From contig CM075995.1 of the NCBI GenBank assembly GCA_038087875.1, positions 11,038,001 to 11,102,000 of the forward strand: DNA of 64,000 nucleotides. The letters run 5' to 3'. A model generated the notes under the pieces. That model ran no database searches and was not told where the DNA came from. It saw nothing but the letters and a program-made list of their open reading frames with translations. This DNA comes from Malacoraja senta. Its lineage: Eukaryota. The translations under genes were made by a program, and so were the position numbers. Shown here one piece after another: positions 1 through 64,000 of the stretch; positions within the stretch are counted from its first letter, which is position 1; every line of letters begins with the position of its first letter.

Positions 1-500
1 TCCCAGATGCCTGTGGGTGATGTACACAGTGAAATTGCTGTCGGATATAAAAATGTGTACATATTTCCTTATTAATAGTGGCAATAAAATGGGGACCATT
101 GTCCAAGCTTATGACAGTAGGTAGGCCAAACCTGGGAATAACTTCCCTTAACACCAATGTTACTGTAGTCTCAGCAGTATCATTAGTGGTTGGTGGAGCT
201 TCAATCCACCTGCTAAATAAATCTAAAATAACTAAGCAATATTTATAACACTGGGCCCTTGGCATTTCAATAAAATCAATCTGTATGCATTCAAACGGTC
301 GTGATGGCATTGGTGTCACCCCTGAGGGTATCCTAATTGGTTTGCCTGGATTATTTCGTTGGCAAATTTTACATTCAGAGGCCTGCTTCAGTGCCTCTTG
401 CCGGATTTTTAGGTGCCACCACGTTTCCTTTGTCATCCTTATCATTCCCTCCTTACCAGCATGGGTAAGAGAGTGAATATATGTTAGTAAAACAGGTAAA
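1..500 (-). pseudogene. pol: Retroviral integrase fragment (HHCC zinc finger and core)
   Basis: Manual minus-strand translation: HSLTHAG...CKICQRNN...PFECIQIDF...LVILDLFSRWIEA...REVIPRFGLP...HHPQASG. Confidence 0.85.
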
Positions 501-506
501 AATGCA

Positions 507-1490
507 TCAGATACACCAACTTGTCCAAGCGGGGTGAGCCGAATCAATGGCACAGCCCTCTTGTTTCCATAGTTGTTTTGGGTTATCAGAGGCGTCCCTC
601 TGTAATGTACATACCTCCCTCATGTTTGGCAGGACCGTTCTATTTGCTAGCATCTGTTTACCTGCTGTCACTAAGCATTTGTATGCATAGGCTGCTTGTT
701 TGGCTACACTATCGGCAAATGCATTGCCTTTTGTTATAGGGTCCCCAGCACCAGTGTGTGCAGCACATTTAATAATGGTCAGCTGTTCTGGTATCATCAA
801 TGCCTTAAGCAAATAACGCACAGAAAGGCATTCCCGTGCTCCCAATCCTGGGGAGCTTTGTAAGGTCAGAACTTTAAGGTATAGGGATATTACTGACGGA
901 GCTGCCACAGGTAAGTATGCCATCGCTACTGGTAGGACGTAGGGAGGTGGACATCTCCCAGGATTATCTAACTCCTCATCTTCACTACCAAACAGGGTCG
1001 TCGTGCCAGACATGAAGTCTCCTCCAGAGGATTTATCAGTACTGGGTTTATTTGTACTAACCATCACCTGTTTATCACCTCCTGCCTGTCTCTTAATTAT
1101 TTTTTCTTGTTCCTCCGCCCACTGGCATTCTAGTTGCAATACTTTCCATCCTTTCATAGTGCCATCCTGATTTCGTAACTCTATCCCTTGTTTACATGCA
1201 GTATCCATCCAACTTCGATCTCTACTCTCCTCATGCTTCTTTTCTGCTTCTGCTTTCCACGTCTTAATTCCCTTCTTCCATTTCTTTCCTGCCTTCCTTT
1301 CCCATATCAACATTTCTGCTTTTTTAATTGTCTCGACATTCCATGTGCCCCCCACTGGCCAGGCTTCATCCCCCAACCGTTTGGTCAACTTGTAACTTAA
1401 CATTCTAAATTTCTTATTATACTTAGGATTCAAATAACACATATGTTGGACGGGGGTTCCCCCCTCACTGTTATCCAAAGCATTTCCCAT
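507..1490 (-). pseudogene. gag: ERV gag N-terminus fused in frame to the RNase H C-terminus
   Basis: MGNA myristoylation-type start, PPPY late domain, then IIKCAAHT...KGNAFADSVAKQAA (retroviral RNase H motif). CA, NC, PR and RT are absent. Confidence 0.8.
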
Positions 1491-2226
1491 AGCTAGATAG
1501 AGAAAAAGAGAGAGAAAAAAAAGAAAAAGAAAAAGAAAAAGAAAACAGACCGCTTGATTCCGAAACGTGCAAAATATATCAACCAGGCCGACTCGCTACT
1601 CGAGACACCAGTTTCTCAATTTGGCTGATTTTTTATTTTTCTTTACCTCTTTGATATACGACCCAAGTGTCTCAACGAAGCCGACTCACTAACCGAGACC
1701 CCCCGTTTCTCAACCTGGCAGACTTCTTAATCTTTAATATACAACGCCACTTATTTCTTAATCCGACAACTCCCCGGATGTTTCAATAAGCCAGACGCAC
1801 ACCTCAACTCCCGTATCTCAACCCGACAAAACACGGATGTCTCAACGAGGCCGATAAGCCCTTAGTAGAGAGAAAAGAAAAAAACAGAGATAGACAGAGA
1901 GAGAAAGAGAAACCACTCACGTCCTTCTTAACAATATACACAAGCCCATCTTAAAAATACATGCACAATTCTGTCTTAAAAATACATACACAATCCCTTC
2001 TTAAAAAAAAAACCCTATAAAGCCCAACTGGTCTTACCTTGGTCTGTTTCTAAGAACCTCGGCAGGGAACCTGGATCAACCTCTGATGAAGGATCACAGA
2101 CGTTCCCGGGAGTTTCTAGGGAGTCGGTCTTACAAGGGGGCCGATAGAGCTCAGTTATCTCCCTTCCAATCCCGGCAACCTCTGCAACCTCTTGCACAGT
2201 CAGCCGTTGATGTGGTCCCAGCGAGG

Positions 2227-2243
2227 CCTGCATAACTACGCCA
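2227..2243 (-). promoter_or_regulatory. Primer-binding site, tRNA-Ser-like
   Basis: Minus strand TGGCGTAGTTATGCAGG, 1 nt after the LTR end ...TTTTCA; resembles the complement of the tRNA-Ser 3' end (CCTGCCGACTACGCCA). Confidence 0.7.
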
Positions 2244-2244
2244 A

Positions 2245-2911
2245 TGAAAAAGTTACTTTTATAACTACTAAACCAGGTTCGCTTCTCAATAAACAGACAC
2301 CACACAAACTGTTTGGTAGACCAGTTCAAACTTTACTTAACATCGGCCGATGGAAGGGAGCGAGAATTCCAGCTAAGTGACCAATGTAGACACTCGACTG
2401 TCCTCGGTCCCCTTCTCTGAACAACAGAATTACATCGCATTATATAGTGTTTCTTTGTCACATTAGCACATTCCACAGACATTAGTCATGGTCAGAGGTA
2501 CAGGAAAAGGCATCACATCAAAGGCCTTTTGTTTACAGGTTATGATATACTATAAACATTGGCCATTTGTTTTAGGTCATTTTATCTTCAAAGAGATCAC
2601 CCTAGCTCTTTCGCTGTTTCCTCTCTGTCACTTGGTCCTTCATAAACATAGGCCATTTGTTTTATGGCATCTTATCTTTCCACTTCCCTGGATCCTCTCT
2701 CATCACTTCGCCCCTCCTAAACATTGGTCATTTGGTTTACAGCGTCTTACTTCAAAGATGTGACTAGCTGTTTCTCTCTTCCTTTATTGCCTCCTCCCCC
2801 ATAAACATTGGTCATTTGGTTCATGGCATCTTACTTCAAAGATGTGACTAGTTGTTTCTTTCTCTGTCACTTCCTCACTTGGGAGACAATGTTATGGTAT
2901 TTATTATCTCA
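2245..2911 (-). repeat. ERV 5' LTR
   Basis: TG...CA ends on the minus strand, TATATAA at ~2440-2446, AGTAAA poly(A)-like signal at ~2332-2337, four U3 repeats. The outer boundary is inferred. Confidence 0.7.
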
Positions 2912-5900
2912 ATACCCCAAAACCTGAGGCAACTTAACTTGCCTTTCTGTATTATTCTACTGGAGAAAAGCCTGATTTGAGACTAAATATAAGCTGTAAG
3001 CTTTTCTTATATTTTTAACATAATTCAGCTTTATCAGGTTGTGTAGGCCAGTCTGGTACCACCAATACTCCTGAAGCGGAGTCCTGTTTGATCTTCTGTA
3101 TACACTGACTAATGAGGCAAAATGGAGAAAAATGCATACAAAACCTTCTACCCCAATGCAGCCCGAAACATCCACCGCTACTGCCCTAGGATCAGGTCCC
3201 CTGACACATCTCTGGCATCCCCAACCACGCAATAATTTTATTAAATTTGTCACGATCCAGCATCCATTCTGTATTGTCATTGAATTTACGTGACCTTGTG
3301 TGTGCAATTATGTTGAATCTACCTGGTAGGTAGATTGCCTATGTTTCTGGTAAAACATCAGGTCCAGATCACGTTTGCCAATTTATCAGAAGATTCCGAC
3401 ATGATACCACCCAAATGATTAACATACGTTACTGTTCCGTAGTGTTGTCAATCTGTACCTGAACATGCAAATTTTGCATATTAGAGCAATAAGCTATAGG
3501 CCCATAAAATGTTCCTAAAAGCTCTAAGTAAATCATCCCTTGTTCTTGAATCAAAGGTACTTTCTCCACATTCCATCTACCTCCACAGCTGGAAATAGTA
3601 TTAGTAGCGCCCCAACCTAGAGCACTTCAATGAGTCTGTAGAATAATGGAAGGTGTTTCAACCAGAATCTCTCTGGAAGCATTTGAGACACTCATGATCC
3701 ACCATCGTATTTCAGTAATAACTGGCACTTGCCCTGAATGTATCCTCAATGCCTGTACGTATGCTCGCTGGAAATGCTGATAATGCAGCGATCCAATCTG
3801 TACAGCCGGAAATGAAACAATTAGTTTGCCAAACAAGCTTTCTACCTGCCTAATTGAGGGTTGGTGCTGTGTAATGAGCTTAATACAACCTTCAATTAAC
3901 TGCAGCTTTTATCCTTGGGCGGAGTCACTACCATGTGTTCTGAATTAATAGTGAAACCCAAGTAATCAATTACTGTGCTTGGTAATAGTTTGGAATTATC
4001 TGAATGGATAATAAATCCCAGCCTCTCGAAAGTGAGCTTGATTCTTGACACTGATGCTTCTGTTGTAGCCCGAGTGTCTCCCACAATCAGAATATATCCA
4101 AAAAGGCCATTACCAAATGGCCCTGAGCTCTTAGTAGTGGTTTTGGTTTTTAATAATTTGGTAGTCTCAGAGCTGAGGTTAAACCATTAGACAATGCTTT
4201 AAATTGCCATAATTGACATCCAGCTAAATTTTTAATATCTTTGATCATCACCATGCACAGCCACACAGTAATATGCATCTTGAAGATCTATGCTAGCCAT
4301 ATAGCATTTTCTTGAAATTAGCTGTATAGCATTGGCAATTGTCTCCATTTTAAAATGTTTTTATACTGTACAAAAGGGTTAAGACTTGTCAGATCTAGAA
4401 TAATTCTACACCCACCATTCTTTTTTGCTCTAAGAAAATACTTGACACAAATTGGTGGTGTTGGTGAACTGACTTCTCAATTACCCTTTTTTACACAATA
4501 GTTCAAGTTCTGCCTGAATCTGCATATTCTCTTCTTTTGAGAAAATACGTGTCCAGTTTGAAATATGTTGAATAGGCGGATCCAAATATGGGTAGAATTC
4601 AATTCTAGACCCCACAATACTGTACAGTATAAATGCATCAGATTGCCATTCTTTTAGGAAGAATTGTAATCTTCCTCCCACTTGTAAATGTGAAACATTA
4701 ATAGTCTCTTGCAGGACCAAACCCACCAACCTCGGGATTTGCCGATGGCAATTGTTGTCCCTTGCTCTTAGTGGGAATACTGTAAACTCCACGTGCCCCA
4801 AGAGCAGTGCGCCAATAACTCATATATATGGGAAAGACCGATTTGATCCTTCACTGGCCCCAGTCACCACACGTCGGTAGGGAAACTGCCTTCGAATTGA
4901 TCTGCCAAGCACCCCCATCATCCCCACGGTCTTAACTTCTTCATTCAGGTCTTTTACCCTTTTGGCTAGATTCTCTCCAAAAAGCAGATTAGGCAATTGA
5001 ATATTAGATGTTTTACAGAGCCCCGCAAACTTAGGGTGTATGTTAGACCTTATAGCATTTTTACAAATACAGTTTATTTCAAAGTGCGCACTACACATGA
5101 GTGCTAAGGCAACCTTGTTGTGATGCAGACGCATGCTCTCCATCCAAGCCTCTGGCCAAAGCCGTAATGCCTGACCCCAGCAATTTGAACACCCGCTGTA
5201 ATTTAATTTATTGTGCGCGTAATGCAATGCCCACATAGCCCCACATTACATTATTCACCGCTGGGACGGCTAGCAGTGCACAATTCTGAGGGTCTCTTTT
5301 TTTTTTTTTACAGTCTTATCCATGGTCAGTACCTGGAGCTGATAGGAGAGCAAGTAATTTATTGTCATTGCTAATTTATCTCCCAATGGTTCCCCTAATA
5401 GTCTGGGAACGGAAAATTTTATTTTGTGCCAGACCTGGTCTTTTAGGCTCTGTTATTGGGCTCTGGTCCTCAAATGATTTGTCATCTGAATCTTGTTACA
5501 CGTAAAATAATCCTCCTCATGGAGGGGGCGAACTGGCATCCTGCTTCAGGTGTTTCTAGGCAGCCCTCTTTCAGGTGCTGCTGGTGCAGGCTCTCCTGTA
5601 GGCCAATGCCTATACTGTCTTCCTTCAGACATTGTTGGCGCTGGCTCTCCTGTCGGCCAACGCATAAAATGCCCTTGTTCAGGCATTGCTGACGCTGGCT
5701 CTCCTGTAGGCCAACGCTGAGCCGGACCTTACCCAAGCACTCCCTGCGCTGGCTCTCCTGTAGGCCAACGCTGAGCCGGACCTTTACCAGGCACTCCCAG
5801 CGCTGGGTCTCCCGTAGGCCAACGCTGAGCCGGACCTTTCCCAGGCACTCCCTGCGCTGGCTCTCCCGTAGGCCAACGCGGACCCGAGTAGACAAAATGT

Positions 5901-6340
5901 CTGCCTGAGGCGGGGGAACCTCCGGTCTGACTCTTCAGAGTCTGCTGGCCGCACGGACTGGTCTTGCGCTCTAATGGCGCTGCAACGGTACTTCTTTTAA
6001 CCGTTTCTATAGTCGATGGCCTCGCTGCCACCGACTCCTCAAGCGGGCGCCCGCTACTCGCAGACCCGCGGTCTACTCGAGTTTTACCTGCGGTACGCCG
6101 CCCTTATGTCCTTTCTCCATTCTAACTTGGGTTGTCTCACAACTACAAGTTTCTTTGAAGAAAGCGACCTGAAAGCGAACAGCGAATAGCGAACCACTTA
6201 CCTTCAGGCTTTGTACTTACCGGTTGGAGGAGCTCTGCTCCTCCACACACGGTTGCTGCACTATGCGTCTGACGATTGATGCGTGTGCGGCTGGACGGGG
6301 TCTTCTTCACGCAGTCACTCACGTGACTCGGAAGTAAAAT
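2912..6340 (-). mobile_element. DIRS1-like retrotransposon copy 1, degenerate, 3' part cut off by the ERV
   Basis: Gag (4820-5236), RT (VGGRLQFFLKEW; frameshifted) and RNase H remnants. Terminus 6302-6340 is nearly identical to the DIRS terminus at 13370-13405. Confidence 0.85.
5585..5885. repeat. ~54-bp tandem repeat (about 6 units) in the DIRS 5'/gag region
   Basis: CGCTGGCTCTCCTGTAGGCCAACGC recurs at 5639, 5693, 5747, 5801 and 5855, with a degenerate unit at ~5588. Confidence 0.9.
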
Positions 6341-7004
6341 TGCTAGGTTTACTCTTAGAACCCTTTTTAAACAATGGAACAAGGTGCACATTACGCCAAT
6401 CCTCCGGCACCATTCCCGTTTCTAATGACATTTGAAATATTTCTGTCATAGCCCCTGCTATTTCTAACTTCCCTCAATGTCCTAGGGAAAATCCTGTCTG
6501 GACCTGGAGATTTAGCCACTTTTATATTTTTCAAAAGTGTCAGTACTTCCTCTTCTTTGATCCTCATAGTTTCCATAGCTACTCTACTTGTTTCCCTTAC
6601 CTCACATAATTCGATATCCTTCTCCTTGGTGAATACCGAAGAAAAGAAATTGTTCAATATCTCCCCCATCTCTTTTGGCTCTGCAGATAGCTGTCCACTC
6701 TGACTCTCGGACCAATTTTATCCCTCGTTATCCTTTTGCCATGAATATAGCTGTAGAAACCCTTTGGATTTACTTTCACCTTACTTGCCAAAGCAACCTC
6801 ATATCTTCTTTTAGCTTTTCTAATTTCTTTCTTAAGATTCTTTTTACATTCTTTATACTCCTCAAGCACCTCGTTAACTCCATGCTGCCTATAATTATTG
6901 TAGATCTCTCTCTTTTTCCGAACCAAGTGTCCAATTTCCCTTGAAAACCATGGCTCTTTGAAATTATTACTCTTTCCTATCAAACGAACGGGGACATAAA
7001 GATT
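6341..7004 (-). mobile_element. CR1 LINE (family B) ORF2 fragment, host of the L1 insertion
   Basis: KEPWFSREIG, KSPGPDRIFPRTLREV; matches the CR1 at 25256 and 53000; resumes at 19943. Confidence 0.9.
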
Positions 7005-7416
7005 TTTTAATTTTTTAATTTTAATTTTTTTAAATTTTTTTATTTAGTTGAAGTACATGACATTACAACCACATACATTAGTACTCGTCACATATATCTT
7101 CTTACAATTAATGTACTCCGTTTGTTTTTTACACTAATAAAGGGAAAGGATGAGATTGAGAGAAAGAAAAAAGTGAAGGAAAAGGTGAAAGTGTAAAAAA
7201 CGTGACAACAAGAAACAACGAAGACCCTAGAAGAACGAAATTAAAAACAAAAGAAAAAGAGTTAAGAAATAGACCCTAGAAAAGAAGAAGAAAGAGAAAG
7301 AAGGAAAAGAGAAAAACAAATAGTTTTTGTAAGCATCACGCAAATGGGACATACCAACTCTCCAACTTTCATCCCCCCTTACCTGACCTCAGTTTTTTTT
7401 AAGGTACTTTTGCACC

Positions 7417-8640
7417 CTATATTTGTAATAATTCTATAAATGCAGACCACGTCAGGTGGAAGTGATCTGGTTTACCTGCCAGGAGGAGTCTTATCTCTTC
7501 TAGGTGTAATGTTTCGAACATATTTGAAATCCACATATTTATAGCCTTTTTCCAACATTTTAGGATTACCTTTTTTCCAGTTATTAACCCATAGTCTATT
7601 AGTTTCTTTTGGAACACATTTAGTTCTGGACTATCTTCCGTTATTCCGAAGATAATCCATTCTGCTTTGGGTATCAGTTTTATTTTAAATATATTTTTTT
7701 AAATTTCAAAAATTTAAATCCAAAATTTTTGAATTTCTGTACAGAAAACAAATGAGTGCGCTATAGTAGCTTCTTGAGATTGACATTTATCACAGATGGA
7801 TGATACATTTGGGAAATTTTTATGGATTTTAGTTTTGGAATAATATAATCTATGTAAAATTTTAAATTGTATTAAAGTGTGTCTTACATAAATCGAACAT
7901 TTATGCACGTTTAATAAGTGTTCATTCCACCTTTCCTTTGACATTTTAATAGCGAATTCTTGTTCCCAGTCTCTTCTGATGCGTTCCGTAGATGGTATTT
8001 CTACATTTAAGATAATATTATACAAATATGATATTAAGTTTGCTGATTCAGCTTTTATCTGCATTGCATCATCCAATACATCTGCTGGGCTATTATAATG
8101 ATCTTTTGTATATTTTTTCAAATAGTCGCATATTTGAAAATATTTCAAATATTGATTATTTCCGAGTTTATATTTTATTTGTAATTGTTGAAATGAAAGT
8201 AATTTTCTAGTTTCATACAGGTCACCGAACGTTTTAATTCCTAGTCTATCCCAGTGTGTGAAAGATGTATCTATAATAGAGGGATTAAACGAAGGATTAT
8301 TAACTATGGGAGATAAAAGTGATAAATTTCTTAATTTTAAATTTTGTTTTATTTGTTTCCAAATTCTGATTGTGCTATGTATAATTGGGTTCTTATTATA
8401 ATTTATGTTATTCTGTTTCATTGGTGAGAGGAGGATCGCTCCAATGTTTCCAGAGGAGCAATCCTCTCTCTCCATTACAATCCAGTCCACTTGCTGGGCA
8501 GAGTTATCCATCAGTTGAATCATATTTTTAATATTTACTGACCAATAATAATACATGAAATTAGGTAGTGCTAAGCCCCCTAATACTTTAGGTTTGTTCA
8601 AGTGAGTTCTTTGTATTCTATGTGATTTATAGTCCCATAT
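7417..8640 (-). pseudogene. L1 ORF2 C-terminus with zf-RVT/CCHC region
   Basis: GGLALPNFMYYYW, QFKILHRLY, CDKC...HSFVFC. Confidence 0.9.
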
Positions 8641-8870
8641 AAAATAGTAAGATTAAACGAGAACTTACCAGTTTGAAGTTTGATCTGTATTTTATGAGGA
8701 GTTACGATGAGGGATTACGTGAAGAACCCGCTCAGTGCGCAGGCACGGCATACTTCCAAGCAGCGGTGTGGAATCACAGATAGACACAAGTATTTGAAGT
8801 AAACATAGTAAAGAAAAGGAGACATCAATTTATTAGTTTGATCCATATAATGAGGGTGGGAGCGGAGGGC

Positions 8871-8982
8871 ACGTAATCCCTCATCGTAACTCCTCATAAA
8901 ATACAGATCAAACTTCAAACTGGTAAGTTCTCGTTTAATCTTACTATTTTACTTCGGAGTCACGTGAGTGACTACGTGAAGA
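8871..8982. repeat. DIRS internal complementary region (ICR)
   Basis: 8871-8950 is the reverse complement of 8641-8720, and 8947-8982 is the reverse complement of ~13369-13404. Confidence 0.95.
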
Positions 8983-9199
8983 TTTCAAAGCTCTGTGATT
9001 TCAAACCGTGTAACAGTTTTATTTCACTCACCGCCGAAAGTTCTTGAGGGAGGAAGTGTTATCGTAATCAACCAATGAATCTGTTTCTCAAGAAAAAAAA
9101 AGGTATTTATTAACAATAACAAAATTAAAGTGCTCCCCCGGGCTTAAATTAAATATTTGCAGCTTGTAATATTTTCTCTGCAAATAAATCAGGTTTCAT

Positions 9200-10110
9200 C
9201 AACGGCTTATTATAAAAGTTCTGAATGTCGTTTCCCTCGACCATCCTGCTGTATTCAGAATATGGTCAACCGGTACGTCCATTCTGTCGGCCGTTGATGT
9301 AGAAGCTGCCCTAGTGGAATGAGATTTAAATGTATTAGTATCTATTCCGGCAGCCTTCAGTACCTGTTTGAGCCATCTTGAAATGGTTTGGCTCGTTACC
9401 CGGCCATGAGGTTACTTGTGGCTGACCCATAAGGCTTTTTCACTCCCTCTGATATTGTGGGTTATGTCTATGTAATGTTGTAGATGGGTCACGACACACA
9501 ACCGTGGCTCTTGTGGGTAGGCCCGGAATACCACCAGTGGATTAGCTGTTCCTGGCCTGCTTTGCTTCACCAGACCCTGTATGATGAATGTGATCTGATC
9601 TGGGGTGGTCACCATGTTGTCCAGCCTTAACTTGTGTAGTGACTGGACCCTCTGAGCGGATACGAGTGCCATCAACATGAGCGTCTTTAGTGTAGATTGC
9701 TCGAGGCTGAGGGATCTGGCTGGTGGCCATTCCCTGAGGTATGTCAGGACCACACTGATATCCCAAATATGGGTATACCTGGGTTTAGGGGCTTGATATC
9801 ATAAATGCCCTTCATCAGTTTTACCACCAGTGGATTGGATCCCATTGCCTGTTGTCCTGCTGGTTTGAGATAAGCAGAAAGAGCACTTCGCGTTGTGTTG
9901 ATGGCACTGTAACTGATCCCTTCATCATGGTGTAGATGGGCCAGGAATTCCAGTACGTTGGTGGCTGTGGCTGTTGCATACGTTGTCCCTGTTTCCTGGC
10001 AGTACTTCTCCCATTTTCTTATGCTGATTCAGTACTGCCTCTTGGTGGATGTTCACAGGGATGCCGACATGGTGGTGATGGTTCGTTCGGACAATCCCTG
10101 TTCCAGGTAA
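9200..10110 (-). pseudogene. DIRS tyrosine recombinase
   Basis: KTLMLMALVSAQRVQSL (box I Arg), FKSHSTRAAS (HxxR), ILNTAGW; contains stops and frameshifts. Confidence 0.88.
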
Positions 10111-10117
10111 GATCTAT

Positions 10118-11970
10118 TCAAAGCCTGCAACCCAGGAGTTTAATTTTCTCATGGCATGGGTGGCTTATGCCTGATACTGGGTGAGTTAATAATCCTGGAT
10201 CACTGGGAAAGACCATTGGTGACTCAACCGCCATGTCATGTAGAACCGGGAACCATGGCTGTGTAGGCCAGTCGGGCACCATCAAAATTCCAGAAGCAGA
10301 GTCCATCTGTATTTTGCGAAGTACCCGACTGATGAGGCCGAAGGGAGGGAAAACATAGAAGAAGACATTTCCCCAATCCAGCGTGATGGCATGTATCGCT
10401 GCTGCCTCTGGGTCTGGTTCCCAAGCGACATATATAGGTAACTGGTGATTTCGTCTTGATGCAAATACATCGATATCTGGCGTTCCATACTGCTTAATAA
10501 CTTTAGCAAATACTTTAGGGTTTAACATCCATTCGATGTTATCATTGAATTTGCGTGACCTGGTGTCTGCCACTGAGTTTAGCTTACCTGGTAGATAAGT
10601 AGCTGATAGCCAAATATGTCTTTCGACACACCATAGCCAAATCACGTTGACCAATTTGTCGCATGATAATGATCTTATGCCGCCCATATGGTTAATATAA
10701 GCCACCACCATAGTATTATCAATCTGTAACCAAACATGCAAGTGCTGCATATTAGATACATATGCTTTTAACCCATAAAAGGCGCCCAACATCTCTAGAT
10801 AGTTAATGCCCAGTGTCAGTAGTAATGATGACTCTAGGTTAGTCCATCTACCACCTGTGCTGGATATGGAGTTAGTTGCTCCCCAGCCTTGAGCACTGGC
10901 ATCTGTTTGAAGAACTAAAGTAAGGTTAGTGATGATGATAGAGCTGAAACTATGCCAAGCATTTTCTGCCCACCACTGTAGCTGATATTGCTTCAGTGGG
11001 TAATTACATGACACGAACATCGTGACCTGTATGTTGTTTTAGTGCCTGTACCTTTGCCGTTTGTAAATTTTGATAGTGCAAAGGTCCGCATTGTGTAGCT
11101 GGAAATGCTGCTACCATTTTCCCAATCACTCTTGGGACTTGTCGAATAGTTGGTCGTTTGTTGACCATTAAATAGTTGCATGATTGTGCTAATGCAACCA
11201 TTTAAATTTTTTTTTTTTAAATTAATTAATTAATTTATTTATTTATTTTTATTTTCCTTTTGGCAAGGTAACAGTCATATGGACTGAGTTAATTGTGAAG
11301 CCCAGGTAGTCCATAATAGTGGATGGCTTCAACTTAGATTTATCTGGATGTAGGACGAACCCCAGAGTTTTGAGGAGCTGTTTTGTAGCTGATACTGCTG
11401 CCACAGCCAATTCCATCGTTTTCCCTACTATCTGAATATCATCCAGGTATGCCATGACAATATGTGTTTGTTTCTTAGTCTTGCCATGGCTATTTTCAAT
11501 ATTTTGATGAATAATCTTGGGGCTGAAGTTAGCCCATTGGGCAATGCTTTGTACTGCCTCAGCTGCCCCAACCAGATAAATTGTAGGTATCTGCAATGAT
11601 CCTTGTGTATGGGTATTAGATAGTACGCATCTTTCAGATCAATGCTTGCCATGAAGCATCCTTTGGAAATCAGTTGTTTGGCAGTAACAACTGTCTCCAT
11701 TTTGAAATGTATATACTCAACAAACTTATTTAGTGATGTTAAGTCAATGATGATGCGACATCCACCATCTTTTTTGGTTTTATTTGATACAAATTCCAAA
11801 GGTTCATGTTTGGTCTTTTGGATGACCTCTCCACTAATGCTGTTGAGTATATACTTGTCACACGTGACAGTAACCCATGCTTCTTTAAACCAGTGTAATC
11901 TCCCCTCTGTTAGTAAAGCACCCTTATTCTCTATATGCTGGCAGGAACCAGACCCACCTACCTCCATGGT
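10118..11970 (-). pseudogene. DIRS RT - RNase H - adenine methyltransferase-like ORF
   Basis: SIDLKDAY, LPNGLTSAPRLF, YLDD, TDASAQGWG, INYLE, DN, PDIDVFAS...FPPF...PDWPTQPWF; several frameshifts. Confidence 0.92.
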
Positions 11971-13230
11971 TATTGGTGTTTCTTTTGTTTCCTGATGTTT
12001 TTGTAGGTTTTGCTTGTCTGACGTGCTGGCGAAGTTGGGGGGTGGCGCATTTTCCATGGGGTCCGCTGTGGGCCCTGATCTAAAAAAGATCTTTGGGGAT
12101 AAAATGCGGTCCCCGAGCTTTCACCAGTCCCATATTGAGGACGTCGACTGGTGGATGCCATGGGGTGCTGCCGCTTGGGTATTGTAGCTCTTGGTTTACT
12201 CGTCCCAGGGCCTGCCCTCATGAGGCCGAAAGATGTCGCTGCTTCCTCCATGTCCCTCAGTTTTTTGTTGAGGTCTTTCCCAAATAACAGAGCGTCCGTC
12301 TCTGCAGCCGGGGCTCTGCACAACCCAGCAAATTTGGGATTGAGGGCAGGTCTTATGTTTCCCCGCCGGAGATTGTGTATCTCAAATTGTGTTGCACATC
12401 AGTGCCAGCACATCCTGCTGGCATGTATTCATCTCCGTACTTTGAACAGAACGAGCAAAGGCTGTAATGGCCGACGTCAGGAGCCTTAGGATCCGCTGTA
12501 GCTTGATTTCATGGTTACACATGTTTGACCCCCCGTGACCCCAGATCTGGCTGTTCACAGTCTTCACTCTGAGGCCTCACAGTTCTCTGGTGCTGTGTAA
12601 AATTCAAGCGCCTCAAGAAGTACCTTCTCCTGCAAGGGCTTATTTGACAGATGATTGATGCTGGCCGCCATTTTTGGTTCCAGCGGTCTTCCAGCACGTG
12701 GGGTTGCTACATAGCGGTCCATGACACCCAGCAGCTCTTCCTGCTCCTGCACCCCTTGCATACTGCCGAATTCTTCCGCCAGCCCCTGTTCCAGACCAGC
12801 CCAACCCTGGTCACCAATGCTGGCCTCCAGTCATGAGGGAGCAGAGGGCAGTGCACAAGACACTGTGGAGGAGGTGCCTGACCTACCTCCGTGAGAACGC
12901 TCCTTCTGCGTAGCTCGCTGGAGCATCTGCTCCAAGAGCTGTTGTAAACTCTGGCGGCTGTCTCTCCTCCGTGTAGGTGGAGACATGTCCCCATCCGATG
13001 AATCAGACATTACCGGCCGGTTGCTCTCATGGCTTTGCTCCCTGTCCGCTGTGCAGGCATTAGTGGGACTGGGCTCGGCTCGGTCTCGGGGATAGCGGAG
13101 CGCTCTATGAGCGGTCCTGCCGCCTGTTGCTGCACCCCTGAGATTAAACGCTCCTCTGGTGGAGTTGAGCTGGGGCAGTTCTGTTGGAGAGTCTTCTCGT
13201 GAGTGTACTTACTTGCTAAGAACACCCACA
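11970..13230 (-). pseudogene. DIRS gag-like ORF1
   Basis: PENC...VNSQIW...KLQRI...LLFGKDL fragments upstream of RT, paralleled in copy 1. Confidence 0.7.
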
Positions 13231-13452
13231 CTCTCTTTCTCCGTTAAACTAGTTGAATATACTCACCCAACGGTCCGTTTAAAAAAAAAATGCAGCCGGA
13301 GCGCCTTCCTCCAGCTGCCGCCGCTGTTGCACTGCTGGCGTAATGCCGCGCCTGCGCACTGAGCGGGTTCTTCACGTAGTCACTCACGTGACTCCGAAGT
13401 AAAATTAGTGATTTCTGAGTCCAATTAAAAAAAAAACTTCTTTGGTAGGTAT

Positions 13453-13656
13453 TGTAAAGAATTCATAACGAGGCATCGTTACTTTACTATCTTTATTCAT
13501 ACTGGAGCATTACACATTGCACTAGCTGTACGTGGTCTGTCACAGGAACTAGAGAGCGATCTGTGGGTGGGGAGGTTGTAGATATACTTGTGATATGGGG
13601 AGTGGTTAGTAGGTATGAGGTCACTATGTTAAAGGCACATGCATATCTCATCTACA
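13453..13656 (-). repeat. Gypsy 3' LTR (204 bp)
   Basis: TG...CA ends, adjacent PPT GAAGAGGAAAGA; the last 29 bp are identical to 17321-17349. Confidence 0.92.
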
Positions 13657-13725
13657 TCTTTCCTCTTCGAAACGACAGGCAAATACAATGGTGACATGGC
13701 GACCACGGCTCATGCGCTAGGATAG

Positions 13726-14760
13726 TTAAACAAAATCGCCATAGCGGTCAGGCGGTTTGACAAGACGTCCCGCCCGGGTTCGCGTCTCGCCATCCACCCT
13801 TCCTGCAGGAGGAAGAGGCACCGGCGGGGAAAGACGAACCTGAAAGGGAGAAACGGGAGGAGACGGAGGAGACCGCGGCACTGAACCCGGAGGGGATGCG
13901 AGGTCGGGACCGGGAAGAGCGCGGGCAGGCGAGCGAGGACTAGTCGGAGTGGGGTGGAACGGAAGGGGCTGAGGAGGAGCAGAACGTTGCATGTCAGGAA
14001 GGACGGGCAGAGCAACGCCCTGACGCGAAACAGGCAGTGGGGGAGCAAAGGGATCCGCGGCAGGAGGACGCGGCTCATTGACGAGCCGAAGGTGCTGGCG
14101 GGACCGTCGGTAAATGGCTCCAGCGTGGTCGACGAGATAGGACCTGGGCGACCCCGCAGAGCCGACGACAGTAGCGAGCTTGGAGTGACCGGGAGCGGTC
14201 TGCATACGGACAACTTGACCGGGGAAGAGGCGCGGCAGCGGGTGGCAGGACCTGTCATGGGAACGCTGTTGGACGTCGTGCCTGAAGGCAATGCGTTTCT
14301 GAACCGCCGCAGGTGGGAGGATGGAGGGTATGAGGGAGCACTGGGCCACAGGGAGCGGGAGTCTGGTAGCGCGAGACATGAGCCGCTGAGCAGGTGAACC
14401 CATGACATAGTCGCGGGAAATGTTCCGAAGGTTGAGGAGGGCCAGATGGAAGTCGGAGTTAATGCCACCACACTGTTCCAACAGGTGCTTCGCGCTGCGG
14501 ACTGCGCGCTCGGCCAGACCGTTGCTTTGCGGGTACTCCGGGCTGCTGGTGAAATGGCGGAAGTTCCATCTGGAAGCGAACGCTTTAAACTCGGAGCTCG
14601 TGAACTGGCTGCCATTGTCCGACTGCAGGCTTGCCGGGGGGCCAAAAGTGCCAAAATGAGGGTACAACCTATCGATGACGGTCGACCACAAACCAGCTGG
14701 AGTAGGAGTCAACGAGAACCAGGAAATGTTTGCCCCGCCACTCGAAAATGTCAGCGGCAA
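13726..14760 (-). pseudogene. pol: Gypsy integrase core and C-terminus (frameshifted from the upstream pol)
   Basis: SDNGSQF, SSPEYPQSNGLAERAV, YRRSRQHL, TRAGRLVKPPDRY. Confidence 0.9.
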
Positions 14761-17344
14761 GCGCCATCCAGGGCAGTTCGGGCGCGGGCTGCTGTAGAAG
14801 CGGCTGACGCTGCTGATGGGGGGCGAGGCTGTTGCAGGTGGAACACGAGGAGACCCTCACCCGGATGTATTTGGCCATATCCGGCCAATAGAACTGGCTC
14901 CTGGCGAGAGACACGGTGGCTTCGGCCCCAGGATGACCGCGGTGTGCGACTTGAAAATAGTGGTCGTGCAGCGCCGCGGGCACGACCACTTTGAGACCCT
15001 TCACCACCACGCCGTCGTGCAGTACGAGCTCGTCCCGAATCAGGAAGTAGGGCACGGCACCAGCCGGCAGTGCCGAACGACGGTCAGGCCAGCCCTGCCG
15101 GATGACGGCAGACAGATGTTGCAGGGCAGGGTCATTGGTAGTGTGTTCAACCAGGGACTTCATCTGCTGTGAGGGGACGATGTTCAATCGTAGCACCAAT
15201 AACTCAGACATTTCATATTGGTGGCGAGCGGTGGACGTCAGTGGGGCGCGAGACAACGTGTCGGCCACGAACATGTCCTTGCCCTTACGATAAACCACCG
15301 TGAACGTGAAGCGCTGGAGCTGCAGCATCATGCGCTGCAGGCGTGATGAGGCCACATGGATCGACTTGTTGAGGATGGTGACAAGTGGCTGATGGTCAGT
15401 TTCAACGGTGAAAGTGTTGCCCACGATGTAGTCCCGGAATTTGGAGCAGGCAAACACCACGGCCAGTAGCTCCTTCTCAATCTGCGCGTAGTGCTGTTCG
15501 GTGGCGGTCATGGTGCGGGACGCGAAGGAGACAGGCAGCTGCAGGCCGTCATGGACCTGGAGACAGGCGGCACCGAGTCCGAACTGAGAGGCGTCGCAGG
15601 TGAGGACAATGGGACGCTGCAGGTCAAAGAACTTGAGCGTGGGGGTGCTGATCAGCTTAGACTTAAGAATGTCAAATGCCTTCTGATGGTTGGGTAACCA
15701 AAGCCAGGACGTGTCCTTTTTGATCAGATCCCTCAGGGGAGCGCTGAGCTCGCTGAGGTCGGGGATGAACTTCCCCAGGTAGTTTACCAAGCCGAGGAAG
15801 CGTTGCAGGCCTGCCACATTGGTAGGAGGGGGCATCCCTGAGATGGCAGCCGTTTTCTGCGGGTCTGGCTTTAATCCCTCAGCGGTGAATACATGTCCAA
15901 CATAGGTGACCTCCGAGACGCGGAATCGGCACTTCTTGGGGTTCAGTTTCAAGTTGATTTGCCGGGCCCGGTCCAGGACCTGGCGGAGGTTGACATCGTG
16001 TTCGGCAACGTCCTTACCGTAAACGAGGATGTCGTCAACAATTATGGCGCAAGATAGACCTAAAAACAACTGCTCCATTGTCCGCTGAAATACCTCGCTG
16101 GCAGAGTTGATCCCGAATGGCATTCGGAGGAACCGAAACCTTCCGTAGGGGGTGGCGAAAGTTGTCAAAATGGACGACCGCTCGTCCAGTGGTATCTGCC
16201 AGAAGGAGCTTTTGGCATCGAGGACAGAAAAAACCGTTGCTGGACCAACCTGTGCAGCGACGTCTTCCACCGTTCTCATAGGGTAGTGAGGGCGTCGAAT
16301 GGCCAGGTTGAGGTCTTTGGGGTTGATGCAGATGCGTATCTCGCTCATGTCCTTTTTAGCAGCAACAACCATGGAAGAGACCCAGCTGGTGGGCTCGACG
16401 ACCGCCTTTAGGACGCCCATTTGTACCATACTGTGTAGGGTCGCCTCCACTCTGTCCCTCATGGCGAAGGAGACACGGTGAGGAGCATGGACCACAGGAA
16501 CGATCTTATGGTCCCCTACAATCTTGTAGCTGCAAGGTAGTTTGCCTAGCTTATCATCAAAGCGGTCGGGATAATCGGCCAGCGGGTCCATAAGAGTCTG
16601 CACCTGGTGGATGTCCCGGTGGAAGTACACCAGTCCCATTTCCTGGCATGCCTGGATCCCCAGCAGGGGAATGCATTTTCGATTGAGGAGATAGAAGGTG
16701 AGGGGCCGAGAGGTCTCTAGTATCTTACAGCGTAGCGTGGCCTTGCCCACAGGAGTAAGAATCTCCCCACCGTAGGCATGCAAGGTTGAGCTCTGGGAAA
16801 AGATCTGCTCATTAGTTCTTATCTGGTTGAAAAGGGATGTTGACATTACGTTGGTCACTGCCCCCGTGTCGATCTTAGCAGTGAAGGTCGAGTTGTTCAC
16901 AGTGACTTGCACAGAAGGATCCGTTATCATAGCAGGTGCGTCCAACACGGTAAACAAGTTGGTCTCCCCCTGAGAGGAGTCAGATGCAGAAACAGAATGT
17001 TCATCGGAATAGCACTGGGAGCTGAGCTCATTGTCAGCTTGTAGAAGGTTGTTTAAATTTCCCCTTCGAGCAGCGACAGGCTTCCCACGGGAACGACAAG
17101 CCGCAGCAAAATGGTTCAATTTTTTGCAGGCATTACACGTTTTTCCCAAAGCAGGGCACACATTGAATTGATGAGTTGTGAAGTTGCAATTAGGGCACCT
17201 TTGCCGGGTACCTCCCCCTGTAGCAGCACCGAACCCCGGGGCGCGTCCCCCTCGAGCAGCGAGCGACCCTGGGGGTCGCGACTGGGGTGTGTTCATGAGA
17301 TGACTGGGAGTGCTGGCAAAGTTAAAGGCACATGCATATCTCAT
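14669..17344 (-). CDS. pol: Gypsy truncated gag (two CCHC knuckles) - protease - RT - RNase H - integrase zinc finger, 891 aa
   Basis: CPNC..H..C and CNAC..H..C, KIDTGA, LDAKSSFWQ, RMPFG, IVDD, CDASQFGLG, YAQIEKE, TDHQPL, HHCC. Confidence 0.9.
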   Translation of the reverse strand: MRYACAFNFASTPSHLMNTPQSRPPGSLAARGGRAPGFGAATGGGTRQRCPNCNFTTHQFNVCPALGKTCNACKKLNHFAAACRSRGKPVAARRGNLNNLLQADNELSSQCYSDEHSVSASDSSQGETNLFTVLDAPAMITDPSVQVTVNNSTFTAKIDTGAVTNVMSTSLFNQIRTNEQIFSQSSTLHAYGGEILTPVGKATLRCKILETSRPLTFYLLNRKCIPLLGIQACQEMGLVYFHRDIHQVQTLMDPLADYPDRFDDKLGKLPCSYKIVGDHKIVPVVHAPHRVSFAMRDRVEATLHSMVQMGVLKAVVEPTSWVSSMVVAAKKDMSEIRICINPKDLNLAIRRPHYPMRTVEDVAAQVGPATVFSVLDAKSSFWQIPLDERSSILTTFATPYGRFRFLRMPFGINSASEVFQRTMEQLFLGLSCAIIVDDILVYGKDVAEHDVNLRQVLDRARQINLKLNPKKCRFRVSEVTYVGHVFTAEGLKPDPQKTAAISGMPPPTNVAGLQRFLGLVNYLGKFIPDLSELSAPLRDLIKKDTSWLWLPNHQKAFDILKSKLISTPTLKFFDLQRPIVLTCDASQFGLGAACLQVHDGLQLPVSFASRTMTATEQHYAQIEKELLAVVFACSKFRDYIVGNTFTVETDHQPLVTILNKSIHVASSRLQRMMLQLQRFTFTVVYRKGKDMFVADTLSRAPLTSTARHQYEMSELLVLRLNIVPSQQMKSLVEHTTNDPALQHLSAVIRQGWPDRRSALPAGAVPYFLIRDELVLHDGVVVKGLKVVVPAALHDHYFQVAHRGHPGAEATVSLARSQFYWPDMAKYIRVRVSSCSTCNSLAPHQQRQPLLQQPAPELPWMALAADIFEWRGKHFLVLVDSYSSWFVVDRHR

Positions 17345-17349
17345 CTACA

Positions 17350-18706
17350 GGTATATAGGAATCGATTGAAATAGGTATAAAATGTGTGGTAGAAAGATCA
17401 TTTTTATTGCATTTATTCGGCCTATTAAAGACATCGGGAGCGTTTTCCAAAATTTAATTAGTGCGTTTAATTTATTAAGTAGAGGATCAAAATTTGCTTT
17501 AAACATACCTTGATATGTTCTAGTAATTTCGATTCCCAAGTATTTAAATTTTTCTGTAGCTATTTTAAAAGGGAATTTTAAAAGATGTGTTGAGTCTTTC
17601 GGTTTTATTGACATAATTTCTCTTTTATTCCAATTTATTCTGTATCCAGAAAAAGATCCAAAGTCTTCAATTAAATTTAATATATTTGGTATAGTGATTT
17701 GAGGTTTTGTAATGTACAGTAATATATCATCCGCGTATAAAGATATTTTATTATTTGAATATTTAGTATTATACCCATAGATATGAGGATGTATTCTAAT
17801 TTTTTTTGCTAACGGTTCAATAATAAGAGCAAACAACTGTGGTGATAATGAGCATCCTTGTCTATTTCCCCTTGATAGTTGAAATTTCGAGGATAATATG
17901 TTATTAGTTAATATTCTAGCTGTAGGTTTATTATATAATAATTTAACCCATAGAATAAAATTCTCTCCCAGTTGGAATTTTTGTAATACTTTATCCATAT
18001 AATTCCATTCTACTTGGTCAAATGCTTTTTCAGCGTCCAGCGAAATAATTGATAATTCTTGTTCTTCAGATTTATGTGAGAGCATTATGTTGAGTAAACG
18101 TCTCATATTGTTAGATGAATATCTCTTAGGGATAAACCCCGTCTGATCTGGGTTTATTAGTTTACTAATATATTTACTTAATCTTCTAGCTAATGTTTTC
18201 GCTAATATTTTTTTATCTGTGTTTAACAATACTATAGCTCTATATGAACCCGGTTCTTCTATATCTTTGTCTTTCTTAAGTATTCGTGTAATCGTTAATT
18301 CCGCTAATGTATCAGGTAGTATTTGTTTTTTAAAAGCATATTGGTACATTTTTTGTAATCTTGGTATAATTTTGTCATAGAAGCTTTTATAAAATTCATT
18401 AGTAAATCCATTAGGACCTGGTGTTTTTCCATTCTTTAGTGAGTTTATTGTATCTTCTAGTTCCTTAATTGAGATTTGTGCTCCCAATTCCTCTTGTTCC
18501 TTTAACTCTAACTTTGGAAGATTACAATTATCCAAAAACTCTGTAATTTTATTGGAGTCAGTTATCGTTTTAGATGTATACAAATTCTCATAAAATTGCG
18601 CAAATCTTTCATTAATATCCTTCGGTATGGTTAATAATTCCCCTCTATCTGATTTAATCTTTGGGATCGTATGTTCTTTTTCTCGTTTTTTTAGCTGGCG
18701 AGCCAA
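17350..18706 (-). pseudogene. L1 ORF2 reverse transcriptase domain
   Basis: KTPGPNGF, DQTGFI, SLDAEKAFD, GNRQGCSLSP, LYADD. Confidence 0.95.
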
Positions 18707-18796
18707 AAGTTTATGCGGTTTATCCCCAAATTCAAAGTGCTCTTGTTTTGTAATTTGAAAAAGTCTTATCAGTTTGGCTGATAATAGTTTATTTAA

Positions 18797-19858
18797 TTAA
18801 AATTTCAAAATTATTATTTTATTATGTTTATCTATTGATGGATCTTTAGCATTATCTATATCCATGTGTCTAATAAGTTTCTCTAACTGTTTTTGTTCAT
18901 TATTATTCTTTTTATTTTGAAAAGCTTGATATGAAATTATAATACCTCTAATGTATGCTTTAAAAGATTCCCATAATACAGTAGGCGATATGTCTGGAGT
19001 GTCATTTATTTCAAAAAAGTCATCCGTTTGTTCTTTTAAATATATACTCGCTTGTGGATCTTTTAGGATGTGAGAATTAAATCTCCAGAACGGTTTATTC
19101 TTAGACATTCCTTCCAGTTTAAAAAAGAAAGTTAGTGGTGAATGGTCTGAAATCGAATTTGTATGGTATGTTGGGTTAAAAGTATGAGGGATAAATTTTG
19201 TGTCCACCAGGAAATAATCTATACGTGAGTATGTTTTGTGTACCATTGAATAAAACGAGTATTCCCTGCCAGTTGGATTAACAATTCTCCAAACATCTGC
19301 TATATTAGTATTGTTTATATAAGTATTAAGAAGTTCACCGGTTTTAGATTTCGTATTCCCTCTCTGTTTTTGGCTTGATTTATCTAAATACGGATCTAAA
19401 ACACAGTTAAAGTCTCCTCCTATTATAACATTTTGATAGTTAGACTCTGCGATTATGTTCAGAATTTTATTGAAAAAATGAGGGTTGTCAAAGTTAGGCG
19501 CATATATATTTACCAAGGTAATTGGAGTATCATGAATTTCTCCATTAACTATTAAGTATCTCCCTTCGATGTATGTTATGGTATTCTTTGCTTTAAATGG
19601 TATACCTTTTCTTATAATGATTGACATACCTCTAGATTTCGAAGTAAATGAAGAATGGTATGTTTGACCTATCCATTTCGCCCTCAACCTAGCTTGATCA
19701 TGAGATTTTAGATGAGTTTCTTGTGAGAAGATAATGTCAGAGTTGTAGAGTTTCAGCTGAGCTAGTATCTTACACCTTTTAATAGGTTCGTTAATACCTC
19801 TTATATTCCAACTACAGAATGAGACTCCTCCTAGGTTCTTTTGCTTAGCATCTTGCAT
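18797..19858 (-). pseudogene. L1 ORF2 apurinic-like endonuclease domain
   Basis: SWNIRG, QETH, NIYAPN, GGDFN, SRIDY, SDH; frameshift near 18797. Confidence 0.95.
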
Positions 19859-20014
19859 TTTGATTAATTATAGTACCTTTAAATCTTGTGGTGCATCCAT
19901 ATCCCAGGTCTTTGGGTATTGGGGGAATTTTAAGAGTACAGTATAAAGATTCTGTACTCTTAAAATTTCTCCTTTAAATGTCCTCCATTTCTCTTGTACA
20001 TCCTTCCCATAAAA

Positions 20015-20615
20015 GGGCTCTGTAGAACTGCAGGACCTCTTTGCTCCTAAACTCGACTCCTCTTGTTATAAAGGCCAACATGCCATTCGCTTTCTTCACT
20101 GCCTGCTGTACCTGCATGCTTACTTTCAAAGACTGATGAACAAGGACACCCGGATCCCGCTGTACTTCCCCTTTTCCCAACTTGACGCCATTTAGATAGT
20201 AATCTGCCTTCCTGTTTTTGCTACCAAAGTGGATAACCTCACATTTCTCCACATTAAACGTCACCTGCCATGCATCCGCCCACTCCCCCAACCTGTCCAA
20301 GTCACCCTGCATTCTCATAGCATCCTCCTCACAGTTCACACTGCCACCCAGTTTTGTGTCATCTGCAAATTTGCTCATTTTACTTTGAATCCCTTCATGC
20401 AAATCATTGATGTATATTGTAAATAGCTGCGGTCCCAGCACCGAGCCTTGCGGTACCCCACTAGTCACTGCCTGCCATTCTGAAAGGGACCTATTAATCC
20501 CCACTCTCTGTTTCCTATCTGACAACCAATTTTCTATCCATGTCAGCACTCCTCACCCAATACCATGTGCCCTGATTTTGCCCACTAATCTCCTATGTGG
20601 GACTTTATCAAATGC
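20015..20615 (-). mobile_element. CR1 RT fragment
   Basis: SGVPQGSVLGP, KFADDTKLG; abuts the short resumed family-B piece at 19943-20014. Confidence 0.9.
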
Positions 20616-21453
20616 TAGTTCTCAATCATGTGATTCACCTTCGAGAGGAAATAGCGCTGTTCTTGGAGAGAGGGAGAGAAGGTGTACCGAGAAGGAGAAT
20701 CAGCTTCATGAAAAGATGCAGGATGAACTGTTCGTAATGAAGGTTGCTAACTTGGCTCTCTTCTTCGCCGAGGTGAATTCCTTTAACCTCCCAATGTTAC
20801 ACTCGTCTCATGACAAAGTGGCAGCGTTCAAAAGGAAGATTACCAGAGAAGAGTCCAGGACGGTGACACGACTATCTTCCCTGAGGTGACGACTCTCCAG
20901 ATACTGAATGCCACTTCCATGAGGAGATATCAACCCACCTTCTGGCAATTGGTGAAGCCATCGAACGTTACTTCCCTGGACTGGACGACAGCTCTCTTGA
21001 TCAGTGGATCATCCCACCATTTTCTGTTGAAGACGGTGCCATCAGCGATACTGACGTGGCTGCAAAGGTTCAATTTTACCGAATTCGTGAAGAAGCACAG
21101 CTCAAGAGTAACTTCATGGAACACGTTTTGGCTGAAAGTGAAGGACTGTCCTGTTCTTTCGAAGAGGGCCCTGGCCCTATTGGTCCAGTCCCCCTCAACC
21201 TATCGCTGTGAAGCTGGATTCTCAACCATGGTAACTCTGAAAACGAAGGCGCGCAATCGGCTTGTGATCGACGCTGACATGAGGTGCTGCCTGACGGCTG
21301 CGAAGCAATTTCAGCCATCCCATTGACTGAGTATTGGCAAACATGTTTTAATAAATCGGGCTGTTTCTTTCTTTCAATTTTTGTTTCGGGGGTCACAGTA
21401 TTGACCAAGAATGTCTGATGGGGTCGTGGGGCCAAAAAGGTTAAGAACCACTG
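20616..21453 (+). mobile_element. hAT (Buster/Charlie-type) DNA transposon 3' remnant
   Basis: FW...P.LSKRAL...STYRCEAGFS...K.K.RNRL...QPSH dimerisation domain; end ...AGGTTAAGAACCACTG followed by AACTAGAG (nnnTAnnn target). Confidence 0.85.
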
Positions 21454-21459
21454 AACTAG

Positions 21460-22980
21460 AGGGAGTGTTCACGGGCACCTTTAATCTCTTACTACTCCGT
21501 CCTGAGGTACCTACCTGCTTCAAAAAAACTACTATTATTCCGATACCGATAAAAACAAGACCTCGTGCCTCTAAGGCTAGTGTGCATTGACCTTAACATC
21601 CACCTTTATGACATAATTCGAGAGGCTGATTATGGAACGCATTAAATCCAGCTGACCAACTAACATTCATCCACTGCAGTTCTCCGACCGCCACAACAGA
21701 TCCGAGGCTGATGCCATCTCCCTGACACTAAACCTGGATAAGAGAGAAATCCACGCCAGCCATCTAGAGCCCTATTTTCAATACCATTATCCAATCATAA
21801 CTCATCTCAACGCCCAACACCCAACTCTGTAACTGGATCCTCGACTTCCCGACCAACAGACCACAATCAATGATGATAGGTGACAAATCATTATCTATCA
21901 ACAATAGAGCCCGGAAGGATGCGTTCTCTGCCCCATTCTTCACTCCTTACACACCCACCACTGTGGAGCCAAATACGAATCTAAATCCATGCACAAATTC
22001 GCAGATGACACCACCGCAGTGGGCCTGGTATCAAACAGTGAGAAGGCCGAGTGCAGGAAGAATATTGAGAACCACTTAACCTGTTGCCGAGACAACAACC
22101 TTTCCCTTAATGTGCGCAAGAACAATTATATTTTGATCAGAAAGCGGCCGGAGTCATGCAGAACGTGTGAAGGAAAGGAGGTAACCACACAGATTGTGCA
22201 GGAAGTAACGGCAGATGCTGCTTTAAACGGAAGATAGACATCAAATGTTGGAGTAACTCAGCGGCTCAGGCAGCATCTCTGGAGAGAAGGAATGGGTGAC
22301 GTTTCTGGTTGAGACCCTTCTTCAGTCACATACCCCGGTATACATCGACGGCGCCGAAGTAAGGATGGTTGAAAGCTTCAAGTTCTTTGCCATAAATATC
22401 ACCAGCAATCTGTTTTGTACCCGTCATATCGCATCAATGGGCAAAATAGCACACAGACACCTTTACTTCCTTCGAAGGCTTAGGAAGTTGGGCGTATCCA
22501 CAAAAACTCTCACCAACATCAACAGATGTGCCGTAGAAAGCAATTTATCGGGATGCATCACAGCATGGTCGAGGATCAGCTCCATCCAAGACCGCTAGAC
22601 GTTGCAGAGAGTTGTGGACGTAGGCCAGATCTTTACGGAAACCAGCCTCCCGTCCATTTCACGCTGCCTCGACACTCCACACTGCCTCGACAAGCTAAAA
22701 CATGTTTGGAAACGCATAGTTCCAGATTGAGGGACAGTTTCAGGCAGCTGAACCATCTCATCAATAACTAGAGAGCGGTCCTGATCTACCATCTGCCTCA
22801 AATTGGGGACCTTCGGACCTACTTTAAGCGGGCTTTACCTTGCACTAAAGTAATTCCCTCGGTTCTGTATATGTACTCTGTGGACGGCATGATTGTAATC
22901 ATGTATATTATTTTCGATGACATCAGTACACGGGAATTTAATAAACTAAACTAAATTAAATTAATCTAAACTAAACTGTT
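21460..22980 (+). mobile_element. Rex1/Babar LINE, degenerate
   Basis: KFADDTTAVGL, DNNLSLNV, VESFKF, HLYFLRRLRK; (AAACT)n-like tail. Confidence 0.8.
22160..22328 (-). mobile_element. Old Penelope-like terminal fragment with degenerate hammerhead motif
   Basis: The reverse complement reads CTGAAGAAGGGTCTCAACCAGAAACGTCACC...GATGCTGCC...GCTGAGTTACTCC, homologous to 58397-58480. Confidence 0.7.
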
Positions 22981-23289
22981 TCCCAGGCTCCAGTGTGGAG
23001 GCAGGCTGAGATGCAGGTGTCCCCGTCAAATGTTTGTTCAGTTATGTTTAACAATTTAGTATGAAGCAGAGGAGAGGGCGAGCGCTCTTATGTTTTACCG
23101 ATTTCACCGAACTGTCCATACAGTTTGAAAATTACAATAAATGAGCACTTCGTAAATCTCTGCAATTGGCTGCTCACTGTGGTGAACGAAGCCAAATAAT
23201 TCGATACATTGAAACGGCAGATCAATAAATATTTAAAAGATCGATAAATTGAGTGTGATGGGGAACTGGTACAGGAGAGGGTTTGAGGC

Positions 23290-25211
23290 TAGAATAAAAC
23301 TAAAAGAAAAGATGTATAACCCAGCAAAGAGTAGCCGGAAGCCAGAGGATTGGGAAACTTTCATAGGACAACAAAACGGGCAATACGGGCTGAAAAGATG
23401 AAGTACGAGGGGAAGCTGGCCAGGAATATAAAGGACAGTAAAAGCTTCTTTAGATATGTTAAGGGAAAAAGAGTAGCAAAGTCAAATGTGGGTCCCTTGA
23501 AGGCAGACACGGGTGAAATTATTATGGGCAACAAGGAAATGGCAGAAGAGTTGAATAGGTACTTCGGATCTGTCTTCACTAAGGATGACACAAACAATCT
23601 CCCAGATGTACTGGAGGACAGAGGATCTAAGGGGGTAGAGGAACTGAAAGAAATTTTCATTAGGCGAGAAATAGTATTGGGTAGGCTAATGGGACTGAAG
23701 GATGATAAATCCCCTGGGCCTGACGGTCTGCATCCCAGGGTCCTCAGGGAGGTGGCTCTAGAAATAGTGGACGCATTGGTGATCATTTTCCAATGTTCAT
23801 AGATTTAGGATCAGTTCCTGTGGATAGGAGGATAGCTAATGTTATCCCACTTTTCAAAAAAGGAGGGAGAGAGAAAACGGGGAATTATAGACCAGTTAGC
23901 CTGACCTCGGTGGTGGGAAAGATGCTGGAGTCAATTATTAAAGATGTAATAATGGGGCATTTGGATAGTAGAAAATGGATTAGTCCAAGTCAACATGGAT
24001 TTATGAAAGGGAAATCATGCTTGACTAATCTTCTGGAATTTTTTGAGGATGTGACAAGTAAAATGGATGAAGGGGTGCCAGTGGATGTAGTGTATCTGGA
24101 CTTTCAGAAAGCCTATGATAAGGTCCCACACGGGAGACTGGTGACTAAAATTAGAGCACAGGGTATTGGGGGTGGGGTGTTGACATGGATAGAAAATTGG
24201 TTAGCAGACCGGAAGCAAAGTGTAGGAGTGGACGGGTCCTTTTCAGAATGGCAGGCAGTGGTGAGTGGAGTGCCGCAAAGCTCGGTGTTGGGGCCACAAC
24301 TGTTTACCATATATATTAATGATTTGGAAGAGGGAATTAGGAGCCACACTAGCAAGTTTGCGGATGACACAAAGCTGGGTGGCAGTGCGAACTGTGACGA
24401 GGATGTTAGGAGGTTGCAGGGTGACCTGGACACGTTGAGTGAGTGGGCAGATGCGTGGCAGATGCAGTATAATATAGATAAATGTGAGGTTATCCACTTT
24501 GGCGGCAAAAACAAGGGGGCAGATTATTATCTCAATGGGGATAGGTTAGGTAAGGGGGGAGGCGCAGCGAGACCTGGGTGTCCTTGTACACACGTCACTG
24601 AAAATTGGCATGAAGGTACAGCAGGCAGTGAAGAAAGCTAATGGAATGTTGGCCTTCAGAACAAGAGGATTACAGTATAGGAGTAAAGAGGTTCTTCTGC
24701 AGTTGTATAGGGCTCTGGTGAGACCACATCTGGAGTATTGTGTACAGTTTTGGTCTCCTAATTTGAGGAAGGACATCCTTGTGATTGAGGCAGTGCAGCG
24801 TAGGTTCACGAGATTGATCCCTGGGTTGGCGGACTGTCATATGAGGAAAGATTGAAAAGACTAGGCTTGTATTCACTGAAGTTTAGAAGGATGAGGGGGG
24901 ATCTTATAGAAACATATAAAATTACAAAAGAACTGGACAAGCTAGATGCAGAATTTTTTTCCCAATGTTGGGGGAGTCAGGAACCAGGGGCCACAGTCTA
25001 GGAATAAAGGGGAGGTCATTTAAGACTGAGGTGAGAAAAAAACGTTTTCACCCAGAGAGTTGTGAAATTATGGAATTCCCTGCCACAGAGGGCAGTGGAG
25101 GCCAAATCACTGGATGGATTTAAGAGAGAGTTAGATAGAGCTCTAGGGGCTAGTGGAGTCAATGGATATGGGGAGAAGGCAGGCACGGGTTATTGATAGG
25201 GGATGATCAGC
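23290..25211 (+). mobile_element. CR1 LINE (family A), 5'-truncated; its 3' tail resumes at ~27622-27704
   Basis: RT motifs QHGF, DFQKAYD, FADD; frameshifts; 3' UTR interrupted by a family-B CR1. Confidence 0.92.
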
Positions 25212-25255
25212 GATAATTAGGCGACCAAAATTGTACTCCATACGCCAATTTCCTA

Positions 25256-27625
25256 ACCTCCTGTTAGGAAATGAGACAGGGCAGGTGGCGGAGGTATGCG
25301 TCGGGGAGCACTTCGGGTCCAGTGATCACAATACCATTAGTTTCAATATAATTATGGAGAGGGTCAGAACTGGACCTAGGGTTGAGATTTTTGTTTGGAG
25401 AAAGGCTAACTTTGAGGAGATGCGAAAGGATTTAAAAGGAGTGAATTGGGACATGTTGTTTTATGGGAAGGATGTAGAAGAAAAATGGAGGACATTTAAG
25501 GGTGAAATTTTAAGAGTACAGAATCTTTATGTCCCTGTTCGGTTGAAAGGAAATAGTAAAAAATGGAAAGAGCCATGGATTTCAAGGGAAATTGGACACT
25601 TGGTTCGGAAAAAGAGAGAGATCTACAATAATTATAGGCAGCATGGAGTAAATGAGGTGCTTGAGCAGTATAAAGAATGTACAAAGAATATTAAGAAAGA
25701 AATTAGAAAAGCTAAAAGAAGATATGAGGTTGCTTTGGCAAGTAAGGTGAAAGTAAATCCAAAGGGTTTCTACAGCTATATTAATAGCAAAAGGATAACA
25801 AGGAATAATATTGGTCCATTAGAGAGTCAGAGTGGACAGCTATCTGCAGAGCCAAAAGAGATGGGGGAGATATTGAACAATTTCTTTTCTTCGGTATTCA
25901 CGAAGGAGAAGGATATGGAATTATGTGAGGTAAGGGAAACAAGCAGAGTAGCAATGGAAACTGTGAGATTCAAAGAAGAGGAGGTGCGGACACTTTTAAA
26001 AAATATGAAAACCGATAAGTCTCCAGGTCCTGACAGGATATTCCCTGGGACATTGAGGGAAGTTAGTGTGGAAATAGCAGGGGCTATGACAGAAATATTT
26101 CAAATGTCATTAGAAACGGGAATAGTGCCGGAGGATTGGCGTACTGCGCGTGTTGTTCCGTTGTTTAAAAAGGGTTCGAAGAGTAAACCTAGCAATTATA
26201 GACCTGTTAGTTTCACGTCAGTGGTGGGCAAATTAATGGAAAGGATACTTAAAGATAATATATATAAGCATCTGGATAAGCAGGGTCTGATTAGGAACAG
26301 TCAACATGGATTTGTGCCTGGAAGGTCATGCTTGACTAATCTTCTTGAATTTTTCGTAGAGGTTACTAGGGAAATTGATGAGGGTAAAGCAGTGGATGTT
26401 GTCTATATGGACTTCAGTAAGGACTTTGACAAGGTTCCTCATGGAAGGTTGGTTAAGAAGATTCAATTGTTGGGTATTAATGGTGGAGTAGCAAGATGGA
26501 TTCAACAGTGGCTGAATGGGAGATGCCAGAGAGTAATGGTGGATGGCTGTTTGTCAGGTTGGAGGCCGGTGACTAGTGGGGTGCCTCGGGGGTCTGTGTT
26601 GGGTCCACTGTTGTTTGTCATGTACATCAATTATCTGGATGATGGTGTGAAAATTGGATTAGTAAGTATGCAGATGATACTAAGATAGGTGGTGTTGTGG
26701 ATAATGAAGTAGATTTTCAAAGTCTACAGAGAGATTTAGGCCATTTGGAAGAGTGGGCTGAAAGATGGCAGATGGAGTTTAATGCTGACAAATGTGAGGT
26801 GCTACATCTCGGCAGGACAAATCAAAATAGGACGTACACGGTAAATGGTAGCGAATTGAGGAATGCAGTTGAACAGAGGGATCTAGGAATAACTGTGCAT
26901 AGTTCCCTGAAGGTGGAATCTCATGTAGATAGGGTGGTAAAGAAAGCTTTTGGTGTGCTGGCCTTTATAAATCAGAGCATTGAATATAGAAGTTGGGATG
27001 TAATGTTAAAATTGTACAAGGCATTGGTGAGGCCAATTCTGGAGTATGGAGTACAATTTTGGTCGCCTAATTATAGGAAGGATGTCAACAAAATAGAGAG
27101 AGTACAGAGGAGATTTACTAGAATGTTGCCTGGGTTTCAGCAACTAAGTTACAGAGAAAGGTTGAACAGGTCTTTATTCTTTGGAGCGCAGAAGGTTAAG
27201 AGGGAACTTGTTAGAGGTCTTTAAAGTTATGAGCGGGTTAGACAGAGTTGACGTGGATACGCTTTTTCCATTTAGAGTAGGGAAGATTCAAACAAGGGGA
27301 CATGACTTGAGAATTAAGGGACAGAAGTTTAGGGGTAACATTAGGGGGAACATCTTTACTCAGAGAGTGGTAGCTGTGTGGAATAAGCTTCCAGTGGAAG
27401 TGGTGGAGGTTGGTTCGATTTTATCCTTTAAAAATAGATTGGATGGGTATATGGATGGGAAAGGAATGGAGGGTTATGGTCTGAGTGCAGGTAGATGGGA
27501 CTAGGGGGAAGTATTTATTTTTTAAAAAAATTAAAAAAAATGTTCGGCACGGACTTGAAGGGCCGAGATGGCCTGTTTCCGTGCTGTAATGGTTATATGG
27601 TTATATGGTTATATGGTTATATGGT
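25256..27625 (+). mobile_element. CR1 LINE (family B), 5'-truncated
   Basis: ORF2 pieces 25231-26688, 26697-27224 and 27181-27504; (ATGGTTAT)n tail. Confidence 0.95.
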
Positions 27626-29505
27626 CACAATGAATGGTGGTGCTGGCTCGAAGGGCCGAATGGCCTCCTCCTGCACCTATTTTCTATGTTTCTATGTTTC
27701 TATGAGGCGAACATTGATCCGCCAATATCACCTTAATTAGCGCACAGGCTTGCAGGTCCCAGTGGTCGACTCCTCCTCCAATTGTTATGTGTGTTGTGTT
27801 CTTCACTTCACAATGATACACACGCACCCATCCCCACGAATAAGTGTGCAACATTAATTTATGACGAGATGCAACCAGATCAGCAGGAATGTAACCCGAT
27901 ACACAGCTTTTGTTGTGCTGGCCTTTATAAATCAGAGCATTGAATATCGAAGTTGGGATGTAATGTTAAAATTGTACAAGGCATTGGTGAGGCCAATTCT
28001 GGAGTATGGAGTACAATTTTGGTCGCCTAATTATAGGAAGGATGTCAACAAAATAGAGAGAGTACAGAGGAGATTTACTAGAATGTTGCCTGGGTTTCAG
28101 CAACTAAGTTACAGAGAAAGGTTGAACAAGTTAGGTCTTTATTCTTTGGAGCGCAGAAGGTTAAGAGGGAACTTGTTAGAGGTCTTTAAAGTTATGAGCG
28201 GGTTAGACAGAGTTGACGTGGATACGCTTTTTCCATTTAGAGTAGGGAAGTTTCAAACAAGGGGACATGACTTGAGAATTAAGGGACAGAAGTTTAGGGG
28301 TAACATTAGGGGGAACATCTTTACTCAGAGAGTGGTAGCTGTGTGGAATGAACTTCCAGTGGAAGTGGTGGAGGCTGGTTCGATTTTATCCTTTAAAAAT
28401 AGATTGGATGGGTATATGGACGGGAAAGGAATGGAGGGTTATGGTCTGAGTGCAGGTAGATGGGACTAGGGGGAAGTATTTATTTAAAACAAAAATTAAA
28501 AAAAATGTTCGGCACGGACTTGAAGGGCCGAGATGGCCTGTTTCCGTGCTGTAATGGTTATATGGTTATATGGTTATATGGTTATATGGTCACAATGAAT
28601 GGTGGTGCTGGCTCGAAGGGCCGAATGGCCTCCTCCTGCACCTATTTTCTATGTTTCTATGTTTCTATGAGGCGAACATTGATCCGCCAATATCACCTTA
28701 ATTAGCGCACAGGCTTGCAGGTCCCAGTGGTCGACTCCTCCTCCAATTGTTATGTGTGTTGTGTTCTTCACTTCACAATGATACACACGCACCCATCCCC
28801 ACGAATAAGTGTGCAACATTAATTTATGACGAGATGCAACCAGATCAGCAGGAATGTAACCCGATACACAGCTTTTGGTGTGCTGGCCTTTATAAATCAG
28901 AGCATTGAATATAGAAGTTGGGATGTAATGTTAAAATTGTACAAGGCATTGGTGAGGCCAATTCTGGAGTATGGAGTACAATTTTGGTCGCCTAATTATA
29001 GGAAGCATGTCAACAAAATAGAGAGAGTACAGAGGAGATTTACTAGAATGTTGCCTGGGTTTCAGCAACTAAGTTACAGAGAAAGGTTGAACAAGTTAGG
29101 TCTTTATTCTTTGGAGCGGTTAGACAGAGTTGACGTGGATACGCTTTTTCCATTTAGAGTAGGGAAGATTCAAACAAGGGGACATGACTTGAGAATTAAG
29201 GGACAGAAGTTTAGGGGGAACATTAGGGGGAACTTCTTTACTCAGAGAGTGGTAGCTGTGTGGAATGAGTTTCCAGTGGAAGTGGTGGAGGCAGGTTCGA
29301 TGTTATCCTTTAAAAATAGAGTGGATGGGTATATGGACGGGAAAGGAATGGAGGGTTATGGTCTGAGTGCAGGTAGATGGGACTAGGGGGAAGTATTTAT
29401 TTTTAATTTAAAAAAAAATGTTTTTTTAAATGTACGGCACGGACTTGAAGGGCCGAGATGGCCTGTTTCCGTGCTGTTATGGTTATATGGTTATATGGTT
29501 ATATA
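26945..29505 (+). repeat. Tandem array of a ~960-965-bp unit (CR1-B 3' end + CR1-A tail + ~200 bp unique DNA), about 2.7 copies
   Basis: Units start at 26945, 27905 and 28870; 27625-27905 is essentially identical to 28590-28870. Confidence 0.95.
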
Positions 29506-30094
29506 TTAGGATAGCGAAAGAGGCGGGAAATAATCGATCTTGGCCATGACGATTGAACAAATAGACAAGAGGATGGTCAATTAGACCAAACCTGCGGCTA
29601 TCTGCATCGTTGATTTCTGTTATTTGGTCCGTAACTGCTCCGCTCTTCCACAGTCCCCGATATCACAAAACTTGGGACATTATCGGTTTGCTCCGTCTTT
29701 GCTCCAATGTTACTGCGCCCTGCGCTATCGTCCATTACTTCAGCTCTGCAATGAGATTTCAGCTTTCCCTCCTCCACCCAATGTGCACTCCGCACACTAG
29801 AGATTTCCACGTCCAACATCGTTGACAAAAGAGAGGGAGGTTCAAAGCGCTCGTCATTCCATCGTATCCCTAGTTTATTCCACGCTCTCTCCACCACATT
29901 TAGCGATCAAACTCTCATTGCAAAAAACCTTTACATTAAACACAAAACACACCGGGCTTGTATGACAATGAGAGAAGGTGGAATCTTAAGCGAATTATTT
30001 ATGAAATATCGCTGATAACACTCCGTTATTCAAACCAATTGCTCTCGACAACGATAGGACAAGGACAGAAACGATGTGTGAAAAGTACAATGAA

Positions 30095-30657
30095 ATTTTA
30101 GAATTTTGGAAGAAGGCTCCAATACCAACTATAAATATGTGGATTTCAAATATGTTTGAAACATTACACCTAGAAGAGATAAGACTCCTCCTAGCAGGTA
30201 AACCAGATCACCTGCACCTGACGTGGTCTGCATTTATAGAATTATTACAAACATAGGGTGCAAAAGTACTTTAAAAAAATTTGAGGTCAGGTAAGGGGGG
30301 ATGATAGTTGAAGAGTTGGTATGTCCCATTTACGTAATGCTCATAAAAATATTTGTTTCTCTCTTTTTCCTCTTTCTCTCTCTCTCTCTTTCCTAGGGTC
30401 TATTTCTTAACTCTTTTTCTTTTGTTTTTAATTTTTCTCTTATAGGGTCTTCGTCCTTTTTTGTTGTCACATTTCTTACACTTTCACTTTTTCCTTCACT
30501 TTCTTCTTAATTTCAATCTTTTCCTTTTCCAGTGTAAAAAATAAATGGAGTACATTAATTGTAAGAAGATATAAATGACAAGTACTAATGTATGTGGTTG
30601 TAATGTAATGTACTTCTAATAAAATTAAAATAAAAAAAAATAAAAAAAATAAAAAAA
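30095..30657 (+). mobile_element. L1 3' fragment
   Basis: Homologous to 7005-7560; A tail; 15-bp TSD GAAAAG(T/C)ACAATGAA at 30080-30094 / 30658-30672. Confidence 0.9.
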
Positions 30658-30919
30658 GAAAAGCACAATGAATTCGACGTTCATCACCTTAACCTCTCTG
30701 CCACCTCGTCTTTTCCCGTGATTTGTTTCAGACATTGTCTTTCTCCATTGGGCCGTGTGTTCATATTTATATTATATCTTTGATTTCCATTTAAGTTTCT
30801 AGGTCATCTTTACTAGAATTGTAAACCTTTTCCATCCCCAACGTTTATTGATCTATTCTCGCAAAGTTATACGCATTTTAATCGATTTAGTACATGTTTT
30901 ATAGTTACGCCAATAAGTT

Positions 30920-33364
30920 TTTTATATTTTATTTTAATTTTTATTTAGTGTCCAATTTCCCTTGAAAACCATGGCTCTTTCCATTTTTTACTATTTCCTT
31001 TCAACCGAACAGGGACATAAAGATTCTGTACTCTTAAAATTTCACCCTTAAATGTCCTCCATTTTTCTTCTACATCCTTCCCATAAAACAACATGTCCCA
31101 ATTCACTCCTTTTAAATCCTTTCGCATCTCCTCAAAGTTAGCCTTTCTCCAAACAAAAATCTCAACCCTAGGTCCAGTTCTCACCCTGTCCATAATTATA
31201 TTGAAACTAATGGTATTGTGATCACTGGACCCCAAGTGCTCCCCGACGCATACCTCCGCCACCTGCCCTGTCTCATTTCCTAACAGGAGGTCCAGCACTG
31301 CCCCTTCTCTAGTAGGTACCTCTATGTATTGCTGCAAAAAACTATCTTGCACACATTTTACAAACTCCAAACCATCCAGCCCTTTTACAGAATGTGTTTC
31401 CCAGTCTATGTGTGGAAAATTGAAATCTCCCACAATCACTACCTTGTGCTTACTACTAATATCTGCTATCTCCGTACATATTTGCTCTTCCAATTCTCGC
31501 TCCCCATTTGGCGGTCTATAATACAACCCTATAAGTGTTGCTACACCTTTCCCATTTCCCAGTTCCACCCAAATAGCCTCCCTAGACGAGCCCTCTAATC
31601 TATCCTGCCAAATCACTGCTGTAATATCTTCCTTGACAAGCAATGCAACACCCCCACCTCTTGCCCCTCCAATTCTATCACCCCTGAAGCAACGAAATCC
31701 TGGAATATTTATTTGCCAATCACAGCCCTCCTGCAACCATGTTTCACTGATCGCCACAACATCATACTTCCAGGTGTCAATCCAGGCTCTAAGCTCATCC
31801 ACCTTTCTTACAATGCTCCTAGCATTAAAATATACACATTTAAGAAACCCACCACCACTTATTCTCTGTTTATTATCTTTTTCTTCTTTCTCCCCTACAT
31901 TTTGGGTCTGAGTGCTTCCCTTCTCTGCCTCCTGCCTCCCACATTTTCCACTAGCTTTCTCTATTTGAGTCCCTCCCCCCAACCGTTCTAGTTTAAAGTC
32001 TCCCCAGTAGCCTTTGCAAATCTCCCCGCCAGGATATTAGTCCCCCTCGGGTTCAAGTGCAACCCGTCCTTTCTGTACAGGTCACACCTTCCCCAAAAGA
32101 GGTCCCAATGATCCAGAAATTTGAATCCCTGCCCGCTGCACCAGTTCCTCAGCCACGCATTTATCCTCCGCCTCACTCCATTCACTCCATTCCTACTCTC
32201 ACCGTCGCGTGGCACAGGTAGTAATCCTGAGATTGTTACCTTTGTAGTCCTTCTCCTTATCTTTTGTATATTTTTTCAAATAGTCGCATATTTGAAAATA
32301 TTTAAAATATTGATTATTTCCGAGTTTATATTTTATTTGTAATTGTTGAAATGAAAGTAATTTTCCAGTTTCATACAAGTCACCAAGCGTTTTAATTCCT
32401 AGTCTATCCCAATGTGTAAAAGCTTTATCTATAATAGAGGGATTAAACGAAGGGTTATTAACTATAGGTAATAAAAGTGATAAATTTCTCAATTTTAAAT
32501 TTTGTTTTATTTGTTTCCAAATTCGGATTGTACTATGAATAATTGGGTTCTTATTATAATTTATGTTATTCAATTTCATTGGAGAAAGGAGGATCGCTCC
32601 AATGTTTCCAGAGGAGCAATCGTCCTTCTCCATTACAATCCAGTCCACTTGCTGGGCGGAGTTATCCATCAGTTGAATCATATTTTTAATATTTACTGAC
32701 CAATAATAATACATAAAGTTAGGTAGTGCTAAACCCCCTAACACTTTAGGTTTATTCAGATGAGTTTTTTGTATTCTATGTGATTTATAGTCCCATATAA
32801 AATTAGTGATATCTGAGTCGAGTTTTTTAAAAAACTTCTTTGGTAAGTATATATGAATCGATTGAAATAGGTATAAAATTTGTGGTAGAAAGATCATTTT
32901 TATTGCGTTTATTCGGCCTATTAAAGACATCGGGAGCGTTTTCCAGAATTTAATTAGTGTGTTTAATTTATTAAGTAGGGGGTCAAAATTTGCCCTAAAC
33001 ATACCTTGATATGTTCTGGTAATTTCGATTCCCAAGTATTTAAATTTTTCTGTAGCTATTTTAAAAGGGAATTTTAAAAGATGCGTTGAATCTTTCGGTT
33101 TTATTGACATAATTTCACTTTTATTCCAATTTATTCTATATCCAGAAAAATATCCAAAGTCTTCAATTAAATTTAATATATTTGGTATAGTGATTTAAGG
33201 TTTTGTAATGTACAGTAATATATCATCCGCGTATAAAGATATTTTATTATATGAGTCTTTAGTATTATATCCATGGATATCAGGGTGTATTCTAATTTTT
33301 TCTGCTAGCGGTTCAATAATGAGAGCAAACAGCTGTGGTGATAATGAGCATCCTTGTCTATTTC
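30920..33364 (-). mobile_element. Chimeric L1(ORF2)-CR1(ORF1 end + endonuclease)-A-tail insertion
   Basis: L1 33364-32259, CR1-B 32258-30947, A-rich tail; 16-bp TSD GTTACGCCAATAAGTT (30904-30919 / 33365-33380). Confidence 0.88.
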
Positions 33365-33489
33365 GTTACGCCAATAAGTTATGGTTATTTTTCCTTCCTG
33401 CGCTTTTGCTTTGGAAGTAATATGTAAAATATTGATATAAAGTCGATGACCTCTCTGTGTTGAAAATATTTATTATGATTTAAGATTAT

Positions 33490-34095
33490 AAGGTCATATG
33501 TGAGAGGTGGAAAATTAGACATTTCGGCCCATCGTCTACTCCACTATTCAATAATGACTAGATCTATCTCTCCCTCCTAACCCCATTCTCCTTCCATCTC
33601 CGCATTACCCCTGACACCCGTACTAATCGAGAATATATCTATCTCTGCCTTGGCCTCCACTTGTGGGACATCCTCCCCATATCCACTCCATCAAATCCTT
33701 TCACTATTCGGTAAGTTTCAATGTTGCCCCCCCACCCCCATCTTCCCCACCCCCATCACCCCCACCCCATCTATCTAAACTCCAGCGACTACAGCCCCAG
33801 TGCCGTCAAAGGCTCATCGTATGTTAACCCATTCATTCCTTGGATTATTCTTATAAACTTCCCCTGGACCCTCTCCAGAGCCAGCACACCCTTCCTCTGA
33901 TATGGTGCCCACAATTGCTCACAATACCCAAAATGCGGCCTGACTAGCGTCTTATATAGCCTCCGCATTAGATCCCTGTTTTTGTATTCTAGTCCTCTTG
34001 AAATATATGCTAGCATTGTGTTTGCCTTCCTTACTACCGATACGACTTGCAAATTAACTTTTTGAGAATCCGGCACCAGCACTCCACCAGCACTC
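33490..34095 (-). mobile_element. Old CR1 3' part; continues at ~37240-37570
   Basis: KANTMLAYISRGLEYK...LVRPHFGYC; interrupted by a plus-strand CR1. Confidence 0.8.
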
Positions 34096-34099
34096 CACT

Positions 34100-37000
34100 G
34101 CTACACGGGTGGTTTTAAACTGAATAAGGGGGGTGGGGTGTCGAATGGGATAGTGGAGGATGGAGTTAAAGGGAAAGGGTTTCTTAAATGTGTGAGCGTA
34201 GAGACAGAGGAGTGTAAAATGAGGGTAGAAGCAATAGTGAAAAGGTGAAAAGTAAAAGTGGAAGACAGACAAAACCAGGGCAAAAATCAAAAAGGGCCAC
34301 TTTTCAACATAATTGTATAAGGGGTAAGAGTGTTGTAAAAACAAGCCTGAAGGCTTTGTGTCTCAATGCAAGGAGCATTCGTAATAAGGTGGATGAGTTG
34401 AATGTGCAGATAGCTATTAATGACTATGATATAGTTGGGATCACGGAGACAAGGCTCCAGGGTGACCAAGGCTGGGAGCTGAACATCCAGGGATATTCAA
34501 TATTCAGGAGGGATAGAGAGAAAGGAAAAGGAGGTGGGGTAGCGTTGCTGATTAGAGAGGACATTAACGCAATGGAAAGGAAGGACATTAGGTTCGAGGA
34601 TGTGGAATCGGTATGGGTAGAGCTGCGAAACACTAAGGGGCAGAAAACGCTGGTGGGTGTGTACAGGCCACCTAACAGTAGTAGTGAAGTTGGAGATGGT
34701 ATCATACAGGAAATTAGAAATGCGTGCGACAAAGGCAAAACAGTTATAATGGGTGACTTCAATCTACATATAGATTGGGTGAATCAAATTGGCAGGGGTG
34801 CTGAGGAAGAGGATTTCTTGGAATGTATGCGGGATAGTTATCTAAATCAACATGTAGAGGAACCAACGAGAGAGCAGGCTATTTTAGACTGGATATTGAG
34901 TAATGAGGAAGGGTTAGTTAGCAGTCTTGTTGTACGTGCCCCCTTGGGCAAGAGTGACCATAATATGGTTGAGTTCTTCATTAGGATGGAGAGTGACATT
35001 GTTAATTCAGAAACAATGGTTCTGAACTTAAAGAAAGGTAACTTTGAGGGTATGAGACGTGAATTGGCCAAGATTGACTGGCAAATAATTCTAAAAGGGT
35101 TGACGGTGGACATGCAATGGAAGACATTTAAAGACTGCATGGATGAACTACAAAAATTGTTCATCCCAGTTTGGCAAAAGAATAAATCAGGGAAGGTAGT
35201 GCATCCATGGATAACAAGGGAAATCAGGGATGGTATCAAAGCGAAGGATGATGCGTACAAATTAGCCCGAAAAAGGAGGACTACGAGAAATTCAGAGACC
35301 AGCAGAGGAGGACAAAGGGCTTAATTAGGAAAGGAAAAATAGATTATGAAAGAAAACTGGCAGGGAACATAAAAACTGACTGCAAACGTTTTTATAGATA
35401 TGTAAAAAGAAAGAGATTAGTTAAAACAAATGTAGGTCCCTTGCAGTCAGAAACAGGTGAGTTGATCATGGGGAACAAGGATATGGCGGACCAATTGAAT
35501 AACTACTTTGGTTCCGTCTTCACTGTGGAAGACATAAATAATCTGCCGGAAATAGCAGGGGACCGCGGGTCAAAGGAGTTGGAGGAATTGAGTGAAATCC
35601 AGGTTAGTCGGGAAGTGGTTTTGGGTAAATTGAATGGATTAAAGGCCGATAAATCCCCAGGGCCAGATAGGCTGCATCCCAGAGTACTTAAGGAAGTAGC
35701 TCCAGAAATAGTGGATGCATTAGTAATAATCTTTCAAAACTCTTTAGATTCTGGAGTCGTTCCTGAGGATTGGCGGGTAGCAAACGTAACCCCACTTTTT
35801 AAGATGGGAGGGAGAGAGAAAACGGGGAATTACAGACCAGTTAGTCTAACATCGGTAGTGGGGAAACTGCTAGAGTCAGTTATTAAAGATGGGATAGCAG
35901 CACATTTGGAAAGTGGTGAAATCATTGGACAAAGTCAGCATGGATTTACGAAAGGTAAATCATGTCTGACGAATCTTATAGAATTTTTCGAGGATGTAAC
36001 TAGTAGCGTGGATAGGGGAGAACCAGTGGATGTGGTGTATCTGGACTTCCAGAAGGCTTTCGACAAGGTCCCACATAAGAGATTAGTATACAAACTTAAA
36101 GCACATGGCATTGGGGGTTCAGTATTGATGTGGATAGAGAACTGGCTGGCAAACAGGACGCAAAGAGTAGGAGTAAACGGGTCCTTTTCACAATGGCAGG
36201 CAATGACTAGTGGGGTACCGCAAGGCTCAGTGCTGGGACCCCAGCTATTTACAATATAAATTAATGACCTAGATGAGGGAATTGAAGGCAATATCTCCAA
36301 GTTTGCGGATGACACTAAGCTGGGGGGCAGTGTTAGCTGTGAGGAGGATGCTAGGAGACTGCAAGGTGACTTGGATAGGCTGGGTGAGTGGGCAAATGTT
36401 TGGCAGATGCAGTATAATGTGGATAAATGTGAGGTTATCCATTTTGGTGGCAAAAACAGGAAAGCAGACTATTATCTAAATGGTGGCCGACTAGGAAAAG
36501 GGGAGATGCAGCGAGACCTGGGTGTCATGGTACACCAGTCATTGAAAGTAGGCATGCAGGTGCAGCAGGCAGTGAAGAAAGCGAATGGTATGTTAGCATT
36601 CATAGCAAAAGGATTTGAGTATAGGAGCAGGGAGGTTCTACTGCAGTTGTACAGGGTCTTGGTGAGACCACACCTGGAGTATTGCGTACAGTTTTGGTCT
36701 CCAAATCTGAGGAAGGACATTATTGCCATAGAGGGAGTGCAGAGAAGGTTCACCAGACTGATTCCTGGGATGTCAGGACTGTCTTATGGAGAAAGACTGG
36801 ATAGACTTGGTTTATATTCTCTAGAATTTAGGAGATTGAGAGGGGATCTTATAGAAACTTACAAAATTCTTAAGGGGTTGGACAGGCTAGATGCAGGAAG
36901 ATTGCTCCCGATGTTGGGGAAGTCCAGGACAAGGGGTCACAGCTTAAGGATAAGGGGGAAATCCTTTAAAACCGAGATGAGAAGAACTTTTTTCACACAG

Positions 37001-37240
37001 AGAGTGGTGAATCTCTGGAACTCTCTGTCACAGAGGGTAGTCGAGGCCAGTTCATTGGCTATATTTAAGAGGGAGTTAGATGTGGCCCTTGTGGCTAAAG
37101 GGATCAGAGGGTATGGAGAGAAGGCAGGTACGGGATACTGAGTTGGATGATCAGCCATGATCATATTGAATGGCGGTGCAGGCTCGAAGGGCCGAATGGC
37201 CTACTCCTGCACCTAATTTCTATGTTTCTATGTTTCTATG
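34100..37240 (+). mobile_element. CR1 LINE (family C), near-complete ORF2 with a frameshift and a stop
   Basis: EN (LNARS, GITET, YRPP, GDFN, SDH), RT (FADD), (TTTCTATG)n tail. Confidence 0.95.
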
Positions 37241-37569
37241 CACCTCCGATTTCTGGATTCTTTCTCTATTTAGACAAATAGTCGGCGCCATTAGTCCTAC
37301 TACCAAAATGCACGACTCCACACTTTTCTACACTGTATTTCATCTTCCACGTCTTTGCCAACTCTGTCCTTATGCAGAGTCCCTAATTTCTCTCACTAGT
37401 TGTCCCTCCAACCACTTTCGTATCATCTGCAAACGTGGCCACAAAGCCTTCAATCCCCTCATCCAAATCATTAATATACAACGCGATGAGTAGCGGCGCT
37501 AAAACCGACCCCGCGGACTCCTGTAGTCACTGGCAGCAAACAGTAAAACACCCTTTATTGCCACTCTTT

Positions 37570-37855
37570 AGAAACATAGAAAATAGGCCCTTCCAGCCAT
37601 CACCGCCATTCAATATGATCATGGCTGATCATCCAAAATCAGTACCCTGTTCCGGCTTTTTCCCTTAGCCCTGAGAGTAAATCTAACTACTTTGAAAATA
37701 TCCAGTAAATTGGCCTCCACTGCCTTCTGTGACAGAGAATTCCACAGATCCACAACTCAAATTTCGTTGTACCTTAATTGGTACACGTGACAATGAATTG
37801 ACCTTGAATCCTTGTCTGGGTAAAATAGTTTTTCCTCATCTCAATCCTAAATGAC
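37570..37855 (-). mobile_element. CR1 3' end fragment
   Basis: AGAAACATAGAAAATAGG tail and reverse-complement match to the CR1 3' UTR. Confidence 0.7.
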
Positions 37856-39367
37856 CCCCCCTTCCCTCCCTCTCCCCCCATCTCCTCCCTCTCCCCCCCT
37901 CTCCCCCCCTCTCCCCTCCCCCCTCTCTACCCACTCTCTCCCCTCTCCCTCCCTCCCTCTCTCTCCCCCTCTCTCCCGCCCCTCTCTCTCCCCCTCTCTC
38001 CCCCTCTCTCCCCCCTCTCTCCCCTCTCTCCCCCCTCTCTCCCCCTCTCTCTCCTCGCTCCTCCCCTCTCCTCCCCTCCCTCCCCCTCTCTCCCGCCCCC
38101 TCTTCCCCGCCCCCCCTCTCTCCGCCCCCCTCTCTCCGCCCCCCTCTCTCCGCCCCCCTCTCTCCGCCCCCCTCTCTCCGCCCCCTCTCCGCCCCCCTCT
38201 CTCCGCCCCCCTCTCTCCGCCCCCCTCTCTCCGCCCCCCTCTCTCCGCCCCCCTCTCTCCGCCCCCCTCTCTCCGCCCCCCTCTCTCCGCCCCCCTCTCT
38301 CCGCCCCCCTCTCTCCGCCCCCCTCTCTCCGCCCCCCTCTCTCCGCCCCCCTCTCTCCGCCCCCCTCTCTCCGCCCCCCTCTCTCCGCCCCCCTCTCTCC
38401 GCCCCCCTCTCTCCGCCCCCCCTCTCTCCGCCCCCCTCTCTCCGCCCCCCTCTCTCCGCCCCCCTCTCTCCGCCCCCCTCTCTCCGCCCCCCTCTCTCCG
38501 CCCCCCTCTCTCCGCCCCCCTCTCTCCGCCCCCCTCTCTCCGCCCCCCTCTCTCCGCCCCCCTCTCTCCGCCCCCCCTCTCTCCGCCCCCCTCTCTCCGC
38601 CCCCCTCTCTCCGCCCCCCTCTCTCCGCCCCCTCTCTCGCCCCCTCTCTCCGCCCCCCTCTCTCCGCCCCCCTCTCTCCGCCCCCCTCTCTCCGCCCCCC
38701 TCTCTCCGCCCCCCTCTCTCCGCCCCCTCTCTCCGCCCCCCTCTCTCCGCCCCCCTCTCCGCCCCCTCTCTCCGCCCCCCTCTCTCCGCCCCCCTCTCTC
38801 CGCCCCCCTCTCTCCGCCCCCTCTCTCCGCCCCCCTCTCTCCGCCCCCTCTCTCCGCCCCCCTCTCTCCGCCCCCCTCTCTCCGCCCCCTCTCTCCGCCC
38901 CCCTCTCTCGCCCCCCTCTCTCCGCCCCCCTCTCTCCGCCCCCCTCTCTCCGCCCCCTCTCTCCGCCCCCTCTCTCCGCCCCCCTCTCTCCGCCCCCCTC
39001 TCTCCGCCCCCCTCTCTCCGCCCCCTCTCTCCGCCCCCCTCTCTCCGCCCCCCTCTCTCTCCCCCCTCTCTCCCCCCTCTCTCCCCCCTCTCTCCCCCCT
39101 CTCTCCCCCCTCTCTCCCCCCTCTCTCCCCCCTCCCCTCCCCCTCTCCCCCTCTCTCCCCTCTCTCCCCCCCATCTTTTACCCCTCTCTACCCCCACCTC
39201 CCCTCGCTCTCCCCCCTCACTCCCCCCTCTCTCCCCCTCCTCTCTCCCCATCTACCCCCCTCTCTCCCCCTCTCTCTCCCCGCCTCTCTCCCCCCTCTCT
39301 CTTCGCCCTCTCTCTCCCCCCTCTCCCGCCTCTCTCCCCCTCTTCTCTCCCCCCCTCTCCCCCCCAC
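37855..39367. repeat. C/T-rich minisatellite, core (CTCTCTCCGCCCC)n of ~13 bp
   Basis: Direct reading; regular core ~38110-39050 with pure C/T flanks. Confidence 0.97.
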
Positions 39368-39484
39368 TGGATAGTGTGTGCGGGGGTGGTAGTGGTGGTT
39401 GGTGTGTGTGTGACGCCACAGCCCCCCCCCCCCCGCAACCGCGCATTGACGGGGCGGGACGAAACCGGTCCCACTTGGTCTAGT
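39368..39484 (+). mobile_element. Probable Helitron 3' terminus
   Basis: Hairpin GGGAC-GAAACCG-GTCCC (39456-39472), 7-nt spacer, CTAG (39480-39483), then T. Confidence 0.6.
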
Positions 39485-39561
39485 TAAACTTAATTCTGAA
39501 CAACTTTCTGACCATGAGCACGTCCCATCTCAAGCCGCCTTCACATAGCTATCTGGGAAAC

Positions 39562-39880
39562 GGTTTAGTTTAGTGTATTATTGTCACGTGTACCGAGATA
39601 CATTGAAATGCTTTTTTTGTTAGGTGCTATCCAGTCATCAAAGAGACTATGCATGATAACAATCAAGCCGTGAACAGTGCACCGATATAGAACAGAGGGA
39701 TTTAAATTTCGTGCAAGATCCAATAAAGTCCGCTTATATAGAAAGTCAGAAGGTCCCCAATTTGAGGCAGATGGTTGGTTAGGACCGCTCTCTAGTTGGG
39801 ATAGGATGGTTCAGTTGCCTGATAACAGCTGGGAAGGAACTGTCCCGGAATCTGGAGGCATGCGTTTCCAAATATTTGTG
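39562..39880 (-). mobile_element. Rex/Babar-like LINE 3' end
   Basis: (AAACT)n tail and similarity in reverse complement to 22730-22980. Confidence 0.55.
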
Positions 39881-40350
39881 CCTGAAGCAGGTGGGTACCT
39901 CAGAACGATGTAGGAATAGATGAAATATTACCGTGAACACTCTCGCTAGTTGATCCGGGCAATTTCGTTCCGACCGGTTGCTTTCCGTCGATTTACCTCA
40001 GGGAAGGCCGATCTAACTTTTGCAATATTGACTCTTTGAAAAAGTGGAATGAACCGCAAACATATGATCTACCGACACGCGACTTGTTTATCAGCCCTGA
40101 GTTCCGGGATTGGAAGCTGAAGCCTGGCTTTGATACCTCCAACTCCCTGACTCCGCGCCAATCCGGTGAGAGGAATAACTTTCTGTTGGTATACAGGCGC
40201 CGTCGCATGATAATAACGGGCCCCTCTCACCCCAGTCTATGCACACTGTACTATTATGTGTAAGTATAATTTAATTGTTGTTTGTGTTTGAAATAGATTG
40301 GGGTGTTGCGGTGAATAGCGTGGTTGACGGAATGGAACCAAAACGTTCAG

Positions 40351-40512
40351 TAGACAATAGACAATAGGCAAGAGACAACAGGTGCAGGAGTAGGCCATTC
40401 GTTCCTTAGAGCCAGCACCGCCACTGTGATCGTGGCTGATCATCCACAATCAGTACGCCGTTCCTCCCTTCTCCTCATATCCTTGAGTCCGCTACTTTTA
40501 AGAGGTCTATCT
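40351..40512 (-). mobile_element. CR1 3' UTR fragment
   Basis: GGTGCAGGAGTAGGCCATTCG...GCTGATCATCC is the reverse complement of the CR1 3' UTR. Confidence 0.75.
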
Positions 40513-40526
40513 TCAGGTTGATCATA

Positions 40527-40562
40527 CGACCGTGACAGGACTCGAACCTGCAATCTGCTGAT
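40527..40562 (-). pseudogene. tRNA-Arg-like 3' half relic
   Basis: Minus strand ATCAGCAGATTGCAGGTTCGAGTCCTGTCACGGTCG with intact T-arm/B box; resembles the vertebrate tRNA-Arg(TCG) 3' half; no 5' half found. Confidence 0.65.
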
Positions 40563-40639
40563 GACATCGCATAAAAATGATATCACAGCCCCGTTGGCTT
40601 TCTGCTCAATTGGTGTAATCTCCAGGACCGGACAACTAT

Positions 40640-41582
40640 ACCAACGACTGCACCTTCACAAACACCTCTATCAATCTTCTCAAGTTTGTGGACGACACAA
40701 CTCTGATTGGGCTGATCCAGGATGGGAGGAATCTGCCTACAGACAAAAAGTGACACAGCTGGCGTCCTGGTGCCTTCGCAACAACCTGGAGCTCAATGCT
40801 CTTAAGACAGTGGAATTGATAGTAGACTTTCGGAGAGCTTGCCCTCCCCTCCCCTCCCCCCACTCACGATCAACAACACCACAGTCATATCTGTGGACTC
40901 TTTCAAGTTCCTTGGAACCATCATCTCCACGGACCTGAAATGAGGGGCCACCATCGACTCCACAGTCAAAAAGGCCCAACAGAGGATGTGTTTCCTACGG
41001 CAGCTGAGGAAACACAATCTGCCACAGGCAATGATGGTCCAATTCTATACTGCCATCGGAGGGTCTGTCCTCACGTTCTCCATCATGGTCTGGTTTGGAT
41101 CAGCCACCAAGCATGACACCCGGAGGCTGCAGCGAATCGTTCGATCAGCTGAGAAGGTTGTTTGCAACCATTAACAAACTGTACACTGCAAGGGACAGGA
41201 AGCGAGCGGGTGAGATCATCTCTGACCCATCTCCCTCTGGCCACAAACTCTTTGAAGAACTTCCCTGTGGAAGGCGACTCCGGACGTTCAAAGCCGCCAC
41301 AGCCAGACATAAAAATAACTTTTTTCCACGAGTAGTAGCTCTACTCAATAACCAAAAGTCTGTAGCCTTATTTTGCGCTGGTATTTTATTTCATTCACAT
41401 GTTTAAACTGTAATGTTTTATTATTAATGTTTATTGTTTTACGTGTCATTCTTAATTGTTACAGTATGCTGTTTTGTTACTTGCGAGCGGAGCACCATGG
41501 TAAATTCCTTGTTTGTGTACATACTTGGCCAATAAACTTATTAATTAATTCATTCATCCATTCATTCTTTCATTCATTCATT
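40640..41582 (+). mobile_element. Rex1/Babar LINE 3' part
   Basis: KFVDDTTLIGLI, WCLRNNLELNALKTVELIVDFR, FLRQLRK; (ATTC)n tail. Confidence 0.85.
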
Positions 41583-42469
41583 ATGTTCATCAGAAGGAGG
41601 GGCACACTATTACGAGCGAAGTTGCCTGGCCTCGCTTTCCAGCCAAAATTAGAACAAGAAACGAAACTACTTTCCTTCAGACGCTGGCAGCTAATCAGGG
41701 GAAAACAGCACAACCAATTATCCAGCTTGAAAACCATTCCACCACACACAATATTTTCCTTTGCATGGTACTGGGAATGTCAACACAACACTGTGACTTA
41801 CATGAAGGAAACCGTTTGGTGATTCCGATGGCTAAAGGACAAGGAATATTTACCAACCTGAACGTTTTGGTTCCATTCTGTCAACCACGCTAGTCACCCG
41901 CATTTCCACAATCTATTTCAAGCACAGACAACAATCAAATCTCATTATTTCCCACATTCCAACCATTACTCCCAGACATATCCACTCAGCTACACATCAT
42001 AACATTAATATAGTGGCGATTGATGTGCGAGAATGGATATTCCATTAAAAACGACACACTCATAAAGGGGGGCAGCATTTGCTCGGATAACAGAAAGGGG
42101 TGCACGTTGTGCCAGTATCGATTCTGACATGTCACAAACCACCGTGTATTAATTAAAGCCCAGTGAACGGAAACTTCGTGCACAGTTTAGCAAGTCAGCA
42201 GAACTGCTGGTTTGGGGGAGGGGTATCCTTTCTCTGGCGGAGCCTTGTTGAAACAATTCAGAGAACAAATCAATATCGAAACGTAATAATGACATGCTCT
42301 GTCGAGAAATCAAACTGTCCCCTCATTCTAACCTAAGAGGCGGATGGTAGCAAGGTCAGACCTTGTGTCTCTCCTGACCCAGTCAGTGAGTGCAAATCAC
42401 TAGAATAGTCACAGGCAAGATAAATTCCAGCCTCACGGTAGACCGGAGTTACTGAGCTTTGATGGGTGA

Positions 42470-43355
42470 TCCACTGAGTAACCCACCAAAAATGCCTAAG
42501 GACTTAATCACCCAATTTGCTGATCTTATCTCTAACCTTTTTCCCAAATTGACAGAGTCTTGATTCCTGGTGATTTTAGCATTCATGTCTGCTGTCCTAC
42601 TAAGCCTCTGGTGAGTGAATTTATGCACCTGTTTGAGTCCTTCAATCTGCCTTTACTCACCAATGGACCCACTCCAAGCTTGGCCATACACTCGACCTGG
42701 TGCTATCGTGTGGTCCCCCCAATTTGTAATATAGAAATTATTGATGCTTGTCTGTCAGATCATAGTGCAATTATATTTGATGCATCTCTGCCTTTCACTC
42801 AAAATCTCATCTCCCTGTTCGCTACTCCCGCTACATAAACTCATTGATTGCCAGTAAGTTCTCTAAGGCTCTCATAGCTGTTCCCGACAACTGCACCATC
42901 GAAGCTTCTCCCCCCCACCCACACCCCCCCCAATCTCAGCACTGACGATCTCATTCTTATATTCAATACCACTTGCACATCCATCCTGGATTCAGTTGCT
43001 CCTCTTAAAATTAAAAAAGCCTAAGCCTAAAGTTTGGCCTTGGCTCAATGACACTACCAGAGCCCTAAGAAGAGAGTGCAGAAAATCAGAACGGAAGTAT
43101 AAATGTGATAAGCTCCAGATTTCATTCGAACTTCTGAGAAGCAATTTTCTCAAATACCAAGAAGCAGTAAAGTCTGCGAGAACACAATACTTCTCCGACC
43201 TTATTTCCAAAAACTCTCAAAATTCCAAGGTCCTATTTAGTAATATTATCTCTGTCATATGTCCTGCCCCAGTACCAGCTTAGCTGGGTCGCCTGCCAAG
43301 TGCGAAGAATTCTCTGCTTTTTTCACCAGTAAAGTTGAGAACATCAGAACTAATT
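42470..43355 (+). mobile_element. L2 LINE, 5' part (EN remnant)
   Basis: GDFSIHV, SDH, PWLND...R..ERK; continues at ~47047 after the CR1 insertion. Confidence 0.8.
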
Positions 43356-46300
43356 TAGGGAGTTAGGAGGGGAGTTAAAGAGTGGGACAGCAAAGGTAAC
43401 AATCTCGGGATTACTGCCTGTGCCACGCGACAGTGAGAGAGGGAATGGAGCAAGGTGGAGGATAAATGCGTGGCTGAAGGACTGGTGCAGAGGGCAGGGA
43501 ATCACATTTCTGGATCATTGGGACCTCTTTTGTGGAAGGTGCGACCTGTACAAAAAGGATGGGTTTCACTTGAACCCGAGGGGGACCGATATCCTGGCGG
43601 GGAGATCTGCAAAGGCTACTGGGAGACTTTAAACTAGAATGGTTGGGGGGAGGGACTCAAATAGAGAAAGCTATTAGACAGTGTGTGAGGCAGGAGGCAG
43701 AGAAGGAAAGCACTCAGACCCAACATGTAGGGGGGAAAGAAGAAAACAAAAATAAACAGAGAATAAGAGGTGGTGGGGTTCTTAAATGGGTGAGCAGAGA
43801 AACAGAGGGTGTAAAATGCGGGCGGAAGCAATAGGTAGCAAGGTGAAAAGTAAAAGTGGCAGGCAGACAAATCCAGGCAAAAATCAAAAAGGGCCACTTT
43901 TCAACATAATTGTATAAGGGGTAAGAGCGTTGTAAAAACAAGCCTGAAGGCTTTGTGTCTGAATGCAAGGAGCACTCGTAATAAGGTGGATGAGTTGAAC
44001 GTGCAGATAGCTATTAATGATTATGATTGTGGAACAGTCTCCGGAGACTGTTCCACAACCAACTCTCTAACTGCCCCACCTCCTCCGCCTTTTTCCTTTT
44101 TTCCTTTCTACTCCCCACCCCCTATCAGTCTGAAGAAGGGTTTCGTCCCGAAACGTTACCTATTTCCTTCGCTCCATAGATGCTGCTGCACCCGCTGAGT
44201 TTCTCCAGCATTTTTGTGTACCAATGATTATGATATGGTCGGGATCACGGAGACATGGCTCCAGGGTGACCAAGGCTGGGAGCTGAACATCCAGGGATAT
44301 TCAATATTCAGGAGGGATAGAGAGAAAGGAAAAGGTGGTGGAGTAGCGTTGCTGGTTAGAGAGGAGATTAACGCAGTGGAAAGGAAGGACGTTAACTTGG
44401 TGGATGTGGAATCGGTATGGGTAGAGCTGCGAAGCACTAAGGGGCAGAAAACGCTGGTGGGTGTGTACACGCCACCTAGCAGTAGTAGTGAAGTTGGGGC
44501 TGGCATCAAACAGGAAATTAGAAATGCGTGCAACAAAGGCAAAACAGTTATAATGGGTGACTTCAATCTATATATAGATTGGGTGAATCAAATTGGCAGG
44601 GGTGCTGAGGAAGAGGATTTATTGGAATGTATGCGGGATAGTTATCTAAACCAACATGTAGAGGAACCAACGAGAGAGCAGGCTATTCTAGACTGGGTAT
44701 TGAGTAATGAGGAAGGGTTAGTTAGCAGTCTTGTTGTGTGTGCCCCCTTGGGCAAGAGTGACCATAATATGGTTGAGTTCTTCATTAGGATGGAGAGTGA
44801 CATTATTAATTCAGAAACAACGGTTCTGAACTTAAAGAAAGGTAACTTTGAGGGTAAGAGACGTGAATTGGCCAAGATTGACTGGCAATTAGTTCTAAAA
44901 GGGTTGACGGTGGATATGCAATGGAAGGCATTTAAAGACTGCATGGATGACTACAAAAATTGTTCATCCCAGTTTGGCAAAAGAATAAATCAGGGAAGGT
45001 GGTGCATCCGTGGATAACAAGGGAAATCAGGGATGGTATCAAAGCAAAAGATAATGCGTACAAATTAGCCAGAAAAAGCAGCATACCAGAGGACTGGGAG
45101 AAATTCAGAGACCAGCAGAGGAGGACAAAGGGCTTAATTAGGAAAGGGAAAATAGATTATGAAAGAAAACTGGCAGGGAACGTAAAAACTGACTGCAAAC
45201 GTTTTTATAGATATGTGAAGAGAAAGAGATTAGTTAAAACGAATGTAGGTCCCTTGCAGTCAGAAACAGATGAATTGATCATGGGGAACAAGGCTATGGC
45301 GGACCAATTGAATAACTACTTTGGTTCCGTCTTCAATAGGAAGACATAAATAATCTGCCGGAAATAGCAGAGGGACCGCGGGTCAAAGGAGATAGAGGAA
45401 CTGAGAAAATCCAGGTTAGTCGGGAAGTGGTGTTGGGTAAATTGAATGGATTAAAGGCCGATAAATCACCAGGGCCAGATAGGCTGCATCCCAGAGTACT
45501 TAAGGAAGTAGCTCCAGAAATAGTGGATGCATTAGTGATGATTTTTCAAAACTCTTTCGATTTTGGAGTAGTTCCTGAGGATTGGAGGGTAGCAAACGTA
45601 ACCCCACTTTTTAAGAAGAGAGGGAGAGAGAAAACGGGGAATTACAGACCAGGTAGTCTAACATCGGTAGTGGGGAAACTGCTAGAGTCAGTTATTAAAA
45701 ATGGGATAGCAGCACACTTGGAAAGTGGTGAAATCATTGGCAAAGTCAGCATGGATTTACGAAAGGTAAATCATGTCTGACGAATCTTATAGAAATTTTC
45801 GAGGATGTAACTAGTAGAGTGGATAGGGGAGAACCAGTGGATGTGTTGTATCTGGACTTTCAGAAGGCTTTTGACAAGGTCCCACATAAGAGATTAGTAT
45901 ACAAACTTAAAGCAAACGGTATTGGGGGTTCAGTATTGATGTGGATAGAGAACTGGCTGGCAAACAGGAAGCAAAGTGTAGGAGTAAACGGGTCCTTTTC
46001 ACAATGGCAGGCAGTGACTAGTGGGGTACCGCAAGGCTCAGTGCTGGGACCCCAGCTATTTACATTTTATATTAATGAACTGGATGAGGGAATTGAAGGC
46101 AACATCTCCAAGTTTGCGGATGACACTAAGCTGGGGGGCAGTGTTAGCTGTGAGGAGGATGCTAGGAGACTGCAAGGTGATTTGGATAGGCTGGGTGAGT
46201 GGGCAAATGTTTGGCAAATGCAGTATAATGTGGATAAATGTGAGGTTATCCACTTTGGTGGCAAAAACAGGAAAGTAGACTATTATCTAAATGGTGGCCG

Positions 46301-47046
46301 ATTAGGAAAAGGGGAGATGCAGCGAGACCTGGGTGTCATGGTACACCAGTCATTGAAAGTAGGCGTGCAGTTGCAGCAGGCAGTGAAGAAAGCGAATGGT
46401 ATGTTAGCTTTCATAGCAAAAGGATTTGAGTATAGGAGCAGGGATGTTCTACTGCAGTTGTACAGGGTCTTGCTGAGACCACACCTCGAGTATTGCGTAC
46501 AGTTTTGGTCTCCAAAGCTGAGGAAGGACATTATAGCCATAGAAGGAGTGCAGAGAAGGTTGACCAGACTGATTCCTGGGATGTCAGGACTTTCATATGA
46601 AGAAAGACTGGATAGACTTGGCTTATACTCGCTAGAATTTAGGAGATTGAGAGGGGATCTTATAGAAACGTACACAATACTTATGGGGTTGGACAGGCTA
46701 GATGCAGGAAGATTGTTCCCGATTTTGGGGAAGTCCAGGACAAGGGGTGACAGCTTAAGGATAAGGGGGAAATCCTTTAAGACCGAGATGAGAAAACACT
46801 TTTTCACACAGAGAGTGGTGAATCTCTGGAACTCTCTGCCACAGACGGTAGTTGAGGCCAGTTCATTGGCTATATTTAAGAGGGAGATAGATGTGGCCCT
46901 TGTGGCTAAAGGGATCAGGGGGTATGGAGAGAAGGCAGGTACGGGATACTGAGTTGGATGATCAGCCATGATCATATTGAATGGCGGTGCAGGCTCGAAG
47001 GGCCGAATGGCCTTCTCCTGCACCTATTTTCTATGTATCTATGTAT
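43356..47046 (+). mobile_element. CR1 LINE (family C) from the ORF1 end to the tail, inserted in L2
   Basis: Esterase tail DGFHLN, EN, RT with C-terminal ORF 45819-46952; frameshifts. Confidence 0.95.
44028..44222 (+). mobile_element. 195-bp non-autonomous Penelope derivative with hammerhead motif
   Basis: 12-bp TSD AATGATTATGAT (44016-44027 / 44223-44234); matches ~58589-58629 and ~62265-62407. Confidence 0.9.
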
Positions 47047-48760
47047 CTAATATTTCCCCTCCCACCCGTGACCTAGCTGTCTCTTTGGTCTGTTCTTCTA
47101 AATTAGACTGTTTCCAACCCGTTACTCTATCCTCCCTAGTAAACCTTGTGCCTACTAGAAACTTGCAACCTGCCCCCTTGACGTTGTTCCCACTGCCCTT
47201 CTGAAGGATGTCTTTGCAATAGTCGGTTCCAGTATCCTCTCTATCATCAACAGTTCTCTGGCCACTGGCACTGTTCCAACCTGCTTCAAGCACGCGGTGG
47301 CCCACCCACTCCTGAAAAAACCTAACCTAGATCCCATCTTGCCTAATAACTGCAGACCTATTTCCAAACTGCCTTTCCTCTCAAAAGTCCTTGAAAAGGT
47401 AATTCTAAACTAACATGCCATAGCTACACCAAAATTCCATTCTGGAAAGTTTCCAATCAGGTTTCAGGGCCCAACACAGCACAGAGTCTGCCTTGTTGTA
47501 AGGTACACAACGACCTGCTTCTCGCCATCGACTCCGGCGATTGTACAATCCTGCTCCTTCTCGACCTTAGCGCAGCGTTTGATACAGTGGACCATACCAT
47601 CTTAATTGACCACCTCCGGTACGGGGTTGGTGTTCATGGCATTGCCCTGAGCTGGTTCGTTTCCTACCTAAAAAACAGGAGTTTCTCTACCAACATAGGC
47701 AATTCCTTCTATTCCCCAACTAGCCTTTTCTGCGGCGTCCCACAAGGCTCCATCCTTGGCCCCATTCTCTTCTCTCTCCACATGCTCCCCGTCGGCCAAG
47801 TCATTCAAAAGCATGGCATGTCTTTCCACTGCTATGCAGATGACACACAGCTCTATCTCCCCCTGAAACCCAACAATCGGTCTAATTTAAGCAGCCTCGA
47901 TGACTTAAAATGCTGGATGGCTCAGAACTTCCTCCATCTTAACGAGAGCAAGTCTGAAGTCCTCCTATTCGGCCCATCCGACCCCATTAAAACGATAACA
48001 GGCAGCCTTGGTAGCCTAACCTCCTTAGTCAAACCGCACGTCAAAAACTTTGGCGTGATATTTGACTCCGCATTAAAGTTTGACAAGCAAGTCAACTCTG
48101 TGGTAAAAGCTGGTTTCTTCCAGCTTCGTACAATAGCTGAAATCAAATCATTCCTCAAATTCGACGTCCTTGAAAGAATCATGCACGCATTCATCTTTTC
48201 CCGCCTTGACTTCTGTCCCGTCTACAATTGGTCCAAAACGCCGCAGCAATACTTCTGACGGGTACCCGTAAAAGGGACCACATCACCCCGATCCTGGCCT
48301 CTCTCCACTGGCTCCCAGTACGATATAGAATTAACATCAAGCTCCTTTTATACGTTTACAAAGCCCTTAACTGGCGTGCCCCACCCTATATCAAAAATCT
48401 TCTAACCTCCCCCCCAGGTCGGCCGACTTGGGGATACTGACTATCCCGCGGTTTAGGTTTAAGCTCAGGGGTGACCGCGCTTTTGCGGTTGCAGCATCTA
48501 AACTGGGGAATAGCATCCCGCTCCTCATCAGAACTGCACCCACCATCGACTCCTTTAAGTCACTAGTCAAAATCTATTTCTACACCCTAGCGTTTTTGAG
48601 CCCCGCTGAGGGGACGCTCTAAACAGTTTATGTATGTATTGTTAGGTCTGTCTACCGTTGTATGTATCCAATTTAGTACCCGCACTGATCTGAAGCACTT
48701 TGGTCAACGTGAGATGTTTTTAAAAGTGCTATACAAATACATTTATTATTATTATTATTC
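47047..48760 (+). mobile_element. L2 LINE, 3' part (RT)
   Basis: LLDLSAAFDTVDH, GVPQGSILGP, HCYADDTQLY, HITPILASLHWLP, GDRAFAV; (ATT)n tail. Confidence 0.92.
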
Positions 48761-48939
48761 TCAAAAAGAGTAAGTGAAATTAGAACATTGGCAATAGTGC
48801 GATTTGAACAGACGGCCCCACAGAGGGGGCAGTGTGAAGCCACCACGTTGGGCCGCTCGTCGACAACATGGCCCACATATGCGAAACATATTCTCGAATG
48901 TGTTGACTTTGAGTCAATAACCTAATGTGAAGTGCCGCC

Positions 48940-49004
48940 GGCTTGTTTGTTGAGAGGTATGATTCCCGCTTCGAGAGAACATTGTTCAAACCCCGAACGA
49001 GCCT
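48940..49004 (+). pseudogene. tRNA-Pro pseudogene with anticodon region deleted
   Basis: GGCTTGTTTGTTGAGAGGTATGATTCCCGCTT-CGAGAG...GTTCAAACCCCGAACGAGCC aligns by eye to vertebrate tRNA-Pro. Confidence 0.7.
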
Positions 49005-49057
49005 ACTTTATGCCTATGTTGTCTGGATTGGAGAGTATTAAATAAAAGTAGAGCACA

Positions 49058-49330
49058 GGGCGGCACAGTGCGGTAGTGTTACAACCTTACCGCGCCAGAG
49101 TCCCGGGTTTGATCCTGGCTACGGGTACGGAGTTTGTACCTTCTCCCGTGAGCTTGTGGGTTTTCTCCGAGTGCTACAGATTTCTTCCACAGTTTAAAGA
49201 CGATCAGTTTTTTTAAGGTTAATTGGCTTCTGGAATTGTAAATTGTGCCTGGTGTGTGAGCGCTCAGGATAATTGCTGGTCGACGCCTGATGGGTGAGCT
49301 GAAGGGCCTGGTTCCACACTGTAACTCTCG
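49058..49330 (+). mobile_element. tRNA-derived V-SINE (HE1-like)
   Basis: tRNA-like head, V-core GAGTTTGTACCTTCTCCCGTG...GTGGGTTTTCTCCG, CR1-like tail GAAGGGCCTGGTTCCACACTGTA. Confidence 0.75.
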
Positions 49331-49818
49331 AGCGTAAAGAGAGATTGAACAGAATTGTATTGCTTTCTCTACCGCATTAGAGACCGAAAGGAGATCTGAT
49401 GGGTATAAAGTTACTCGAGACATCAAATGGGTCTGTCTCTCCTGCAGGGACGGAAATGTCAAAAGAATACCTTTCTCGTAGAAGAAAAAGAAAGTTTAAA
49501 ATAAATACACGATGATAGTTTTGTTGAAAGACAGCGGCATGGGCTTGAAACGCGCTGTCAAGTGTGTGATGCAAGCAGATAAGGTAGTCGTTCTTCTGAA
49601 GCATCTTGACCGACATCAGAAAATGCAGGGAATAGTTGGATACGGGTCATTTGCAGGCGGATGGAACAACTTTAATTTCCCATCATTGTTAGCACGATTA
49701 CGTGGGCCGAATGGCAATTCATATGTTTATGCACTGCCCTGCCCTTTGATCGATGTGACCAGTTACACAGAAATTGGGTAGAGATGGAAAAGAGCCAATT
49801 GCATTGTCACCAGAAAGA

Positions 49819-50337
49819 AGGCCCGGGGAGCCGTTGGAGCGAGGAGTTACCTGGAGCTGTGAGTAGAAAAACAGCGCGGGGCTTGCTTCTACAGAGGCCC
49901 GGGGAGCCGTTGGAGCGAGGAGTTACCTGGAGCTGTGAGTAGAAAAACAGCGCGGGGCTTGCTTCTACAGAGGCCCGGGGATCCGTTGGAGCGAGGAGGA
50001 GTTACCTGGAGCTGTGAGTAGAAAACAGCGCGGGGCTTGCTTCTACAGAGGCCCGGGGAGCAGTTGGAGCGAGGAGGAGTTACCTGGAGCTGTGAGTAGA
50101 AAAACAGGGCGGGGCTTGCTTCTACAGAGGCCCGGGGAGCCGTTGGAGCGAGGAGGAGTTACCTGGAGCTGTGAGTAGAAAAACAGCGCGGGGCTTGCTC
50201 CTACAGAGGCCCCGGGAGCCGTTGGAGTGACGAGGAGTTACCTGGAGCTGTGAGTAGAAAAACAGCGCGGGGCTTGCTTCTACAGAGGCCCGGGGAGCCG
50301 TTGGAGCGAGAAGGAGTTACCTGGAGCTGTGAGTAGA
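49819..50337 (+). repeat. 76-79-bp monomer array (6 full + 1 partial) at the CR1 5' end
   Basis: Units start at 49819, 49895, 49971, 50049, 50128, 50207 and 50286. Confidence 0.95.
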
Positions 50338-50459
50338 CCCAAATCTGGAACGTTCCATCTGCAACTGCAACGTTCCAGATAATGTGTGGGGGAAGCCTCT
50401 GATTGGTCGAACGGACTAGAGGAAGCAGCTGATTGGCTTGTATCCCAGGTAAGGGGATT

Positions 50460-51390
50460 ATGAGGGCCAGGGCAGTTTACTGTTCTGGATGTCAGATGTG
50501 GGAAGTCATGGAGTCTGATAGCCCTCTAGACGTCCACATCTGCGCCAGGTGCGTCGAGATGGGGCTCCTAAGGGACCGTGTTAGGAACCTGGAGCAGCAA
50601 CTCGATGACCTCTGTCTGCTCAGGGAGAGCGAGGAGGTCATAGAAAGGAGTTACAGGGAGGTGGTCACTCCAAGACCACGGGAGACAGAAAACTGGGTCA
50701 CAGTTAGGAAGGGCAATGGGCAGAGGCAGGGACTGGTGAGTACCCCAGTGGCTGTACACCTTGAAAATACGTACTCATGTTTGAGTAATGGTGGTGGAGA
50801 TGGCCTACCTGGGGGCAGCGACAGCGGCCGGGCCTCTGGCACAAAGACCGGTCCTGTTGCTCAGAAGGGTAAGGAAAAAAAGAGGAGGGCAATTGTAATA
50901 GGGGACTCTATAGTCAGGGGGTCGGATAGGCGTTTCTGTGGACGCAGACAGGAGACCCGGATGGTAGTTTGCCTCCCTGGTGCCAGGGTCAGGGATGTGT
51001 CTGAACGCGTCGAAGAAATCCTGAAATGGGAGGGAGAGGAGCCTGAGGTTGTGGTACATATAGGTACCAACGACATAGGTAAATAAAGAGAAGAGGTCCT
51101 GAAAGAAGAATTCAGGGAGTTAGGTAGAGAGTTAAGGAGAAGGACTGCAAAGGTAACAATCTCAGGATTACTGCCTGTGCCACGCGACAGTGAGAGTAGG
51201 AATGGAGCGAGGTGGAAGATAAATGAGTGGATGAGGGACTGGTGCAGTGGGTATGGATTCAAGTTTCTGGATCATTGGGACCTCTTTTGGGGAAGGTGCG
51301 ACCTGTACAGAACGGATGGGTTGCACTTGAACTCGAGGGGGACCAATATCCTGGCGGGTATATTTGAAAAGGCTACTGGGGAGACTTTAA
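50460..51390 (+). pseudogene. CR1 ORF1: zinc finger, coiled coil and SGNH esterase
   Basis: CSGC...HICARC, IVIGDSIVRG, HIGTND, DGLHLN; premature TAA at 51084-51086. Confidence 0.9.
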
Positions 51391-53477
51391 ACCAGTATGG
51401 TTGGGGGGAGGGACTCAAATTGTGTAAGCTAGCAGTCAGTGTGTGAGGCAGGAGGCAGAGAATGGAAGCACTCTGACCCAAAATGTAGGGGAGAGAGAAG
51501 GAAAAGACAATAAACAGAGAATAAGAGAGGGTGGGTTTCTTAAATGTGTATATTTTAATGCTAGGAGCATTGTAAGAAAGGTGGATGAACTTAAAGCCTG
51601 GATTGACACCTGGAAGTATGATGTTGTGGCGATCAGTGAAACATGGTTGCAGGAGGGCTGTGATTGGAAACTAAATATTCCAGGATTTCGTTGCTTCAGG
51701 TGTGATTGAATTGGAGGGGCAAGAGGTGGAGGTGTGCATTGCTTATCAGGGAAGATATTACAGCAGTGCTTTGGTAGGATAGATTAGAGGGCTCTTCTAG
51801 GGAAGCTATTTGGTTGGAACTGAGAAATGGGAAAGGGGTAGCAACACTCATAGGGGTGTATTATAGACCGCCAAATGGGGAGCGAGAATTGGAGGAGCAA
51901 ATATGTAAGGAGATTGCAGATATTAGTAGTAAGCACAAGGTAGTGATTGTGGGAGATTTCAATTTTCCACACATAGACTGGGAAACACATTCTGTAAATG
52001 GGCTGGATGGGTTGGAGTTTGTAAAATGTGTGCAGGATAGTTTTTTGCAGCAATACATAGAAGTACCTACTAGAGAAAGGGCGGTGCTGGACCTCCTGTT
52101 AGGAAATGAGACGGGTCAGGTGGCAGAGGTATGCGTTGGGGAACAGTTCGGGACCAGTGATCATAATACCATTAGTTTCAATATAATTATGGAGTGGGTC
52201 AGAACTGGACCTAGGGTTGAGATTTTTGATTGGAGAAAGGCTAACTTTGAGGAGATGCGAAAAGATTTAAAAGGAGTAAATTGGGACAGTTTGTTTTATG
52301 GGAAAGATGTGGAAGAGAAATGGAGGACATTTAAAGGTGAAATTTTAAGAGTACAGAATCTTTATGTCCCTGTTCGTGGACTGGGCTGTGATTGGCAAAT
52401 AAATATTCCAGGATTTCGTTGCTTCAGGGGTGATAGAATTGGAGGGGCAAGAGGTGGGGGTGTTGCATTGCTTGTCAAGGAAGATATTACAGCAGTGCTT
52501 TGGCAGGATAGATTAGAGGGCTCGTCTAGGGAGGCTATTTGGGTGGAACTGAGAAAGGGGAAAGGTGCAGCAACACTTATAGGGGTGTATTATAGACCGC
52601 CAAATGGGGAGCGAGTATTGGAAGAGCAAATATGTAAGGAGATAGCAGATATTAGTAGTAAGCACAAGGTAGTGATTGTGGGAGATTGCAATTTTCCACA
52701 CATAGACTGGGAAACATTCTGTAAAAGGGCTGGATGGTTTGGAGTTTGTAAAATGTGTGCAAGATAGTTTTTTGCAGCAATACATAGAGGTACCTACTAG
52801 AGAAGGGGCAGTGCTGGACCTCCTGTTAGGAAATGAGACAGGGCAGGTGGCGGAGGTATGCGTCGGGGAGCACTTCGGGTCCAGTGATCACAATACCATT
52901 AGTTTCAATATAATTATGGAGAGGGTCAGAACTGGACCTAGGGTTGAGATTTTTGTTTGGAGAAAGGCTAACTTTGAGGAGATGCGAAAGGATTTAAAAG
53001 GAGTGAATTGGGACATGTTGTTTTATGGGAAGGATGTAGAAGAAAGATGGAGGACATTTAAGGGTGAAATTTTAAGAGTACAGAATCTTTATGTCCCTGT
53101 TCGGTTGAAAGGAGGTAGAAATAATTGGAAAGAGCCATGGTTTTCAAGGGAAATTGGACACTTGGTTCGGAAAAAGAGAGAGATCTACAATAATTATAGG
53201 CAGCATGGAGTAAATGAGGTGCTTGAGGAGTATAAAGAATGTAAAAAGAATATTAAGAAAGAAAGAAATTAGAAAAGCTAAAAGAAGATATGAGGTAAGG
53301 TGAAAGTAAATCCAAAGGGTTTCTACAGCTATATTAATAGCAAAAGGATATCAAGGAATAAAATCGGTCTATTAGAGAGTCAGAGTGGACAGCTATCTGC
53401 AGAGCCAAAAGAGATGGGAAAGATATTGAACAATTTCTTTTCTTCGGTATTCACGAAGGAGAAGAATATGGAATTAT

Positions 53478-55025
53478 GTGAGGTTCAAAGAAGAGGAGGT
53501 GCGGACACTTTTGAAAAATATGAAAACGGATAAGTCTCCAGGTCCTGACAGGATATTCCCTAGGACATTGAGGGAAGTTAGTGTAGAAATAGCAGGGGCT
53601 ATGACAGAAATATTTCAAATGTCATTAGAAACGGGAATAGTGCCGGAGGATTGGCGTACTGCGCGTGTTGTTCCGTTGTTGAAAAAGGGTTCGAAGAGTA
53701 AACCCAGCAATTATAGACCTGTTAGTTTGACATCAGTGGTGGGCAAATTAATGGAAAGGATACTTAAAGATAATATATATAAGCATCTGGATAAGCAGGG
53801 TCTGATTAGAAACAGTCAACATGGATTTGTGCCTGGAAGGTCATGCTTGACTAATCTTCTTGAATTTTTCGAAGAGGTTACTAGGGAAATTGATGAGGGT
53901 AAAGCAGTGGATGTTGTCTATATGGACTTCAGTAAGGCCTTCGACAAGGTTCCTCATGGAAGGTTGGTTAAGAAGATTCAATTGTTGGGTATTAATGGTG
54001 GAGTAGCAAGATGGATCCAACAGTGGCTGAATGGGAGATGCCAGAGAGTAATGGTGGATGGCTGTTTGTCAGGTTGGAGGCCGGTGACTAGTGGGGTGCC
54101 TCAGGGGTCTGTGTTGGGTCCACTGTTGTTTGTCATGTACATCAATGATCTGGATGAAGGTGTGGAAAATTGGATTAGTAAGTATGCAGATGATATTAAG
54201 ATAGGTGGTGTTGTGGATAATGAAGTAGATTTTCAAAGTTTACAGAGAGATTTAGGCCATTTGGAAGAGTGGGCTGAAAGATGGCAGATGGAGTTTAATG
54301 CTGACAAATGTGAGGTGCTACATCTCGGCAGGACAAATCAAAATAGGACGTACACGGTAAATGGTAGCGAATTGAGGAATGCAGTTGAACAGAGGGATCT
54401 AGGAATAACTGTGCATAGTTCCCTGAAGGTGGAATCTCATGTAGATAGGGTGGTAAAGAAAGCTTTTGGTGTGCTGGCCTTTATAAATCAGAGCATTGGA
54501 TATAGAAGTTGGGATGTAATGTTAAAATTGTACAAGGCATTGGTGAGGCCAATTCTGGATTATGGAGTACAATTTTGGTCGCCTAATTATAGGAAGGATG
54601 TCAACAAAATAGAGAGAGTACAGAGGAGATTTACTAGAATGTTGCCTGGGTTTCAGCAACTATGTTACAGAGAAAGGTTGAACAAGTTAGGTCTTTATTC
54701 TTTGGAGCGCAGAAGGTTAAGAGGGGACTTGATAGAGGTCTTTAAAATTATGAGCGGGTTAGACAGAGTGGACGTGGATAAGCTTTTCCCATTGAGAGTA
54801 GGGAAGATTCAAACAAGGGGACATGACTTGAGAATTAAGGGACAGAAGTTTAGGGGGAACATTAGGGGGAACTTCTTTACTCAGAGAGTGGTGGCTGTGT
54901 GGAATGAGCTTCCAGTGAAGGTGGTGGAGGCAGGTTCGTTTTTATCATTTGAAAATAAATTGGATAGTTATATGGACGGGAAAGGAATGGAGGGTTATGG
55001 TCTGAGCGCAGGTATCTGGGACTAG
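53478..55025 (+). pseudogene. CR1 ORF2 RT domain (open for 515 aa; upstream frameshifts)
   Basis: NYRPVSLTS, QHGF, DFSKAFD, GVPQGSVLGP, YADD. Confidence 0.93.
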
Positions 55026-55917
55026 GGGAGAATACGTGTCCGGCACGGACTAGAAGGGTCGAGATGGCCTGTTTCCGTGCTGTAATTGTTATATGGTTAT
55101 ATGGTTATATGGTTATGTCCACAGTAGTATCTTGGTGAGGTGGACCATTATTTACAAAGTTGCGAGTTGAAAGCAGTGAGTTGAATAACACTGCGCCACG
55201 GTTTAATGTCATCCGGAGTGCAATTCGACGATAATCACACACAAGGTCTACTGCCGTTTATGCCAACATATTCAATTGAGGCACATAAGGAATAGGAATA
55301 ATTTTGACATGTGCGTGGTCAGGTTAGAAATTAGTTACCGTGACTTTAAGTCTACCCCGTCCATATTTTCCAGCATCTGCCAATTAATCCCTTAAACCCA
55401 AGAAATCGTGGTGAAAGGCAATCGACCAGAAACATTGGCCCAAAACAGTTGCTTTGCAACCTGCTGAGTGGTTATGTTGTTTCGGTTCCAATTTAGAGAT
55501 ATACTAGCGTGCAAATGCTATGCAGCGCGAAAAGATATCCTGCAAACCAACTCGTCAGATTAAACCAAATTCCCCACCCGAACTAATTCCACTTGTCTCC
55601 ACCTGGGACTAATTCCATCCCAGCCTTTCGTTTTCCCATACGTCTACTTTATCGTTTTAATTACGTTTATCTAACTCTTCCGCTTTTGCCTTTTACTTGT
55701 GTTCACTCTCCACATCTTGGTGGTATTGGTGGTACTCTGCATCTAAATATAGGAAGAATATCATTGTTGGAAAGGTGCAGAAGAGATTCAGCGGACCTTC
55801 ATGGAACATAGAAAAGTACGGTAGACGAACAAGCTAATCGAGCCATAATGTGTCTGCCGAGTATGATGCCAATATAAACTAACCTCATGTAATCCATGTC
55901 TCCGTTCCGTACATATC

Positions 55918-56090
55918 CTTCACCGTGCCTTTAACAAATAATTCTACACACAACGGAAGTGGCGGGATTGGACCACCAATACCACCACTGCCGTTGTGTG
56001 TATTCTACATACGACGGCAGTGGTGGTATTGGTGGTCGAATCCCATCACTGCCGTTGTGTGTAGAATTATTTGTTAGAGGCACTTTGAAG
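55918..56090. repeat. Nested near-perfect palindrome (MITE-like)
   Basis: 55932-56076 folds about a 3-nt centre; each arm is itself a hairpin. Confidence 0.9.
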
Positions 56091-56309
56091 ACTCTCAACT
56101 CCCATTTCAATGAAATTTCCAGCTGCAAGATCTTGAATATCAATCTTTATGTTCTTATGTTCTTTCTTGAACCCGGACATTCAGCGTTCCACATTCAAGC
56201 TACCAAGGGACATGACAGGGACATGTTGGCATTGCTATTACTGTCTTGAATCCTTCAGTTTTACAGATCTAGATTTACTTACTGTACTTTCTTGCCGTAT
56301 AAGCAATTT

Positions 56310-56536
56310 ATTTGTGGAATTCCCTGCCACATAGGGCAGTGGAGGCCAAATCACTGGATGGATTTAAGAGAGAGTTAGATAAAGCTTTAGGGGCTAGTGG
56401 AATCAAGGGATATGGGGAGAAGGCAGGCACGGGTTATTGATTGGGGACGATCAGCCATGATCACAATGAATGGCGGTGCTGGTTCGAAGGGCCGAATGGT
56501 CTCCTCCTGCACCTATTTTCTATGTTTCTATGTTTC
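56310..56536 (+). mobile_element. CR1 (family A) 3' end
   Basis: Matches 25060-25211 plus 27622-27704 as an uninterrupted copy. Confidence 0.9.
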
Positions 56537-56593
56537 AATAACAAGTTCCCAGCTTGCTTGCTTGCTTGTTTGCTTGCTGTAATGCAAGTAGTT

Positions 56594-57245
56594 TTTTTTT
56601 ATTTTAATTTTTAAATTTTTTTATTTATTAGAAGTACATTACATTACAACCACATACATTAGTACTCGTCACTTATGTCTTCCTACAGTTAATGTACTCC
56701 ATTTGTTTTTTACACTAGTAAAAGGAAAAGATTGAAAGAAAGAAGAAAGTGAAGGAAAAAGTGAGAGTGTAGAAAATGTGACAACAAAAAAGGACGAAGA
56801 CCCTATAAGAACAAAATTAAAAACAAAAGAAAAAGAGTTAAGAAATAGACCCTAGAAAAGAAGGAGAAAGAGAAAGAGGAAAAAGAGAGAAACAAATATT
56901 TTTATGAGCATTACGCAAATGGGACATACCAACTCTTCAACTATAATCCCCCCTTACCTGACCTAAATTTTTTTTAAGGTACCTTTGCACCCTATATTTG
57001 TAATAATTCTATAAATGCAGACCACGTCAGGTGGAAGTGATCTGGTTTACCTGCTAGGAGTCTTATCTCTTCTAGGTGTAATGTTTCGAACATATTTGAA
57101 ATCCACATGTTTATAGTTGGTATTGGAGCCTTCTTCCAAAATTTTAGAATTAGCTTTTTTCCAGTTATTAACCCATAGTCTATTAGTTTCTTTTGAAACA
57201 CATTTAGTTCTGGACCATCTTCCGTTATTCCGAAGATAATCCATT
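56594..57245 (-). mobile_element. L1 3' fragment flanked by an 87-bp duplication
   Basis: Homologous to 7005-7665; 56507-56593 equals 57246-57332. Confidence 0.92.
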
Positions 57246-58391
57246 CTGCACCTATTTTCTATGTTTCTATGTTTCAATAACAAGTTCCCAGCTTGCTTGC
57301 TTGCTTGTTTGCTTGCTGTAATGCAAGTAGTTGTTCCTGGCCTGGGCACTGCACCAGAAACGGGAGTGATCTGGAGAAAGGACTGAAGGGGGAACTACAG
57401 TACACTGGGAAGTAACTGATGTTGAATATTTACAGAAGATGCCAGAACGTGTGTACTGCCAATGCTTTGCTAGATCAAGATGTGATGTCAATAAGGTTGG
57501 ATCTCAGAAAGGTTGCCAGACCAGACCCTAAATGGTGAAATCTGATCTAATGTCATGGATGGTAAAGATAAAGGGAAATGAAAGGGCGGAGCAATCTCCT
57601 ATTCAAAGGAGACAAGGACAAGGTCAACCAGAGGAGATGACGAATGCAGGCTGATTAGGTCGAGCCCTCACGCTTACAGAGTCCACTGTGCCGTGTGTAG
57701 GTTTTGGGACGGTCTTCTACTTCTTTCGTGTGGCGTGCACAGCCTAATGTTGTTGGACAACTTGTTCTTCCCATCTCCCCCTATGTCTGCCTTCCGCAAA
57801 GACCGCTCCCTCCGTAACTCCCTTGTCAATTCTTCCCTTCCCTCCCATACCACCCCCTCCCCTGGTACTTTCCCTTGCAACCGCAAGAGATGCAACACTT
57901 GTCCCTTCACTTCCCCCCTCCACTCCATTCCAGGACCCAAGCAGTCGTTCCAGGTGCGACAGAGGTTCACCTGCATCTCCTCCAACCTCATCTATTGCAT
58001 TCGCTGCTCTAGATGCCAGCTGATCTACATCGGTGAGACCAAGCGGAGGCTTGGCGATCGTTTCGCCGAACACCTCCGGTCGGTCCGCAATAACCAACCT
58101 GAACTCCCGGTGGCTCAGCACTTCAACTCCCCCTCCCATTCCGTATCTGACCTCTCTGTCCTGGGTCTCCTCCATGGCCACAGCGAGCAACACCGTAAAT
58201 TGGAGGAAATGCACCTCATATTCCGCTTGGTCAGTCTACATCCTGGTGGCCTGAACGTTGAATTCTCCCAATTCTGCTAGCCCTGGCTGTCCCCTCCCCT
58301 TCATCAGCCATCTGGTTGTCTCCTCCCCTCCCCCAGCCCTCGGGCTCCTCCTCCTCCTTTTCCTTTTTGCCTTTCTTCTCCCCACCCACTA

Positions 58392-58428
58392 TCAGTCTGA
58401 AGAAGGGTTTCGGCCCGAAACGTTACCT
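58392..58428 (+). ncRNA. Minimal hammerhead ribozyme motif (5' repeat)
   Basis: CTGAAGA-A-GGG(TTTCGG)CCC-GAA-ACGT-T: conserved core boxes, stem II, loopless palindromic stem III; stem I is weak. Confidence 0.75.
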
Positions 58429-58559
58429 ATTTCCTTCGCTCCATAGATGCTGCTGCACCCGCTGAGTTTCTCCAGCATTTTTGTGTACCTTCGATTTTCC
58501 AGCATCTGCAGTTCCTTCTTTAACACTTTGTCTACTCCACTGCGAAATCTCGTCAAGGT

Positions 58560-61500
58560 ATGCCTACTTTGAAGAAGTTCTCCTCCTCTCTCCGGAGACT
58601 GTTCCACACCCAACTCGCTAACTGCCCCATCTCTGTGATCCCCCCTGCCCTCCAACTCTACGACCACATCCTTACCCAAACTCGATACCACAGCCACATC
58701 TGCTTCCTCGGGGCATGCCTGCGCCTCCATCTCATACCTCATGGCTTCCAGCTCCAGTTCCCTACTTCCCAGTTCGGACCTCAGCCGGACTATCGGTACC
58801 GACTGGCTATCTACCGGCATACCCAACAATTCTCCACCCGGGCACTGAGATCCACACTGACTGCGATGCGCCGGCATCAGCAGGACCTCGCATTGACTCT
58901 CCCAGAACTTCGGGCCTCACTCACCCAGACCTGCAACGGACCACAACTGTACTTTATCCGCCGGAAGATCCACCTCTTCAATAAAAGATTCCTGGCCCAC
59001 CTCAACTCCACCAAGGACCTTAAATTAGCCCGCCTCCAGGCCGCTCCCGCCGCCGACTCTCGGCGACTCGACCGCCCGCTGGCTCCGGGCCCCAACACCG
59101 GCCCGCATCGCCTGCCCCGGTCCCGCGACGCCATCTTGTCCACGGGGAGCGACTCCAGTACTCACCAGGACGCCATCTTGTCCACGGGGAGCGCCTCCAG
59201 TACTCACCAGGAGGTCGCCTTAACCGACCTCCACGTCGATGCTGCCGCCGACCTTCACCTGCCTACCGATGACGCCCAGGCTCGCCGCTTCTACGGTAAC
59301 TCGGACTTCCTTCCCCTCGCCGATTCCTCCGAACCTCGCCGCCCCCCGGGACCTCCCAGCATCGCCGCCGGACCGGGCCCATCCAGCATCGCCGCCGGAC
59401 CGGGCCCACTCTACACGGCCGCCGGACCGGGGATCCACGAACTTGGCCGCCGCACCGCACCCTATTCACCCCGTCGCCTCACCGGACTGGTCGAACCACG
59501 CCGCCCCACCGACCATCCGCCTACCGGGACCTCCCACGCATCGCCCGTGGACCCCGACTCTACTGCCCACCTACCCCGACCATCGGGTCCACCGACCCTC
59601 GCCACTGCAACGCCCTACAGCCCCACCGACCCCGACTACACTGCCCACGGACCCCGACCGTCGGGTCCGCTGACCCTCGCCACCGCACCTCCCTCCAGCA
59701 GCCCGCAGCCGTCGCCTTACCTGCAAACTGGACTCTGTACTGGGCCTGAAGCCTCCACGCTGTTCACTCCCACTCTCCTGGGTTTGACTCCACTGGGTCC
59801 TAGCGCTAGTCTGCCTAACCCTGGTTATCTCAGTGGCAGTTCCACTGATTCTTCCCCATCCCTCTCCAACTATGGGACCACTTCTCTTCCACACCCACAC
59901 CACTGCCCTCTCACCCCCCCACCCCCTGACCACCCACCACCCCCCCACCACACATCGCCTCGTCCCCATTACACCCACCTGCCTTCCTCCGGCCCCAACC
60001 CCCATCCCTGCCGGGTGTTCACCATCCCCCCCGACCTCCCACTCTCCGACATCGAACGGTCTGTCCTCAGCAGAGGTCTTACCTTTGTCCCCCTCCGTCC
60101 CCATCTCAATGAGTTCCGTGCCCTCCATGACTTGGAATGCTTCTACCGTCGCCTCCGCCTCACAGCTCACTTCCATGGGAAGCAGTCCTCGCTCCCCACT
60201 GATGACCCCTTTTCCCGTCTCCAACGCACCCCATCCTCATGGAACCCCCCTCGCAGCCTTCCGGCTTTAGAACTCTTTATTAAAAACTGCCGCCGTGACA
60301 TCCACCGCCTCAACTTCTCCACTCCCCTGTCTCACTCCAATCTCTCCCCCCTTGAACGCACTGCCATCGACTCACTCCGCAACAACCTAGATTGGGTTAT
60401 CAAACCCGCCGACAAGGGAGGTGCCATGGTAGTCTGGCGCGTCGACCTCTACAAAGCTGAGGCCACGCGCCAACTCTCGGACACCTCTTCCTACTTACCC
60501 CTGGACTATGACCCCACTGACGAGCACCAGGCCACCATCTCCAGCACCATCACCAACTTCATCCACTCCCACGCCCTGCCCGAACGAGCCTCCAACCTCA
60601 TCGTTCCCCAGCCCCGCACAGCCCGCTTTTACCTTCTCCCCAAAATCCACAAACCTGACTGTCCCGGTAGACCCATTGTCTCTGCCTGTTCTTGCCCCAC
60701 CGAACTCATCTCCACCTACCTCGACTCCATACTATCCCCCTTGGTTAAATCCCTCCCCACCTATGTTCAAGACACCTCAGACACTCTCCGTCATTTCCGC
60801 GCATTCCACTCTCTAGGCCCTCACCCCCTCATCTTCACCATGGACGTCCAGTCACTGTACACCTCCATCCCCCACCAGGATGGTCTCAAAGCCCTCCGTT
60901 TTTTCCTCGACCGTAGAAGCAATCTATACCCGGCCACTGACACCCTCCTCCGCCTAGCGGAGCTGGTACTTACACTTAATAACTTTTCATTTGACTCCTC
61001 CCATTTCCTCCAATTACAAGGCGTAGCTATGGGCACACGCATGGGACCCAGCTACGCCTGCCTCTTTGTCGGGTACGTAGAACAATCCCTGTTCAATGCG
61101 TACCAGGGCCCCATCCCCGACCTCTACCTCCGCTACATCGATGATTGTTTTGGTGCCACATCCTGCACCCACACACAACTGACTGACTTCATCCGCTTCA
61201 CCACCAACTTCCATCCGGCACTCAAATACACCTGGACCATTTCCGACACTTCCCTACCATTCCTTGACCTCACTATCTCCATCGCAGGTGATAGACTCCT
61301 TACCGACATCCACTACAAACCTACCGACTCCCATGGCTATCTGGACTACACTTCTTCCCACCCTGCTTCCTGTAAGGACTCCATCCCCCACTCCCAATTC
61401 CTCCGTCTACGCCGCATCTGCTCCCAGGATGAGGCGTTCCACACCAGGGCATCTGAAATGTCCTCATTCTTCAGGGAACGGGGGTTCCCCTCCTCCACCA

Positions 61501-62198
61501 TAGATGAGGCTCGCACCAGGGTCTCTGCCATACCCCGCAACACTGCTCTCTCTCCCCATCCCCCCACTCACAACAAAGGCAGAGTCCCCCTAGTCCTCAC
61601 CTTTCACCCCACCAGCCTTCACATACAACAAGTGATCCTCCGTCAGTTTCGCCACCTCCAACGTGACCCCACCACTCGCCACATCTTCCCATCTCCCCCT
61701 ATGTCTGCCTTCCGCAAAGACCGCTCCCTCCGTAACTCCCTTGTCAATTCTTCCCTTCCATCCCATACCACCCCCTCCCCTGGTACTTTCCCTTGCAACC
61801 GCAAGAGATGCAACACTTGTCCCTTCACTTCCCCCCTCCACTCCATTTCAGGACCCAAGCAGTCGTTCCAGGTGCGACAGAGGTTCACCTGCATCTCCTC
61901 CAACCTCATCTATTGCATTCGCTGCTCTAGATGCCAGCTGATCTACATCGGTGAGACCAAGCGGAGGCTTGGCGATCGTTTCGCCGAACACCTCCGGTCG
62001 GTCCGCAATAACCAACCTGAACTCCCGGTGGCTCAGCACTTCAACTCCCCCTCCCATTCCGTATCTGACCTCTCTGTCCTGGGTCTCCTCCATGGCCACA
62101 GCGAGCAACACCGTAAATTGGAGGAAATGCACCTCATATTCCGCTTGGGCAGTCTACATCCTGGTGGCCTGAACGTTGAATTCTCCCAATTCTGCTAG
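58560..62198 (+). CDS. Penelope polyprotein: N-terminal domain, Pro-rich linker, RT, Cys linker, GIY-YIG endonuclease (1212 aa, intact)
   Basis: KPADKGG, LPKIHK, GRPIVS, MDVQSLYTSI, GVAMGT, RYIDD, CNRKRCNTC, LIYCIRCSRCQLIYIGET...RFAEH...GLN. Confidence 0.95.
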   Translation: MPTLKKFSSSLRRLFHTQLANCPISVIPPALQLYDHILTQTRYHSHICFLGACLRLHLIPHGFQLQFPTSQFGPQPDYRYRLAIYRHTQQFSTRALRSTLTAMRRHQQDLALTLPELRASLTQTCNGPQLYFIRRKIHLFNKRFLAHLNSTKDLKLARLQAAPAADSRRLDRPLAPGPNTGPHRLPRSRDAILSTGSDSSTHQDAILSTGSASSTHQEVALTDLHVDAAADLHLPTDDAQARRFYGNSDFLPLADSSEPRRPPGPPSIAAGPGPSSIAAGPGPLYTAAGPGIHELGRRTAPYSPRRLTGLVEPRRPTDHPPTGTSHASPVDPDSTAHLPRPSGPPTLATATPYSPTDPDYTAHGPRPSGPLTLATAPPSSSPQPSPYLQTGLCTGPEASTLFTPTLLGLTPLGPSASLPNPGYLSGSSTDSSPSLSNYGTTSLPHPHHCPLTPPPPDHPPPPHHTSPRPHYTHLPSSGPNPHPCRVFTIPPDLPLSDIERSVLSRGLTFVPLRPHLNEFRALHDLECFYRRLRLTAHFHGKQSSLPTDDPFSRLQRTPSSWNPPRSLPALELFIKNCRRDIHRLNFSTPLSHSNLSPLERTAIDSLRNNLDWVIKPADKGGAMVVWRVDLYKAEATRQLSDTSSYLPLDYDPTDEHQATISSTITNFIHSHALPERASNLIVPQPRTARFYLLPKIHKPDCPGRPIVSACSCPTELISTYLDSILSPLVKSLPTYVQDTSDTLRHFRAFHSLGPHPLIFTMDVQSLYTSIPHQDGLKALRFFLDRRSNLYPATDTLLRLAELVLTLNNFSFDSSHFLQLQGVAMGTRMGPSYACLFVGYVEQSLFNAYQGPIPDLYLRYIDDCFGATSCTHTQLTDFIRFTTNFHPALKYTWTISDTSLPFLDLTISIAGDRLLTDIHYKPTDSHGYLDYTSSHPASCKDSIPHSQFLRLRRICSQDEAFHTRASEMSSFFRERGFPSSTIDEARTRVSAIPRNTALSPHPPTHNKGRVPLVLTFHPTSLHIQQVILRQFRHLQRDPTTRHIFPSPPMSAFRKDRSLRNSLVNSSLPSHTTPSPGTFPCNRKRCNTCPFTSPLHSISGPKQSFQVRQRFTCISSNLIYCIRCSRCQLIYIGETKRRLGDRFAEHLRSVRNNQPELPVAQHFNSPSHSVSDLSVLGLLHGHSEQHRKLEEMHLIFRLGSLHPGGLNVEFSQFC

Positions 62199-62309
62199 CC
62201 CTGGCTGTCCCCTCCCCTTCATCAGCCATCTGGTTGTCTCCTCCCCTCCCCCAGCCCTCGGGCTCCTCCTCCTCCTTTTCCTTTTTTCCTTTCTTCTCCC
62301 CACCCCCTA

Positions 62310-62346
62310 TCAGTCTGAAGAAGGGTTTCGGCCCGAAACGTTACCT
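62310..62346 (+). ncRNA. Minimal hammerhead ribozyme motif (3' repeat)
   Basis: Identical to 58392-58428, 3918 nt downstream. Confidence 0.75.
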
Positions 62347-62894
62347 ATTTCCTTCGCTCCATAGATGCTGCTGCACCCGCTGAGTTTCTCCAGCATTTTT
62401 GTGTACCTTTGTTCTATTTGATCTTCCGTTTGTGCACGTCGAATTGATTGCATTAGTCGAAACAGAGCGGGCCACGTGAAGGTTGCAATCTTCCACCCCG
62501 GGAAGGTAACGGTATCTTGCTTTAGTTTCTGACGACCAGATTACTAACCGCAATCCCCATGTTCGATCCCACCCGAGAGTTGAGGATCTGCTGATCGGAT
62601 TATTATTCTGAACACGTCACAGAGTCTTGTTTGATAATACTCAAGGGCAGAATTGATGGCTTGCCTCTCTGTTGGAAGAACATGTTCCGATGATATTTAG
62701 ACGAAAGTAATACTTCCAGACCGGCGTTCATTTGCAAAGATTGTTACTGTTGTCTCATTTTCCAATTGTTTGTCTCATTTTCCAATTCATTCCATTATCT
62801 GAAGAAGATCTTCTTTTGCAGCAGGTTCGTCTTTTGTGCCCATCACGGTAACATCACACGGCAAACGCCAGTGTGATGTTACTAGATGTGATGA

Positions 62895-63815
62895 TAGGCA
62901 CAAAATGCTGGATTAACTCAGCGGGACAGGCAGCATTTCTGGACAGAAGAAATAGGTGACGTTTCGGGTCGAGATCCTTCTTCAGACTGTTAAAGAAGGA
63001 ACTGCAGATGCTGGAAAAATCGAAGGTACACAGAAATGCTGGAGAAACTCAGCGGGTGCAGCAGACTGATGTCAGGGGAATGGGCGGGACAAAGATAGAA
63101 TGTAGTCGCGATGGGAGAACTGGGACCAAGGACAAAGGACATTTATTGTCACATACGCCAAAGGTGCAGTGAAATTTGAGTTACCATGCAGCACACAAAT
63201 AAGATAAACACAACACTGTAGAATTTAACATAAAACATAAAAACATCACCCACAGCGGAATCAACGTTTCCCACTGTGAGGGAAGGCAACAAATTTCAGT
63301 CCTCTTCCTCATGTTCACCCGTGGTCGGGGCCTATTGAGGAAGGGGAGGGGATCGTGAGAGGGGGAAAGCAAGGGCTATTTGAAGTTAGAGAAGTAAATG
63401 TTCATACCACTGGGGTGTAAGCTACCTAAACGAAATATGAGGTGCCGTTCCTCCAATTTGCGCTGGGCCTCACTGACAATGGAGGAGGCCCAGGAGAGAA
63501 AGGTCAGATTGAATGGGAGGGGGAGTTAAAGTGCTGATCAACCAAGAGATCGGCTAGGTTAATGTAAATGACCCAGTCATTCTCACACACGTGGTACAAC
63601 AGTATTTATTGAAAGGCATTTGCAATACAATGCAGCATGTTGCTTCTGCTGTGTAGCGGCAATGGACTGACAGCACTAGTTGCGTTACGATAATATGAAC
63701 AGTGAAGTAGGCGGAGCTTCTAATAATAAAGCACTACCTTGGTTAGTATGAAGTAACCAATCTAAAGTTAACGCGGACTGAACGGAGGTGTTCAGCGAAA
63801 AGATCGCCGAGCCTG
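62895..63815 (-). mobile_element. Older Penelope-like 3' fragment with several insertions
   Basis: Minus strand RLGDLFAEHLRSVR...HFNSP...HLIFRLGSLHP; hammerhead-like motif at 62955-62989. Confidence 0.8.
63563..63766 (-). mobile_element. Solo LTR (Gypsy-like, 204 bp)
   Basis: TSD GTTAA (63558-63562 / 63767-63771); ends TGTAAA...ATCTAAA resemble the LTR at 13453-13656; AATAAA on the minus strand. Confidence 0.75.
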
Positions 63816-64000
63816 AGCATAGTCCAATTTCTGACAGAATGCGGTTTGATGTGTTTACTCCGATGACACCATGTGAATAACACCTATCAGGATTAACGGA
63901 TTTAAACGTACGCAGGCCACCGCTTAGATGTTGCGTTTTACCCATTGTGTGAAGTGCGGGTGATATCACTGAAATGACCGATATTCCGATAGTTATCTGT

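What the first reader, a model, noticed from the sequence alone, without database searches (positions are those of the whole stretch)
57766..62409. Intact Neptune-type Penelope element bracketed by twin minimal hammerhead ribozymes
Seen: a 1212-aa uninterrupted RT + GIY-YIG ORF, two 726-bp repeats that differ at only a few positions, and an identical CUGAAGA...GAAACGUU motif in each repeat with a loopless ACGT stem III and an extra A after A9. Known: PLEs carry such minimal hammerheads, proposed to cleave as dimers; the Cys linker marks the Neptune group. Inference: cleavage at both sites would release a 3918-nt RNA containing the whole ORF, which could circularise. This is the only element in the window that looks potentially active.
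Basis: partly seen in the sequence, partly recalled or inferred. Interest (0 to 1): 0.7.

Follow-up and report, generated by a model that had tools for sequence, protein, structure and literature searches.

The report
Intact Penelope-like retrotransposon with hammerhead motifs
This is a real, still open-reading copy of a known kind of jumping gene (a Penelope-like element) with a tiny self-cutting RNA motif in each end repeat, but the ends of its copies suggest that it mostly spreads from uncut RNA, so the proposed RNA circle remains unproven.

Summary
It is an endonuclease-bearing Penelope-like element (PLE), most likely Neptune (linker motif met, no tree with named references). This anatomy and the circle idea are published, and this scan found hammerhead-bearing stubs of such elements before on other DNA. 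The circle is not supported over rivals. Copies end 65-67 or about 103 nt beyond the cut site, so a doubly cut linear RNA cannot be the direct template. Many short copies begin at the hammerhead's 5' edge and keep the motif whole. Helix I has only 2 contiguous pairs, and the core is predicted to be masked. 'Potentially active' means only coding-competent: the repeats differ by 0.7%, and no RNA data were available. The lead worth testing: transcription may start 3 nt before the hammerhead core (initiator-like TCAGTC; TATA boxes 36-44 nt upstream in 5 of 16 relatives' motifs). The abundant 97/134-nt stubs would then be run-off cDNAs, which suggests how pseudo-LTRs are rebuilt.

The parts
57762..57768 (+). 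Left target-site duplication TTGTTCT (last 3 nt shared with the element)
   Evidence: uninterrupted host repeat seen as loose ends behind 57768 in 201 contigs of X1 and 137 of X4
57766..58491 (+). 5' pseudo-LTR: 5'-truncated upstream copy (end of linker, GIY-YIG, 3' UTR, hammerhead)
58370..58378 (+). Pyrimidine tract CCTTTCTTC predicted to pair with the core strand GAAGAAGGG when transcribed through (same at 62288-62296)
58392..58397 (+). Initiator-like TCAGTC (A at 58394), also a YAG acceptor after a pyrimidine tract; many short copies begin at 58391-58395; candidate transcription start (inferred)
   Evidence: initiator consensus recalled
58395..58426 (+). 5' minimal type I hammerhead: C3 58397, extra A 58404, helix II 58405-58416, GAAA-CG-U-U17, predicted cut after 58424, helix I 2 contiguous bp
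58438..58512 (+). Predicted stem-loop after the hammerhead; one class of copy 3' ends (58489-58491) falls in its 12-nt bulge
   Evidence: z about -2
58492..58527 (+). 36-nt PLE 'tail': absent from this copy's 3' end, present on other copies; 58514-58524 can pair back onto the hammerhead core
58447..58572 (+). 41-codon upstream ORF, out of frame, overlapping the main ATG
58560..62198 (+). 1212-aa ORF: N-terminal domain (aa 1-160), Pro/Ser/Thr-rich spacer (161-485), telomerase-like RT (DKG 618, YIDD 859), linker, GIY-YIG
59040..60014 (+). 325-aa low-complexity spacer; 8-53 aa in 74 of 78 homologues, 166-246 aa in 4
61794..61820 (+). CX4CXXC linker motif (CNRKRCNTC, aa 1079-1087)
61905..62195 (+). 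GIY-YIG endonuclease with CCHH (C1122, C1125, H1160, H1166) and R1140, H1144, E1189, N1205
61684..62409 (+). 3' repeat (ORF end, 3' UTR, hammerhead), ending 67 nt after the predicted cut, without tail
62313..62344 (+). 3' minimal hammerhead, predicted cut after 62342
62409..62415 (+). Right target-site duplication TTGTTCT
44016..44234 (+). Short copy of the same family (fold-back start, piece of 58589-58633, then 58347-58489) inside a LINE, 12-bp duplication
62983..63068 (-). About 77-nt 3' stub with tail of the same family, inserted at CAGTCTG (7-bp duplication) at the hammerhead edge of an older PLE
22189..22325 (-). Older stub of about 135 nt, starting at CTGAAGA and ending at the tail, inside a LINE frame

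Best explanation
A full-length, coding-competent copy of an endonuclease-bearing Penelope-like retrotransposon, most likely Neptune, in a repeat-rich animal genome (probably a cartilaginous fish; inferred, not tested). It inserted by target-primed reverse transcription into another repeat as a partial tandem: one whole unit preceded by a 726-bp truncated unit. SHOWN by sequence: ORF, repeats, duplication, motif, two classes of 3' ends 36 nt apart. INFERRED from PAc and Penelope work: the upstream repeat supplies the promoter; the protein binds the structured RNA after the hammerhead and starts reverse transcription internally, about 67 or 103 nt past the cut site, on RNA whose hammerhead is not cut. 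The hammerhead is off by default (2-bp helix I, masked core, needs a second copy and probably protein). If it cuts, it does so late or on a side path such as 3'-end formation or silencing the message. INFERRED here: transcription starts at about 58394, so initiation in the 5' UTR runs off after 97 or 134 nt and leaves the very abundant hammerhead stubs, while initiation at the 3' repeat gives the 5'-truncated longer copies. The copy is not brand new and is not shown to be active.
For: Anatomy. Protein: 186 homologues, best 53-54% identical over RT-EN; it departs from the consensus at 9 of 220 columns conserved at 80% or more, one an alignment artefact, against a median of 12 among 91 homologues; model pLDDT 95.5, and the top 11 Foldseek hits are telomerase RTs. 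3' ends: window copies end at 58491, 58489, about 58490, 58527 and about 58531 equivalents (5 of 5 past the cut); loose ends behind 58525 in 269 contigs of X4 and behind 58490 in 24 of X17. 5' ends: unrelated A/T-rich letters before 58395 in 145 contigs (X1) and 189 (X4), before 58392/58394 in 32/26 (X17); window stub at 22325 starts at C3. Summed depth of the hammerhead bin is 154-868 times that of the 5' ORF bins in 4 of 4 runs, with a 3'-to-5' decline along the ORF. Masking: P(core unpaired) 0.21-0.29, opening cost 4.1-8.2 kcal/mol against a median of 3.0 in 16 relatives. Literature: internal initiation, tail between two start sites, cleavage not required and protein-assisted, no RNA-seq ends at the cut (PMC11167929); low activity even as dimers (PMC4209133).
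Against: All four runs are contigs, with no raw RNA reads; they cannot show an RNA start or end, depth is no copy number, and the loose-end table was cut (5643 rows not shown), so the lack of a listed end at 58425 is weak. At 85% likeness the edge of a conserved block can mimic a 5' end: the 161 loose ends before 58391 in X1 are pyrimidine-rich, i.e. other families. TCAKTY occurs 0.9 times per kb in the window, and this element has no TATA box. Two window stubs do not start at 58394 (58347 and 58450). A ligated circle restores an intact-looking motif and would give the same long copies. PAc is a Poseidon element, not Neptune. Neptune membership rests on a motif, not a tree.
Confidence: 0.68

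Rival explanations
1. One reading: both hammerheads pair through ACGU, cut, and the 3918-nt RNA is ligated to a circle that RT copies for more than one turn (here one turn plus 726 nt, starting 67 nt past the junction).
For: 4644 = 3918 + 726. Both repeats share letters at six sites (57911, 57921, 58247, 58251, 58257, 58285) where all X3 contigs and part of X1 differ, as expected from one template lineage. The core is intact in both. Same-strand motifs lie outside the matched ORF region in 16 of 80 related loci against 0 in 20 shuffles; H17 is U in 8 of those 16, so GUU is ordinary. Proposed in PMC4209133; circles are shown for retrozymes with canonical motifs (PMC7229834).
Against: A circle has no 5' end, so it does not explain stubs that start at 58391-58397. 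Helix I has 2 contiguous pairs against 3 or more in 13 of 16 relatives; the ACGU duplex is only -1.7 kcal/mol. PAc used uncut RNA. Among the papers read, none reports a PLE-length circle.
Confidence: 0.2
2. Strong-stop and jump: RT starts in the 5' UTR, runs off at the RNA's 5' end (about 58394) and jumps to the matching sequence at the RNA's 3' end (62312 onward, possibly trimmed at 62342 by the 3' hammerhead alone), like a retroviral R transfer. Stubs are failed jumps; a second jump rebuilds the pseudo-LTR.
For: Stub boundaries and the depth step; only the 5' UTR holds the whole stem-loop and tail; the tail masks the 5' core in an RNA starting at 58394; TATAWA starts 36-44 nt before C3 in 5 of 16 relatives' motifs against a background of 0.024 (P 3e-5); no AATAAA/ATTAAA after the stop until 63725, outside the element.
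Against: DNA alone cannot tell a jump from a circle or from a read-through tandem RNA. The TATA window was chosen after looking, the reverse strand scored 3 of 16, and some motifs lie 0.5-3 kb from the matched ORF and may belong to other elements. The 3' core is predicted to be masked too.
Confidence: 0.17
3. The hammerhead is a non-cutting relic or serves as DNA or protein-binding sequence in this family, and this copy is an old, silent insertion that has not yet lost its frame.
For: Repeats differ at 0.69% (95% range 0.22-1.6%); a neutral ORF at that divergence stays free of stops in 75% of 4000 simulations. The copy differs from most related contigs at several sites, e.g. 60795 and 61046. 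Weak helix I, masked core.
Against: The core is kept across families and distant relatives; the protein keeps its catalytic and zinc-binding residues. Some repeat differences may be RT or assembly errors.
Confidence: 0.25
4. The recurring boundary at CAGT|CTGAAGA is an endonuclease preference, a splice acceptor or an alignment edge, not a transcription start.
For: A stub inserted at CAGTCTG with a 7-bp duplication; joint 58520 to 58395 in 5, 12 and 1 contigs of X1, X4, X17; pyrimidine tract plus CAG; in D. virilis the intron ends at helix I (PMC4209133).
Against: The stub at 22189-22325 sits in a LINE frame with no extra upstream exon; most loose letters before 58395 are A/T-rich, not PLE tails or pyrimidine tracts.
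Confidence: 0.35

Closest known systems
Neptune clade of C-terminal EN+ Penelope-like elements (PMC8557442, passages)
   Same: Single ORF with DKG, TERT-like RT, CX2-5CxxC linker, CCHH GIY-YIG; partial tandem; tail; variable target duplication; strong 5' truncation; hammerhead in the pLTR.
   Different: 1212 aa against about 900 because of a 325-aa low-complexity spacer; inserted in a mixed-sequence repeat, not a microsatellite; no tree with named members.
Minimal type I hammerheads of metazoan PLEs (PMC4209133, main text parts 1-2 of 4)
   Same: No loop III, palindromic 15.2-16.2, extra base after A9, G10.1-C11.1, one motif per repeat, many dispersed single motifs.
   Different: Helix II 4 bp; helix I 2 contiguous bp, shorter than the 4-5 bp given for S. 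mansoni and like the D. virilis variant.
PAc, Poseidon element of Anolis (PMC11167929, parts 1-2 of 4)
   Same: Two classes of copy 3' ends downstream of the hammerhead, separated by the tail, next to a stem-loop.
   Different: PAc has no cysteine linker and its ORF starts inside the hammerhead; here the ATG is 135 nt after the cut and both end classes are in the 5' UTR.
Penelope of D. virilis (PMC2377424, passages)
   Same: Partial tandem, 34-37-bp repeat, promoter and start site in the pseudo-LTR.
   Different: Its start site is 46 nt before a 75-nt intron that ends at helix I; here the start is inferred 3 nt before C3 and no intron was tested.
Non-LTR retrozymes (PMC7229834; bioRxiv 10.64898/2026.07.22.740005)
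   Same: Type I hammerheads, PLE pLTR origin proposed, one chondrichthyan species reported.
   Different: Non-coding short tandem repeats with circles shown for canonical motifs; this is an autonomous element and its stubs in the window are dispersed monomers.

Membership tests
C-terminal EN+ PLE | Single ORF with RT then GIY-YIG | tested here: met
   (both Pfam hits below gathering score)
C-terminal EN+ PLE | Telomerase-like RT with DKG motif | tested here: met
   DKG 618; top 11 fold hits are TERTs, E 5e-11 to 1e-9, TM 0.30-0.38
C-terminal EN+ PLE | CCHH motif and catalytic R, H, E, N in the endonuclease | tested here: met
   definition from PMC8557442
C-terminal EN+ PLE | Partial tandem (pLTR), target duplication, 30-40-bp tail | tested here: met
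   tail present on other copies, absent from this copy's 3' end
C-terminal EN+ PLE | Intron in the pLTR (some PLEs) | not testable with these tools
   no raw RNA reads
Neptune clade | CX2-5CxxC linker between RT and EN (absent in Penelope/Poseidon) | tested here: met
   CNRKRCNTC aa 1079-1087; GTxxC-x2-5-CxxC in 90 of 120 homologues
Neptune clade | Linker not reduced as in Nematis; vertebrate occurrence | tested here: inconclusive
   No Nematis sequence to compare; the preprint classed PLEs of its sampled vertebrates as Neptune or Poseidon; host taxon inferred
Neptune clade | RT phylogeny with named Neptune members | not testable with these tools
   no named references among fetched sequences; Neptune itself is paraphyletic
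Minimal type I hammerhead | Core CUGANGA and GAAA, extra base after A9, G10.1-C11.1, palindromic 15.2-16.2, NUH | tested here: met
   GUU is listed as a cleavable NUH in PMC3138052
Minimal type I hammerhead | Helix I of about 4-5 bp | tested here: not met
   2 contiguous pairs, 2 mismatches, 2 pairs; a 2-bp variant is described for D. virilis
Minimal type I hammerhead | Self-cleavage as a dimer | not testable with these tools
   needs an assay; predicted folds disfavour it
Rfam hammerhead families | Covariance-model match | tested here: not met
   none among 13 matches at E up to 10
Non-LTR retrozyme | Non-coding short tandem units | tested here: not met
   the unit is 3918 nt and codes for RT-EN

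The most novel reading that the evidence does not exclude
In Neptune-type PLEs the hammerhead is the first 30-odd nucleotides of the transcript. RT starts in the 5' UTR, makes a 97- or 134-nt strong-stop-like cDNA and must jump to the RNA's 3' end, where cleavage by the 3' hammerhead alone would leave a 31-nt terminal redundancy. Failed jumps are the vast family of hammerhead stubs in these genomes; repeated jumps rebuild the pseudo-LTR. The ribozyme would then make a retrovirus-like R region, not a circle.
Probability: 0.15. Interest if true: 0.72.

Novelty: new member of a known kind. Interest (0 to 1): 0.36.

Why it matters
The element itself is ordinary for a PLE-rich genome. Its use is as a test case: how pseudo-LTRs are regenerated was called unexplained in PMC2377424, and what the PLE hammerhead does is open. 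This family offers an intact ORF, two mapped classes of 3' ends and a sharp 5' boundary, so circle, read-through and template-jump models make different predictions for RNA ends that 5' RACE, cyclic-phosphate sequencing and an in vitro assay can separate. The search listing and papers read showed a reconstitution only for a Poseidon element, and no solved structure matched the RT-EN by sequence.

Tried and rejected
No whole genome is held, so no genome-wide copy census. No RNA holder listed and no raw reads; X17 is only guessed to be RNA and is no evidence on expression. The exact motif pattern found 0 matches in metagenome and viral contigs. No look-alike among earlier scan findings by sequence. 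No PDB sequence match. The N-terminal 490 aa as a query found nothing at E 0.001, though the alignments show its first 160 aa are homologous. Lunse et al. on dimer cleavage could not be read and is known here only through PMC6765202. Rejected: LTR retrotransposon (no integrase or RNase H hit; the repeat includes coding sequence); assembly duplication (repeats differ at 5 sites and a target duplication flanks them); GUU as a defect (8 of 16 relatives have U17); open ORF as proof of activity (75% expected by chance); TCAKTY as a conserved signal in relatives (anywhere in the 40 nt before C3 in only 4 of 16); tail-to-core pairing as a conserved feature (the old stub at 22.2 kb masks its core with other, nearer sequence). 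Only 4 of 24 listed runs were laid, and only on 57700-61683, so the right junction was not examined in reads. Supplements were not read; those of PMC4209133, PMC11167929 and PMC8557442 may already show cartilaginous-fish motifs or stub 5' ends.
Full report
OBSERVATION. Two 726-bp repeats (57766-58491, 61684-62409) are offset by 3918 and differ at 5 sites; an ORF at 58560-62198 gives 1212 aa; the motif CTGAAGA-A-GGGT-TTCG-GCCC-GAAA-CG-TT is identical at 58397-58424 and 62315-62342. A degenerate form matches 5 times in the window against 0.00 expected in 100 shuffles. Rfam's models did not detect it. The insertion carries a 7-bp duplication, TTGTTCT, at 57762-57768 and 62409-62415. The uninterrupted host repeat, running from the left flank into ATTTGATCTT, appears as loose ends in 201 contigs of run X1 and 137 of X4. 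So this is a true insertion into another repeat.

PROTEIN. Pfam gives RVT_1 and GIY-YIG, both under the gathering score. The RT-EN part has 186 homologues at E up to 0.001, the best 53-54% identical; 120 were listed. Aligned with those 120, the protein departs from the consensus at 9 of 220 columns conserved at 80% or more (one is an artefact at the start Met); the median is 12 among the 91 homologues that cover those columns, and 24 of 91 do as well or better. DKG, YIDD, the CX4CXXC linker, CCHH and the catalytic R, H, E, N are present. A model of aa 483-1212 (pLDDT 95.5) has telomerase RTs as its top 11 fold matches. These are the marks of a C-terminal EN+ PLE as defined in PMC8557442 (passages). 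The linker excludes Penelope/Poseidon but is shared by Neptune and Nematis. A preprint classed PLEs of its sampled vertebrates as Neptune or Poseidon (bioRxiv 10.64898/2026.07.22.740005; part 1 of 5 and passages), so Neptune is likely, but I built no tree with named members. The extra length is a 325-aa Pro/Ser/Thr-rich spacer, against 8-53 aa in 74 of 78 homologues and 166-246 aa in 4. Low-depth contigs of run X3 match it at 99%, so it is not peculiar to this assembly. The host is probably a cartilaginous fish; this rests on my recall of the motif and on earlier scan notes, not on a test.

HAMMERHEAD. It fits the minimal type I motif of PMC4209133 (parts 1-2 of 4 read): no loop III, palindromic 15.2-16.2, extra base after A9, G10.1-C11.1. 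My descriptor found same-strand motifs in 16 of 80 related loci, one on the opposite strand and none in 20 shuffles; all 16 lie outside the matched ORF region. Only 8 of the 42 loci with room after the ORF end had one, so the descriptor misses many or they lack it. It also scores only 3 of the window's 5 motifs; the two older ones have a broken helix II. U17 occurs in 8 of 16, so GUU is ordinary. Helix I is the weak point: 2 contiguous pairs here against 3 or more in 13 of 16 relatives. In every context folded, the purine core strand pairs with a pyrimidine tract: upstream (58370-58378), just downstream, or in the tail (58514-58524). Opening the core costs 4.1-8.2 kcal/mol in the three family copies against a median of 3.0 in relatives. 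Purine-pyrimidine pairing in so skewed a sequence may be partly compositional: most z-scores are unremarkable, and only folds that include the tail reach about -2. The dimer helix ACGU:ACGU is worth -1.7 kcal/mol. Published dimers cleave weakly (review passages, PMC6765202), and the Anolis PAc motif cut only with protein and was not needed for insertion (PMC11167929, parts 1-2 of 4).

WHAT THE COPY ENDS SAY. All 5 PLE 3' ends in the window lie past the cut: three at about 58489-58491 and two at about 58527-58531 in this element's coordinates. Contigs agree: loose ends behind 58525 in 269 contigs of X4 and behind 58490 in 24 of X17. The 36-nt gap is the known PLE tail, which in PAc lies between two internal RT start sites. 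A linear RNA cut at both motifs ends at 62342 and cannot directly template an end at 62409 joined to upstream sequence; the template was uncut there, re-ligated, or switched. On the 5' side, unrelated A/T-rich letters begin before 58395 in 145 contigs (X1) and 189 (X4), and before 58392 or 58394 in 32 and 26 (X17); the window's stub at 22189-22325 starts at C3. No end at 58425 is listed, but 5643 rows of that table were not shown. Summed depth over the hammerhead bin is 154-868 times that over the ORF's 5' bins in 4 of 4 runs and, by my arithmetic on table 2, about 4-6 times that over the two neighbouring endonuclease bins in X1, X4 and X17. Depth is no copy number and pools several families at 85% likeness. 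The commonest products thus appear to be short stubs that hold the whole, uncut motif.

MECHANISM. Best reading (0.68): the upstream repeat supplies the promoter (as in Penelope; PMC2377424, passages); the protein binds the stem-loop after the hammerhead and starts internally on uncut RNA; the ribozyme is off by default. I infer a start site at about A58394. It matches the initiator consensus TCAKTY (recalled; weak alone, 0.9 per kb), it would explain the stub boundary and the short helix I, and TATAWA starts 36-44 nt before C3 in 5 of 16 relatives' motifs against a background of 0.024, with 0 of 16 scored in three neighbouring windows. Against this: the window was chosen after looking, a sixth box at -46 fell between my windows, the reverse strand scored 3 of 16, some motifs may belong to other elements, this element has no TATA box, and two window stubs start elsewhere (58347, 58450). 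The same boundary could be an endonuclease preference: a stub inserted at CAGTCTG with a 7-bp duplication at 63068/62989, and the matching joint occurs in 5, 12 and 1 contigs of X1, X4, X17. It could also be a splice acceptor or an alignment edge. The DNA product is the same in all three.

ACTIVITY. The repeats differ by 0.69% (95% range 0.22-1.6%), and a neutral ORF at that divergence stays free of stops in 75% of 4000 simulations, indels not counted. At three of the five sites the upstream repeat has the rare letter. With 7e-10 per generation (epaulette shark; PMC10587355, abstract only) my arithmetic gives about 5 million generations if all differences arose after insertion; RT or assembly errors would shorten this, and the host is only inferred. 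No RNA holder was listed. The copy is coding-competent; activity is not shown. The other long frames scanned are partial or split.

NOVELTY. Every defining part, and the circle proposal, is in print. Paper searches returned no description of this family, of a start site at the hammerhead's edge or of a strong-stop jump in PLEs, but the library lacks most subscription papers, Repbase was not available, supplements were not read, and Lunse et al. could not be fetched. PMC7229834 and PMC3138052 were seen as passages. Three earlier scan reports describe hammerhead-bearing PLE stubs in shark-like genomes as ordinary. Verdict: new member of a known kind, interest 0.36; the start-site and jump reading has probability 0.15 and would deserve about 0.72.

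Noticed in passing
window 62983-63068 (-) and joints: A young stub sits exactly at the hammerhead edge (CAGTCTG) of an older PLE; the tail-to-hammerhead joint recurs in three runs, hinting at self-targeting.
   Followed up: partly
run X4 laid on 58393-58423 (table 5c): Contigs go back from 58423 to 58393 or 58394 (depth 1040 and 679): tandem duplications of the hammerhead core alone, about 33-36 nt, which would be natural close dimers.
   Followed up: no
L006, L017, L019, L026, L051, L077, upstream of the motif: TATA boxes 36-46 nt before C3, and CCAAT-like boxes further up in L006, L019 and L025.
   Followed up: partly
window 58447-58572: A 41-codon out-of-frame upstream ORF overlaps the main ATG and could damp translation.
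   Followed up: no
window 59040-60014: A CpG-rich 325-codon spacer with small tandem repeats (27, 42, 78 nt), the longest among 78 homologues; length variants appear as skips in contigs of X4 and X17.
   Followed up: partly
window 44016-44234: Composite stub with a fold-back start and a piece of the ORF start joined to the pLTR end, with a 12-bp duplication.
   Followed up: partly
window about 57680-57768 and 62409-62500: The host repeat into which the element inserted is multi-copy and was not identified.
   Followed up: no
window 55918-56090: An 85-bp inverted repeat with a 3-nt loop; scores with microRNA models only far below their thresholds.
   Followed up: no
window 13729-17344 (-) and 17348-19867 (-): An LTR-type pol (protease, RT, RNase H, integrase split between two frames) lies directly against an L1-like EN-RT frame that a stop interrupts.
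   Followed up: partly
window 2-1595 (-): Pieces of another integrase-bearing retroelement at the window's edge, in separate frames.
   Followed up: no
window 37830-39480 and 50000-50416: A 1.6-kb purine/pyrimidine-skewed array of about 14-nt units, and a 79-nt tandem repeat.
   Followed up: no
L002 1005-1133 and 3536-3663; L014 50-207: Inverted or fold-back hammerhead-bearing repeats beside related ORFs, as described for PLEs.
   Followed up: no
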